Below are positions 1 through 55,871 of a DNA stretch of 55,871 bases, piece by piece. Within the stretch, counting starts at the first letter, position 1, and every line of letters starts with the position of its first letter. Below the pieces are notes generated by a model. The model was not told where the DNA came from. It made no database searches and was given only the letters and a program-made list of their open reading frames with translations. Origin of the DNA: Firmicutes bacterium UBA5324. Lineage in GTDB: Bacteria > Bacillota > Negativicutes > UBA11029. The position numbers were made by a program, and so were the translations under genes. Location: NCBI GenBank assembly GCA_002411145.1, contig DHRA01000012.1:39883-95753 (forward strand), written 5' to 3'.

Positions 1-364
1 TCTGCGTCGTTGCTCCTGCGATCCTCGCTTCAACGTACACCCGAGTACGCCTGCGCTGCGGTTCTCGTCGCGCCTAGCATCTGCATCTTTTTAGATCGGC
101 TCTCGGCCGGGTGGATCTAAGCTAGGAACGAAGAAGTGCTAAGGCCTAAAAAGCGCGTCTGCGTCGTTGCTCCTGCGATCCTCGCTCCAACGTACACCCG
201 AGTACGCCTGCGCTCCGGTTCTCGTCGCGCCTAGCATCTGCATCTTTTTAGACCGGCTCTCGGCCGGGTGGATCTAAGCTAGGAACGAAGAAGTGCTAAG
301 GCCTAAAAAGCGCGTCTGCGTCGTTGCTCCTGCGGTCCTCACTCCAACGTACGCCTAAGTACGT
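1..364. repeat. Non-coding tandem repeat, 157-bp unit, 2 full copies (1-157, 158-314) plus a truncated diverged third copy (315 to about 364)
   Basis: Direct comparison of units shows 3 mismatches between copies 1 and 2. The unit length is not a multiple of 3 and no ORF spans the units. Copy 1 starts at base 1, so the array may extend upstream. Confidence 0.9.
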
Positions 365-482
365 GTTGCAGGGTAAATATATAAATAGCTAACTTTAATC
401 AAGGGAATACTTTATTATTGGACTTATAAACCCTTTACTTCTTGGTGTGAAAATAAAATTCCCTTCGAAGGAGGCGGAAACT

Positions 483-1031
483 ATGACCTGGATCGAAAAA
501 ACGCAAATCATGGACGCGGACGGGATTAGACGGGCGCTGGTCCGTATAGCGCACGAGATCATTGAAAAAAATAAAGGCGTGAAAAATCTGGCTCTGGTGG
601 GCATACGGCGCCGGGGGGTGCCGCTGGCCCAGCGGATTGCCGAACAAATCAAGAAGATTGAGGACGTGGATATTCCCATCGGTATACTGGATATCACCTT
701 ATATCGCGATGACATCTCGACCTTGGCGCATCAGCCCGTAATCCACAGAACGGAGATCCCCTTCCCGCTGGCGGGAAAGAAAATTGTGCTGGTGGATGAC
801 GTGCTTTATACCGGACGTACCGTGCGGGCGGCGCTGGACGCTTTAGTAGATATGGGGCGTCCCGAATTCATCCAATTGGCCGTGCTGGTGGACCGGGGGC
901 ACCGGGAACTGCCGATCCGGGCGGACTACGTGGGGAAAAACGTGCCTACTTCCAAACGTGAGATGGTGAGTGTCATGGTCAAAGGCATAGATCAGGATGA
1001 GCGTGTATTCATCCGGGAATTTACTGATTAG
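483..1031 (+). CDS. pyrR: Bifunctional pyr operon regulator / uracil phosphoribosyltransferase PyrR
   Basis: ORF track 447..1031. Start moved to ATG 483, which has a GGAGG upstream. The N-terminus [26 protein letters not shown] is PyrR-like, and the PRPP loop [12 protein letters not shown] is present. Confidence 0.9.
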
Positions 1032-1034
1032 CCT

Positions 1035-1137
1035 CTTTCCTTTAAACCGGTCCCGTGAGGCCAGGTAAGGAAGGTTTTAAGCTAAGCTTTGCTTATGCCG
1101 TCTAACCTCCTTCGCCTCAGGGCGGAAGGAGGTTTTT
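1035..1137 (+). promoter_or_regulatory. PyrR-binding transcription attenuator (binding stem-loop plus intrinsic terminator) between pyrR and pyrB
   Basis: UUCCUUUAAACCGGUCCCGUGAGGCCAGGUAAGGAA (about 1037-1074) resembles the PyrR site consensus ARUCCAGAGAGGYU presented in a stem-loop. The terminator is CCTCCTTCGCC-TCAG-GGCGGAAGGAGG followed by TTTTT (1106-1137). Confidence 0.75.
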
Positions 1138-1162
1138 GCATGAGTGAAAGGAGAGGGAAGAA

Positions 1163-2101
1163 TTGTACCTAAGGGGAAAAGACGTATTAGGACTGGAAAA
1201 CATGACGCCTGAGGAAATCAAGCTGATCCTGGAAACGGCGGGTCCGATGAAAGACATTATCCGCAGGGATATCAAAAAGGTGCCCACCCTCAGGGGAAAA
1301 TGCGTTGTAACCTTGTTCTATGAACCAAGCACCCGTACGCGTTCATCTTTTGAATTGGCCGGGAAATACATGGGCGCGGATGTTGTGAATATTTCCACCT
1401 CCACCAGCAGCGTAGTGAAAGGGGAAAGCCTGCGGGACACGGTCTTAACGCTGCAGGCCATGGGCGTGGACATCATTATTGTCCGCCATCCCGCGGAAGG
1501 TGCGGCCCAGTACATAGCCAGGTCGGTAAAGGCCGGAGTCATCAACGGCGGGGACGGTACCCATGAACACCCTACCCAGGCTTTACTGGATATGTTTACG
1601 ATCCGGCAGTACAAAGGAAGCCTCGCCGGCAAAAAGGTCGTTATTGTCGGCGATATTCTGCACAGCCGGGTCGCCCGCTCGAATATCTGGGGCTTGAATA
1701 AATTCGGGGCCGATGTCCATGTGGTCGGGCCCGGCACCTTGCTCCCGCCGGATATGGGAAAAATGGGCGTAACGGTTCATCACCGCATGGAGGAAGCCCT
1801 GGAGGGGGCCGACGTGGTCAATATCCTGCGTATTCAGCTGGAACGGCAGCAAAAAGGGCTCTTTCCGACCAGCCGCGAATATGCCCGTCTCTTTGGCATC
1901 AACCAACAGCGCTTGTCCTATGCCAAACCGGACGTGCTGATTATGCATCCCGGTCCGATGAACCGGGGCTTGGAAATTGCCCCGGATGTGGCCTATGACG
2001 AACGGTCGGCCATTGAAGAACAGGTGACGAACGGGGTTGCGGTACGGATGGCGTTGCTTTACTTACTGTCGGGAGGTGGCAATATTGAAATTAGTAATTA
2101 G
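1163..2101 (+). CDS. pyrB: Aspartate carbamoyltransferase catalytic subunit
   Basis: TTG start behind GGAGAGGG. STRTR, HPTQ and HPGP motifs. Confidence 0.93.
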
Positions 2102-3374
2102 AGGCGGCTGGATAATCGATCCCGCCCAGCAGATCAATAAAAAAGCGGATATTTTACTGGCCGAGGGGAAAATTGCCGCCATCGGTGAAGGACTGTCGGC
2201 GGCGGACGCGCAGGTAATCGACGCGACCGGCAAATATGTCGTGCCCGGACTCATCGATATGCACGTACATTTACGGGACCCCGGGCTTGAAGCAAAAGAA
2301 GATATTTATACCGGGACGAGGGCGGCGGCCATGGGCGGCTTTACTTCCGTAGCCTGCATGCCGAATACCAGACCGGTTATCGATAATATCAGCGGCATTG
2401 GCTATGTGCAAAACCGGGCCCAAAGCGCGGGCGCGGTCAATGTTTATCCCATCGGCGCCATTACCAAGGGATCGGAGGGAAAGGAACTGGCGGAAATCGG
2501 CGACATGGTACAGGCGGGGGCAGTGGCTGTCTCCGATGACGGGAAACCGGTAAGTAACGCCCAGGTCATGCGTCTGGCCTTTGAATATGCCAAAATGTTT
2601 GATATCCCGGTTATCGCCCATAGCGAAGACCTGTACCTGGCCGAAGGCGGGCAGATGCACGAGGGCTATGTTTCAACCGTGCTGGGTTTGAAGGGGATTC
2701 CCGCGGCGGCGGAAGAGGTGATGATTGCCCGGGACTGTCTGCTGGCGGAATATACCGGGGGCAGGCTGCATGTGGCCCATGTAAGCACCGCCGGCGCGGT
2801 GGAAATTATCCGCCGGGCCAAAGCCCGGGGGGTAAAGGTTACGGCGGAAGTGACGCCGCATCATCTGACCCTTACCGATGAAGCGGTGCGCGGTTTTGAC
2901 ACCAACACGAAAGTGAATCCGCCCCTGCGGGGAACGGCTGATATCGCGGCCTTAATCGCGGGCCTAAAGGACGGTACCATTGACAGCATTGCCACTGACC
3001 ACGCACCCCACGCCTTTGAGGAAAAGGATGTGGAATATCGTTATGCTCCCTTTGGCATATCCGGTTTGGAAACGGCAGTGCCGCTGGTGTTGCAGGCGCT
3101 GGTCCACAGCGGCGAAATGAAGCTTGAGGAAGTCGTAGCCGCCATGACGCTGCAACCCGCGCGGATTCTCGGCCTTGATAAGGGGACGCTGGAAACCGGT
3201 AAAGATGCGGATGTGACGATCCTTGATCCCGCTTTTGAGCATACGCTCGATCCGCAGCGGTTCGTCTCCAAAGGGAAGAATTCTCCCTACGGAGGCCGTC
3301 AGGTGAAAGGCAGGGTAGTGGCGACAATTGTAGCCGGAGAAGTTGTAATGCAGGAAGGAAGGTTGTTAAAATGA
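2085..3374 (+). CDS. pyrC: Dihydroorotase
   Basis: [17 protein letters not shown] and ATDHAPH metal-ligand motifs. Start placed at TTG 2085 behind GGAGGTG, because the ORF-track start 2037 lies inside pyrB. Confidence 0.9.
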
Positions 3375-4453
3375 TCGGTAAACTGGTGCTTGAAGACGGA
3401 GCGGTGCTTACAGGGAAAGCCCGGGGAGCCCAGGGCTGCTCGACAGGGGAAGTAGTGTTCAATACAGGGATGACCGGCTTTCAGGAAATCCTCACTGATC
3501 CTTCCTATTGCGGACAGATTATTACCATGACATATCCGCTCATCGGCAATTATGGCATTGCGCCGGTGGCTAACGAATCCCGGCGGCCTTACGCCCGGGG
3601 CTTTATTGTGCGGGAAATCTGCAATCGCCCCAGTCACTGGCGGTCTGGACAGAGCCTGGACAGTTTTCTCCGGGAGCATAATATCATTTGTCTCGAAGGG
3701 GTGGACACCCGGGCCTTGACCCGCCGGATCCGCGAGCATGGTACGATGAAGGGCATTATCTGTTCCGATGAAACCGGCGTGGATGAATTATTGGCGCGGA
3801 TGCGTGCAGGCGTGGGTGATGTACCGGAATTGGTCCGGGAAGTCACCACCCAACACATGTATCGCATCGCCGGGCCGGGACCACGGGTAGTGGTGATGGA
3901 TTTTGGCTGTAAAGAAAACATTCTGCGCCGTCTCCACCATCATGGCTGTGACCTGACGGTAGTGCCCGCCGGGACAAAGGCGGCGGAAATATTGTCCTAT
4001 AATCCCGACGGAATCTTTCTTTCCAACGGCCCCGGGGATCCGAAGGACGTGCCTTACGCTCTGGAAACCATCAAGGAGCTCATCGGCCGCAAACCGGTCT
4101 TCGGCATTTGTCTGGGACATCAGCTGCTGGCCCTGGCTTTCGGGGCGGATACCTATAAACTGAAATTCGGTCACCGGGGCGCCAATCATCCGGTGAAAGA
4201 CCTGATCAGCGGCCGGGTAAATATCACCTCCCAAAACCACGGTTACAGCGTGGACGAACAGACGATGGACGGCTGTGATCTGGTGGTAACCCACCGGGGG
4301 CTCAACGACAACACGGTGGAAGGCATGCGTCACCGTACGCTGCCTGTGTTCTCCGTGCAATATCACCCGGAAGCAGCTCCCGGACCCCAGGAAAATGAAT
4401 ATTTATTTGGCCAGTTTATGGACCTGATGACAGGAGGGAGCAAGCATGCCTAG
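3371..4453 (+). CDS. carA: Carbamoyl-phosphate synthase small (glutaminase) subunit
   Basis: GATase triad context GICLGHQ and QYHPE. ATGA overlap with the pyrC stop. Confidence 0.93.
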
Positions 4454-7400
4454 ACACAGCGGACTGCAGAAAGTAATGGTCATCGGTTCAGGACCAATCA
4501 TTATCGGTCAGGCGGCGGAATTTGACTATGCGGGGACCCAGGCCTGCCGGGCTTTGAAAGAAGAAGGGCTGGAGGTTGTGCTGGTTAATTCCAACCCGGC
4601 CACCATCATGACCGATGCCAATATTGCCGATCATGTTTATATTGAGCCCTTGACCCCGGAATTCGTCGCCCGGATTATCCGTAAAGAGAAACCGGATGGT
4701 TTGTTGCCCACTTTAGGGGGACAAGTTGGCCTGAACATCGCCGTGGAACTGGCGGAGCAAGGTGTGTTGGAGGCGGAAAGCGTGCGCCTGCTGGGCACAG
4801 CCCTGACCTCCATTAAACGGGCGGAAGACCGGGAATTGTTCAAGGCGATGATGCAGGAAATTGCCGAACCGGTGCCCGAAAGCACCATTGTCAGCGACCT
4901 GGAAAGCGCGCTGGCCTTTGCCAAAAAAATTGGTTACCCGCTGATCGTGCGTCCCGCATATACATTGGGGGGCACCGGCGGCGGGATTGCTTATAATGAT
5001 GAGGAACTGAAAGCCACTACCATCAAAGGCCTCAAATACAGTATCATTAATCAGGTGCTGATTGAGCGCAGTGTGGCGGGCTGGAAGGAAATTGAATACG
5101 AAGTAATGCGGGATAGCGCCGACAATTGTATTACGGTCTGCAATATGGAAAACCTCGACCCGGTTGGCATTCACACCGGCGACAGCATTGTCGTGGCACC
5201 TTCCCAAACCCTGAACGACAAAGAATATCAGCTGCTGCGTTCCGCATCCTTAAAAATTATTCGTGCGCTGGGGATTGAAGGCGGCTGCAATGTGCAGTAT
5301 GCGCTGGATCCCTACAGTGAAAAGTACTACGTTATCGAAGTTAATCCGCGGGTTAGCCGTTCAAGTGCCCTGGCCTCCAAGGCCACCGGCTATCCCATCG
5401 CCAAAGTGGCCACCAAAATTGCCATTGGCTATCAGCTTGACGAAATCCCCAATGCCGTGACGCTCAAGACACCGGCTTGCTTTGAACCAACGCTGGATTA
5501 CGTGGTTGTAAAATTCCCCCGCTGGCCCTTTGACAAATTCTCTTTTGCCGACCGGATTTTGGGGACGCAGATGAAGGCGACCGGTGAAGTTATGGCCATT
5601 GACCGTACTTTTGAAGCGGCGCTGTTAAAAGCTATTCGTTCCCTGGAAATTGGCTTGCATGGTTTAGAACTGCCGCATTTGCAAGAACTGAGTCTGGAAA
5701 AGATCAAAGAACGCCTGCATGACGCCCATGATGAGCGCCTGTTCGTGCTGGCCGAGGCCCTGCGCCGGGGCATCACCATTGACGAAATCCAGGCGATTAC
5801 GAAAATCGACATCTTCTTTTTAGATAAACTGTATAATATTGTGCAGATGGAACAACAATTGCAACAAGGGGAAAATCCGGTGGTCCTGCAGGAAGCAAAG
5901 CGCCTGGGTTTCGCCGACCGCACCATCGCGGCGGTCCGGAAAACGGCGGACGAAGACATTGCCAGGCTGCGCAAAGAGCAAGGACTGAAACCGGTCTATA
6001 AAATGGTAGATACTTGCGCCGCCGAGTTTGAGGCGACCACCCCCTATTACTACTCGACCTATGAAAGCGAAGATGAGGTTACGCCCACGACGGACCGGAA
6101 GGTACTGGTGCTGGGTTCGGGACCCATCCGGATTGGCCAGGGGGTGGAGTTTGACTATTGTTCCGTACACTCGGTGTGGGCGTTGCGGGAGATGGGGATC
6201 GAATCCATTATTATTAATAATAACCCGGAAACGGTAAGTACGGACTTTGACACTTCCGACCGCTTATATTTTGAGCCCCTTACCCCGGAAGACGTGTTGA
6301 ACATTATTGAAAAAGAACAGCCGGAAGGGGTTATTGTGCAGTTTGGCGGGCAAACCGCCATTAATCTGGCCGGTCCTTTAGCGAAAACCGGCGTCAAAAT
6401 ATTGGGGACCGCCGTGGAAGATATCGATGCGGCGGAAGACCGGGAACGCTTTGACCAGCTTTTGACCACGCTGAATATACCACGGCCGGCGGGTGCCACG
6501 GTTACCAACGCGGCGGACGCGGTGGCGGCGGCGGAGCGAGTCGGCTACCCGGTAGTGGTACGGCCTTCCTACGTATTAGGCGGGCGGGCCATGGAAATCG
6601 TTTACAACTCGGATGACCTCCGCTATTACATGGAAACTGCCGTCCAGGCATCACCGGATCACCCGGTGCTGGTGGACAAATATATGGAAGGCAAAGAAGT
6701 GGAAGTGGACGCTATTTCCGACGGGACCGGCGTGCTGATTCCCGGCATTATGGAGCACATTGAGCGGGCCGGGGTCCATTCCGGCGACAGTATCGCCGTT
6801 TATCCGCCCCGTACGCTCAGCCCGGCAACCATCGATACTCTGGTGGACTACACGGAACGCATCGCCAGAGAACTGAAGGTCAAAGGTTTAATCAATATCC
6901 AGTACGTCATTTATGAAGACCAGGTATATGTCCTGGAAGTAAATCCGCGTTCCAGCCGGACGGTACCCTATCTGAGCAAAATTACCGGGATTCCCATGGT
7001 AAATATCGCCACCCGCATTTGTCTGGGGGAAACCTTGGAGAAACAAGGCTATAAAGGTGGTCTGATGCCGGATATCCACTTTACGGCCATAAAGGTACCG
7101 GTATTCTCCTTTGCCAAGCTGCTGAAGGTGGATGTTTCCCTTGGTCCGGAGATGAAATCCACGGGCGAAGTCATGGGTCTGGATACAAACTATTCCTTCG
7201 CCCTGTATAAAGCGCTGCTGGGCGCGGGCATGCAGATTCCGGAAAAGGGAACAGTGCTGGCGACCATCGCCGATAAGGATAAGGAAGAAGCGCTTCATAT
7301 TTTACGGGGTTTTGCCGATCTCGGGTTCACCCTCTACGGGACCGGCGGCACCGCTCAATACTTGGATAAGAACGGTTTGCCGGTGAAACGGGTGGCCAAA

Positions 7401-7658
7401 ATTGACGAGGCTTCGCCCAACTTGTTGGATGCCATTAAAGGCGGGGAAGTGCAACTGGTGATCAACACCATTACCAAAGGCAAGGAACCCCAACGGGATG
7501 GATTTAAAATCCGCCGGGCGACGGTGGAGCATTCCATTCCCTGTCTGACCTCCCTGGACACGGCCCGGGAGATGCTGGGCGTGCTGCAGACACTGCGCCA
7601 GCAGCCTCACTACCAGCTGAAATCGCTGCAGGAATATCTGCGGGAAGGGGGACGCTGA
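4446..7658 (+). CDS. carB: Carbamoyl-phosphate synthase large subunit
   Basis: 1070 aa with duplicated ATP-grasp halves (two GSGPIxIGQ..EFDY starts) and an MGS-like C-terminus. Overlaps the carA end. Confidence 0.95.
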
Positions 7659-7660
7659 AC

Positions 7661-8437
7661 ATGTGGCAAGGCCGTACCCGTTTATTAGCGCAAAACACGC
7701 TGCCTTGCGATGTCAGGCAAATGGTGCTGGAGGCGCCGGAATTGGTCAATTTAGCCAAAGCGGGGCAATTCGTACACGTGCGCTGCGGTGATGATTATGA
7801 TCCTTTATTGCGCCGGCCCATCAGCATTAACCGGCTAGATCCGGTCCAGGGCCGTCTGACCCTGCTTTATAAAATAATGGGGCACGGCACCGAACAGCTG
7901 TCCCGTTACGGCGCCGGCGATTACGTGGATATTATGGGACCGTTAGGCACCGGTTTCGCCCTGCAGGGAGAAAAACCGCTGCTCATTGGGGGCGGCCTGG
8001 GGATCGCCCCTTTGCTGGCCCTGGCCGACGCCTTGGCTCCCCGGACGGTGACAATGGTGATGGGGGCCCGGAACGCGGCGGGCTTGATCTGTCATGACGA
8101 TTTTGCGGACGTCTGCGGTGGCCTGCATGTCGCCACCAATGACGGCAGCGCAGGTTATGGCGGGCACGCGCCGGTACTGGCGGAAGAACTGTTTGCCCGG
8201 CATGGCCATGACATGATTTACGCCTGCGGGCCCGTGCCGATGCTGCGTTATATCCAGCAGATGAGTGCGCGTTTGGCGATTCCCTGCCAATTGTCGCTGG
8301 AAGAATTCATGGCCTGCGGTGTGGGTGCCTGCCTCGGCTGCACCTGCCAACCGGCCGGCGAGGGCGCGCCTTATAAAAAAGTGTGCACCGACGGCCCGGT
8401 ATTTTGGAGCGGGGAGGTAATACTCCATGACCACTAA
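7661..8437 (+). CDS. pyrK: Dihydroorotate dehydrogenase B electron-transfer subunit
   Basis: Ferredoxin-reductase-like fold with C-terminal 2Fe-2S cysteines [11 protein letters not shown]. Lies between carB and pyrD. Confidence 0.88.
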
Positions 8438-9341
8438 ACCTGATTTAGCGGTAAAAATAGCCGGCTTGCACCTGAAAAATCCCGTAATGACCGCTTCCGG
8501 CACCTTTGGCTTCGGCAAAGAATATGCGCCCTTCGTGGATTTAAACCAGTTGGGGGCCATTGTGGTGAAAGGGACGACGCTGAACCCCCGCCTGGGTAAT
8601 GCCGGACGCCGTTTGGTGGAGACTCCGGCCGGTATGCTGAATTCCATTGGTTTGGAAAATCCCGGGGTGGAACACTTTATTGCCCATGAACTGCCCAATT
8701 TAAAAAAATTTGCTGTGCCGGTAATTGTGAATATTTCCGGACATTCCATAGATGAATACCGTGAATTGGCGGCCATACTGGACATTGACGGAGTAGCCGC
8801 CGTGGAAGTCAACATTTCCTGTCCGAATGTGCGGGAGGGCGGTTTAGTATTCGGCACCGACTGTGCGAGTGCGGGCAGTGTGGTGCGGGCCGTGCGCCGG
8901 GCGACCGGAAGAACCGTGATTGCGAAACTTTCGCCCAATGTAACCGACATAGTTTCCATTGCTAAAGCGGTGGCCGACGCCGGGGCCGACGCCCTTTCCT
9001 TAATCAATACATTGTTGGGGATGGCTATTGACATTCGTACCCGCCGGCCTAAACTTGGCAACATTGTGGGCGGCTTGTCCGGCCCGGCCGTGAAACCGGT
9101 CGCTCTGCGCCTGGTTTGGCAGGTTGCCAAGGCTGTACCCCTGCCGATCATCGGCATGGGCGGGATCATGACCGGCGAAGACGCGGTGGAATTTCTCCTG
9201 GCCGGGGCCACGGCCGTCGCCGTAGGCACGGCGAATTTTGTCAATCCCCGGGCCACCCTGGAGGTGGCGGAGGGCATTGGACAGTATCTGTGTGAAAATA
9301 ACCTTTCCTCCGTACAGGAGATTATTGGCGCCTTAAATTAA
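8427..9341 (+). CDS. pyrD: Dihydroorotate dehydrogenase B catalytic subunit
   Basis: Class 1B DHODH motifs NISCPN and IIGMGGI. GGAGG RBS. Overlaps pyrK. Confidence 0.92.
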
Positions 9342-9441
9342 TGCAAAAAGAAGTGGGTCATACTCAATGCCCGTGAAAAAGCTGAGTGGCCGCACTCCAA
9401 GTGCCCGCTCAGTAATAGGTTACATAAGGGGGAATCAGCCC

Positions 9442-10170
9442 GTGTCAAAAGTGCAGGACAAATTAATCGTGGCGCTGGATGTTGCCAATATTGAAGATGC
9501 GGAAGTGCTGGTGGAAAAGCTGGCGCCCCACGTGGGAGCCTTCAAAATCGGGATGCAGCTCTTTTATAGTGAAGGGCATCGTGTGCTTGCCATGACTGCG
9601 GCCAAAGGTGGTCAAGTCTTTTTGGATCTGAAGTTGCATGACATACCCAATACGGTGGCCCGGGCCTGCGATGCGCTGGTGCTGCCGGGGGTATTCATGT
9701 TCAATGTGCATGCTGCCGGCGGTTTGGAAATGATGCGGCAAGCGGCCCACAGCACCCGGGAACGGGCCAAAGACCTGGGGGTGTCCAAACCGGTTCTCCT
9801 CGGCGTTACCGTGCTGACCAGCATTGATGCGGAGACCCTGAAAAGTGTCAATGTGGAGGTTTCACCCCAGGAACAGGTGGTGACCCTGGCCCGGCTCGCC
9901 CAGCAAGCGGGACTTGACGGGGTAGTGGCTTCACCCCATGAAATCAGCAGCATTCGTGCCGCCTGCGGGCCGCACTTTGTAATCTTAACTCCGGGCATCC
10001 GCCCCGCCGGGGCTGCGGCAAACGATCAGAAACGCACCGCCACTCCGGGTGAAGCAGTACGGGCGGGAGCTGATTATCTGGTGGTGGGACGGCCTATTAC
10101 CGCCGCGGCCGATCCTGTGAAGGCGGCCAGGGCAATTTTAGCGGAGATGGAGGAAGCATATGTTAAGTGA
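9442..10170 (+). CDS. pyrF: Orotidine 5'-phosphate decarboxylase
   Basis: LIVALDV and DLKLHDIPNT motifs. Start chosen at GTG 9442 behind AAGGGGGA. The ORF-track ATG 9367 would add an atypical 25-aa extension. Confidence 0.88.
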   Translation: MSKVQDKLIVALDVANIEDAEVLVEKLAPHVGAFKIGMQLFYSEGHRVLAMTAAKGGQVFLDLKLHDIPNTVARACDALVLPGVFMFNVHAAGGLEMMRQAAHSTRERAKDLGVSKPVLLGVTVLTSIDAETLKSVNVEVSPQEQVVTLARLAQQAGLDGVVASPHEISSIRAACGPHFVILTPGIRPAGAAANDQKRTATPGEAVRAGADYLVVGRPITAAADPVKAARAILAEMEEAYVK

Positions 10171-10735
10171 ACAAGAAGTAAAAGACTTATTTGTAAAAAG
10201 CGGGGCTATGCTTGAAGGGCACTTTCTGCTGACCTCGGGCAAGCATAGTCCGATGTATCTGGAAAAATTCCAGGTTCTTCAGCATCCCGCATATACGGCG
10301 CAAATGGGACAGTCCCTGGCGGAACTCTTTGCCGCTGCTAATGTGCAATTGGTGGTGGGACCCGCCACGGGCGGGATTTTACTGGCCCACGAGGTCGGTA
10401 AAAACCTGGGTACGCGGGCGGTCTTTACGGAGCGGGAGAATGGTAAAATGGTCTTAAAACGCGGTTTTATCATTCAACCCGGCGAGCGGGTACTGATTGT
10501 GGAGGATATCGTAACCACCGGCGGTTCCGTGCAGGAAGTGATTGAGATCGTAAAAGCGCTGGGCGGTGAAATCGTCGGCATCGGCCTGCTGGTAGACCGC
10601 AGCGGCGGCAAAGTGAATTTTGGCGTGCCGCAGAAGGCCTTGCTGACCCTGGAAGTTGCCGCTTATCAACCGGAACAGTGCCCCCTGTGCAAAGAGGGAG
10701 TGCCTCTGACCAAGCGGGGAAGAACAGGGAAATAG
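10160..10735 (+). CDS. pyrE: Orotate phosphoribosyltransferase
   Basis: PRPP loop VLIVEDIVTTGGS. GGAGGA RBS. Overlaps the pyrF end. Confidence 0.92.
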   Translation: MLSEQEVKDLFVKSGAMLEGHFLLTSGKHSPMYLEKFQVLQHPAYTAQMGQSLAELFAAANVQLVVGPATGGILLAHEVGKNLGTRAVFTERENGKMVLKRGFIIQPGERVLIVEDIVTTGGSVQEVIEIVKALGGEIVGIGLLVDRSGGKVNFGVPQKALLTLEVAAYQPEQCPLCKEGVPLTKRGRTGK

Positions 10736-10751
10736 AAATAGAGTTTACAAA

Positions 10752-10792
10752 GTCCGTGACTGTATCGGTTGGTACAGTCACGGACTTTTTTT
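10752..10792 (+). terminator. Intrinsic terminator of the pyr operon
   Basis: GTCCGTGACTGTA / TACAGTCACGGAC 13-bp stem followed by T7. Confidence 0.85.
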
Positions 10793-11000
10793 GCACACAT
10801 ATAGTCGTTATATTAATAACTACGCATTATGGGCGATGGAAGCGTCGCAGGGTATGAAGAAAAAGGAACCTGTAGCGGGTGTTTATGAATAATATTAGAA
10901 AGAGAGACGTAAAGTGAGGGCCAAGGTCAAAGCATGAGGTGATTATTGGATGCCATGCAGGATCGGCATGGCACACCATTTTGCGGGAGGATGAGGAAGA

Positions 11001-12077
11001 GTGGCGGATAAATTACGCGTGGGCGTTATATTCGGGGGGCGGTCCGCTGAACATGATATTTCCGTCATGTCTGCGAAAAATATTCTCAGCCTGCTTTCCC
11101 AGGCGAAATACAAGGTTGTGCCCATCGGCATTACACGGGAGGGCAATTGCCTCTTAGTGGAGGATGTTGCCCGGGCCATCAAAAAGCTGGAGAGAGATCG
11201 GAAACTCTCTTTTCAGGATGTGATACCGCCGGAAAATATTTTTCCTTCGGAAAAAATTTTCTCCTTTATTAAACAGGACATTGATCTGGTTTTTCCTGTG
11301 CTGCATGGCCGCAATGGTGAGGACGGAACGCTGCAGGGCGTATGTGAGCTGGCGGATGTACCCTATGTAGGGAGCGGTGTTATGGCTTCTGCGCTGGCCA
11401 TGGATAAAGCGGCGACGAAAAAGATCCTGTCCGCGCATCATATACCGGTGGTAAAGGCGCAGGTTGTGGCGCGCAGGCGATGGGAGGATTCGCCGGAAGA
11501 GGTCATAAAATATGTCAGTGACGAGATTAAGTATCCCTGTTTTGTAAAACCGGTCAACACGGGTTCCAGTATCGGTATCAGCAAAGTCCAACACCAGGAA
11601 GAACTTAAAGAAGCGCTGGCAGCCGCCGCGCTGCACGACCGGCAATTGCTCATTGAGACAGCCGTGGAAGGACGGGAGATTGAAGTGGCTGTGCTCGGAA
11701 ATGAAACGCCCCAGGCCTCTGTACCCGGCGAGATCGTTACCTCCCGTCCGTTTTATGATTATGAGGCCAAGTATACTGATGGTTGTGCCCAACTCTCTAT
11801 ACCGGCGGATTTGCCCGCCCGGACAACGGAGAAAATGCAAAAATTCGCGCTTCAGGCTTTTAAAGCGCTGGATTGCGCGGGGATGGCCCGGGTAGATTTT
11901 TTCCTGTCCCGCAGCGGGAAAATTTATGTTAACGAAATTAATACTATTCCGGGTTTTACATCCTTTAGCATGTATCCTCAACTGTGGGAAAAGACGGGAA
12001 TTGACGGAGAATCGCTGGTTGACAAACTGATTGAGTTGGCCATGGAACGTTATCGGGAAAAAACTTATGTAAAATAG
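11001..12077 (+). CDS. ddl: D-alanine--D-alanine ligase
   Basis: GTG start behind GGAGGATGAGGA. VIFGGRSAEHDIS, GRNGEDGTLQG and EINTIPGFT motifs. Confidence 0.92.
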   Translation: MADKLRVGVIFGGRSAEHDISVMSAKNILSLLSQAKYKVVPIGITREGNCLLVEDVARAIKKLERDRKLSFQDVIPPENIFPSEKIFSFIKQDIDLVFPVLHGRNGEDGTLQGVCELADVPYVGSGVMASALAMDKAATKKILSAHHIPVVKAQVVARRRWEDSPEEVIKYVSDEIKYPCFVKPVNTGSSIGISKVQHQEELKEALAAAALHDRQLLIETAVEGREIEVAVLGNETPQASVPGEIVTSRPFYDYEAKYTDGCAQLSIPADLPARTTEKMQKFALQAFKALDCAGMARVDFFLSRSGKIYVNEINTIPGFTSFSMYPQLWEKTGIDGESLVDKLIELAMERYREKTYVK

Positions 12078-12105
12078 GGCAAGGAGTAGCTTGCCCTATT
12101 TTTTC
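12075..12105 (+). terminator. Intrinsic terminator after ddl
   Basis: TAGGGCAA / TTGCCCTA stem plus T-run. The stem includes the ddl stop codon. Confidence 0.75.
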
Positions 12106-12205
12106 TTTGTTTTTTTAACTCATAGCGCTGTTCTTGTCATCTGACGGGGGCGTGAATCTGTGATAAACTTTACATAGTATGTTGACTAAAAAAAGGAGAA
12201 TGATC

Positions 12206-12670
12206 ATGCGCAAAATAATTATGTTATGTTTGACGTTGGCATTAACGGCAGGGTTAATTGCCGGATGCGGCGGCGGGGGAAAAGGCATGCAGAGATTGAC
12301 CGGCCTGTCGCCGGAGCAGGTTGTCGCTACTTTCCAGGACTTGGCCAAGCATCAGAAATATACAGAAGCGGCTTTATATGTTTCCCCGGTTTCTTTGGCG
12401 TCGCTTAGTGTAAGTAATTTTCTGAAGGATGATTTGGGCTTGAGTAATGTTGCGTCCTCCAATCTTTTGTCCGTCAGGCAGCTTGGGCAGAGCGGTGATT
12501 TTGCAGTGGTGCTGGCGACCCTGCAGGATGGTGTGAATACCTCTAATATTTCCGTGAAGGTAATAGGGCTGGAGAGGATAAAGGGCGAATGGTATATTGT
12601 CGATAACGATACCATTGCCCGGGAGGCAAAATATCGCTTACTGCAAGATTTAATCAGCAACGTTTTGTAG
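12206..12670 (+). CDS. Putative lipoprotein, unknown function
   Basis: Signal peptide MRKIIMLCLTLALTAGLIAGC with lipobox IAGC. ATG 12206 sits 7 nt after AGGAG; the ORF-track start is 12179. Confidence 0.6.
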   Translation: MRKIIMLCLTLALTAGLIAGCGGGGKGMQRLTGLSPEQVVATFQDLAKHQKYTEAALYVSPVSLASLSVSNFLKDDLGLSNVASSNLLSVRQLGQSGDFAVVLATLQDGVNTSNISVKVIGLERIKGEWYIVDNDTIAREAKYRLLQDLISNVL

Positions 12671-12680
12671 GATTTTTAAA

Positions 12681-12720
12681 AAAACTCTCGAATTGGATAA
12701 TACACCAGTTCGAGAGTTTT
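12681..12720. terminator. Bidirectional-looking intrinsic terminator
   Basis: AAAACTCTCGAA / TTCGAGAGTTTT 12-bp stem flanked by an A-run and a T-run. Confidence 0.75.
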
Positions 12721-12857
12721 TATCATACAAATTAGGTAACACCCACTTCTATAAGTGGGTGTTACCTTGCTGACTTCTTCAGGTGGAGTAGAGTCTTTAC
12801 CTGAAGCCCCGAAGTCTGGCAAAGCCAGACGAGTTCACTAGAGAGCAGGTTGAGCGG

Positions 12858-13313
12858 ATGGATAACAGCGAGTTGCAGCAATTGGTTGAAACGGTTTCGG
12901 AGCAGTGGTTTCAGAAACCCTTTTTGCATACAGCCATCTTTAATGCCCGTCTGCGTACGACCGCAGGGCGTTATATATACGGACCGCACAGAATAGAAAT
13001 CAATCCCCGTTATCATGTTTTACACGGTCCCGCGGAATTGATCAGTACGATAAAACATGAACTTTGCCACTATCATTTAGCCCGGGGGAAACGCCCCTTT
13101 AAGCATAGTTCGCCGGAATTCAAGCTTTTATTGGCGAAAGTGGGGGCGGACCTTTACGCATTACCCAGTCCGGAGTTGGCGAATATGCGGCACTGTGTGT
13201 ATTCCTATGTCTGTGCGCAATGCTGTCACGTCTATCGTCGCGCCCGCCGTATCAATACCCGGCGCTATGTCTGCGGAAAATGCCGCGGCAGGCTGCTGTT
13301 GCGGGAAAGCTGA
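12858..13313 (+). CDS. SprT-like zinc metalloprotease family protein
   Basis: HExxH motif (IKHELCHYHL) plus a C-terminal Cys-rich zinc ribbon (CAQCCH...CGKCRG). Confidence 0.7.
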   Translation: MDNSELQQLVETVSEQWFQKPFLHTAIFNARLRTTAGRYIYGPHRIEINPRYHVLHGPAELISTIKHELCHYHLARGKRPFKHSSPEFKLLLAKVGADLYALPSPELANMRHCVYSYVCAQCCHVYRRARRINTRRYVCGKCRGRLLLRES

Positions 13314-13348
13314 ACAAACCCCGGGGGAGTGCGAAATGGACCGGGCTG

Positions 13349-13774
13349 TCAGGATTTGAGAAATGCGATACCGGCGACAATTAAGACGGCGCCGGTAATT
13401 TTAGACCAGGTCATGCTTTCACCGAACAGTAACACGGCCAGGAGAACCGTGAGCAGCGGGAAAGAACCCGTCAGCGGCACGATGCGGGATGCCTCGCCGA
13501 ATTTTAAAGCATAGAAATAGGCCAGATGGCCCAATAGACCGGCGAAAATACCCGCTATCCCCACAAATATCAGGGAACGAAGGTCGGCCTGAAACAATTC
13601 CGGCAAACGCCCGGCCCCCAGGAGATAAAGAAACAGGCAAAGCGAAATCGCGAAGCTGCGTAGGGTAATGGCAATGGTGGGATCAAGTTTGATCAGACCC
13701 AGCTTTTCCAGGATGGGTGCGCTCCCCCACAAAACAATCGTCACGAAGGCGAAGAAATATGCTTGGATGGCCAC
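13349..13774 (-). CDS. Small EamA/DMT-family membrane transporter (single EamA domain)
   Basis: 141 aa, 4-5 hydrophobic helices, EamA-like pattern (VLWGSAPILEK ... LLFGE). GTG start behind GGAGG. Confidence 0.6.
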   Translation of the reverse strand: MAIQAYFFAFVTIVLWGSAPILEKLGLIKLDPTIAITLRSFAISLCLFLYLLGAGRLPELFQADLRSLIFVGIAGIFAGLLGHLAYFYALKFGEASRIVPLTGSFPLLTVLLAVLLFGESMTWSKITGAVLIVAGIAFLKS

Positions 13775-13968
13775 ACTAAATACCTCCTAAAAGTTATACG
13801 GGAGTATGGTTAACGTCATGGTGCCGTAACAGAGGCTCTTTGTTTTAGGCGGCTTCAAAAGCAAGAAGCCCACGCTAACGTTTTTTTTATTCGTATAGGA
13901 AAGATATCCATGGGGAAGGGAATTCCAACTCCCCATTCCCCATTCCCGAAAGCCGCGCAGCGGTTTTT

Positions 13969-15741
13969 TTAATTTCCCCGGCCGGCAATTTCGGTAATGG
14001 CTTCGTCCGGCGTCACATAGAGGGTGTGCTGCTGTTCGTAAATAACGAAGCCGGGTTTGGCCCCGGAGGGCTTATGCACATGCTTGCGCAGCGTATAGTC
14101 GACCGGCACCTGTGAGGAGAAACGGGATTTACTGAAATATGCCGCCAGTTTAGCCGCCATTTCCAGTGCAGCTTGAGAAGGCTCCCCGGTTTGCATCCGG
14201 AGGATAACATGGGAACCGGGGATATCTTTGGTATGCAGCCAGATATCCTGATTACGGGCCAGTTTAAAGGTTACGTAATCGTTCTGTTTATTATTTTTGC
14301 CCACGTATATTTCGCTCCCGTCGGGGGCGGTGAAGCGTAACGGTTTAACAGCAGGAGCCGCCGCACGTTTTTGGGGTTTGCCGGTCGGTGCAGGCGGGGG
14401 GAGATAGCTTTGTTCCGTCAGTTCAAAGCGGATCTCCTGGAGATCGGACTTGCTTAATGCATCCTCCAACTGGAGCAACACGGTTTCCAGATACTCAATC
14501 TCCCTGTCCGTTTCTGCGATTTGCTGTTCAAGAATGTCTATGCTGCGTTTGGCTTTGGCATACCGGTGGTAATAATGCTGGGCGTTTTCCACCGGGGAAA
14601 GCTTTGGATCAAGACTGATCGTTATTTCTTGCTGTGCGGGGTCGTAGTAGTTTTGCACGGTAATCTCCCTTTGCCCCTTGCGGATTAAGCCGATATTGGC
14701 TGTGAGCAGATCACCGAGAAGTTTTAGCTCTGCGGCTTGACGCGCCGTGGCTAATTCACTCCGCTGCAGCTGTAATTTTCGCTCAGCCCGCTGGCTTTCA
14801 TTGCGCAGCAGTTTGCGCAAGGCATCCTTTCCCGGAATTGATCTGATCCGTTCGGCCCGAAAAAAGACGTCCATTGCCTGGGCCATGGAAGGATAATGCC
14901 GGTGTTCCGTATCAGGATACTGCAGCAGATCATAACAGGCAAAATCGATGACCCCACCCCCGTGGGGAGGAAAGATGACCGTGGGCTGATAATGATGCTG
15001 CTGCAGACAGGACATGAATTGGAGAAAAACAGCGGCAAGCCGCTCCTGTTGCGCGGGGTTTAAAGAGCGGGCCGTAGTCTCCGGGGGAAGTCCGGCGCGG
15101 GCGATAATTTCCCGGGCCGTACCCGGTCCCAGCCCCATGAAGGACTGGACAAGCAAATGGGCGATTTTTTGCTGCGCATCGGCGGTAACCAAGGCGGAAA
15201 GCACCCTTTCCCGGCAGGCTGTAAAAGGGTTGTCTTTTGCCTGGAAAGGCGGGGCCACGTACCGGCGGCCCGGCAATAATTCCCGATGACGATTGAGCGA
15301 TCCGGGAATGCGATGCAACGCATCCAGCATCAGCAGCTGATTGTCAAGGAGTATGACGTTGCTGTGCCTGCCCATTATTTCCACCACCAGGGTGCGGGCC
15401 GTAACGCCTCCCTCCTCACTCCAGTTTTCCACGCTCAGGTGTACCGTTCTATCCAGTCCCTGCTGTGCGATGGCGGCAATCCGTCCACCCTCCAGATACT
15501 TGCGCAGCAGCATGCAGAAAGCCGGCGGGGCAGCGGGATTTTCCGGCGCTAAATCCGTCAAATGCATCCGGGCTTGCTGCGGGTCGCCGTTTATGAGCAG
15601 CTGCAAATTTTTTCCGGGCACCCGGATAAGCAGGATAATAGTCTGGCGGTCAGGCTGAAAAACCTTGTCTATCCGCCCTCCAACCAATTGCCTATGTAAT
15701 TCGTATACAACGGAATTTAACACGATACCGTCCAGTGCCAT
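13969..15741 (-). CDS. rqcH: Ribosome quality-control factor RqcH (NFACT / fibronectin-binding protein A family)
   Basis: 590 aa. NFACT-N start MALDGIVLNSVVYELHRQLVGGRIDKV, a coiled-coil middle region, and a C-terminal DUF814-like IWLHTKDIPGSHVIL. Confidence 0.85.
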   Translation of the reverse strand: MALDGIVLNSVVYELHRQLVGGRIDKVFQPDRQTIILLIRVPGKNLQLLINGDPQQARMHLTDLAPENPAAPPAFCMLLRKYLEGGRIAAIAQQGLDRTVHLSVENWSEEGGVTARTLVVEIMGRHSNVILLDNQLLMLDALHRIPGSLNRHRELLPGRRYVAPPFQAKDNPFTACRERVLSALVTADAQQKIAHLLVQSFMGLGPGTAREIIARAGLPPETTARSLNPAQQERLAAVFLQFMSCLQQHHYQPTVIFPPHGGGVIDFACYDLLQYPDTEHRHYPSMAQAMDVFFRAERIRSIPGKDALRKLLRNESQRAERKLQLQRSELATARQAAELKLLGDLLTANIGLIRKGQREITVQNYYDPAQQEITISLDPKLSPVENAQHYYHRYAKAKRSIDILEQQIAETDREIEYLETVLLQLEDALSKSDLQEIRFELTEQSYLPPPAPTGKPQKRAAAPAVKPLRFTAPDGSEIYVGKNNKQNDYVTFKLARNQDIWLHTKDIPGSHVILRMQTGEPSQAALEMAAKLAAYFSKSRFSSQVPVDYTLRKHVHKPSGAKPGFVIYEQQHTLYVTPDEAITEIAGRGN

Positions 15742-15900
15742 GCAACAGCCTCCCTCGGGATTTCTTGATTTAGTATATCACATCCGGGGAACCGGACACT
15801 AGGGAACTCAAAGCGCAGGCACAGTTATTTGGTATGATTTCCCTGCACGGTGAATAAAATTAATTTGACGATGAATATATTTTATCCGTGGGGTGAGAGA

Positions 15901-18648
15901 ATGGAAGAGAACTGGCATGCGCTGGACAAAGATTCGGTGATTAGCCTGCTCAAAACGGATCAGTTTGCAGGACTGTCCGCCCATGAGTTTCAAAGCAGGC
16001 TGGCTGCTTTGGGGTATAACGAACTGGTGGAGAAACAAAAAACGCCCCTTTGGAAAATGCTGCTTACCCAGTTTCAGGATTTCATGGTACTCGTGCTGCT
16101 TGGCGCCACGCTTGTGTCGGCTTTTTTAGGAGAATACAGTGATGCGGTTACCATTATGGCCATTGTTGTGGTCAATGCCATATTGGGCTTCGTGCAGGAG
16201 TACCGGGCGGAAAAATCCCTCGAGGCATTAAAACAGTTAACGGCGCCTTTTTCCCGGGTCATACGCGGCGGCATAGAGCAAAAGGTGCCGGCCCGGGAAC
16301 TTGTGCCCGGCGATATTATTGTCATTGAAGCCGGTGACCGGCTGCCGGCGGACGGGCGGCTGATTGAGGCGGTAAACCTGGAAATAGAAGAGGCCGCTTT
16401 AACCGGTGAGTCGGTGCCTGTGCGGAAGACAGCAGACAGGGTTTACACGTGGGATACCGGTTTGGGTGATCAGAAGAACATGGTTTTTGTGGGTACCAGT
16501 GTAACCCGGGGCAGGGGTCTCGCGGTCCTTACCGCCACCGGCATGGGCACGGAAATGGGCCGGATCGCGGGCATGATTCAAGCGGCGGAAGAACAGGATA
16601 CGCCGCTGCAGCGCCGCCTGGATCAACTGGGCAAATATCTGGTGTGGGGCTGCCTGGGTGTTTGTGGAGTTGTGGTCTTAACCGGTATTGTCCGGGGGGA
16701 GTCCATTTTTTTGATGGCCATGTCCGGCATTAGTCTGGCGGTGGCAGCGATCCCGGAAGGATTACCGGCCATTGTAACGGTGGCGCTGGCATTGGGCGTG
16801 CAAAGAATGATTAAACGCAATGCCATTGTCCGCAAATTACCCGCGGTGGAGACTTTGGGGTGTACCACGGTGATCTGCTCCGATAAAACGGGCACCCTGA
16901 CGCAAAATGAAATGACGGTGCGGAAAATATTTACCTCTGCCGGTGTGGTCTGCCTTTCGGGAAGCGGCTATGATCCCCGGGGGCAATTTTTGCGGGGCAA
17001 GCAGGAGTTCAATCCGCGCGGGGATAAAGCCCTGTACTGGACGCTGCTGATTGGCACCCTTTGCAATAACAGTAAAGTGGCGCAAGACGGCAGCTCCCTG
17101 GCCGGTTTATGGCGCAAGGCCACAGGGAAGCAGGCGCCGCAATGGTCGGTCCATGGCGACCCCACGGAAGGGGCGCTGGCGGTGGCCGGTGCCAAAGCAA
17201 ATTTATGGCGGGAACAATTGGAGAAAGAGCAGATACGCATCGCGGAGAACCCCTTCGAATCTGAGCGAAAATGCATGTCCGTCGTGTATAAAAATTTGGC
17301 GGGAAGCAAAACAGCCTATGTGAAGGGCGCGCCTGACACCATTGTAAATTTGTGCAGTTATCTATTCATCGAGGGTAAAGAAATTCCCCTGCATGATCAA
17401 TGGAAAGAGAAAATACTGGCGGCAAACGATGAAATGGCCAGTGAGGCCTTGCGCGTATTGGGCATGGCCTATAAACGCATGCCGGATAACCGGACGGATT
17501 TCAGTGCGGAAGAGGTGGAGCGCGGCTTGACCTTCGTGGGACTGGCGGGGATGATCGATCCGCCCAGGGAGGAAGTTAAACAGGCCATTGCGGTATGTAG
17601 GAAAGCGGGCATTAAGACCGTGATGATTACCGGCGACCACCGGAATACGGCGCTGGCCATTGCCCGGGAACTTAACATGGCGGAAGAAGCAGGAAAAGCC
17701 CTTTCCGGGGCAGAATTAGAGCAGTTAAGTGATGCGGAACTGGGAAAAACCATCGCTAAGGTTTCTGTTTTTGCGCGGGTTTCACCTACGCATAAACTGC
17801 GGATTGTCCGGGCGTTGAAACAAGCCGGGCATATTGTGGCCATGACCGGGGACGGGGTGAACGATGCGCCCGCCGTTAAGGAAGCGGATATTGGGATTGC
17901 CATGGGCAAAACCGGCACGGAAGTAACAAAAGAGGCCTCGGCCATGGTTTTGGCCGACGATAATTTCGCGACCATTGTGGCGGCGGTGGAAGAGGGACGG
18001 GGCATTTATGATAATATCAGGAAATTTATCCGTTACTTGCTGGCCTGTAATATCGGGGAAGTACTCACGATGTTCATCGCTACGCTGGCAGGTTTGCCGA
18101 TTCCCATTCTGCCGATTCAAATCCTGTGGGTAAACCTGGTGACTGACGGGTTGCCGGCCATGGCGCTGGGAGTGGAACCGATTGATGCAGACATCATGTG
18201 CCGTACGCCGCGTCATCCCCGGGAAAGTGTGTTCTCCCGCGGTTTAAAGCGAAAAATAATTTGGCGGGGAGTACAAATCGGTCTTAGCACGGTGGGGGTT
18301 TTTCTGGCTGCGCTGTACACGCGGGATAACATGGACCTGGCCCGGACCATGGCTTTTACCACCCTGGTGGTTTCCCAATTGATGTATGTTTTTGACTGTA
18401 AATCGGAAATTCGCAGTATTTTTGAAACGAACATTTGCAATAATATGTACTTGATAGCGGCGGTGTGCTGTTCCTTATCGATGCAGCTCATGGTTATCTA
18501 CATACCTTTTTTGCAGGTCTGTTTCAACACGGTGCCGTTGGATTTTGCGGACTGGGCAATTGTTTTGCTGGTTTCCGGCTGGACCTTTATCACGGGATAC
18601 GCCCGCCGTCTGTTGGGCGGCCACACCTGCAAAATGTCCTATCGGTAA
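15901..18648 (+). CDS. Calcium-translocating P-type ATPase (SERCA/PMCA-like, P2A type)
   Basis: CSDKTGTLT phosphorylation site, IPEGLPA, TGDGVNDAPA and 10-TM architecture. Start taken at ATG 15901 behind GGGGTGAG; the ORF-track start is 15850. Confidence 0.85.
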   Translation: MEENWHALDKDSVISLLKTDQFAGLSAHEFQSRLAALGYNELVEKQKTPLWKMLLTQFQDFMVLVLLGATLVSAFLGEYSDAVTIMAIVVVNAILGFVQEYRAEKSLEALKQLTAPFSRVIRGGIEQKVPARELVPGDIIVIEAGDRLPADGRLIEAVNLEIEEAALTGESVPVRKTADRVYTWDTGLGDQKNMVFVGTSVTRGRGLAVLTATGMGTEMGRIAGMIQAAEEQDTPLQRRLDQLGKYLVWGCLGVCGVVVLTGIVRGESIFLMAMSGISLAVAAIPEGLPAIVTVALALGVQRMIKRNAIVRKLPAVETLGCTTVICSDKTGTLTQNEMTVRKIFTSAGVVCLSGSGYDPRGQFLRGKQEFNPRGDKALYWTLLIGTLCNNSKVAQDGSSLAGLWRKATGKQAPQWSVHGDPTEGALAVAGAKANLWREQLEKEQIRIAENPFESERKCMSVVYKNLAGSKTAYVKGAPDTIVNLCSYLFIEGKEIPLHDQWKEKILAANDEMASEALRVLGMAYKRMPDNRTDFSAEEVERGLTFVGLAGMIDPPREEVKQAIAVCRKAGIKTVMITGDHRNTALAIARELNMAEEAGKALSGAELEQLSDAELGKTIAKVSVFARVSPTHKLRIVRALKQAGHIVAMTGDGVNDAPAVKEADIGIAMGKTGTEVTKEASAMVLADDNFATIVAAVEEGRGIYDNIRKFIRYLLACNIGEVLTMFIATLAGLPIPILPIQILWVNLVTDGLPAMALGVEPIDADIMCRTPRHPRESVFSRGLKRKIIWRGVQIGLSTVGVFLAALYTRDNMDLARTMAFTTLVVSQLMYVFDCKSEIRSIFETNICNNMYLIAAVCCSLSMQLMVIYIPFLQVCFNTVPLDFADWAIVLLVSGWTFITGYARRLLGGHTCKMSYR

Positions 18649-18717
18649 ACATAGTTTAAGAGGCAACGGTTTGCGCGGCGGGCATTCAGACGCAGCGCAC
18701 GGCCGGGAGGAGGGATT

Positions 18718-19566
18718 ATGCTGCAATTTACAAAGGTGCAGGGACTGGGAAATGATTTTGTAATAGTTGACGGTACTACGGAACAGATAAATGATTATGC
18801 CGCAGCGGCTGTTAAACTATGCGACCGGCATTTTGGGATCGGTGCCGACGGTTTGGTAGTGGTATTGCCTTCGGAAACCGCGGATTTTCGCATGCGCATA
18901 TTTAATTCCGACGGCAGTGAAGCGGAAATGTGCGGCAATGTGACCCGCTGTTTCGCAAAATATCTCTATGAGCACGGACTGACGACAAAAACGAGGATGA
19001 CCATCGAAACGCTCGCCGGCATCATTGGGCCGGAATTAAAGTTTGATCAGGCGGGCAAAGTGTCCGCTGTGCGGGTGGATATGGGGAAACCAAGGCTGAA
19101 ACGGGCGGAAATACCGATGCACGGACCGGCGGAAGATCAGGTAATTAATGAATCCCTGACCGTTAACGGCGAAGAGTATTTTATAACCTGTGTTTCCATG
19201 GGAAATCCCCACTGTATTATTTTTGTCCAGGATGTGGCGGCGCTGCCCCTGGAAAAAATCGGACCCGCCATCGAAACCCATCCGGCTTTTCCCCGCAAAA
19301 TAAATGTCGAATTTATTCAGGTGCTGAATGACCAGGAAATGATCATGCGCGTCTGGGAAAGGGGCGCGGGGGTCACTTTGGCCTGTGGTACGGGGGCTTC
19401 CGCCGCCTTGGCAGCCGCTGTACTGAACGGGAAAACCGGGCCGCAGGCCACAATCCACCTTGACGGCGGTGATTTACTGCTCGAATGGAACAGGGAGAGC
19501 GGCCATATCTTTAAGACCGGACCGGCGGAAGAAGTATTTACGGGTATTTACCCAGGCAATTTATAG
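18718..19566 (+). CDS. dapF: Diaminopimelate epimerase
   Basis: [14 protein letters not shown] start. Two catalytic Cys contexts, EMCGN and ACGTGA. Confidence 0.92.
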
Positions 19567-19570
19567 GTTG

Positions 19571-19619
19571 GACAAAAGATAAAAGCGCGACTTTTCCAGA
19601 GTCTCGCTTTTATCTTGTC
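19571..19619. terminator. Shared hairpin/terminator between convergent dapF and dapL
   Basis: GACAAAAGATAAAAGCGCGACT / AGTCTCGCTTTTATCTTGTC, an imperfect stem of about 18 bp. Confidence 0.6.
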
Positions 19620-19642
19620 AACTTTTCATATGCGGTTTTTCT

Positions 19643-20878
19643 TTATTTTATACTAAATGTGGTTTTAATCCTTTCAATGGCGGCTTCCGTGTTTTCACGG
19701 CTGCCAAAGGCGGTAAGCCGGAAATAGCCCGCGCCGGAGGGGCCAAAACCCGTACCGGGAGTGCCCACAATATTCACTTCGGAGAGCATTTTATCGAAGA
19801 AAGCCCAGGAATCCATGTTATGAGGGGTTTTCAGCCAGATATAGGGAGCATTGACCCCGCCGAAGACTTGCAGGCCGATGCTTTGCAGGCCTTCTCTGAT
19901 AATTTTGGCGTTGGTCATGTAATACTGCACGGTTTCTTTGATCTGCTGCCGTCCTTCCGGGGAATAAACCGCTTCCGCCCCCCGTTGAATAATATAGGGC
20001 ACGCCGTTGAATTTTGTGGTATGGCGTCTGTTCCAGAGACTGTTGAGGGGATGTGCTTCACCTTTGGATGTATAAGCCATCACTGTTTTCGGCACTACCG
20101 TATAGGCGCAGCGTGTGCCGGTGAACCCTGCGGTTTTAGAGAAAGAACGAAATTCAACGGCCACGTCCTTGGCCCCGGGAATTTCATAAATACTATGCGG
20201 CACGGCAGCTTCCTGAATATAAGCTTCATAGGCGGCGTCGAACAGGATGATTGACTGATTCGCCTTGGCATAATTAACCCATTTGGTAAGTTCTTCTTTG
20301 GATAAAGTTGTACCGGTCGGATTGTTGGGAACACAAAGATAAATCATGTCAACTTTTGCTTTCGGGAGTTCGGGGACAAAACCGTTTTCCGCATTACAAG
20401 GCAGGTAGACGATATTTTCATATCTTCCGTGCTGGAAAAAGCCGGTTCTGCCTGCCATGACGTTGGTATCCAGATAAACCGGATACACCGGGTCGGTAAT
20501 CGCTACCGTATTACCGGTGCCCAGAATCTCCTGAAAATTGCCCACATCGCTTTTGGAGCCGTCACTGACAAATACTTCATCAATCCCCAGCTGAACGCCG
20601 CGGGGGACAAAATCATGTTCGATAATTTTGCTTACGAGAAATTCATAACCCTGTTCCGGACCATAGCCGCGAAAGGTAGCGGCCTGGGCCATTTCATCGA
20701 CAGCCGCATGCAGGCTTTGGATGACGGCGGGCGCCAACGGTCGTGTCACGTCACCGATGCCCAGACGAATGATATCGGCGTCGGGATTTTCCTCTTTGAA
20801 TTTGGCTACTCTGCGTGCTATTTCAGCGAACAAGTAACTTCCTTGCAATTTAAGATAATTTTCATTGATAATCGCCAT
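19643..20878 (-). CDS. dapL: LL-diaminopimelate aminotransferase
   Basis: 411 aa. The N-terminus [20 protein letters not shown] and the PLP-lysine context [19 protein letters not shown] are typical of DapL. Confidence 0.85.
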
Positions 20879-21004
20879 CTTCTAACCCCTTTTCAGAAAT
20901 GATACTGTTCTTAATTATACAATTATACAATGCTTTTCCCGATAATGGTAGTTTATCTCTAAAGTTTCCTAAACATGCGGCACGGGTTTTTTAATGGTGT
21001 ACTT

Positions 21005-21033
21005 TTGACAATAAGCGAAAAATATGCTATGAT
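21005..21033 (+). promoter_or_regulatory. Sigma-A type promoter (TTGACA-17 nt-TATGAT)
   Basis: Near-consensus hexamers with a 17-nt spacer, about 15 nt upstream of the riboswitch P1. Confidence 0.6.
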
Positions 21034-21050
21034 CCATGTAAAATATACTC

Positions 21051-21178
21051 CTAAAGGGGAGTAGCTAGCGAGACAGAGTCAACATACTGGCCGGTGCCTG
21101 GTTCTGTCGTTGGTAAAAGACCAATTAGCGAGACCTTTAGTATAGTTTGCCGCTATACTGTAAGTGTCTCCTTTTTTA
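21051..21178 (+). promoter_or_regulatory. yybP-ykoY (manganese) riboswitch with expression-platform terminator
   Basis: P1 is CUAAAGG (21051-57) paired with CCUUUAG (21134-40). Conserved AAAGGGGAGUAGC and AGCGAGACC elements are present. The terminator GAGACCTTTAGTATAG...CTATACTGTAAGTGTCTC plus T6 (21130-21178) overlaps the 3' aptamer strand. Confidence 0.8.
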
Positions 21179-21301
21179 TTGTGCGCTGCATAGTAACCTT
21201 CAGTATGGTACAAGCTTAAAATTCAGATGGAGTTAAACTCCTTCTGAATAGGTCTTAATGATGAATATTTTGCTGCTCGCTGGCGAAAAAGGAGGAAGAA
21301 G

Positions 21302-21970
21302 ATGGAGGCATTTGGGGCGTCACTGCTCTTTGTTGTGCTGGCGGAAATGGGGGATAAAACGCAATTGCTGGCCATGGCCTTCGCTACCCGGTATCGGTGG
21401 CGGACGGTTATGTGGGGCGTATTTGCGGCCACCGTACTTAATCACCTGTTTGCCGTGGTTCTCGGCGCGTACATTACCCGGTTTATTCCCTTGAGTTATG
21501 TGCAAATTATGGCCGCGGTTTCATTTATTGTTTTTGGTCTGTGGACGATCCGGGGTGACCAATTGACCTGTGAGGATCGGGAGCGCTGCATGAGTCCCTT
21601 CTGGACAGTGGCCACGGCCTTTTTTCTTGCGGAAATGGGGGACAAAACCCAACTTGCGACGATGACTTTGGCGGCGAAATATGCTGCGATTGTGCCGGTG
21701 TGGCTGGGCACTACCACCGGCATGATGATTGCCGATGCGCTCGGCATTATCATCGGCGTGGTGCTGGGCAAACAAATCCCGGAGCGCGCGGTGAAATGGG
21801 TGGCGGCGCTGATTTTTATCTTCTTTGGCTTGTATGGCCTCTATGCCGTCTTGCCGGAGGACATAATCACCTTGCCTGTGGCCGGAGCGGTGCTTGCTTT
21901 TATCGGGTTATTGATGTATCTTGTTGCTAAATGGGGAAATGGGGGAAAACCCGACGGAGAATGGGAATAA
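21302..21970 (+). CDS. UPF0016 / GDT1 (TMEM165) family cation (Mn2+/Ca2+) transporter
   Basis: Two copies of the signature E-x-G-D-K-T (LAEMGDKTQLLAM and LAEMGDKTQLATM) in a two-repeat, 6-TM layout. Confidence 0.8.
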   Translation: MEAFGASLLFVVLAEMGDKTQLLAMAFATRYRWRTVMWGVFAATVLNHLFAVVLGAYITRFIPLSYVQIMAAVSFIVFGLWTIRGDQLTCEDRERCMSPFWTVATAFFLAEMGDKTQLATMTLAAKYAAIVPVWLGTTTGMMIADALGIIIGVVLGKQIPERAVKWVAALIFIFFGLYGLYAVLPEDIITLPVAGAVLAFIGLLMYLVAKWGNGGKPDGEWE

Positions 21971-21997
21971 AAGGGGAGTACGATAGGGGGTGAACCC

Positions 21998-22927
21998 TTG
22001 GAGATTGTAATTCGGGCGGAAAACCTGCGCAAACAATTTGGTGATGTGCAAGCCCTGAAAGGAATATCCTTTTCCATCGCCCGTGGTCATTGTTTCGGTT
22101 TTCTCGGCCATAACGGCGCGGGCAAGTCTACGACGATGCGTATGCTGTACGGATTGTCCACCGTTGACCACGGGTATTTGCAGTTGCTGGGGGAGCAGGT
22201 TAAACTTACGCCGCCGCACCTGAAGCGACGGTTGGGGGTGGTTCCGCAGGAAGACAACCTGGATCCTGAACTGTCGGTGATGGAAAATCTGCAGGTCTAT
22301 GGCGGCTTCTTTGGTTTGAGTTATAGACAGGCCCGTGAGCGGGGCCGGGAATTATTGGATTTCATGGGGTTGTCCGGTAAGGAAAACGCCAATGTGGAGA
22401 AACTTTCAGGCGGTTTAAAACGCAGGCTGGTCATTGCGCGAGCCTTAATAAACCGGCCAAGCATCGTGATTCTTGATGAACCCACCACCGGACTGGATCC
22501 GCAGGCCAGACGACTGGTTTGGCAGAAACTGCGCACGCTGAAAGCCGGGGGAGTAACCCTCGTCTTGACTACCCACTACATGGAGGAAGCCGCGCAGCTT
22601 TGTGATGAATTGGTGATTATGCATGAGGGGGAAGTGCTTGCCGAAGGAAGTCCGGCCGCATTGGTAACCCGGCATGTGCAGCCATATGTTATCGAGGTTC
22701 ACTTGCCCAGGGAACAGATTCCCCCGGATATCGTAGAAAAAGCAGCTGCCTTCGGCGGTGAGGCGGAACAAATGGCCCATGCTTTATTCCTCTTTTCCAA
22801 AGATGGAAAAAAACTCTGGCAATCGCTGGCGGAGCTTGGCTTGCCCCAGCATGCCTGCTATTTACGCGGCGCCCATTTGGAGGATGTATATCTCAAACTG
22901 ACGGGAAGGGGTGATAACTTGATATGA
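21998..22927 (+). CDS. ABC transporter ATP-binding protein (ABC-2 / DrrA-NodI-like exporter)
   Basis: Walker A GHNGAGKST, signature LSGGLKRR, Walker B VILDEPT. TTG start behind GGGGGTGA. Confidence 0.85.
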   Translation: MEIVIRAENLRKQFGDVQALKGISFSIARGHCFGFLGHNGAGKSTTMRMLYGLSTVDHGYLQLLGEQVKLTPPHLKRRLGVVPQEDNLDPELSVMENLQVYGGFFGLSYRQARERGRELLDFMGLSGKENANVEKLSGGLKRRLVIARALINRPSIVILDEPTTGLDPQARRLVWQKLRTLKAGGVTLVLTTHYMEEAAQLCDELVIMHEGEVLAEGSPAALVTRHVQPYVIEVHLPREQIPPDIVEKAAAFGGEAEQMAHALFLFSKDGKKLWQSLAELGLPQHACYLRGAHLEDVYLKLTGRGDNLI

Positions 22928-23673
22928 TGGCCTGGTATGCATTCAAGCGTCACCTTACGGTGTTTCGACGAACCTGGTGGTCCAACGTGGCCTTTAACTT
23001 TATCGAGCCCTTTTTGTATCTCTCCGCCCTGGGAATCGGACTTGGCGCTTTCATCCCGCAGATTGACGGGATCAGTTATATTCAATTTATTGCCCCGGGC
23101 ATGGCTGCGGCGGCGGGCATGTGGGCCGCGACCTTTGAATGTACTTATGCAACTTTCATTCGGCTTCATTATCAAAAGAGTTTTCATGCTATGCTGGCCG
23201 CCCCGGGCACAGTGGCGGAGGCTGTTACGGGAGACATTCTTTTTGGGGCGCTGAAGAGCATGTTATTTGGCTTGGTTATCCTGATAGTGATTGGATTATG
23301 GGGACAGATTCAGTCACCCTGGGCCGGACTGATTCCTCTTTTTCTGTTATTGCCGGGCACGGTCTTCTCGTTGTTGGCCCTGGCTTATACCGGCATAACA
23401 CCGCATATCGATTATCTCGGCTATTACGTCACGCTCTTTATTACCCCCCTTTATTTATTTGCCGGCATTTTCTTTCCGGTATCGTCCATGCCGGCCTGGG
23501 TGCAGTATTTGGCCTGGGTTAATCCCTTATATCACAGTGTGGAAGTATGCCGGGCCCTGGTATTGGGCAACATTTACGCGGCATTGTGGCTGCATGTGGC
23601 AATTTTACTGGCGTACACGGTTTGCCTGGGATGGTTGCCGGCGTATTTATTTCGTAAACGGTTGATTACTTAA
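22924..23673 (+). CDS. ABC-2 type transporter permease
   Basis: 249 aa, 6 hydrophobic segments. ATGA-type overlap with the ATPase gene. Confidence 0.8.
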   Translation: MMAWYAFKRHLTVFRRTWWSNVAFNFIEPFLYLSALGIGLGAFIPQIDGISYIQFIAPGMAAAAGMWAATFECTYATFIRLHYQKSFHAMLAAPGTVAEAVTGDILFGALKSMLFGLVILIVIGLWGQIQSPWAGLIPLFLLLPGTVFSLLALAYTGITPHIDYLGYYVTLFITPLYLFAGIFFPVSSMPAWVQYLAWVNPLYHSVEVCRALVLGNIYAALWLHVAILLAYTVCLGWLPAYLFRKRLIT

Positions 23674-23680
23674 GTAAAAC

Positions 23681-23752
23681 GACATTACCCTCAAAAAAGG
23701 GCCGTGCTGAACCTCTTACGTTTCAGCGCGGCCCTTTTTTGAGGGTAATGTC
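23681..23752. terminator. Long near-perfect inverted repeat (about 30-bp arms) / bidirectional terminator-like hairpin
   Basis: GACATTACCCTCAAAAAAGGGCCG-T-GCTGAA ... TTCAGC-G-CGGCCCTTTTTTGAGGGTAATGTC. Confidence 0.7.
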
Positions 23753-23852
23753 TGAATTTCATCCGCCTGGGCAGGGAATTCCTCCGTTCTGGACGGCTAC
23801 TACCGTATTTACTTGGTAAGTCATAAATTTCAACCGGAAAAATTTATAAGTA

Positions 23853-23882
23853 TTGACAAAAGATGGCAAAAAAGGGTAAACT
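23853..23882 (+). promoter_or_regulatory. Possible sigma-A promoter (TTGACA-18 nt-TAAACT)
   Basis: Consensus -35 hexamer but a weaker -10, located 60 nt upstream of the 66-aa ORF. Confidence 0.35.
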
Positions 23883-23941
23883 ATACTATGTAGTAGTAAA
23901 TTTTACCAAAATTAAGGGATATATTACGAAAGGAGTCGGCG

Positions 23942-24142
23942 ATGGCAGGGAAGATAAAGGAAATGATTGATCAAATTATTGAAAAAAGAGCAAAGGGTAA
24001 TCCGTCGATTGCCAAGATTACCCGCACCAAGATTGTTTTTAAAGGGATTGATCCGGACGAATATACTCCCGATACGGAAGATGATCCCGAAATTATCCGC
24101 AAGGTTCAACAAATTGCTGACAAATTTGGGGTAACTTTATAG
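23942..24142 (+). CDS. Hypothetical small acidic/basic protein (66 aa)
   Basis: AAGGAG RBS 7 nt upstream of the ATG. Tightly followed by the FIST gene. No family recognised. Confidence 0.55.
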   Translation: MAGKIKEMIDQIIEKRAKGNPSIAKITRTKIVFKGIDPDEYTPDTEDDPEIIRKVQQIADKFGVTL

Positions 24143-24162
24143 CGAAAAAGGGGGAGTTATTA

Positions 24163-25257
24163 GTGGCTGTGGCTATAGCAAATACTACGCAAAAAAGCGT
24201 GACAGCAGCTGTTGCGGACCTTCACAGACAGTTATCAATGGAAGAACCGAAAATGGTGATATATTTTGCTTCCGCGCATTATGATCCGCATGCATTGTCG
24301 GCGGCAATGCATGCGGCATTTCCAGGGATAGTGGTATTTGGTTGTACTACCGCCGGGGAGATTGTGGGTCACAAAATGCTTAAAGGCACGATCGCGGCGA
24401 TGGCTTTTGGAAAGGATATTGTCGAAGACGTGGTGGTTAATATTGGCACAAGCAGCAATCTGAAGTCTGCTTTCCGATCCTTTGAAAGCCATTATCAAAT
24501 CTCCATGCTGGACGCAGACCCGGAAAAGTATGTGGGCATCGTTTTGTGTGACGGTCTTTCCTGTGCGGAAGAAAGTATCATGGATAAAATCGGAAATCTT
24601 ACCGACATTACTTTTATCGGGGGTTCAGCCGGTGACGATCTCCAATTCGCCGGTACATATGTTTTTGCTTCCGGCGAAGCCTACAGCGATTCCGCCGTGC
24701 TGGCCCTGATTAAATGCGGCTGTTGCTTTGATACTATAAAGACCCAAAGCTTTACCAGCCTGGGGAAAAAGCTTGTTGCGACAAAAGTCGACGAACACAG
24801 GCGGATCGTCTATGAATTCGACGGCCAACCGGCGGTACAGGCGTATGCGCAAGCGATTGGCCAGCCGGTGGAGAAACTCCCGGAGTACTTTATGCGGCAT
24901 CCCTTCGGTTTAATGGCCGGCGGAGAATTGTATGTCCGCAGTCCGCAGCAACTAAAGAACGACAGCATAGTTTTCTTTTGCCACATCAAGGAAGGCATGA
25001 TGCTGCATGTTCTGCAGGCCGAGGATATCATACAGGAGACGGCGCATGCCATAAAGGAGAAAGAAGCCGAGCTGGGCACGCTGAAGGCGCTGTTAAATTT
25101 CAACTGTATTTTGCGGACTTTGCATATTGAACACGAAGGTCTGACGGAGGAATACGGTCTTATCTTTAAAGATGTGCCTTCCATTGGCTTCAGCACCTAT
25201 GGCGAGGCGTATATTGGACACATTAATCAAACGGCGACGATGCTGGTTTTTGCCTGA
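24163..25257 (+). CDS. Stand-alone FIST (FIST_N + FIST_C) sensory domain protein
   Basis: FIST-like patterns VIYFASAHYD...FPGIVVFGCTTAGEI, FIGGSAGDD and GFSTYGEAY. GTG start behind GGGGGAG. Confidence 0.7.
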   Translation: MAVAIANTTQKSVTAAVADLHRQLSMEEPKMVIYFASAHYDPHALSAAMHAAFPGIVVFGCTTAGEIVGHKMLKGTIAAMAFGKDIVEDVVVNIGTSSNLKSAFRSFESHYQISMLDADPEKYVGIVLCDGLSCAEESIMDKIGNLTDITFIGGSAGDDLQFAGTYVFASGEAYSDSAVLALIKCGCCFDTIKTQSFTSLGKKLVATKVDEHRRIVYEFDGQPAVQAYAQAIGQPVEKLPEYFMRHPFGLMAGGELYVRSPQQLKNDSIVFFCHIKEGMMLHVLQAEDIIQETAHAIKEKEAELGTLKALLNFNCILRTLHIEHEGLTEEYGLIFKDVPSIGFSTYGEAYIGHINQTATMLVFA

Positions 25258-25283
25258 TATTATTTCGCTTCAGCTTAATTTTG

Positions 25284-25320
25284 CGACAAGGAAGAACATT
25301 TCTTCCTTGTCGTTTTTTTT
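25284..25320 (+). terminator. Intrinsic terminator after the FIST gene
   Basis: CGACAAGGAAGA / TCTTCCTTGTCG 12-bp stem followed by T8. Confidence 0.85.
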
Positions 25321-25424
25321 ATGGATAGGCCGGGATGAGAAAAGGCGCATTTTTCGACCCGAGGCAGGTGAACGACTTTCCTATGGCGTACTTAATGGGA
25401 GAGTGTATATTGGGAGGCCGATAG

Positions 25425-27431
25425 ATGATAAGCACAGCCAGGCACGTGATGTTTTGCGGTCCGACGGGATCAGGGAAAACGGCGCGGATGCTTGATACCT
25501 ACCATACTTTACTGGGAGAAGGGATTTCTTCAGATTTCATACAGGTTTTAGTCCTTAACCGGCATCAGGCGGCCTGGTTTAAAGACCAGGTAAAAATGAA
25601 CCGAAGCGGGGCGCTGCAGGTCAACACCTATTTTTCTTTCATACAACGGGAATTACGGCGGTTTTGGCATGTGGCGGAAGCAGGGCTGGACGAAGGACAA
25701 CCGGTTTTGGAACCGGTGTTTCTCACGATGGAAACGGCCCAATATTTAATGGAACTTTGTATCGGGGAAATGCGTAGCCAGGGGCGTTTTTCCGCGGAAA
25801 ACTTTCGCTCTCAACCTGCCAGGATGGCGCTGCAATTAACGGAAACAATGCAAATTGCCGCTGTTTCCTGTCTGGACGCCCGGGAAATCGCCGAACGTCT
25901 GCAAAAGGCATGGGAAGGTAAAGGAGAGGCTCCGGCCGTATATGACGATGTGCGGGCCACGCTTGAATTGTACCGTCGCCGGTGTTTTGCCGGCCGGATG
26001 CTTGATTACGCCTTATCTCTTGAACTATACAACGGCGTGCTGCTGAAAAATGAAGATTATCAGCAATGGCTGCAGCATAAAATACGGCATTTGCTGGTCG
26101 ATGACACGGAGGAGATATTGCCGGCGGCTTTTAAATTTATCATGAAGGTGTTGCCGCATGTGGAATCGGCGACTTTTGCTTATTGTACAGATGGGGGACA
26201 CAGTGTGTTTTTCGGCGCCCATCCGGAACTGGCAACAAAGGAATTAATGCCCCGCTGCACGGTTGAAAAACTCACCCCTTCCTATACTTCCTCGCCGGAC
26301 TGTGGAGCATGGGGAGCGTCTTTGGCAGCGCGGGTAAAGGGCCATAAAGCGCCAATGATTCCCCGGCGTGTGGTCATGCATCACGTGGTGGAAGATTTAC
26401 GGGGCACCATGATTGAACGGGTGGGTGATCACCTGCTGCAACTCCTGGCAACGGGTGTGGCGCCAAATGAAATAGCGGTAGTTGCGCCTTTTGTGGACAA
26501 GGTGTTGGAGCATCAATTGTCATCTCTGCTCGGTTTGCATGGTTGTGCGATAGCACATGTATCCGGCAGTAAACGGTTGCTTGATCTGCCCTTTGCCGGT
26601 ACATTGCTTACATTATTGCAGTTAACGCATCCACAGTGGCGGCTATATCCCACCACCGGTGATATTGCCCAGGCCCTGAACGTGTTGTTGGCCCTGGATC
26701 CTGTACGCAGCATGCTTTTGGCCGCATACGCGCAAGGTGAGGAGTGGGGTGAACTGACGGACGCCAATGTGCGCGCCCGCATCGGTTATGCCGCGGTGCA
26801 GGGGTATGATTTTCTGCGCCGGCATTTAGCCGCCCTGCGGGAGCCGGCTGCCCTCGCCGAAGTCGTGCAGAAGATTTTTACGGAACTTCTCTATCCCCTA
26901 AACCCTTCGCCGTCCAACTTGCAGGGTTGCCGGTATCTGACGGAAGCGGCGCGGCACTTTCAGGCTTTTTCCGCTGCCGCAGCGCTGGGGGAAGACAGCG
27001 GCTGGCATTTCATGCAAATGATCCAGCGGGGTACCATCGCTGCCGACAGGCTAGCCGCGCCCGCCTTGGAAGGTGGAGCGGTGGTCCTTATTACCGCCTA
27101 TTCCTTACTCATGGATAAGGGCAATACCTTCGCATATCAGTATTGGCTCGACATTTCCCGAGATGCCTGGTATCGCAGCGATGCAAAAGAATTAACCAAT
27201 CCGCATGTGCTCTCCCTGCGTTGGCAGGAGGGACAGGTTTGGACAAATTTCCTTAACGAAGAATTGCGCCGGGAAAAAGCGGCCCGCACTGTATTAGGAC
27301 TTTCACATCGCTGCCGGACGGCGATCATTGCCGCGGAAAGCGCTTGTGACAGTTATGGCTCCGAACGGGAAGGAGAATTGGCGGCCTTGATTGCGGAAAT
27401 GTCTGGACAAAGGGGAAAACAGGATGATTGA
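25425..27431 (+). CDS. AddB-like degenerate SF1 helicase-fold P-loop protein (no nuclease domain)
   Basis: 668 aa. Walker A GPTGSGKT at residues 12-19 and a Walker B-like LLVDDTEE. The remaining UvrD motifs are not recognisable, and a motif VI remnant lies near the C-terminus. GGGAGG RBS. Confidence 0.6.
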   Translation: MISTARHVMFCGPTGSGKTARMLDTYHTLLGEGISSDFIQVLVLNRHQAAWFKDQVKMNRSGALQVNTYFSFIQRELRRFWHVAEAGLDEGQPVLEPVFLTMETAQYLMELCIGEMRSQGRFSAENFRSQPARMALQLTETMQIAAVSCLDAREIAERLQKAWEGKGEAPAVYDDVRATLELYRRRCFAGRMLDYALSLELYNGVLLKNEDYQQWLQHKIRHLLVDDTEEILPAAFKFIMKVLPHVESATFAYCTDGGHSVFFGAHPELATKELMPRCTVEKLTPSYTSSPDCGAWGASLAARVKGHKAPMIPRRVVMHHVVEDLRGTMIERVGDHLLQLLATGVAPNEIAVVAPFVDKVLEHQLSSLLGLHGCAIAHVSGSKRLLDLPFAGTLLTLLQLTHPQWRLYPTTGDIAQALNVLLALDPVRSMLLAAYAQGEEWGELTDANVRARIGYAAVQGYDFLRRHLAALREPAALAEVVQKIFTELLYPLNPSPSNLQGCRYLTEAARHFQAFSAAAALGEDSGWHFMQMIQRGTIAADRLAAPALEGGAVVLITAYSLLMDKGNTFAYQYWLDISRDAWYRSDAKELTNPHVLSLRWQEGQVWTNFLNEELRREKAARTVLGLSHRCRTAIIAAESACDSYGSEREGELAALIAEMSGQRGKQDD

Positions 27432-29613
27432 ACTACGGAAGGGTCAGCGTGAAGTGGCGGCGTATCGGGGAGGAATGCTGGCGGTGCCGGCGGTGCCCGG
27501 CGCGGGGAAAACGACGGTGCTTGCCTACCTGGCCTCCCAGTTAATAGAGGAAGGCTGCGTCGGACAGGGTAATATTCTTATTGTAACTTACATGACTTCC
27601 TCCGTAGCCAATTTTAAAGCGCGTATTGCCGGTTTTCTTGAAGGAAGGGGCTTACCCAAAACTAAAGGCTACGAGGTGCGTACCCTCCACTCGCTGGCCA
27701 TAAATATATTGAAGGAGCGGCCTGATCGGATATTTCTGCCGGAAGAATTGCAGGTAATTGATGAACTGGACCGGGAAAGAATTATCAAAAGCTTTACTCT
27801 GGCTTGGATCGATACTCATTTTGCTGTCTGGAAAGGGCTGATTAAAACCCCGGAGACGGGCGGCGGTTATGAGCAGCATCTGGAGGACTGGAAAAAAGAA
27901 ACCGTCAAATTGGTCAAAGAGATGATTGGTCAATTTAAGAGCAGTAGTATTTCCGCCAAAGAAGCGACGGAAAAAACCGCCTGCTTGACCGAAACGTCCT
28001 TTTTGCGCTGGTGTGCGGAGATTTACGGACAATACCAGCAATGGCTCATTCAAGCCGGCGCCGTGGATTTTGAAGATATGCTGCAGCAGGCGGCGCAGTT
28101 GCTGAGGGAGGATCAGGAACTGACAGCCCGGTTGCGCAGCCGCTGGTGCTATATTTTTGAGGATGAAGCCCAGGATTCCAATCCCCTGCAAGAAGAAATC
28201 TTAATGTTGCTGGCCGGAAAGGAAGGTAATTTATTGCGGGTTGGCGATAGTAACCAGGCGATAATGGGTACTTTTACCAATGCCGAACCGGAGTTGTTCC
28301 GGCGGTTTTGCCGGGGCACCGCCAACCAGCCGATCCTGACGGCCAGCCGCAGCAGCAGAGATATCATTGACCTGGCGAATTATCTTGTGGAATGGGCATG
28401 TACCAGGCAGCCGGAAATTTCGTGCCGGCGGGCGCTGGCCGACCAACGCATTTGTCCTGTTCCTCCGGAGGATAAGTTTCCTAATCCGGCACCGGCGGAA
28501 TATTTGATCGCGGCGCCCAGTTTTGCCAGCGATACGGAAGAAATTCAGCGAATTTGCCAGCACGCGGTAAATTATGCGGCGGCTAATCCGCATAAAACTT
28601 TAGCCATCTTAGCACCCGCAGAATACATGCTGCGGGAAGCCACGCAAATGCTGAGCGGTATGGGAGCAGAATACTATGAGTTGACGCGTCTGCCGCGGGA
28701 ACGGCAGAGAACGGCGGAGGATTTGGCGGCTATCCTGTCCTTTTTGGCCCGTCCCCAGGATAACCGGTTGTTTATCAGGATGCTGCTTCAATTACTGCCC
28801 TCCCTGGCGGAACATGAATATCACGGTCTTTGCAGCTGGCTGGAGAGAGAGCATTTAGAGGAAGTATTTGATCAACTGCGTTTGCCTGCTTTCTTACGGA
28901 AGTTTCCCGCCGCGTTTATGATCCTGCCGGTCTGGCGGGAGTTGGAGGGTATCCTGTGTGCCGTGCGGAATTGGCTGGAAGCGCTTTATTTATCTCCAGA
29001 CGCCTTAACGCTGTACATTGCCGATCAGTTGACGCTGTGCCGGGAGGAACGGGAAATAGCCGCCCGCATGGCCTTGGATATGAAAAGCAGGTTGACGCAG
29101 AATCCTGCTTTGCGTTTGGATACCTTGCTGCTGGAAATGGATGCCGTGAAAAATACCGGCAATAAATTCGCCAACATTGTATTTGAGCGGCGGGGCTATA
29201 CACCTAAGCCCGGTGTGATCAATTTGGTAACCTGCCATAAAGCTAAAGGGCTGGAGTGGGACATGGTATACGTCATCGGGACCACGGGCGTTGAATATCC
29301 CACTTCACTGCAGGATAAAATCCGCAGTGAAGTATGGTTTTTGCATGATTTTGCCGCTAATCCGGCGGCGCTGGCGAAGGCGGAATTACGCTCCCTGTTT
29401 TTCGGGGAAAGCTGTCATGATCCGCTTATTGCGGCGAAGACAGAGGTGATTTGTGAACGTCTCCGTTTGTTGTATGTGGCTGTTACCAGGGCCAGGGAAA
29501 GTTTAATCATCAGTACCCACCGGATGACCAGTAAATTCAATCGTAAAATAAGACCGTCGGCGGCCCATGAGGCACTCCGCCGGCACATCGAGGAGCGGAG
29601 GACGAGACGATGA
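27424..29613 (+). CDS. UvrD/PcrA-type SF1A DNA helicase (AddA-like, lacking a nuclease domain)
   Basis: Motif I AVPGAGKTT, motif II FEDEAQDSN, motif III VGDSNQAIMGF, motif V CHKAKGLEWDMVYVIG and motif VI LLYVAVTRARESL. ATG 27424 overlaps the upstream stop (ATGATTGA). Confidence 0.8.
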   Translation: MIELRKGQREVAAYRGGMLAVPAVPGAGKTTVLAYLASQLIEEGCVGQGNILIVTYMTSSVANFKARIAGFLEGRGLPKTKGYEVRTLHSLAINILKERPDRIFLPEELQVIDELDRERIIKSFTLAWIDTHFAVWKGLIKTPETGGGYEQHLEDWKKETVKLVKEMIGQFKSSSISAKEATEKTACLTETSFLRWCAEIYGQYQQWLIQAGAVDFEDMLQQAAQLLREDQELTARLRSRWCYIFEDEAQDSNPLQEEILMLLAGKEGNLLRVGDSNQAIMGTFTNAEPELFRRFCRGTANQPILTASRSSRDIIDLANYLVEWACTRQPEISCRRALADQRICPVPPEDKFPNPAPAEYLIAAPSFASDTEEIQRICQHAVNYAAANPHKTLAILAPAEYMLREATQMLSGMGAEYYELTRLPRERQRTAEDLAAILSFLARPQDNRLFIRMLLQLLPSLAEHEYHGLCSWLEREHLEEVFDQLRLPAFLRKFPAAFMILPVWRELEGILCAVRNWLEALYLSPDALTLYIADQLTLCREEREIAARMALDMKSRLTQNPALRLDTLLLEMDAVKNTGNKFANIVFERRGYTPKPGVINLVTCHKAKGLEWDMVYVIGTTGVEYPTSLQDKIRSEVWFLHDFAANPAALAKAELRSLFFGESCHDPLIAAKTEVICERLRLLYVAVTRARESLIISTHRMTSKFNRKIRPSAAHEALRRHIEERRTRR

Positions 29614-30419
29614 AGGAACATCTGCAGGAAATGTATTTTAGCCAGGCGGCGTTGGCGGCGTATCAGACATGCGCCCTGAAATTTCGCTATCGTTATCTGG
29701 ATGAACTGTACTGGTTGCAAACCGGGCATGCCGGTGGGCATGCGGAAGAACGCGCCCTGGGCGAAAGCTTCCATTTAATGGCACAGAGGTATTTTCAAAA
29801 TGTTGCCCCGGACTACCTGGACGCGATTAAACCTTCGGCGCAGCTTAAGGTCTGGTTGAACAGCCTGCGGGAAAAATTCCCCCTGCGGGACGAATTGCGC
29901 TATTACCCGGAACAGGAGTTGCGTACGGTAATAGAAAAGGCTCGTTTTACCGCGAAATATGACTTGCTTGTCCAGTACCCCGACGGACGGATTATCATCT
30001 ATGATTGGAAAACCCAGGCCAGTCCCGGCCCGGGACGGACGCGTCCTTTGCAGGCGCGGGTTTATGCTTTGGTACTGTATACGGCGGAACCCTTTGGTAA
30101 ACGCCGGCCTGAGGATATCACGACGGTTTTTTGGAATCCAAGATTTCCGGGGGATGAGCAGGTTTGGCCTTACAGCAGGTTGCTCTATGAGCAGGACCGG
30201 GCGGAACTGACCGCGCTTGTTGGCAAAATAACCGACCTGCAGTACGGTGATTTCTCCGGCTTGCGGCCGGCGGAGGACGGCTCTGCCAAGGGGTGCCGGT
30301 GGTGTGAATACGCCGCTTTATGTAACGCCGGGGGACAAGTGGCAAATGCCGGACCTTTGCCGTCACCCGGGGATGTTTCCTGGGATGATGTTGAAGAAAT
30401 TGCTTATGAAGAGGCATGA
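29610..30419 (+). CDS. Cas4/AddB-type PD-(D/E)XK nuclease with 4-Cys (Fe-S) signature
   Basis: 269 aa. C21 in YQTCALKFRYRYL, then GESFH, D118, the D132-W-K134 (IYDWKT) motif, Q148xxxY152, and C229-x2-C232-x5-C238. ATGA overlap with the helicase stop. Confidence 0.75.
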   Translation: MKEHLQEMYFSQAALAAYQTCALKFRYRYLDELYWLQTGHAGGHAEERALGESFHLMAQRYFQNVAPDYLDAIKPSAQLKVWLNSLREKFPLRDELRYYPEQELRTVIEKARFTAKYDLLVQYPDGRIIIYDWKTQASPGPGRTRPLQARVYALVLYTAEPFGKRRPEDITTVFWNPRFPGDEQVWPYSRLLYEQDRAELTALVGKITDLQYGDFSGLRPAEDGSAKGCRWCEYAALCNAGGQVANAGPLPSPGDVSWDDVEEIAYEEA

Positions 30420-30420
30420 T

Positions 30421-32739
30421 ATGGAGACAAAAAAGAAATGGCAAATTCCCGCACCTATCCGTATTCCGCCGGAGCTGATTGCGGCGGCGGGGGATGCGGT
30501 GGTCGGGGAAATACTGTACCGGCGCGGGTATACGACGGTCGACCGGATTGAGGATTTTTTACAAAAGACCTATACGGTCTGTGACTTTGCGGGGCATGAG
30601 CTGCTGATTCCTCTGGTGGGGCGGATTGAACAGGCTGTGGCGGCGCAGGAGAAAATCACCGTTTACGGCGACTACGATGTGGACGGTATTACGTCCACAG
30701 CATTATGGATCCAGACTTTGCGCTGCCTGGGGGCGCAGGTGTCCTATCACGTACCGCATCGTTTCGATGAAGGCTACGGGATTAATGCCGATGTCATACG
30801 CGCATTGGCCGCAGCCGGGACCAGGCTCATCATCACCTGTGACTGCGGGATAAGCAATGCCGCGGAAATTGAAGAGGCAAGGGCCCTGGGTATTGATGTG
30901 CTGGTCACCGATCATCATGAATTGCCTGCCAGGCTGCCTGCTGTGCCCATGTTTAATCCCAAAATGCTGCCGCCTGACCACCCGGCTTTCATGTTGCCCG
31001 GTGTGGGCGCAAGTTTTATTGTGGCTAAAGAACTGCTGCGGCGGGCGGGGAAGGAAGCCTTGGCAGACGGATTACTGGACCTGCTGGTTCTGGGGATTAT
31101 GGCTGATGTTGTTCCTTTGACCAAAGACAACCGCTGGTATCTGAAAAAGGGGCTGCCCCGTCTGCTGGCTTCCGAGCGCCCGGGCCTGAAGGCATTGTTG
31201 GGGCTGGCCCGGATTCATCCCGTCTACGGTACCGAAGAGGATATTGCTTTTCAGGTAATCCCTCGTTTAAATGCCGCGGGGCGGTTGGATTCGGCTTCGT
31301 TGGCGGTTGAACTGATGCTGACCTCCGACCTGCCCACGGCGGAGAAACTGGCCGCGGAACTAAATAGACTGAACGAAATCCGCAAAGTGCTTTGTGAGGG
31401 AATGCTGCGGGAAGCTGCGGGACAATTACAGGAGCAGGGCGATGTAGCAGCCATTGTTTTATATAAAGACGATTGGCATGAGGGCGTAATGGGGATTGTG
31501 GCGGGGCGTTTGGCCGAGCAGTTTGCGACGCCCGCGCTGCTCATGACCCGTAAGGAAAATGGCCTCATCACCGGCTCCGCCCGGTCCGGGGGGACCATAA
31601 ATATCTTCCAGGTATTGCTGGCCTGTCAGGATTTACTGGTGAAATTCGGCGGGCACGAGGGGGCTGCCGGGTTTGCTTTACAAGCGGAGAATCTGGCCCG
31701 GTTCAGGGAGAGAGTTATCCGGACAGTCAGGGAAACCGCGTCGGGAGAAGAAGAAGCGCAAATAGTCGATGCGGTCTTGTGCCCGTCCCAGGTTAATCTG
31801 GATTTTTATAAGCGGGTGAGGGAGATAGGGCCTTTTGGTGCGGGAAATCCTGCACCGGTGTTCTGCCTTGACGGGGAACTTATCAGCAATCAACTGCTTA
31901 AAACAGGCTCCGCCCATCGCCGCCTGCGTTTTGCCGGAAATGGCCATACGGCTGAGGCTGTTTGGTGGCATAGCGGGCAAACCGTAGTTGACGGAAGTGA
32001 GCGGTTTTTTGCAAAATTGCGGCTGAATGTGTATCGGGATAATGTCAGTCTGCAACTGGATATTCAGGATGCTATCGCAACAGCATCCTGCCAGCAACTG
32101 TCCCCCGTCGGCCAACTGATAGATATGCGCGGGCGGGACGGAGACGAATTGGAGGCCTTGTTTCCGCAAGCGCTTTTTTTCGGCGAAGGAGTGATGCAAA
32201 ATGGTGTGTCGCGGCTGGCAGTGTCGCTCTGCGACACGCTGGTCATGCTGACCGTTCCCCCCAGTGGGGCTATCTGGGGGGAAATTCTCCGGAAAGTCGC
32301 CCCGCGCCGGATTGTTTTGGCCTGGAAGACGGAAAAAAATGAAGAACGGGAGCTGCTTGTCCACGCCTGGCAACAACTGCGGGGCATAATTAAATATGCT
32401 TTACGCATGTATAAGGGCGTGATAACTCCCCGGCGCGCGGCCGCGCGGCTGGGTTGGACCGGGGAAATGGTCACCGCCGGGCTGCAGGCTTTGGCGGACG
32501 TGGGCCTTATTCAGATAGCACCCCTTGCTGATGATAAGCTGAGGCTGTCTTTCTGCCCTGAGGAATTGCCGAATTTGCGCAATCTCCGGGTTTGTCGCTA
32601 TTTTTCGAAAATGTACATTGATATGGAAGCGTATCGTGATTACGTGAAAGTATTACCGGTAAATAAAATAACGGAAGAACTGGAGAGTTATTTGCATGGC
32701 AGCCGGGAGGAAAGAGAAGCGGCATGGCCCCCGGGCTGA
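30421..32739 (+). CDS. recJ: Single-stranded-DNA-specific 5'-3' exonuclease RecJ (DHH/DHHA1)
   Basis: 773 aa from ATG 30421, 1 nt after the nuclease stop. Motifs VYGDYDVDGITS, CDCG, VTDHH, GIMADVVPL and the DHHA1 motif GGHEGAAGF. The ORF-track start 30247 lies inside the previous gene. Confidence 0.85.
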   Translation: METKKKWQIPAPIRIPPELIAAAGDAVVGEILYRRGYTTVDRIEDFLQKTYTVCDFAGHELLIPLVGRIEQAVAAQEKITVYGDYDVDGITSTALWIQTLRCLGAQVSYHVPHRFDEGYGINADVIRALAAAGTRLIITCDCGISNAAEIEEARALGIDVLVTDHHELPARLPAVPMFNPKMLPPDHPAFMLPGVGASFIVAKELLRRAGKEALADGLLDLLVLGIMADVVPLTKDNRWYLKKGLPRLLASERPGLKALLGLARIHPVYGTEEDIAFQVIPRLNAAGRLDSASLAVELMLTSDLPTAEKLAAELNRLNEIRKVLCEGMLREAAGQLQEQGDVAAIVLYKDDWHEGVMGIVAGRLAEQFATPALLMTRKENGLITGSARSGGTINIFQVLLACQDLLVKFGGHEGAAGFALQAENLARFRERVIRTVRETASGEEEAQIVDAVLCPSQVNLDFYKRVREIGPFGAGNPAPVFCLDGELISNQLLKTGSAHRRLRFAGNGHTAEAVWWHSGQTVVDGSERFFAKLRLNVYRDNVSLQLDIQDAIATASCQQLSPVGQLIDMRGRDGDELEALFPQALFFGEGVMQNGVSRLAVSLCDTLVMLTVPPSGAIWGEILRKVAPRRIVLAWKTEKNEERELLVHAWQQLRGIIKYALRMYKGVITPRRAAARLGWTGEMVTAGLQALADVGLIQIAPLADDKLRLSFCPEELPNLRNLRVCRYFSKMYIDMEAYRDYVKVLPVNKITEELESYLHGSREEREAAWPPG

Positions 32740-32817
32740 TTTGGGGGCGGTGCACAGGGTAAAGATTACGTCAAATAGGCCACCTTCCGCATATTGTAGT
32801 AATATGGAGGTGGAATT

Positions 32818-33105
32818 ATGTTTGAAGTGGGCGATGCCGTGCTGCTGCCTCCTGAATTCGGCAGGGAAAAGAAAGGTGTTCTTGCGCGCAAAGAGCCGGA
32901 TGGATACTGGTTGGTGCAAATAGGTACAGCAGGCTATAAGTTCATGCCGGAGAAGGATTTACGGCCCCTTGGCAAGGTCGCCAAATGCTGGCGCTGCGGC
33001 GCCCAATTTACCCCTGACGACCGCGGGGAAAAAATGTCCGTCTGTCCGGTATGCGGAGCATGGGACCGCAGGAAACACCGGGCGAAGGATACGCCTGACT
33101 CTTAA
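32818..33105 (+). CDS. Hypothetical zinc-ribbon protein (95 aa)
   Basis: Strong GGAGGTGG RBS. The C-terminal half carries CWRC...CPVC, and the N-terminal half looks SH3/KOW-like (GDAVLL...). Confidence 0.55.
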   Translation: MFEVGDAVLLPPEFGREKKGVLARKEPDGYWLVQIGTAGYKFMPEKDLRPLGKVAKCWRCGAQFTPDDRGEKMSVCPVCGAWDRRKHRAKDTPDS

Positions 33106-33554
33106 AAAAGAGCTTTACCGGTCCTGGCCGGTAGCCTGTCAGGTTTGATTTTACAGTCGGCAAAAAGCTTTGTATCACCGTGTTTCGGTTGTATATGCCG
33201 ACCAGAGGGAACCTGATGGGCTGCCATGGGTCAGGTCACCTTGGCTTTTTGCCGCCCAGGGGATTTTACCGTGGCGGGAAATTAACGGGCGGGCAGTGGT
33301 TCTTTATCCGGTAATTAGCAGAATAAAGGCGCTTTGAAAAAATATTTTCGCCAAAATGAAAATTAAAACTTGTAAAATAAATGTTTTTTGTTAATATGTA
33401 TGATAGTAGAAAAAATGAAGCGGGATTTTTTAATTCTTTTTTCGAGAGAATGTTGTATAATTTATTTTAAACGACATTACGCAGTTCTTTATTTTATGTT
33501 GTAAAGCAGGAGCAGTTTACAGCAAAAAATAAAATATAAAGTAAGGAGAATGCA

Positions 33555-34382
33555 ATGGAAATAAAACAGATTAAAAAGCTAAAATTATACGGCTTCAATA
33601 ATTTAACGAAAACACTTAGTTTTAATATGTATGATATATGCTACGCAAAAACGCCGGAACACAGAAACGCTTATATTGAGTATATTGATGATCAATATAA
33701 CGCCGACAGGCTGACAGATATATTAACCAAGGTATCAAATATTATCGGCGCAAACATTCTTAATATCGCCAAACAGGATTATGATCCCCAGGGAGCCAGT
33801 GTTACAATGCTGATTTCTGAGGGTACGGTGTTAAGTGAGCAAGCCGGCGAACTGGAATTGTCCAACGGCGATGAACAACCCGGTCCCTTGCCTGACGGCG
33901 TGGTCTGTCATTTGGACAAAAGCCATATTACGGTGCATACCTATCCGGAAAGCCATCCGCATGACGGCATTAGTACGTTTCGCGCGGATATTGACGTTTC
34001 TACCTGCGGTTTAATTTCACCGCTCAAAGCATTAAATTTCCTGCTGCACAGTTTTAACTCCGACATTGTGACCATAGACTACCGTGTAAGAGGTTTTACA
34101 CGGGATGTTGACGGCAAGAAATATTTTATTGATCATAAGATAAATTCCATTCAAAACTATATTGGCAGTCAAATGCGTGATTTATATCAAATGATAGATG
34201 TAAATGTTTATCAAGAACATATTTTCCATACTAAAATGCTCTTAAAAGAATTTGATCTGGACAACTACTTGTTTGGTACGGGCAAGAAGGACCTGATGCC
34301 CGGTGAAAAGAAAAAGATCAAACAGCGCCTGAAAAAAGAAATGGCCGAAATATTTTACGGCAGAAACATTCCCAGGGTCTAG
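33555..34382 (+). CDS. speD: S-adenosylmethionine decarboxylase proenzyme, enterobacterial (E. coli SpeD) type
   Basis: Colinear with E. coli SpeD as recalled: [26 protein letters not shown], the self-cleavage site HLDK|[10 protein letters not shown], and [21 protein letters not shown]. Confidence 0.88.
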
Positions 34383-34394
34383 GCGTTAAGTAAA

Positions 34395-34429
34395 GGGGAA
34401 CGTATGGCTTAACTGCGTTTCTCTTTTTT
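34395..34429 (+). terminator. Possible intrinsic terminator after speD
   Basis: GGGGAACG / CGTTTCTC stem (2 G-U pairs) followed by T6. A competing GTTAAG/CTTAAC pairing overlaps it. Confidence 0.35.
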
Positions 34430-34508
34430 GGTCTATCTGCACGGCGCAGCGCGACAGACAACATAGTTTCTTATCGGCTGGCGACGGTGCCCGGACCGTC
34501 CTTGGCCG

Positions 34509-35426
34509 ATGAACAAAATACGGGGAGGGTTGCTTATTAATTTTCAGCCGGTACGATTAGAAGATAAGGAACTATTGAACGCCTATTTGCAGGAACGGCG
34601 TTATGAGGGATCCGAGTGTAACTTTACAAATTTCTTTATGTGGCAGAAACCCTATCGCATTGAATGGGCACTCAGCCATAACTGTTTGTGTATAAAAGCA
34701 TCCCATCGCGGTTTAACCTATATGTTGGCGCCCTTTGGCCGGGAAGAGCAGTATGAGGCGGCACTTGCGGAAATGCAAAGCTATTTTCAGCGACAGGGTC
34801 TGCCCTTTTTGCTAAAACTGGTGACCCGTGGGACAGCGGAAGTGTTGGCGCAATTGAAACCGGGAGCTTTTGTTTTCCGGGAAGACCGTGATAATTACGA
34901 CTATGTATACCGGGCGATAGATTTATGCGAGCTTAAGGGGCGTAATTACCACCGTAAAAGAAACCATATCAAAAAGTTCATGGAAGCCTATCCGGACTTC
35001 GAGTATCGTCCGCTTACGGCGGACCTGGTGCAGGCCTGCATAGAAAACGAACTTGAATGGTGTGAGAAACGGGAATGTGATGAGGACCCGAGTCTTCGGT
35101 GCGAGAAATTTGCGGTCATGGAGGCTCTGGAAAATTTTTCCGCTCTGGATTATACCGGCGGATTAGTATTGATCAATGGAAAGGTTGAGGCTTTTACTTT
35201 AGGTGAACAGCTGAACAATGATACGGCGGTTATTCATGTGGAAAAGGCAAATCCCGATATCAGGGGGATTTATAATGTTATTAACCAGCAGTATTGCCGG
35301 CAGAACTGGCGGGAAATGGCCTATATCAACCGGGAGGAGGATATGGGTATAGCAGGTTTGCGGATGGCGAAGGAAGCCTATTATCCGGTCATGATGATTG
35401 AGAAGTATGATATTACCCTTCGTTAA
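34509..35426 (+). CDS. DUF2156 domain protein (stand-alone homolog of the MprF/LysX C-terminal aminoacyl-transfer domain)
   Basis: Pattern ECNFTNFFMWQKPY..., about 300 aa with a double GNAT-like layout. The start codon is uncertain because no clear RBS precedes ATG 34509. Confidence 0.6.
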   Translation: MNKIRGGLLINFQPVRLEDKELLNAYLQERRYEGSECNFTNFFMWQKPYRIEWALSHNCLCIKASHRGLTYMLAPFGREEQYEAALAEMQSYFQRQGLPFLLKLVTRGTAEVLAQLKPGAFVFREDRDNYDYVYRAIDLCELKGRNYHRKRNHIKKFMEAYPDFEYRPLTADLVQACIENELEWCEKRECDEDPSLRCEKFAVMEALENFSALDYTGGLVLINGKVEAFTLGEQLNNDTAVIHVEKANPDIRGIYNVINQQYCRQNWREMAYINREEDMGIAGLRMAKEAYYPVMMIEKYDITLR

Positions 35427-35501
35427 GCTGTTTTTTTGCCGGCCATTTGTTTTTTCAAACTCCACCTGAATTAAGTCTCACTTTATGCAAGGAGAGTTCC
35501 G

Positions 35502-36368
35502 ATGGCCGAAAAAATGAAACCGGTCATTTCCGTTTCGCGCAGAACGGATATACCTGCTTTTTATTACGATTGGCTGCAAACAAGCCTAAAAAACGGCTCG
35601 GTAGAAGTACCGAATCCCCGGTTTTTAAAAAACACGTATGTGGTGGATCTCCAGCCTGAAAACGTCCATAGTCTGGTACTGTGGAGCAAGGATTTTCGCC
35701 GGGTGGCAAAGGAACCGGGGCTGCTTGCCAATTATAACTTATATTTTCAATACACCATAAACAACTATGCCCGGTTGTTTGAACCGGGCGTTCCCCCCTA
35801 TGCCGAGACAAGAAAAATCCTGGGGGAGATGCTGCGCAAATACCGTCCCGCACAGTTTAATATCCGGTTCGATCCGGTGATTATCTCCAATGCGGGAGAG
35901 CGGTCTCCTGTCCCGGAAAAACCGGGCCTGGCGCGTTTGCGCTGCTTTGAAAACCTTTGCAGGGACTTGCGCTCCCTGGGGATGCAGGGCTGCAGGATTT
36001 CCACATCCTATATTGCTTTATATCGCCATGTTAAGCGGCGGCTGGCCGGGGCCCAAATCCATTTTTATCACCTGGAGGAAGATGCGCTGCTGTTGTTCTT
36101 TGCAAAAATGGCGGAGATCGCGGACCAATATGGCTTTCCTTTAGCCTGCTGTTCATCTCCGCTTTTGCAGCAGGTTCCCGCTTTACAAAAGGGAAGCTGT
36201 ATTGATGGTCCGCTGCTGGAAAGTATGTTCGGCGGCCGGGTGTCAAAGGCGAAGGACTGCGGGCAGCGCAGGGACTGCGGCTGCACGAAGAGCTTGGATA
36301 TTGGGAGTTATCGTCAAAAATGCGGATTCGGCTGTTTATATTGTTATACGGCTGCTATAGCCCGCTAG
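35502..36368 (+). CDS. DUF1848 domain protein
   Basis: N-terminus ISVSRRTDIPAFYYDWL and C-terminal Cys cluster CGCTKSLDIGSYRQKCGFGCLYCY. AAGGAG RBS. Confidence 0.65.
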   Translation: MAEKMKPVISVSRRTDIPAFYYDWLQTSLKNGSVEVPNPRFLKNTYVVDLQPENVHSLVLWSKDFRRVAKEPGLLANYNLYFQYTINNYARLFEPGVPPYAETRKILGEMLRKYRPAQFNIRFDPVIISNAGERSPVPEKPGLARLRCFENLCRDLRSLGMQGCRISTSYIALYRHVKRRLAGAQIHFYHLEEDALLLFFAKMAEIADQYGFPLACCSSPLLQQVPALQKGSCIDGPLLESMFGGRVSKAKDCGQRRDCGCTKSLDIGSYRQKCGFGCLYCYTAAIAR

Positions 36369-36497
36369 CAGTGATAAATACATATTTTTGACGAAAAAAA
36401 GGAATATGCCTGAAAAAAGCGAAGTAAATGAAAGCCTGACGCATGGAAACTATGAAATTCGGCGAATAATATCATTGCAAAAGGTGGTGCTGAAATA

Positions 36498-37376
36498 TTG
36501 CTGAAGAGTATGACCGGATTTGGCCGTGGTGAATATAAAGATAATAGCCATCATATTACCGTGGAAATGCGGGCGGTAAATCATCGCTATACAGAAGTTG
36601 TTTTCCGCATGCCCCGTGCTCTCTGTTCCCTGGAGGACCGGGCGCGCCGGTTAATTCTTTCGGCGGTTTTCCGGGGCCGGGTTGATGTAACCGTTACGGT
36701 GGAAGAATTCGGTGAACAGACACGGACGGTAAACGTCGACAGGGAGCTGGCGCTGGCTTACTATAATGCCTTAAAGGAATTAAAAGCCCTTTTCCAAACG
36801 CAGGAAAATATCAGTGTATCTTTAATTGCCAAATATCCGGATGTGATGAAAGTTGAAGAAGTGACCACAGACCTGGAGGAGTTTTGGCCCAAAATGGAAA
36901 CTGCGGTAAAGGCCGCGCTTGAATCGCTGCTGGCGATGCGGAAGCGGGAAGGTGAGGCCATCCGGCGGGATATGCTGATGCGGCTGGATTTGATGGCCGG
37001 TTATATAAAGCAGATAGAAGAGCGGGCGCCGGAAGTGATGAAAGACTACAGGGATAAGCTGCTGGGACGGATCAGGGAAGCGATGTCTGCCACGGAAATT
37101 GATGAAAACCGGCTGCTGCTGGAAATAGCTTTATTTGCTGACCGGACGAACATTACCGAGGAACTGGTCCGCTTTCAAAGCCATTTGGGACAGTTCCGCG
37201 ATACCGTACATAAAGCCGATGCAATTGGCAGAAAGCTTGATTTCATCGTGCAGGAACTGAATCGCGAAGTTAATACTATCGGTTCAAAAGCCAATGACTT
37301 TTCAATTGCCAACAAAGTGGTGGAAATAAAGAGTGAGTTGGAAAAGATCAGAGAACAGATCCAGAATCTTGAGTAA
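36498..37376 (+). CDS. yicC: YicC family stress-induced endoribonuclease
   Basis: N-terminus [11 protein letters not shown] and C-terminal DUF1732 motif [20 protein letters not shown] start. Confidence 0.85.
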
Positions 37377-37405
37377 AGGCAAAATCGAACATAGGAGGTT
37401 TCTTT

Positions 37406-37678
37406 ATGGATATTAAATTAATCAATATCGGGTTTGGCAACATAGTTTCCGCCAATCGTATCGTGGCTATCGTAAGCCCGGAATCCGCACCTATTAAACG
37501 CATCATTCAAGAAGCCCGGGACCGGGGCATGCTGATTGATGCCACTTATGGCCGCAGGACACGGGCCGTAATTATTGCCGACAGCGACCATGTAATTTTG
37601 TCCGCAGTACAGCCGGAAACAGTGGCCCATCGCTTATCCAGTAAAGAAACGAATGATGAGGCGGGAGAGAAGGAATAA
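37406..37678 (+). CDS. remA: Extracellular matrix/biofilm regulator RemA (DUF370)
   Basis: [53 protein letters not shown] is highly characteristic of RemA. Confidence 0.88.
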
Positions 37679-37697
37679 TTGAAAGGGGATCATGCGT

Positions 37698-38315
37698 ATG
37701 ACACAAGAAGGAATTCTTGTTGTCCTCTCTGGCCCTTCAGGAACAGGTAAAGGGACAGTTTGTAAAGAACTGTTGCACCATTGTCCCCGCCTGTATTATT
37801 CCATTTCTGCGACAACACGCCAGCCCCGTTTGGGAGAAGTCGACGGGGTTAATTACCATTTCGTGGCCCGTGGCCAATTCCGTGAAATGGTAGAGCAGGA
37901 TCAACTGTTGGAATGGGCAGAGGTTTATGGCAACTATTACGGTACGCCGCGCAAATATGTGGAGGCACAATTGCGGGAAGGCAAGGATGTAGTACTGGAA
38001 ATCGATACCCAGGGTGCAATGAAGGTTAAAGAGAAATTTCCCCGCGGCGTTTTTATTTTCTTACTGCCTCCTTCGCTCGACGAACTGGCGTCGCGTATCT
38101 GGAAAAGGGGTACTGATTCCCCGGATGCGATCAAACGCAGGCTTAATTCTGTAAATGAGGAATTCCAACAAATAGAGAATTATGAATACGTTGTTGTCAA
38201 CGACAATGTTCAGCAAGCGGTGAAAAAGATCAAGGCGATTATTGCTGCCGAAAAATGCCGTGTGGTCCGTAGCCGGCAGATGATTGGCTCAATCTGTTCA
38301 ATGCAGAATATGTAA
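37698..38315 (+). CDS. gmk: Guanylate kinase
   Basis: P-loop SGPSGTGKGT and the YHFV/EWAEVYGNYYGT motif. ATG 37698 has better RBS spacing than ATG 37692. Confidence 0.9.
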   Translation: MTQEGILVVLSGPSGTGKGTVCKELLHHCPRLYYSISATTRQPRLGEVDGVNYHFVARGQFREMVEQDQLLEWAEVYGNYYGTPRKYVEAQLREGKDVVLEIDTQGAMKVKEKFPRGVFIFLLPPSLDELASRIWKRGTDSPDAIKRRLNSVNEEFQQIENYEYVVVNDNVQQAVKKIKAIIAAEKCRVVRSRQMIGSICSMQNM

Positions 38316-38327
38316 GGAGGAAATCAT

Positions 38328-38534
38328 GTGATCCAACCATCTTTGGATGTATTAGTGAAAAAAGTTGACAGCAAATATACCCTGGTAGTGGCGGCGGCCA
38401 AACGCGCCCGGGAAATTATGGACGGTGATTCGCCCATGGTGGAGATCCGTTCCAATAAACCCGTTACCGTGGCTTTGCAGGAAATAGCCGATGGCAAACT
38501 TGGCTACGAGCGTACGAAGGCGGGCATCAAATAA
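38328..38534 (+). CDS. rpoZ: DNA-directed RNA polymerase subunit omega
   Basis: 68 aa. PSLDVLVKKVDSKYTLVVAAAKRARE motif. GTG start behind AGGAGG. Confidence 0.88.
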   Translation: MIQPSLDVLVKKVDSKYTLVVAAAKRAREIMDGDSPMVEIRSNKPVTVALQEIADGKLGYERTKAGIK

Positions 38535-38549
38535 CGCGGAGGAGTCGGA

Positions 38550-39752
38550 ATGCTGGAGGGAAAAACGATTGTCGCCGGCGTGACCGGCGGGATAGCTGCA
38601 TACAAAGCCGCCGATTTGGCAAGCCGTCTGCGTAAGCAAGGCGCCGACCTGCATGTCATCATGACCCGCTCGGCTACGGAGTTTATCCAACCGCTTACTT
38701 TTCGGGAAATTACGGGGAACCCTGTCATTGTAAGCATGTGGGATGAGCCGAAAAGGTGGAGTGTGCAGCATATAGGTCTGGCCAGAAAGGCGGATTTATT
38801 TGTCATCGTACCTGCGACGGCAAATGTGCTGGGGAAAATTTCCCACGGTATTGCTGATGACATGCTGACCACGACGGTGATGGCGACCACTGCGCCGGTG
38901 CTTTTTGTGCCGGCCATGAATTCGGCCATGTATCTTAACCCGATAGTGCAGGATAATATAAAACGTCTTAAAGCGTACGGCTATCTGTTTATGGAACCGG
39001 TTGCCGGTCCGTTGGCCTGCGGTGAATCAGGGATTGGCCGTCTGCCCGAGCCTGCGGATATTGCCGAATATATCGGGCAATGCCTTGCCGAAGACCAAAC
39101 CCTGGCCGGGAAAAAATTTCTGATTACGGCGGCAGGTACGCAGGAACCAATTGACCCCGTACGCTACATCGGAAATCGTGCCAGCGGCAAAATGGGTTAC
39201 GCTTTGGCGGAAGCGGCTAAAAATAAGGGTGCTTCTGTGGTGCTGGTATCCGGGCCGACACATCTTGCGCCGCCTGCGGGCGTGGAATTGATCGCCGTAA
39301 ATACGGCGGGAGAGATGCGAGACGCGGTAATGTCCCGCTTCCCGGAACTGGATGTCGTGATCAAGACAGCCGCAGTTGCCGATTACCGTCCCAAGGTTAC
39401 GACGGAGCAAAAAATCAAAAAGGCCGCCGGCGAGCTAGTGCTGACTTTGGAAAAAACCCCGGACATTCTCCGGGAGTTGGGCCAGCAGAAACAGCACCAG
39501 ATTTTAGTGGGTTTCGCCGCGGAAACAGAAAACCTGTTAGAGCACGGACGGGATAAGCTTTACCGGAAAAATCTCGATATGTTGGTTGTTAACGATGTTA
39601 CGGCCGCTGGCGCAGGTTTTGCGACCGATACCAATATCGTAAATATAATGTTCCCGGATGGAACAGTTGAAGAGTGGCCCATAATGACAAAAAAACGGGT
39701 CGCTGAGAAAATTTTAGGAAAAATAATCGAATTAATGCAGAAAAAATCTTGA
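38550..39752 (+). CDS. coaBC: Bifunctional phosphopantothenoylcysteine decarboxylase / phosphopantothenate-cysteine ligase
   Basis: 400 aa. Flavoprotein N-terminal domain [11 protein letters not shown], PAMN, and the CoaB domain [25 protein letters not shown]-like motif. Confidence 0.92.
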   Translation: [400 protein letters not shown]

Positions 39753-39777
39753 TTTTGGAAAAATTATGTCATAGAAT
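39749..39777 (+). promoter_or_regulatory. Sigma-A type promoter (TTGATT-17 nt-TAGAAT) for the metK leader
   Basis: Hexamers with a 17-nt spacer just upstream of the S-box P1. Confidence 0.55.
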
Positions 39778-39784
39778 AATATTG

Positions 39785-39920
39785 CTCTCACATCAAGAGA
39801 CGGCGGAGGGACTGGCCCGATGAAGCCCGGCAACCATTTGTCACTGACAAAAACGGTGCCAATTCCTGCAGGGGACACCTGACAGATGAGAGGGAGAAAA
39901 GGCTTTTCTCTCCTCTTTTG
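39785..39920 (+). promoter_or_regulatory. SAM-I (S-box) riboswitch with intrinsic terminator
   Basis: ATCAAGAGACGGCGGAGGGACTGGCCCGATGAAGCCCGGCAACC...GGTGCCAATTCC...GATGAGAG matches the S-box core. The terminator is GAGGGAGAAAAG/CTTTTCTCTCCTC plus TTTT (39888-39920). Confidence 0.9.
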
Positions 39921-39957
39921 CAGGGGAGATTTTTATTTTGACACAAGGGGGTACAAA

Positions 39958-41148
39958 ATGGAAAAACGTCGTTATTTGTTTACGTCCGAGTCTGTAACGG
40001 AAGGACATCCCGATAAAGTGGCGGATCAGATTTCCGACAGTGTATTGGATGCGATTATTGCCCATGATCCGAATGCCCGGATAGCCTGCGAGACGCTCTG
40101 CACCACCGGCCTGGTACATGTTGTAGGGGAAATCAGCACGAATTGTTATGTGGATATTCCGAAAATTGTGCGGGAGACGATTAAAGAGATTGGCTATACC
40201 CGCGCAAAATATGGCTTTGACGGGGATACCTGCGGAGTCATGACCTCGATTGATGAACAGTCTCCCGACATTGCGCTGGGGGTGGATAAGGCTCTGGAAG
40301 CAAAACAAGGGGAGATGGACACCATCGAAGCGATCGGCGCCGGTGACCAGGGTATGGTTTTCGGCTATGCCACAAACGAAACACCCGAATTTATGCCGTT
40401 ACCCATTTCTTTGGCGCATAAGCTTGCCCGCCAGTTGTCGGCAGTGCGGAAAAATAACGAAATTACCTATCTGCGGCCCGATGGGAAAACCCAAGTTACC
40501 GTGGAATATGTGGACGGGAAACCGGTGCGGGTTGACGCGATTGTAATTTCCACCCAGCACAGTCCGGAAGTCAGCCGGGAGACCATCGAGCAGGATTTGC
40601 GTTCTAAAGTAATCAACGCGGTCGTGCCCGCAGCATTACTGGACGCGGAAACCAAATATTATATCAACCCCACCGGCCGTTTTGTCGTGGGTGGTCCGCA
40701 AGGGGACGCCGGCTTGACCGGCCGGAAGATTATCGTCGATACCTATGGCGGTATGGCCCGTCACGGCGGGGGGGCCTTCTCCGGTAAGGATCCAACAAAG
40801 GTAGACCGCTCCGGTGCGTACGCTGCCCGCTACGTGGCGAAAAACGTGGTCGCCGCGGGCTTGGCAGCCAAATGTGAGGTGCAAATCTCCTACGCCATCG
40901 GCGTGGCCCGTCCCGTATCCATTATGGTCGATACCTTCGGTACCAACAAGGTTGCCGCCGATGTCATCGAAAAATTAATCAACAAACATTTCGACCTGCG
41001 GCCTGCGGGCATTATCAAGATGCTTGACCTCCGCCGGCCAATCTATAAACAAACCGCGGCCTACGGCCATTTTGGCCGTACCGACCTTGACCTGCCCTGG
41101 GAGAAAATCGATAAAGCGGATATTTTACGGAAAGAAGCCGGTCTCTAA
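39958..41148 (+). CDS. metK: S-adenosylmethionine synthetase
   Basis: [19 protein letters not shown] and GGGAFSGKD motifs. Start at ATG 39958; the ORF-track start 39886 lies in the riboswitch. Confidence 0.95.
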
Positions 41149-41154
41149 TTCCAA

Positions 41155-41188
41155 AGCACCCTCTTCAAATGGAGGGTGCTTTTTTTTT
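41155..41188 (+). terminator. Intrinsic terminator after metK
   Basis: AGCACCCTC / GAGGGTGCT stem followed by T8. Confidence 0.85.
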
Positions 41189-41274
41189 ACCCCGCATCTC
41201 GCCAAGGAGCATAACATATTAAACAGCCCAATGGGTCACACTAAAAGACGAGGATATGTTGGGGAGGCGATAGT

Positions 41275-41484
41275 GTGCGACAGGCGGTTTACACGGTTGG
41301 CGGATTAAAGGGAAATCATTGCCGGGACAGAATCAAGCATGTTTTGGGTCATTTGGGGGGAATTGCCAAAGTGGATGTGGACATGCAGAGTCAAAAAGTT
41401 ACGGTTGAATATAACCCCGAGATCATTGCCGGCGGCTATATTGAAACGACCCTGACAACCCTGGGCTATTCTGTGCGGGGATAA
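41275..41484 (+). CDS. Heavy-metal-associated (HMA/CopZ-like) fold protein with degenerate metal site
   Basis: 69 aa with a beta-alpha-beta-beta-alpha-beta pattern (VYTVGGL..C..RIKHVL..IAKVDVD...VTVEY). The canonical GMxCxxC is replaced by GLKGNHCRDR. GTG start behind GGGGAGG. Confidence 0.55.
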   Translation: MRQAVYTVGGLKGNHCRDRIKHVLGHLGGIAKVDVDMQSQKVTVEYNPEIIAGGYIETTLTTLGYSVRG

Positions 41485-41593
41485 GGAAATTAACCCAATA
41501 AAACATAACGTTGTGTACACGCGGAAAACAGCAAGTTTCCGTGAACAATCAATATGAGGCATCTGCCTCCGAATTCTGCAAAGGAGGATTGTC

Positions 41594-41776
41594 TTGCGGA
41601 TGAGATTTTCTCCCGGAAAACGGGAACGAAAAATATTTATGGGGACAATGCTGCCCGAAGAAAAAAAAGTGCGGGACCTGCTTGACGATGCCGGAAACTA
41701 CGAAGAGCCATATGGAGAGGTACAGGACGAAAACAATCTGAAAAAAACCCTGCGCAAGAATGAGTCCGGACTATAA
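41594..41776 (+). CDS. Hypothetical small acidic protein (60 aa)
   Basis: TTG start 6 nt after AAGGAGGA. The stop codon sits in the loop of a 15-bp hairpin (41756-41791). No family recognised. Confidence 0.35.
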   Translation: MRMRFSPGKRERKIFMGTMLPEEKKVRDLLDDAGNYEEPYGEVQDENNLKKTLRKNESGL

Positions 41777-41880
41777 TCCGGGCTCATTCTTCCTCTGTGC
41801 AGAGAGGAATTTTGACGAAAGGAGACGAAGTAAAAGAACGGAAGTTTTGTTTTCAGTAAGGTTTTTTTTAGGGAGGCTGC

Positions 41881-43872
41881 ATGGGCGTTTACGCGGAAGT
41901 TATTGTCAATGTTTCTCATCGCAGAGTGGATCGGACATTTCATTACCGCATTCCCGCGGAATTGCAAAATGAGGTACGGCCCGGCAAGAAAGTACAGGTT
42001 TCCTTTGGTAACCGGAAAGTGGAAGGGATCGTGATAAAACTTACGGATACCGCTCCGCAGATGGATTTGAAGCCTGTGGAACAAGTGCTGGATCTGCCTG
42101 CCCTGCCTGCCGATTTATTGGCGTTGGCTCGCTGGATGGCAGACACCTATGTCTGCTCATATATTGATGCTCTAAACACGGTGTTTCCCACGAAGGTGCT
42201 CAAGCGAAAACGGCGGAAGAAAAAAGAAAAAATCTTCCTTCCGGCACCGCCGCCTCAGCTTACGCAGGCCCAACAGACTGCTTTACAATCTGTCGTGCAT
42301 GCGTTGCAGAAGGATGAGCAAACTGTAATATTGCTGCATGGGGTAACCGGCAGTGGAAAAACGGAGGTTTATCTCCAGGCGATACAGGCGGCCGTTGATG
42401 CCGGCGGACAGGCGATTATGCTTGTACCGGAAATTGCCCTGACACCGCAAATGGAAACGCGGGTGGTCACCCGTTTCGGCGGGCGGGTGGCGGTGTTGCA
42501 CAGCAGATTATCGGATGGAGAGCGTAGCGAGGCTTGGCGCCGGATGCGGGACGGAGAGGCAGATATCGCCCTGGGTGCGCGTTCGGCGGTTTTTGCGCCT
42601 TTCAACAGGATCGGGTTAATCATTCTGGATGAGGAGCATGAATTTTCCTACAAACAAGAGGATAACCCCAAATATCATACGCGTGGGGTGGCTATTCAAC
42701 GCGCCCGGGATCACGGGGCGGTTGTTCTGTTGGGGAGTGCTACGCCTTCTGTGGAGAGTTATTATCATGCGCAGCAAAAGCATTACGCATTATTGACCCT
42801 GCCCCAGCGGATAGAGCAACGTCTCTTGCCGGAAATAGCTGTCGTGGATATGCGGGAAGAACTGAAGCGAAAAAACCGCACCGTGTTCAGTACTGCTTTA
42901 CGGGAAGCAATTGCCGAACGACTGCGGCGGGGACAGCAAAGTATTATTCTTATTAACCGGCGGGGATTTTCCACTTTTGTGTTGTGCCGGGATTGCGGGC
43001 TGGTGCTGCGCTGTCCCCATTGTTCCGTGTCTTTAACTTATCATGCCACGGATCATACGCTGCGCTGTCATTATTGTCTTTACCGGTGCCCCGCGCCGGA
43101 CGTATGTCCGGCCTGTCAAAGCCGTCATATCCGTTACTTCGGCGCCGGCACCCAAAAGGTTGAAGAAGAGCTGGGGAAAAGTTTTCCCGCAGCCCGGATA
43201 TTGCGTATGGATACGGATACCACCTCGCGCAAAAACAGCCATCAGGAAATACTGGGGAAGTTTGAGCGGGGCGAAGCGGATATTCTGCTGGGCACGCAAA
43301 TGATTGCCAAGGGTTTGGATTATCCCAATGTAACGTTGGTGGGCATTATTAGTGCCGATATGGCTTTGAATTTGCCGGATTTCCGCGCCGGAGAACGTAC
43401 TTTTCAATTGCTGACGCAGGCCGCGGGACGGGCAGGGCGGGGTGAAGTACCGGGGCTGGTGATCATCCAGACCTATAACCCTGACAATTATAGTATTCAA
43501 GCGGTAAAAGAGCAAAATTACGCTGATTTTTACCGGCAGGAGATTGCCGTACGGCATGAGCTGCGCTATCCCCCCTTTCACCACCTGATAAAAATTGTTG
43601 TTTCGGGGGAAGATGAGAGGGAAGTAATTCAACGTATGCAGAATATTATGGAACGGGCAAAACAAAATGCCGAAAAAGGATTAATTTCCCTGGAGCTGCT
43701 TGGACCCGCGCCCGCTCCCCTGGGACGGATAAAAAGTTTGTTCCGCTGGCAGCTGTTTTTAAAAGGGCCGGACAGGAAACTTTTACATACAGTACTTACG
43801 GATACCATTGATGAAAGCGCCTTTGGTTCAGGCGGGTTGTCTATTGATGTTGATCCAATCAGCATGCTGTAA
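41881..43872 (+). CDS. priA: Primosomal replication restart helicase PriA
   Basis: N-terminus AEVIVNV...FHYRIP, Walker A GVTGSGKTEVY, DEEH, and two CxxC pairs of the Zn-binding insertion. Confidence 0.92.
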   Translation: MGVYAEVIVNVSHRRVDRTFHYRIPAELQNEVRPGKKVQVSFGNRKVEGIVIKLTDTAPQMDLKPVEQVLDLPALPADLLALARWMADTYVCSYIDALNTVFPTKVLKRKRRKKKEKIFLPAPPPQLTQAQQTALQSVVHALQKDEQTVILLHGVTGSGKTEVYLQAIQAAVDAGGQAIMLVPEIALTPQMETRVVTRFGGRVAVLHSRLSDGERSEAWRRMRDGEADIALGARSAVFAPFNRIGLIILDEEHEFSYKQEDNPKYHTRGVAIQRARDHGAVVLLGSATPSVESYYHAQQKHYALLTLPQRIEQRLLPEIAVVDMREELKRKNRTVFSTALREAIAERLRRGQQSIILINRRGFSTFVLCRDCGLVLRCPHCSVSLTYHATDHTLRCHYCLYRCPAPDVCPACQSRHIRYFGAGTQKVEEELGKSFPAARILRMDTDTTSRKNSHQEILGKFERGEADILLGTQMIAKGLDYPNVTLVGIISADMALNLPDFRAGERTFQLLTQAAGRAGRGEVPGLVIIQTYNPDNYSIQAVKEQNYADFYRQEIAVRHELRYPPFHHLIKIVVSGEDEREVIQRMQNIMERAKQNAEKGLISLELLGPAPAPLGRIKSLFRWQLFLKGPDRKLLHTVLTDTIDESAFGSGGLSIDVDPISML

Positions 43873-43895
43873 TGAGGAAAGAGGAGGATCATTAA

Positions 43896-44363
43896 ATGGC
43901 GGTTTTAAATATTTGCCTGGAAGGCGAAAAGGTTTTGAAAATGAAGGCAAAACCGGTTTCAAAGGTGACAAAGGAAATAAAAAAGTTGCTGGAGGACATG
44001 GCGGAAACCATGTATGAGGCCCAGGGTGTGGGTTTAGCGGCGCCGCAGGTCGGTCTGTCCCTCCGGGTTGTGGTGATAGATGCGGGGTCCGGGTTAATTG
44101 AACTTATTAATCCGGTTATCATTGAACAGGAAGGGGAAGAAACCGATACGGAGGGCTGTTTAAGCATTCCGGACGCCTATGGCGAAGTATGCCGGAGTGC
44201 CAGAGTGATGGCGGAAGCCTACGACCGGAACGGGAAAAAAATCCGCGTGACGGGAGAGGGCTTGCTTGCCCGGGCGATACAACATGAACTGGATCATCTG
44301 GAAGGCGTTTTGTTTATCGAAAAAGCGGAGAAGTTAAGCCGGGGAGAAGGTTCAAATGCGTAG
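43896..44363 (+). CDS. def: Peptide deformylase
   Basis: GVGLAAPQ, EGCLSIP and HELDHL motifs. Confidence 0.95.
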   Translation: MAVLNICLEGEKVLKMKAKPVSKVTKEIKKLLEDMAETMYEAQGVGLAAPQVGLSLRVVVIDAGSGLIELINPVIIEQEGEETDTEGCLSIPDAYGEVCRSARVMAEAYDRNGKKIRVTGEGLLARAIQHELDHLEGVLFIEKAEKLSRGEGSNA

Positions 44364-45291
44364 GGTTGTCTTTATGGGGACACCGGATTTTGCCGTGCCG
44401 ACACTGGCCAGCCTGCATGAAAATAAATACCAGCTCGTCGGTGTGGTCACCCAGCCTGACCGTCCCAAAGGCCGAGGCCAAAAACTGGCTGCCTCACCGG
44501 TTAAGGAGTTTGCCCTTGCCCACGGCCTGCCCGTATACCAGCCCGAGCGGGTGAAGGAGCCGGGATTTGTGTCCCAATTGCGGGCCCTGGCGCCGGATGT
44601 GATTGTGGTTGTTGCCTATGGACAAATACTTTCCGCGGAGATACTTACCCTGCCGCCCTATGGCTGTATCAATGTGCATGCATCTTTGCTCCCGAAATAC
44701 CGGGGAGCCGCGCCAATCCATTGGGCCGTCATAAACGGGGAAACGGTGACCGGCGTGACGACCATGCATATGGATCGCGGCATGGACACGGGTGATATGA
44801 TATTGAAGGCGGAAGTACTAATTACCTGTACGGATACAACCGGGTCGCTGCATGACAAGCTGGCCCCGGCCGGCGCTCGCCTGTTGTTACAGACGCTGCA
44901 GCAAGCGGCAGCCGGTACGGCGCCGCGGGAAAAGCAGGATGGTACGCAGGCCACATATGCCCCGCTGCTTAAACGGGAACACGAACGCCTTGATTGGGGA
45001 AGAACGGCGCAAGTGCTGGATTGCCAGATCCGCGGGCTGAATCCCTGGCCGGGGGCTTTTACCACCCACCGTGATCGCCGGTTGAAGGTTTGGCGGGCCG
45101 TGCCCCTGGCGGAAGGGACGGGGGGATTACCGGGCACTGTGAGACGCGTGGACCGGGAAGGGATTGTGGTTGCGACAGCGGGGGGAAGTTTGCGGCTGGT
45201 TGAATTACAGCCGCAGAACAGTAAGCGGATGACCGCCACCGACTATGCCAGAGGCCAGCACATCGAAGCCGGCGAACAAATGGGAGTGTAA
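44356..45291 (+). CDS. fmt: Methionyl-tRNA formyltransferase
   Basis: VFMGTPDFAVP, NVHASLLPKYRGAAPI. Overlaps the def end. Confidence 0.93.
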   Translation: MRRVVFMGTPDFAVPTLASLHENKYQLVGVVTQPDRPKGRGQKLAASPVKEFALAHGLPVYQPERVKEPGFVSQLRALAPDVIVVVAYGQILSAEILTLPPYGCINVHASLLPKYRGAAPIHWAVINGETVTGVTTMHMDRGMDTGDMILKAEVLITCTDTTGSLHDKLAPAGARLLLQTLQQAAAGTAPREKQDGTQATYAPLLKREHERLDWGRTAQVLDCQIRGLNPWPGAFTTHRDRRLKVWRAVPLAEGTGGLPGTVRRVDREGIVVATAGGSLRLVELQPQNSKRMTATDYARGQHIEAGEQMGV

Positions 45292-45295
45292 AAGC

Positions 45296-46102
45296 ATGAT
45301 CACGACGGTAAGGATCCAAAAACGACTGTTTATCGGCCTGGTGTTGGTCAGTTTACTGCTTATCAGTCTGCTGGCCTACGGAATTTGGACCATCAGCTTT
45401 AGCGGGTTAGCCCGGATAAGCGCTTGGCTGCCCTTTTTCTTCGGCACCGTAATGGCCGTATGCCTGCTGCTTGCCGCCATAGGAATTAGCGGCATCGTTC
45501 TTTCAGTTTGGGGGGTAAAAACCCTGCCGGTTTTTCAGAATCTGGCGTGGACGGCAGTGAACCTGTTATTCCCGACGGCCATCCGCATCGGCAAATTATT
45601 TGATGTGGATAAAGAGCGGATAGAACAGTCTTTCATTGAAGTCAGTAATCATCTTGTTAAGCAAAAGCAGCTCGTCGTCGCGCCGGAAAAATTGCTTATT
45701 TTGACGCCGCATTGCATCCAAAATGATGATTGCCCATATAAAATAACCCGTGCCACCGATAATTGCAAGCGCTGCGGTCAATGCCAGGTGGGTGAGTTAC
45801 TCTCGCTGGCGGAAAAATACGGAGTTAAAGTGGCCATCGTGACAGGTGGTACCATGGCCCGTAAAGCCATCAAGGGGATGCGCCCCGAGGCCGTGTTGGC
45901 CATTGCCTGCGAGCGCGACCTGACAAGTGGCATTCAGGACGTTTTTCCTATACCGGTCGTCGGTGTATTAAATGAGCGACCCTGCGGCCCCTGCTGCAAT
46001 ACCCGCGTCGATATGCAGCGGGTCGAACGGACGGTGGCTGATTTTTTGGGCCGCACCGCAAATACGGGGACTAAAGGCGTAACGACAAATGGGGGAGCCT
46101 AA
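45296..46102 (+). CDS. DUF116 domain membrane protein
   Basis: Two or three N-terminal TM helices and the Cys motif HCIQNDDCPYK...CKRCGQCQVG. Start at ATG 45296, because the ORF-track start 45245 overlaps fmt. Confidence 0.7.
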   Translation: MITTVRIQKRLFIGLVLVSLLLISLLAYGIWTISFSGLARISAWLPFFFGTVMAVCLLLAAIGISGIVLSVWGVKTLPVFQNLAWTAVNLLFPTAIRIGKLFDVDKERIEQSFIEVSNHLVKQKQLVVAPEKLLILTPHCIQNDDCPYKITRATDNCKRCGQCQVGELLSLAEKYGVKVAIVTGGTMARKAIKGMRPEAVLAIACERDLTSGIQDVFPIPVVGVLNERPCGPCCNTRVDMQRVERTVADFLGRTANTGTKGVTTNGGA

Positions 46103-46105
46103 TTT

Positions 46106-47449
46106 ATGAAAACTGGCCGGGAAATTGCCTTGCAGGTGCTGAAGGAAGTAGATGAGAACGGCGCATATGCCAATATTGCCTTGAGTCATATTTTGGAGCA
46201 ATACCGACCTGCGCCCCTTGACAGGCGTTTTATCACCGAACTTGTCTACGGCACGATTAAAGCCCGCAACACCTTGGATTGGATTATTGAGAAATTTTCC
46301 AGCCGTCCCTTGGCGAAAATGACCGTCTGGGTACGCAATGTGCTGCGGATGGGCGTATATCAATTGTGGTACTTGGAACGGGTTCCCCCCTCCGCGGCTT
46401 GTAATGAAGCTGTAAATCTTACCAAACGTTATGGGCATCAGGGAACAGCCAAATTCGTCAATGGTGTTTTAAGGACGGTGGCCAGGCAGAAAGCGGATAT
46501 CAGGTTTCCCTCCCTGGAGGAAGACCCCGTGCAGCACATCGCTTTGCAGTTCTCCCATCCGGCGTGGATGGTGGAACGCTGGCTGGCGCGTTTCGGCAGG
46601 GAGGAAACGATACGCTTGTGCCAGGCAAACAATGAGACTCCCCGCTTGAGTGTGCGCACCAATACCTTGAAAATTACGCGGGCGGCGTTAAAAGCTGCAT
46701 TGGAAAAAGAGGGCCTGCTCGTTGAAGAATCGCACTGGGCGCCGGAAGGACTGATGCTGGACGGTTTTTCCGCCTTGGGACAGCTTGCCGCTTTGCAGGA
46801 GGGACTTTTTCAGGTACAGGATGAAAGCTCCATGCTGGTGGCCCATGTATTGGATCCCCAGCCCGGGGAATTTATTATTGATGCCTGCGGGGCCCCCGGC
46901 GGCAAAACGACGCATTTTGCCCAAAAGATGCACAATGAAGGACGGATTTTTTCCCTTGATATCCATGAACATAAACTACGGCTGATTACGGAAAATTGCC
47001 GGCGGCTGGGGATTGATATTGTGGAGACGGAGGCGATGGACGCCCGCCGCATGCATGAGCATATGCGCGGACAGGCCGATCGGGTACTGGTGGATGCTCC
47101 CTGTTCGGGTTTGGGGGTGCTGCGCAGGAAACCGGACGCCCGCTGGCGTAAAACACCGGAAATGCTGCGGGACCTGCCCAAGCTGCAGCAGGAAATCCTG
47201 GCCAGTGCCGCCCAATGTGTGAAACCCGGCGGGATATTGGTGTACAGTACGTGCACCATTGAAGCTGAGGAGAATGAAGCCGTGATCAGGTGTTTTTTGC
47301 AGGCAAACCCGGCGTTTTCCCTGGAGCCGACGGGCAAATTCCTGCCCGTTGCCCGACAGGAGGAGATGGTCCGGTTATTTCCCCAACGGGACGGGATTGA
47401 CGGATTTTTTATTGCGCGGATGAAGAGAACGGAGAATGCGGGTGCGTAA
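46106..47449 (+). CDS. rsmB: 16S rRNA (cytosine967-C5)-methyltransferase
   Basis: NusB-like N-terminal domain, SAM site DACGAPGGKT, and catalytic Cys motifs DAPCSG and YSTCT. Confidence 0.9.
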   Translation: MKTGREIALQVLKEVDENGAYANIALSHILEQYRPAPLDRRFITELVYGTIKARNTLDWIIEKFSSRPLAKMTVWVRNVLRMGVYQLWYLERVPPSAACNEAVNLTKRYGHQGTAKFVNGVLRTVARQKADIRFPSLEEDPVQHIALQFSHPAWMVERWLARFGREETIRLCQANNETPRLSVRTNTLKITRAALKAALEKEGLLVEESHWAPEGLMLDGFSALGQLAALQEGLFQVQDESSMLVAHVLDPQPGEFIIDACGAPGGKTTHFAQKMHNEGRIFSLDIHEHKLRLITENCRRLGIDIVETEAMDARRMHEHMRGQADRVLVDAPCSGLGVLRRKPDARWRKTPEMLRDLPKLQQEILASAAQCVKPGGILVYSTCTIEAEENEAVIRCFLQANPAFSLEPTGKFLPVARQEEMVRLFPQRDGIDGFFIARMKRTENAGA

Positions 47450-48497
47450 GAAGAATATCAAGGGATTGACCGAGGCGGAATTGAGAGAAGTATTAACATC
47501 CCTGGGGGTGGAAAAGTACCGGGCGAGGCAAATCATGGAATGGATTTATGCCCGGGGGGCCGGGGATTTTTCCGCCATGACGAATTTGGCCAAACCGCTG
47601 CGGGAGAAGCTCAGCGAGCATTTATATATTGCGCAGTTAAGGGAAGTGACCAGGCAGATTTCCCACAAGGACGGTACGGTAAAATTTCTTTTCGCCCTGG
47701 AGGATGGGCAAACGGTGGAAACCGTGTTGTTGCGTCACGATTATGGGCATAGCGTTTGTGTTTCTACCCAGGTCGGCTGTGCCATGGGCTGCAGCTTTTG
47801 CGCTTCAGGACTGGGGGGACTGGTGCGCAACCTGACGGCCGGGGAGATAATTGACCAGGTTCTCGCCGTACAAAATTATTTAAAACAGGAGGATCAGCGG
47901 GTAAGCTCGGTGGTTATCATGGGGTCCGGCGAGCCTTTGACGAACTATGACAATGTCCTGCGTTTTATGGCATTATTACACTGGCCCTACGGGCTGAATA
48001 TCGGGTATCGCAATATGACAGTCTCCACGGCCGGGGTCGTGCCGGGCATCGATCGACTTTCCATGGAGAACCTGCCCATTACGTTGTCCATTTCCCTGCA
48101 CGCACCGCATGACCAGCTGCGTTCGGCGCTCATGCCGGTAAACCATACCTATCCCATTGCCGTATTGCTGGCGGCCTGCGACCGGTATACCGCCCGCACT
48201 AACCGCCGGATTACCTATGAATATTCCTTGATTGCGGGTGTCAACGACCGGGCGGAACATGCCAGGCAATTGGCCAACCTGCTTGCCGGACGGCTCTGTC
48301 ATGTCAATCTAATCCTCGTCAATGCCGTCGTGGAAAGAGGTTACGAGCCTCCAGCGGCGGAGCGGGTAGGCAAATTCCAGGACATTTTAAAGCGGCGGGG
48401 TATCGAAACGACCGTAAGAAAGGAAATGGGGGGCGATATCGACGCAGCCTGCGGGCAGTTGCGCAGGAGAATACTTTCGGCAGAAGCCAATCATTGA
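47436..48497 (+). CDS. rlmN: 23S rRNA/tRNA (adenine-C2)-methyltransferase, radical SAM
   Basis: Radical SAM CAMGCSFCASG. N-terminal HhH-like YRARQIMEWIY. Confidence 0.92.
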   Translation: MRVRKKNIKGLTEAELREVLTSLGVEKYRARQIMEWIYARGAGDFSAMTNLAKPLREKLSEHLYIAQLREVTRQISHKDGTVKFLFALEDGQTVETVLLRHDYGHSVCVSTQVGCAMGCSFCASGLGGLVRNLTAGEIIDQVLAVQNYLKQEDQRVSSVVIMGSGEPLTNYDNVLRFMALLHWPYGLNIGYRNMTVSTAGVVPGIDRLSMENLPITLSISLHAPHDQLRSALMPVNHTYPIAVLLAACDRYTARTNRRITYEYSLIAGVNDRAEHARQLANLLAGRLCHVNLILVNAVVERGYEPPAAERVGKFQDILKRRGIETTVRKEMGGDIDAACGQLRRRILSAEANH

Positions 48498-48498
48498 G

Positions 48499-48540
48499 AA
48501 GGCAAGTCCCGCGATTGCGTCCCGGGCTTGCCTTTTGTTT
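48499..48540 (+). terminator. Intrinsic terminator after rlmN
   Basis: AAGGCAAG(T)CCCG / CGGGCTTGCCTT stem followed by TTTTGTTT. Confidence 0.6.
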
Positions 48541-48584
48541 AGATAAGCAGGGGTGTGGTAATACTCTTGATAGCGGAATGTTTT

Positions 48585-48613
48585 TTGACTAAACACATGT
48601 GGTAGGCTATAAT
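48585..48613 (+). promoter_or_regulatory. Consensus-like sigma-A promoter (TTGACT-17 nt-TATAAT)
   Basis: Exact -10 hexamer, a 5/6 match at -35, and a 17-nt spacer. Lies 144 nt upstream of the first FHA gene. Confidence 0.65.
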
Positions 48614-48756
48614 TATTAATGTAATTCAGGGCATTTAACCGGTTTACCGCCCAGTGCGGATTTGTACTGAGAACTTTGTGCGCTTACCGGTTTGGATGTT
48701 GCAGCAGAAGGAACAAGGCGGTTTTCCACCATTTACCGGCGGAAAGGACGAGATGC

Positions 48757-49521
48757 ATGGCTTTTCTTAAAGAGCTGGAGCAATTTTTTGAAAAACATAT
48801 TGAAGGTTTTTTTCGCCGGCGTTTCGCAGCGGGGATCCAACCTGTGGAAATCGGCAAAAAGATTGTCCGCGCCATGGAGCAAAATCTCCAGATCAGCGTT
48901 TCGAAAACCTACGCCCCCAATCATTATGCGGTTTGCTTAAACCCGGAAGACCTGCGCCGCATGCAATCGCTGGACATATCTCTGACCGACGAACTTGCTC
49001 AATACATAATAAAAAAGGCCAAACAACAAGGCTTAAATCTGGCCGGCTCACCGGTCGTGGAACTGCGTGAAGATGTCGCGCTTACCCTTGGCGAGCTAAG
49101 GATAGAGACCGCCTTTATGCAGGAGAAAGAGGCGCTGCCGCCCACGGAGGCGGATTATGCCGGCACGCAGGTATTTGAGGGTGTGAATGCGGCGCGGGAC
49201 CTGCCGGCAAAGGTAAGGCACAAGGCCATACCGTGTGCTGCTCTACGGGTGCGGGAAGGTGTGGATGCCGGCACGGCATGGGAGTTGGGGAACAACCGCA
49301 TATATATTGGCCGGCGGCAAACCAATGAAATACCCTTGAATGATATGAACGCGTCAAGAGTTCATGCTTATATTGCCCTGGAAGACGGCCGTCATGTTAT
49401 TCATGACGCAAAGAGTCTGAACGGGACTTATGTAAATGGTGAACGTATTGTACGCAAAACGTTATGCTGCGGAGACTGCATAAAAGTGGGTAATTCAACG
49501 CTAGTCTACGAGGTGATGTAG
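48757..49521 (+). CDS. FhaA-like protein (DUF3662 N-terminal domain + C-terminal FHA domain)
   Basis: N-terminus MAFLKELEQFFEKHIEGFFRRRF. The FHA core is IGRRQTNEIPLNDMNASRVHAYI...NGTYVNGERI. Start moved to ATG 48757. Confidence 0.8.
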   Translation: MAFLKELEQFFEKHIEGFFRRRFAAGIQPVEIGKKIVRAMEQNLQISVSKTYAPNHYAVCLNPEDLRRMQSLDISLTDELAQYIIKKAKQQGLNLAGSPVVELREDVALTLGELRIETAFMQEKEALPPTEADYAGTQVFEGVNAARDLPAKVRHKAIPCAALRVREGVDAGTAWELGNNRIYIGRRQTNEIPLNDMNASRVHAYIALEDGRHVIHDAKSLNGTYVNGERIVRKTLCCGDCIKVGNSTLVYEVM

Positions 49522-49522
49522 T

Positions 49523-50002
49523 TTGCCGGAAATAAATCAGGCGCTAATTCTGCAGTGGACCATTGTATTATTACAATATGGTTTTCTGTTGTGCATTTTT
49601 TATTTTATCTACCGGATTGGCCAATGGATTTACTGGGATATTACGGGTGTTACGGGTAATCCGGGCCGGGAATCAACGGGGCGCACCGGGAAAAGCGGTG
49701 CTGCTTACTTCATCGTGCTGGCAGCAGATGAAGACAGCGGGCTACACCCCCAAACACGTATTGAACTGCCGGAGACTACCACGATCGGACGGAGTGCGAA
49801 ACATAATACGATTGTTATTCAGGAAGCATTTGTGTCCGCTGAACATGCGTTGATTCAGCTATATGATAACGGATATTGGGTTTCTGATTTAAGCAGCACG
49901 AACGGAACCATGGTGAATGGGGTCCGGATTGAAGATGAAACTTTACTCCAATCAGGGGACGAAATAAAAATAGGCAGCGTTATTCTGCAGTTTGAGAGGT
50001 GA
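49523..50002 (+). CDS. FhaB/FipA-like membrane-anchored FHA domain protein
   Basis: One N-terminal TM helix. The FHA core is IGRSAKHNTIVIQEAFVSAEHALI...NGTMVNGVRI. TTG start behind GAGGTGA. Confidence 0.8.
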   Translation: MPEINQALILQWTIVLLQYGFLLCIFYFIYRIGQWIYWDITGVTGNPGRESTGRTGKSGAAYFIVLAADEDSGLHPQTRIELPETTTIGRSAKHNTIVIQEAFVSAEHALIQLYDNGYWVSDLSSTNGTMVNGVRIEDETLLQSGDEIKIGSVILQFER

Positions 50003-50718
50003 TTTCCTTGCATGTTAGTGCGTTAAGCGACGTTGGTTTAATTCGTAAAAACAATGAGGACAGCTTTTTTGTTTGTGCGCCTCACTTGTTTATTGTCGCC
50101 GACGGCATGGGGGGACATGAAGCAGGTGAAGTGGCAAGCGGCTTGGCAGTGACCTCTATTCAGGAATACGTTTTCCATAACACCGCAATAAAGGATAAAA
50201 AGGAATTGCTGCGCGCAGCAATTGGTGAAGCGAACCGCCGGATCTATGCGGAAGCGGTATCCCGGCAAGGCTGCCAGGGCATGGGTACAACCGTATCGGC
50301 GGCTTATATTCAGGATGAAGTGTTACATTGGGGGCATGTGGGTGACAGCCGCATCTATCTGATTCGTGAAGGCGCGGGGGAATTATTGACCGACGATCAT
50401 TCATTGGTCTGGCAGTTGATGAAACAGGGGGAGATTTCCTTGGAGGAAGCCGAGACCCATCCCCGGCGAAATGTGCTGACGCGGGCCGTTGGTACGGAAC
50501 CGGAGGCGGAAGTTGATGTTGGTTGCAGGGCATTGCTGCCCGGTGACCAGGTGGTGCTTTGTACCGATGGTCTGACCAATTTCCTTACCGGCGAAGAAAT
50601 TGCCGCAGCGGCGACAGCCGGCGCCGATCCTGATGAAACGGTTAAATATCTCATCGATCTTGCGAAAAACCGGGGTGGTTTTGACAACATCACGGTCATT
50701 TTGATCGATAACCGCTAG
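49999..50718 (+). CDS. PP2C-family Ser/Thr protein phosphatase (Stp/PrpC/PstP)
   Basis: SDVGLIRKNNEDS, ADGMGGH and CTDGL motifs. Start is GTG 49999 or TTG 50008. Confidence 0.9.
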   Translation: MISLHVSALSDVGLIRKNNEDSFFVCAPHLFIVADGMGGHEAGEVASGLAVTSIQEYVFHNTAIKDKKELLRAAIGEANRRIYAEAVSRQGCQGMGTTVSAAYIQDEVLHWGHVGDSRIYLIREGAGELLTDDHSLVWQLMKQGEISLEEAETHPRRNVLTRAVGTEPEAEVDVGCRALLPGDQVVLCTDGLTNFLTGEEIAAAATAGADPDETVKYLIDLAKNRGGFDNITVILIDNR

Positions 50719-50725
50719 GTGCAGC

Positions 50726-51988
50726 ATGCTGAAGACAGATGTGAACCGTAAAATAGAACGGGAATTGCTGGGGCTTGTCGCCGTCACGCTGATCATTGGC
50801 TGGACGATAGTTGCTTCTTATACAGGGTTATTAACACCGCTTCCGCTCGCCGGCGTCCTTTTCGGCTGTTGTGTTATTTTCGTGATTCTGCACGGGTTGC
50901 TAAGATATTTAAAGCATGGCGGCGACCCTCTCCTGCTGCCCATCGCCGGCATGTTGGCGGTCATCGGCCTTGTTTTTGTGTCCCGGCTGCAGCCGGCGCT
51001 GCTGCTGTATCAATTAACCTGGTTTGCCACGGGCGCTATCGGTTTTGCCGTCATCACGTGCTGGCTGCGCAAGCCCGAACAACTCCGGTTATATAAATAC
51101 CTTATCGGCATCTGCGGGCTGCTGCTGATGCTGCTCACGATAATTTTCGGGGTGAATATCGGGGGAAACAAGAGCTGGCTTGTCCTCGGACAGCTGCGTT
51201 TCGAACCGGCGGAGTTTGCGAAAATTCTGCTGGTGATTTTCCTGGCCGGTTATCTGGAGGAGAAGGGGAAGTTGCTCGCCGACAGCCGATGGGGCACTGG
51301 GAAGTTTACCCTTCCCCACCCCCTGCATTTAGGGCCGATGCTGGTTATGTGGGGAATTGCCCTCATCCTGCTGGTAATTGAAAAAGACCTGGGGGCCGCG
51401 TTATTGTACTATAGCACCTTTTTGACGATGTTATATATGGCCAGCGGTCGTCTCTTCTACGTAGGCCTCGGTTCCGTCCTCATGGTACTGGGCGGCTGGC
51501 TCAGCTACCATCTTTTTGATCACGTGAGGGTGCGTTTTGATATCTGGTTGAATCCCTGGGCGGAGCCGGAGGGTATTGGATATCAGATAGTACAATCCTT
51601 GTTCGCCTTGGGCGCCGGCGGCATCTTGGGCACCGGGTTGTCAACGGGCAGTCCGGAATTCGTGCCCGCGGTGCATACCGATTTTGTCTTTGCCGCCATC
51701 GGCGAAGAACTGGGTTTGGCCGGCACGTTGATGATTCTGCTGTTATATGTGCTGCTAATCTACCGTGGTTTCCGGGCGGCAATGTTAGCGAAAAATGAAT
51801 TTTGCGCGTTATTGGCAGCAGGTCTTAGTTCGCTGCTCGCCTGGCAGACCTTTGTCATTGTCGGCGGAGTTACCAAACTTGTGCCCCTCACCGGCGTAAC
51901 GCTGCCTTTCATCAGTTACGGCGGAAGTTCCATGCTGGCGAGTTTTATTATCCTGGGTTTATTGCATAATATATCGGAAAACGGGTGA
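50726..51988 (+). CDS. SEDS-family peptidoglycan glycosyltransferase (FtsW/RodA/SpoVE)
   Basis: 420 aa polytopic protein. Motifs QPAEFAKI-like (EPAEFAKILLVIFLA), TDFVFAAIGEELG and PLTGVTLPFISYGGSS. Confidence 0.88.
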   Translation: MLKTDVNRKIERELLGLVAVTLIIGWTIVASYTGLLTPLPLAGVLFGCCVIFVILHGLLRYLKHGGDPLLLPIAGMLAVIGLVFVSRLQPALLLYQLTWFATGAIGFAVITCWLRKPEQLRLYKYLIGICGLLLMLLTIIFGVNIGGNKSWLVLGQLRFEPAEFAKILLVIFLAGYLEEKGKLLADSRWGTGKFTLPHPLHLGPMLVMWGIALILLVIEKDLGAALLYYSTFLTMLYMASGRLFYVGLGSVLMVLGGWLSYHLFDHVRVRFDIWLNPWAEPEGIGYQIVQSLFALGAGGILGTGLSTGSPEFVPAVHTDFVFAAIGEELGLAGTLMILLLYVLLIYRGFRAAMLAKNEFCALLAAGLSSLLAWQTFVIVGGVTKLVPLTGVTLPFISYGGSSMLASFIILGLLHNISENG

Positions 51989-51992
51989 TCCG

Positions 51993-53387
51993 ATGAAAGA
52001 ATCAATACGGCGTGTCACGATATTTCTACTTGGTTTGTTTATTGTCCTTGGGGCTTACTTAACGTATTTACAAGCCTTCCAGGGCAGTAAATTAAATGCC
52101 CACGCCCTGAATCGCCGTAGCCGGGAGATGTCCAAGACCGTGCCGCGCGGCAGTATTATTGATAAAAACGGTAATAATGTGGTGCGCAGTGTGCCGGCGG
52201 GATCAGGGAAAAACGCGTACTATGCGAGGGAATATGTCGATGGGGCGATATTTGCGCCTCTTACCGGTTTTATCAGTGATAAATACGGGAAAACGGGCCT
52301 TGAAAACAGTTACGACCAATATCTCAGCGGCATTGCAAACCCTCGCTTTCAGTTAGGCCCCATCAGCAGATTATGGCAGCGCAGGGGGTACAATATCACC
52401 CTGAGTGTTGACGGGAATTTACAAAGGACAGCTTATCAAGCCCTGGGGAATCACCGGGGAGCGATTATCGTTATGGAACCGGGTACGGGCAGAATCCTGG
52501 CCATGGTCAGCAAGCCGACCTTTGATCCCGCGCAGATAGATAAATCCTGGCAGGATATTTTGGCAAACCCGGAGAGCCCCTTGCTCAACCGGGCCATACA
52601 AGGTCTGTATCCACCGGGCTCGGCCATAAAGCCGCTGGTTGCCGCCGCTGCTTTGGAGGAAGGGGTTTCGAACCTCCAAAAGATTTATAAAAGTCCCGGA
52701 TATTTAAAAATAGGCAATTATACCTTGCATGAGGTTAATGATCAACCCCTTGGGGAGCTTAGCCTGGAGAAGGCCTTGGCTTTATCCTCCAATGTTGCTT
52801 TTGGACAAATTGGCCTGGACCTTGGCAGAGACCGTGTAGCAAAGTATTTTGATAAATTCGGCTTCAATCGGGAGCCTGCGCTGGCCTTACCGGCGGAAAA
52901 AAGCCGCCTGCCCCAGTTTAATAAATTGGCGGACGGAGAATTGGCGCAAACGGCAATCGGCCAGGGGGAACTGCTGGTTACGCCCCTGTCCATGGCCTTA
53001 ATGACCGCCGCCCTGGCTAATCAAGGGGTCATCATGAAGCCGCTGCTCGTAACGGCGGTCACTGACACACAGGGGCAGACAATTAAAACGTTCAAGCCGG
53101 AAGTTTGGCTAAACCCTGTTGATCCTCAGACAGCCAATACGGTCCAGGCACTGATGGAGGAAGTAGTGGCATGGGGGACCGGTACTGCGGCCAAAGTACG
53201 CGGCATACGGATTGCGGGCAAAACCGGGACGGCGGAAAACCCCCATGGTCCGGCCCACGCCTGGTTCATCGGCTTCGCTCCCGTGGAAAAACCAAGGCTT
53301 GTGGTCGTGGTGATTGTGGAAAACGGCGGTTCCGGCGGCGCCGTTGCCGCGCCGGTTGCCCGCCAAATATTCGCGGAGGCATTATAG
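51993..53387 (+). CDS. Class B penicillin-binding protein (PbpA-type transpeptidase)
   Basis: N-terminal anchor, with SxxK (GSAIKP), SxN (SSN) and KTGT motifs. Confidence 0.88.
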   Translation: MKESIRRVTIFLLGLFIVLGAYLTYLQAFQGSKLNAHALNRRSREMSKTVPRGSIIDKNGNNVVRSVPAGSGKNAYYAREYVDGAIFAPLTGFISDKYGKTGLENSYDQYLSGIANPRFQLGPISRLWQRRGYNITLSVDGNLQRTAYQALGNHRGAIIVMEPGTGRILAMVSKPTFDPAQIDKSWQDILANPESPLLNRAIQGLYPPGSAIKPLVAAAALEEGVSNLQKIYKSPGYLKIGNYTLHEVNDQPLGELSLEKALALSSNVAFGQIGLDLGRDRVAKYFDKFGFNREPALALPAEKSRLPQFNKLADGELAQTAIGQGELLVTPLSMALMTAALANQGVIMKPLLVTAVTDTQGQTIKTFKPEVWLNPVDPQTANTVQALMEEVVAWGTGTAAKVRGIRIAGKTGTAENPHGPAHAWFIGFAPVEKPRLVVVVIVENGGSGGAVAAPVARQIFAEAL

Positions 53388-53402
53388 AAAGGGGTGAAAC
53401 AA

Positions 53403-55256
53403 ATGCTGGTTGGCAAAACTCTTGACAAGCGATATGAAATATTGGAATGTATTGGGGGCGGCGGTATGGCGGAAGTATACCGGGCTCAGGATATGCTGCT
53501 GGACCGCCCCGTTGCCGTGAAAGTACTGCGCTCTCAGTTTACTGGCGACGATCAGTTCGTGCGTAGGTTTCGACATGAAGCGCAGGCTGCAGCCCGGGTT
53601 TCTCACCCTCACATTGTAAACATATATGATGTCGGCAAGGATGGGGATGTGTATTATATCGTCATGGAATATATCCAGGGCGAAACCCTGAAGGAATATA
53701 TCCAGCGAAATAAAAAACTTCCGGTGGAGGAAGCAGTCTCCATCGCGCTACAGATCTGCGAAGCCCTTGATCACGCCCATCAAAACAATCTTATTCATTG
53801 TGATATTAAACCGCACAACATCCTGATGGGCAAAGGAGGGCGCGTAAAGGTCACCGATTTCGGCATCGCCCGGGCGGTGACGTCGGCAACTCTGACGCAG
53901 ACGGGAACCATCATCGGTTCCGTGCATTATATTTCCCCTGAACAGGCCAAAGGCGGCCTCGCCAGCGTACATTCGGACATTTATTCCCTGGGGGTTGTCC
54001 TGTATGAAATGTTAACCGGGGATGTTCCTTTTTCCGGTGAAAGTCCCATTGCCATAGCCTTGAAACATCTGCAGGAGGAAATCGTGCCTCCGGCCCAGTT
54101 GAATCCCGATATCCCCCCCATGCTGGAGGCTGTAATTTTGAAGGCCGTGGCCAAAGAACCGGCAAAACGTTATCCGGCGATAACCAGTATGATGCATGAT
54201 TTAGAAGTGGTGCAGGGCACTTTGCGGGAAGGTGACACCCGACGCTTGGCCAAAGGGGATTTCCCCACCCAAATTTTGCCGCCGATCGGCCCAACATCGA
54301 AACCGGTTGAGCAGGAACCAAAGCCCAAAAAGGGGCGGCGGGGGTTATGGGCGGCGGTGCTGCTGCTGCTCCTGGCCAGTTTTACCGTGGCCTTCATGGT
54401 TTTTGGGCAGTTCTGGAGTCTGGAGGATGTAATCGTACCTGATGTCGCCGGACAGCCTGTTGCTGTGGCACAGGAGAAGCTGCTCGCGGCGGGACTGAAG
54501 GTTAGTATCGGTTATGGCTATAGTGCCAACGTACCGCCCAATCATGTGATATCACAGTCTCCCGAGGCCGGATCCTCGGTAAAACAATCCCGGACCATCA
54601 ATTTAACCGTCAGTAAAGGAACGGAAGCAATTCTCATCCCGGACCTGCGCGGCTTACAGTTGCGGGATGCGGAGATTCAGTTGAAAAATGCCGGCCTGGC
54701 CCTGGGAAAAGTGGATGAGCAATATACCAGTGATGTTCCCCAGGGGGCCGTTGTCAATCAAAATCCGCGGGCCGCTTCCCAGGGCAGCAAGGGAATGATG
54801 GTGGATGTGACGGTAAGCAAGGGGCCGGCCCCCCGTAAATTTGTTTTGCCTGATTTTCGCGGATCCACCCTCGCCTCAGTAAGGACCCAGCTGGACAGTT
54901 TGAAACTGAAGCTGGGCAACGTGCAGGAAGAAGCAAACGATCAATTTCCCGCCGGTGTAATCATTGCCCAAAACCCCGAAGCCGGTTCGCAGGTTGAAGA
55001 AGGTGGGACCATCAACTTTACGGTTAGTAAAGGTGTGGGCGCCGGTTTAAAAAGGGCCAGCGTGCGTTTTCAGGTTCCGGAGGGAGCGAAACGGCAGGAT
55101 GTGCAAATTGTCATAACCGACAGCAATGGCCGGCGGACGGTTTACGACGATGCCCATAAGCCGGGTGACGTGATTGACCGGACGGTCGAAGGCACCGGCA
55201 CTATGCGGATACAGGTCTATATCAACGGAACTTTGTATAAGGATCAGACCGTGTAG
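53403..55256 (+). CDS. PASTA-domain Ser/Thr protein kinase (PknB/PrkC)
   Basis: Kinase motifs GGGGMAEVY, HCDIKPHN, DFG and SPEQ. One TM helix, three PASTA repeats and a C-terminal Ig-like domain. ATG 53403 sits behind AAAGGGGTGA; the ORF-track GTG is 53394. Confidence 0.9.
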   Translation: MLVGKTLDKRYEILECIGGGGMAEVYRAQDMLLDRPVAVKVLRSQFTGDDQFVRRFRHEAQAAARVSHPHIVNIYDVGKDGDVYYIVMEYIQGETLKEYIQRNKKLPVEEAVSIALQICEALDHAHQNNLIHCDIKPHNILMGKGGRVKVTDFGIARAVTSATLTQTGTIIGSVHYISPEQAKGGLASVHSDIYSLGVVLYEMLTGDVPFSGESPIAIALKHLQEEIVPPAQLNPDIPPMLEAVILKAVAKEPAKRYPAITSMMHDLEVVQGTLREGDTRRLAKGDFPTQILPPIGPTSKPVEQEPKPKKGRRGLWAAVLLLLLASFTVAFMVFGQFWSLEDVIVPDVAGQPVAVAQEKLLAAGLKVSIGYGYSANVPPNHVISQSPEAGSSVKQSRTINLTVSKGTEAILIPDLRGLQLRDAEIQLKNAGLALGKVDEQYTSDVPQGAVVNQNPRAASQGSKGMMVDVTVSKGPAPRKFVLPDFRGSTLASVRTQLDSLKLKLGNVQEEANDQFPAGVIIAQNPEAGSQVEEGGTINFTVSKGVGAGLKRASVRFQVPEGAKRQDVQIVITDSNGRRTVYDDAHKPGDVIDRTVEGTGTMRIQVYINGTLYKDQTV

Positions 55257-55266
55257 TGAACAAACA

Positions 55267-55309
55267 GGGAATAGCGTTCAGGGTTTTCTAATCCCTGAAC
55301 GCTATTCCC
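55267..55309. other. Perfect 17-bp hairpin between the kinase gene and rsgA
   Basis: GGGAATAGCGTTCAGGG-TTTTCTAA-TCCCTGAACGCTATTCCC, with no adjacent T-run. Confidence 0.7.
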
Positions 55310-55326
55310 GCACAGGAGGTTTTTTC

Positions 55327-55871
55327 ATGCAGGAAGGAGTTGTCCTGCGTGCTTACAGCGGCTATTATTATGTACAAGCCGTTGGGGATATTTATGCATG
55401 CAAACTCCGGGGCAGATTTAAACAGGAACGGTTTAGCCTGATGGTCGGCGACCGGGTGCGGTTCGCCGCGCAACCGGACGGAACCGGCATGGTTGAGGAA
55501 ATCCTGCCCAGAGCGTCACTTTTAACCCGCCCGCTGGTCGCGAATGTCGATCAGGCGGTGCTTACCTTTGCCGCAAAAAACCCCGATATTAAATCAATTT
55601 TAATCGATCGGTTTTTGGTGTTGGCCGAGCGTGCGCATTTGGACATTATTATCTGTATTAATAAAACGGATCTGGCGGAAGAAAAGGAACTTCAGGAACT
55701 GATAACCGCCTATCGCCGGATCGGCTATGGGGTTATTGCAGCGGCGGCCGCACGCGGTGCCGGCATTGACCGGCTCAAAGAATTATTAACAGGTAAAACG
55801 ACGGTGTTTGCCGGACCTTCCGGTGTGGGTAAATCCACCCTTTTAAATGCCATCCAACCGGGGTTTGCCCT
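55327..55871 (+). CDS. rsgA: Ribosome small-subunit-dependent GTPase A (5' partial, runs off the window)
   Basis: My own translation from ATG 55327 (GGAGG RBS) gives an OB-fold N-terminus followed by circularly permuted GTPase motifs NKTDL and GPSGVGKSTLLN. Not in the ORF track because no stop codon falls inside the window. Confidence 0.85.
   Translation, partial: MQEGVVLRAYSGYYYVQAVGDIYACKLRGRFKQERFSLMVGDRVRFAAQPDGTGMVEEILPRASLLTRPLVANVDQAVLTFAAKNPDIKSILIDRFLVLAERAHLDIIICINKTDLAEEKELQELITAYRRIGYGVIAAAAARGAGIDRLKELLTGKTTVFAGPSGVGKSTLLNAIQPGFA

Follow-up and report, generated by a model that had tools for sequence, protein, structure and literature searches.

In the AddAB enzyme of the Bacillus subtilis type, an active SF1A 3'→5' motor is paired with an inactivated SF1A-fold partner that keeps Walker A, the gene for the inactive partner stands ahead of that for the motor, and the two nucleases include an Fe-S "iron-staple" PD-(D/E)XK nuclease. 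Mycobacterial AdnAB, which is found only in Actinobacteria, is a heterodimer-like pair of UvrD-like modules, each with a fused nuclease and with no RecJ co-encoded. RecBC(D) combines an active SF1A helicase with an inactivated helicase-fold partner (RecC, which lacks Walker A) and a single nuclease that is tethered to the RecB helicase and has no Fe-S cluster; RecD is an additional SF1B motor, and the enzyme both serves repair and degrades foreign linear DNA. RecQ/UvrD with RecJ (the RecFOR pathway) and Sgs1/BLM-Dna2 with Exo1 join a helicase to 5'→3' removal of the 5' strand and have no 3'-strand nuclease; Dna2 is an iron-staple nuclease, and the bacterial components are encoded separately and without a degenerate-helicase partner. 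The passages of Hudaiberdiev et al. (2017) on this subject describe a monophyletic solo-Cas4 group in many Chloroflexi, and operons of unfused UvrD and Cas4-like genes, "mostly Clostridiales", for which DNA repair was suggested.

The window analysed here, a stretch of 55,871 nucleotides from Firmicutes bacterium UBA5324, contains a module of four genes, listed below with its boundary signals.

25283..25320, + strand: intrinsic terminator that belongs to the FIST gene upstream and delimits the operon on its 5' side.
25412..25417, + strand: ribosome-binding site GGGAGG, 7 nt upstream of the gene i ATG, read directly.
25425..27431, + strand: gene i, 668 aa, an SF1A (UvrD/Rep/PcrA/AddB-like) fold with degenerate helicase motifs (Pfam, AF2, Foldseek).
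27424..29613, + strand: gene ii, 729 aa from its ATG, an intact UvrD-like SF1A helicase (Pfam, motifs).
29610..30419, + strand: gene iii, 269 aa, a stand-alone Cas4-family PD-(D/E)XK "iron-staple" nuclease (profile, motifs, AF2).
30421..32739, + strand: gene iv, 772 aa, a RecJ 5'→3' ssDNA exonuclease (TIGR00644; DHH, DHHA1, RecJ_OB).

We consider it reasonably likely that the module is a multi-subunit DNA-end-processing machine, similar in action to AddAB, AdnAB and RecBC but made of separate polypeptides. No description of the four-gene system as one machine was found in the searchable literature, in agreement with the initial annotation, which did not recognise the architecture as a described system. 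The passages of Hudaiberdiev et al. (2017) cited above mention neither gene i nor the four-gene module, and RecJ does not appear in the text of that paper.

The four genes are packed tightly on the + strand (25425-32739), directly 3' of the strong terminator, which has a 14-bp stem (25283-25313) with 6 G-C pairs and a 3-nt loop, followed by a T8 tail. Read from the sequence, genes i and ii share an 8-nt overlap (ATGATTGA at 27424-27431), genes ii and iii a 4-nt overlap (ATGA at 29610-29613), and genes iii and iv are separated by a 1-nt gap (TGA-T-ATG at 30417-30423). The terminator and all of the junctions had been reported in the initial annotation; re-reading confirmed the terminator and gave an exact match for the junctions. 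The two overlaps and the 1-nt gap imply translational coupling, and support the conclusion that the four genes are one tightly coupled operon; the 8-nt overlap is also present in Halobacteroides and Anoxybacter. The stretch 25321-25424 contains no sigma-70-like promoter above chance level, signals for terminators or promoters inside the operon do not exceed the shuffled expectation, and no LexA/SOS box was found upstream of it.

Gene i is the signature subunit of the module. Its Pfam match to UvrD-helicase is weak (1.1e-5), and the initial annotation, which gave the correct length, saw only Walker A/B left; that description proved too narrow, as AlphaFold2 (pLDDT 84, pTM 0.83) and Foldseek indicate a complete four-subdomain SF1A fold. 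Foldseek matches it to UvrD1, Rep and UvrD with E about 1e-20, to AddB chain B with TMq 0.60-0.62 and an RMSD among the lowest listed, and to AdnB with TMq 0.64; AdnA likewise matches. At the sequence level there is no match to AddB by profile and family comparison. At E<=1e-30 the family numbers at least 564 clusters of 50% identity, and its 150 best listed representatives are mostly 600-800 aa, a length that leaves no space for a fused nuclease. Some 92-94% of the family retain Walker A, and at the UvrD E221 position 65% have Asn and 28% Asp in place of the catalytic Glu of motif II. Gene i probably binds nucleotide and is probably not a motor, and its resemblance to the inactivated-helicase half of AddB, AdnA and RecC is supported.

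Gene ii has full UvrD N and C domains (Pfam UvrD-helicase 1.2e-46, and UvrD_C), and motifs I, II (DEAQD), III (GDSNQ), V and VI can all be read in the translation; the domain search found no nuclease domain. This agrees with the initial annotation except in length: its 740 aa correspond to an upstream TTG at 27391, whereas the junction that it quoted uses the ATG, giving 729 aa. Against the NCBIfam models for rep, pcrA, uvrD, addA and recB every score lies far under the cut-off, and the profile scores place gene ii nearer to Rep, PcrA and UvrD than to AddA or RecB. Gene ii was therefore rejected as an AddA orthologue, its score against addA_Gpos being 96.5 bits for a cut-off of 707.65.

The stand-alone Fe-S PD-(D/E)XK nuclease proposed earlier for gene iii is confirmed by its match to PDDEXK_1 (81 bits, cut-off 22; 1.6e-22), its cysteines (C21 and C229-X2-C232-X5-C238) and an intact D...DxK...QxxxY motif set. 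The residues C21, H55, E101, D118, D132-W-K134, Q148, Y152 and C229/C232/C238 are invariant in 37 homologues, and the C-terminal tail is acidic. Like solo-Cas4, the gene iii product belongs to the Cas4 family (about 270 aa) and is encoded outside CRISPR loci. Its AlphaFold2 model (pLDDT 84) has as its best solved-structure match the Argonaute-associated Cas4 family enzyme ACE1 (1e-7), followed by the AdnA nuclease domain (5e-6), the nearest among end-processing helicase-nuclease machines, and it also matches Cas4 SSO0001, EXO5 and MGME1; AddB is missing from the 50 best structural matches shown. Gene iii resembles ACE1 weakly (profile E 4e-4, 16-19% identity) and, unlike ACE1, has no adjoining pAgo gene. 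Genes i and iii were rejected as a split AddB, gene i having no sequence match to it and gene iii lying nearest to ACE1, AdnA, Cas4 and EXO5.

Gene iv scores 453 bits against RecJ TIGR00644 (cut-off 396.9) and its DHH motifs are readable in the translation, which identify it as a bona fide long RecJ; the initial annotation had the identity right and the length (773 aa) one residue too long. Solved RecJ structures cover residues 3-552 only, and residues 551-772 gave no match in Pfam and PDB searches. Module-linked RecJs nevertheless share this C-terminal extension of about 220 aa: 28 of 33 from other genomes align beyond gene iv residue 690.

Relatives of gene i were found at 407 genome loci, and neighbourhoods were counted in the 80 best of these. 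Among these 80, genes i and ii are adjacent at 20/20 Latescibacterota loci, with iii nearby in 16/18 and recJ in 0/18; the corresponding counts in Gemmatimonadota are 3/3, 3/3 and 0/3. In the Chloroflexota loci of the same set, ii adjoins i in 34/45 and is nearby in 8 more, iii is present in 25/40, and recJ in 22/36, 19 of those adjoining iii. The complete i-ii-iii-recJ order occurs in Chloroflexota, in the cultured Bacillota Halobacteroides halobius DSM 5150, Carboxydocella and Anoxybacter fermentans, in one further 4.8-Mb genome and on the Salinibacter ruber plasmid pSR56, and a contig-truncated locus in a Chitinophagales MAG has ii-iii-recJ. Because the same order recurs in distant phyla, likewise with overlaps or very short gaps, the gene order is not due to chance. 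Synteny with recJ in other genomes, set beforehand as a refuting test, was found to be conserved across phyla. All four pSR56 proteins are nearest to Chloroflexota versions (40-47% identity), showing that the module was transferred as a block, with RecJ travelling with the triad. The triad of Latescibacterota and Gemmatimonadota has no recJ beside it, and in cyanobacteria gene i stands alone; RecJ is therefore a partner that is optional or acts in trans.

The module shares with AddAB all the features listed at the outset except the second nuclease: it has no counterpart of the AddA 3'-strand nuclease, its helicase and nuclease are encoded as separate polypeptides, orthology at the sequence level is absent, and RecJ is co-encoded. 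With AdnAB it shares the pair of UvrD-like modules, and with RecBC(D) the active helicase, inactivated partner and single nuclease, but it lacks RecD. Like RecQ/UvrD with RecJ it has no 3'-strand nuclease, but it is one coupled operon. From this architecture we infer that the products form a complex. Gene ii would be the sole active motor, tracking 3'→5' on the 3'-ended strand as SF1A enzymes do and unwinding the duplex from an end, with gene i as a degenerate paralogue-like partner serving as scaffold and strand guide in the manner of AddB, AdnA or RecC. Gene iii would take up the displaced 5' strand and cleave it, and the long RecJ would then remove that strand processively, 5'→3'. Since the module encodes no 3'-strand nuclease, resection would leave a 3' ssDNA tail onto which RecA could be loaded. 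Two nucleases on one 5' strand look redundant, and this, the loci that lack recJ beside the triad and the missing LexA/SOS box count against the scheme. RecJ is a 5'→3' ssDNA exonuclease and the AddA nuclease cuts the 3'-ended strand. As the polarities differ, RecJ is no stand-in for the AddA nuclease, as had been suggested, and like gene iii would act on the 5' strand.

Genetic data from Synechococcus elongatus point the same way. Loss of Synpcc7942_0992, uvrD, cas4 or recJcy each increases RSF1010 maintenance and natural transformation (PMC10653904), with nearly identical fitness values for three of them, 2.26 (0992), 2.39 (2515) and 2.24 (0517) (PMC10653904), the locus tags of uvrD and cas4 being assigned here by elimination. 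RecBCD and AddAB are missing from most cyanobacteria (PMC12094033, PMC5101192). Synpcc7942_0992 (665 aa, COG0210) is divergent to pxcA, and cyanobacterial members of the gene i family likewise have a divergent CemA/PxcA neighbour; judged by family membership, length, COG assignment and synteny, Synpcc7942_0992 is a probable homologue of gene i. It has been credited with a PD-(D/E)XK-like domain (PMC10653904); Pfam finds none in cyanobacterial gene i homologues. The cas4 gene is a solo cas4 and recJcy (Synpcc7942_0517) is a long recJ paralogue of 775 aa, and uvrD, cas4 and recJcy are putative orthologues of genes ii-iv.

These phenotypes could also mean that the module is a dedicated anti-mobile-element system, whose function is not DNA repair but destruction of incoming plasmid, phage and transforming DNA, and which might also make Argonaute guide DNAs. 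In S. elongatus the probable homologues, like ago, restrain both the maintenance of plasmids and transformation; the horizontally transferred pSR56 module adjoins a toxin-antitoxin gene and a recombinase; and in PADLOC gene ii resembles GajB-type UvrD helicases and gene iii Argonaute-associated Cas4-like nucleases. We nevertheless regard this as unlikely. Gene i fits no PADLOC model and the architecture matches no known system, while relatives of gene i occur on only 2 of 72,556 plasmids, in none of 50,697 phage records and nowhere in IMG/VR. Loci of Chloroflexota, Latescibacterota and Gemmatimonadota repeatedly carry the module or the triad. The genes of the window mark it as core chromosome (pyr genes, ddl, dapF, yicC, gmk, coaBC, metK, priA, prkC) and the flanking genes differ in every other genome, so that the earlier argument from accessory-looking neighbours fails. 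Moreover, RecBCD and AddAB are repair enzymes yet restrict foreign DNA, and the S. elongatus phenotype therefore cannot separate repair from defence.

Another proposal, which we find improbable, is an accessory of UvrD-RecJ type (RecFOR pathway) acting on stalled forks, gaps or flaps and not in end resection, in which the role of gene i would be to regulate the helicase and that of gene iii to trim 5' flaps. UvrD and RecJ cooperate in RecFOR-dependent repair in Deinococcus, and the affinity of gene ii to Rep, PcrA and UvrD fits, as does the explanation of uvrD and recJcy through stalled forks by the authors of the S. elongatus screen (PMC10653904). However, an active and a degenerate SF1A protein together with an iron-staple nuclease is the hallmark of AddAB, AdnAB and RecBC, and housekeeping UvrD and PcrA need no such partners.

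Finally, an ordinary AddAB orthologue split into pieces, with a housekeeping recJ adjacent by chance, is very improbable: the addB-addA order (inactive helicase first, active second), the place of AddB among the best structural matches of gene i, and a weak ADDB_N match in one distant gene i family member speak for it, but the equivalog scores for AddA and RecB fall short of their cut-offs by a factor of 7-8, the second nuclease is missing, the gene iii fold is closer to ACE1, AdnA and Cas4 than to AddB, the lengths of the 150 best gene i representatives leave no room for a fused nuclease, and the recJ linkage is conserved and was transferred with the triad. By sequence scores and the structural matches of gene iii, genes i and iii with gene ii are thus not the split AddB and nuclease-less AddA that the initial annotation had proposed.

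If the proposed end-processing machine is correct, then linear or poorly protected foreign DNA would also be destroyed by it, as it is by RecBCD and AddAB.

The initial annotation described four closely packed open reading frames behind a strong terminator, and this is borne out, the three junctions reading exactly as quoted there. Genes i and ii share an 8-nt overlap (ATGATTGA), ii and iii a 4-nt overlap (ATGA), and iii and iv are separated by a 1-nt gap (TGA-T-ATG). The features, in window positions, are as follows.

25283-25313, strong intrinsic terminator, 14-bp stem then T8, about 110 nt before the four-gene block
25425-27431, + strand, gene i, ORF of 668 aa
27424-29613, + strand, gene ii, ORF of 729 aa from the junction-forming ATG
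29610-30419, + strand, gene iii, ORF of 269 aa
30421-32739, + strand, gene iv (recJ), ORF of 772 aa

Two lengths given earlier need correction: 740 aa for gene ii corresponds to an upstream TTG start, the ATG of the quoted junction giving 729 aa, and RecJ has 772 rather than 773 aa. A GGGAGG ribosome-binding site lies 7 nt 5' of the gene i ATG. Promoter- and terminator-like matches inside the four-gene block do not exceed their frequency in shuffled sequence, and no LexA/SOS box was found upstream of gene i (25314-25424), matches across the window being at chance level.

Gene i has a marginal match to UvrD-helicase in Pfam (1.1e-5) and nothing useful in NCBIfam. Its AlphaFold2 model is confident (pLDDT 84, pTM 0.83), and a Foldseek search with this model matched complete SF1A helicases over about 700 columns, with UvrD1, Rep, UvrD and PcrA at E values of about 1e-20. 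The same search gave AdnB (TMq 0.64) and AddB chain B (TMq 0.60-0.62, with an RMSD among the lowest listed). Because the matches to complete SF1A helicases are full length, gene i keeps the whole helicase fold and not the P-loop alone, and the earlier description of an SF1 fold with only Walker A/B left has to be abandoned. In an alignment of 159 family members, the Walker A residues G12, G17, K18 and T19 are 82-94% conserved, and D226 of motif II is followed by Asn (65%) or Asp (28%) where UvrD has the catalytic Glu. The motif III Gln is also missing in the family, and a few lineages have additionally lost the Walker A lysine. This pattern of residues suggests nucleotide binding without a credible motor, for which AddB is likewise known. 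The protein ends at 668 aa without a nuclease domain, the nuclease being encoded by the separate gene iii. The family is large: exhaustive profile searching gave 3,973 cluster representatives at E<=1e-3, of which 564 reach E<=1e-30; the best 150 representatives listed are mostly 600-800 aa long, and are therefore too short for a fused nuclease. Recent paralogy of genes i and ii is ruled out, pairwise similarity being absent. The family is covered by no Pfam or NCBIfam model, and the public names of its cyanobacterial members (the P0017 family) are inconsistent: "recombinase family protein" (NCBI), "membrane protein, in cluster with PxcA" and "proton extrusion protein PcxA".

Gene ii has strong UvrD N- and C-terminal domains with motifs I-VI readable, and no nuclease domain by Pfam. 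The NCBIfam models for rep, pcrA, uvrD, addA and recB have cut-offs of 700-1150 bits, and gene ii scores 143.7 bits against rep (cut-off 951), 136.7 against pcrA (911), 119.7 against uvrD (1144), 96.5 against addA_Gpos (707.65), 67.9 against addA_alphas (860.75) and 85 against recB. Judged by these scores, it is the orthologue of no named helicase, and it differs from the housekeeping helicases UvrD, PcrA and Rep in lying under all of their equivalog cut-offs.

Gene iii matches PDDEXK_1 in Pfam with 81 bits (cut-off 22). Across 37 homologues the invariant residues are C21, H55, E101, D118, D132-W-K134, Q148, Y152 and C229-X2-C232-X5-C238. As read from these residues, gene iii has the complete D...DxK...QxxxY catalytic set and the four "iron-staple" cysteines, one N-terminal and three C-terminal, of the Cas4 family of PD-(D/E)XK nucleases, and is a predicted Fe-S protein. 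A PDB search with the single gene iii sequence gave no match, the PDB matches coming from a profile search. The AlphaFold2 model (pLDDT 84) is closest, among the matches listed, to ACE1 (Argonaute-associated Cas4 enzyme), followed by the AdnA nuclease domain, Cas4 SSO0001, EXO5 and MGME1; AddB is absent from the best 50 structural matches. There are no cas genes among the annotated neighbours, a SAM riboswitch is the sole Rfam family at gathering score in the whole window, and the adjoining cas1/cas2 or CRISPR array expected of a CRISPR-associated Cas4 was not found.

The C-terminus of gene iii (window 30330-30419, residues ~241-269) is an acidic tail, ...WDDVEEIAYEEA, which resembles the SSB C-terminal peptide. 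All homologues have such a tail, in which a Trp is conserved and the last residues are hydrophobic-x-F/L (for example ...FDQIAEIAF and ...DWEQIPEAEL). Its interpretation as a RecJ-specific docking peptide was rejected: the tail occurs irrespective of whether the locus has recJ, and the two are uncorrelated.

Gene iv scores 453.1 bits against the RecJ model TIGR00644 (cut-off 396.9), has DHH, DHHA1 and RecJ_OB domains in Pfam, and its DVDG, DHH and GGH motifs are readable. On this score, these domains and the intact DHH motifs, it classifies as a RecJ equivalog. Residues 551-772 have no match in Pfam or PDB. Alignment with the window RecJ extends past residue 690 in 28 of 33 module-linked RecJs, which makes the unannotated C-terminal domain a common feature of RecJs in the four-gene module. 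The RecJ structure 8y30 has 757 aa. A "PIWI-like" C-terminal domain, claimed for a Bacillus RecJ in a 2020 preprint, is unsupported for gene iv by Pfam or PDB.

Two further reading frames are worth recording. Behind recJ, by 78 nt, is a 95-aa ORF (32818-33105) that has a separate GGAGG site and encodes two CxxC pairs, with weak matches to zinc ribbons; it is found in contigs of the same organism and not behind recJ in the other genera examined. In one Latescibacterota and one Gemmatimonadota locus (L003:15688-16926, and also L004), a 412-aa ORF stands behind the triad i-ii-iii. It contains RecJ_OB and the module-type RecJ C-terminal region (matching window RecJ residues 418-752) without the DHH/DHHA1 catalytic core, and is preceded by a 227-aa ORF with no Pfam match. 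A decayed or split recJ is one possible explanation of the 412-aa ORF, an adaptor protein another.

Relatives of gene i were found at 407 loci in a scan of species-representative genomes, and the best 80 of these were scored by tblastn with the four window proteins. Within these 80, the counts were as follows.

Latescibacterota: ii adjacent to i at 20/20, iii nearby at 16/18, recJ at 0/18
Gemmatimonadota: ii adjacent to i at 3/3, iii nearby at 3/3, recJ at 0/3
Chloroflexota: ii adjacent to i at 34/45 and nearby at 8 more, iii nearby at 25/40, recJ at 22/36, of which 19 next to iii

In the scored loci of two phyla, Latescibacterota and Gemmatimonadota, recJ is thus unlinked to the triad. In Halobacteroides halobius DSM 5150, Carboxydocella, Anoxybacter fermentans, one further 4.8-Mb genome and the Salinibacter ruber plasmid pSR56, all four genes stand in the order i-ii-iii-recJ, overlapping or separated by a few nt; a Chitinophagales MAG whose contig ends within the module has ii-iii-recJ. 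The flanking genes are different in every case. The synteny check proposed in the initial annotation comes out in its favour, the link to recJ being conserved across phyla.

The module on pSR56 (56 kb, strain M8, record 10001-17884) is complete, with genes for a SocA-type antitoxin and a recombinase in its vicinity. Its four proteins, RecJ among them, are all most similar to Chloroflexota versions (40-47%), which implies that the module moved as a block, across phyla. In a Desulfofalx-like contig (L093:8861-13844), four unrelated genes separate iii from recJ (PadR, a solute-binding protein, TauE and a heavy-metal P-type ATPase), and it looks as if an insertion split the module. Gene i is solitary in cyanobacteria (Microcoleus, L090) and in Ilyobacter: the relative on the 962-kb replicon pILYOP01 of Ilyobacter polytropus (record 902741-904714) has 23% identity, with no helicase, nuclease or recJ adjoining.

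The initial annotation had raised an anti-phage or anti-plasmid module on the cue of accessory-looking neighbours. This cue falls away, the window being ordinary core chromosome (carB, ddl, rqcH, dapF, yicC, remA, gmk, rpoZ, coaBC, metK, priA and prkC). Gene i is without a PADLOC model, and none of the system architectures in PADLOC matches. A dedicated defence role of the module is nevertheless possible. Phage or plasmid origin is rejected, as relatives of gene i are absent from phage records and IMG/VR contigs and occur in only 2 of 72,556 plasmids. The SAM riboswitch (39787-39892, 83 bits) is upstream of metK and shares 7 nt with the beginning of the metK ORF as listed (start 39886). Between 33000 and 35000 the GC content is 0.42-0.44, against about 0.52 elsewhere; this stretch, which holds an extended AT-rich intergenic region and the genes for a speD-like AdoMet decarboxylase and an LPG_synthase_C protein, was perhaps acquired recently.

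The module contains the parts list of AddAB, AdnAB and RecBC, with its SF1A motor of the active type, its SF1A partner with degenerate motifs and its iron-staple nuclease. These parts are distributed differently. AddA joins an SF1A helicase to a RecB-family nuclease at the C-terminus, whereas gene ii has no nuclease and lies below the addA cut-offs; AddB combines an inactivated helicase and an Fe-S nuclease in one polypeptide, whereas genes i and iii are separate, and an AddB-type function may be split over the two. AddAB has dual nucleases, one per strand, and the operon encodes one PD-(D/E)XK domain only. In AdnAB each subunit is a UvrD-like motor with a C-terminal nuclease, a domain that genes i and ii both lack. 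Gabija consists of the UvrD-like helicase GajB and the OLD-family ATPase-nuclease GajA; gene ii matches GajB models only as a generic UvrD-like helicase, and PADLOC found no GajA beside it.

A literature search found no paper describing the four-gene module, in agreement with the earlier remark that the architecture was not recognisable as a described system. The closest account is that of Hudaiberdiev et al. (2017), in which the passages covered here report predicted operons of unfused UvrD and pfam12705 Cas4-like genes, "mostly Clostridiales", in non-defence contexts, and a solo-Cas4 that is monophyletic in many Chloroflexi, with repair suggested; RecJ is mentioned nowhere in their text, nor is gene i in these passages. 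We regard the module as a conserved variant of the helicase-nuclease end-processing machines, apparently not described before as a unit.

A probable link to phenotype comes from Synechococcus elongatus. Using RB-TnSeq, Taton et al. (2023; PMC10653904) found six genes whose disruption led to higher RSF1010 maintenance and natural transformation: ago, cas4, uvrD, recJcy, rpoD2 and Synpcc7942_0992. The fitness values in the supplement are 2.24 for 0517 (recJcy; RecJ-like, 775 aa), 2.26 for 0992, 2.39 for 2515, 3.39 for 2273 and 5.58 for ago; 2515 and 2273 were assigned here to uvrD and cas4 by elimination. Synpcc7942_0992 has 665 aa, belongs to COG0210 and is divergent to pxcA. The cyanobacterial branch of gene i matches the window protein with 24% identity over 98% of its length (E 2e-29), is named "in cluster with PxcA" in one source, and in Microcoleus is divergent to a CemA/PxcA gene. 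From this match and the PxcA neighbourhood, together with its length and COG, we infer that Synpcc7942_0992 is a gene i homologue; by extension, the four S. elongatus genes would be dispersed counterparts of the window operon. Synpcc7942_0992 was described with a PD-(D/E)XK-like domain (PMC10653904), whereas Pfam finds no such domain in cyanobacterial gene i homologues.

By analogy with the known machines, the products of genes ii and i would pair as a heterodimer on a DNA end, where gene ii would track 3'->5' on the 3'-ended strand and gene iii would receive the displaced 5' strand. It is likewise the 5' strand that is cut in AddAB and AdnAB by the Fe-S nuclease of the subunit with the inactive motor, as known from the Dillingham and Shuman laboratories. 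RecJ, a 5'->3' ssDNA exonuclease, would then finish removal of the 5' strand. Since no 3'-strand nuclease is encoded, the proposal leaves a 3' tail, and a Chi-type switch would not be needed. Similar logic is found in Sgs1/BLM-Dna2 plus Exo1. The same activity would also degrade linear or replicating foreign DNA, consistent with the cyanobacterial phenotypes.

The modular end-resection machine first suggested thus survives in part, favoured by cross-phylum synteny and transfer as a block. A role of the module at gaps and forks is possible as well. What is not supported is the split AddAB with RecJ replacing the AddA nuclease: the addA scores are far below cut-off, and the AddA nuclease acts on the other strand, so that RecJ cannot replace it.

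We tentatively propose, as a reading with somewhat less than an even chance of being correct, that the module represents a fourth class of bacterial machine for processing double-strand-break ends, in addition to RecBCD, AddAB and AdnAB. Its four subunits would be separate proteins: the active UvrD-like motor, its degenerate SF1A partner, the solo-Cas4 iron-staple nuclease and the dedicated long RecJ. The machine would provide resection and the "exonuclease V-like" activity that is otherwise missing from lineages such as Cyanobacteria and Chloroflexota, and in cyanobacteria its activity would also feed into Argonaute-mediated interference against plasmids and transforming DNA.

In one survey 88% of bacterial genomes encode RecBCD, AddAB or AdnAB and about 12% none (PMC6452273), and most cyanobacteria are missing RecBCD and AddAB (PMC12094033, PMC5101192). 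A conserved four-gene module with the right parts is a concrete, testable candidate for break resection where these machines are missing, and for the source of Argonaute guide DNAs in such bacteria. If the proposal is true, it would give a functional context to "solo-Cas4" and to the long "cyanobacterial-type" RecJ paralogue, and would account for the one phenotype common to four unlinked S. elongatus genes. Of practical value, cyanobacteria and anaerobic Bacillota could become easier to transform once the module is removed.
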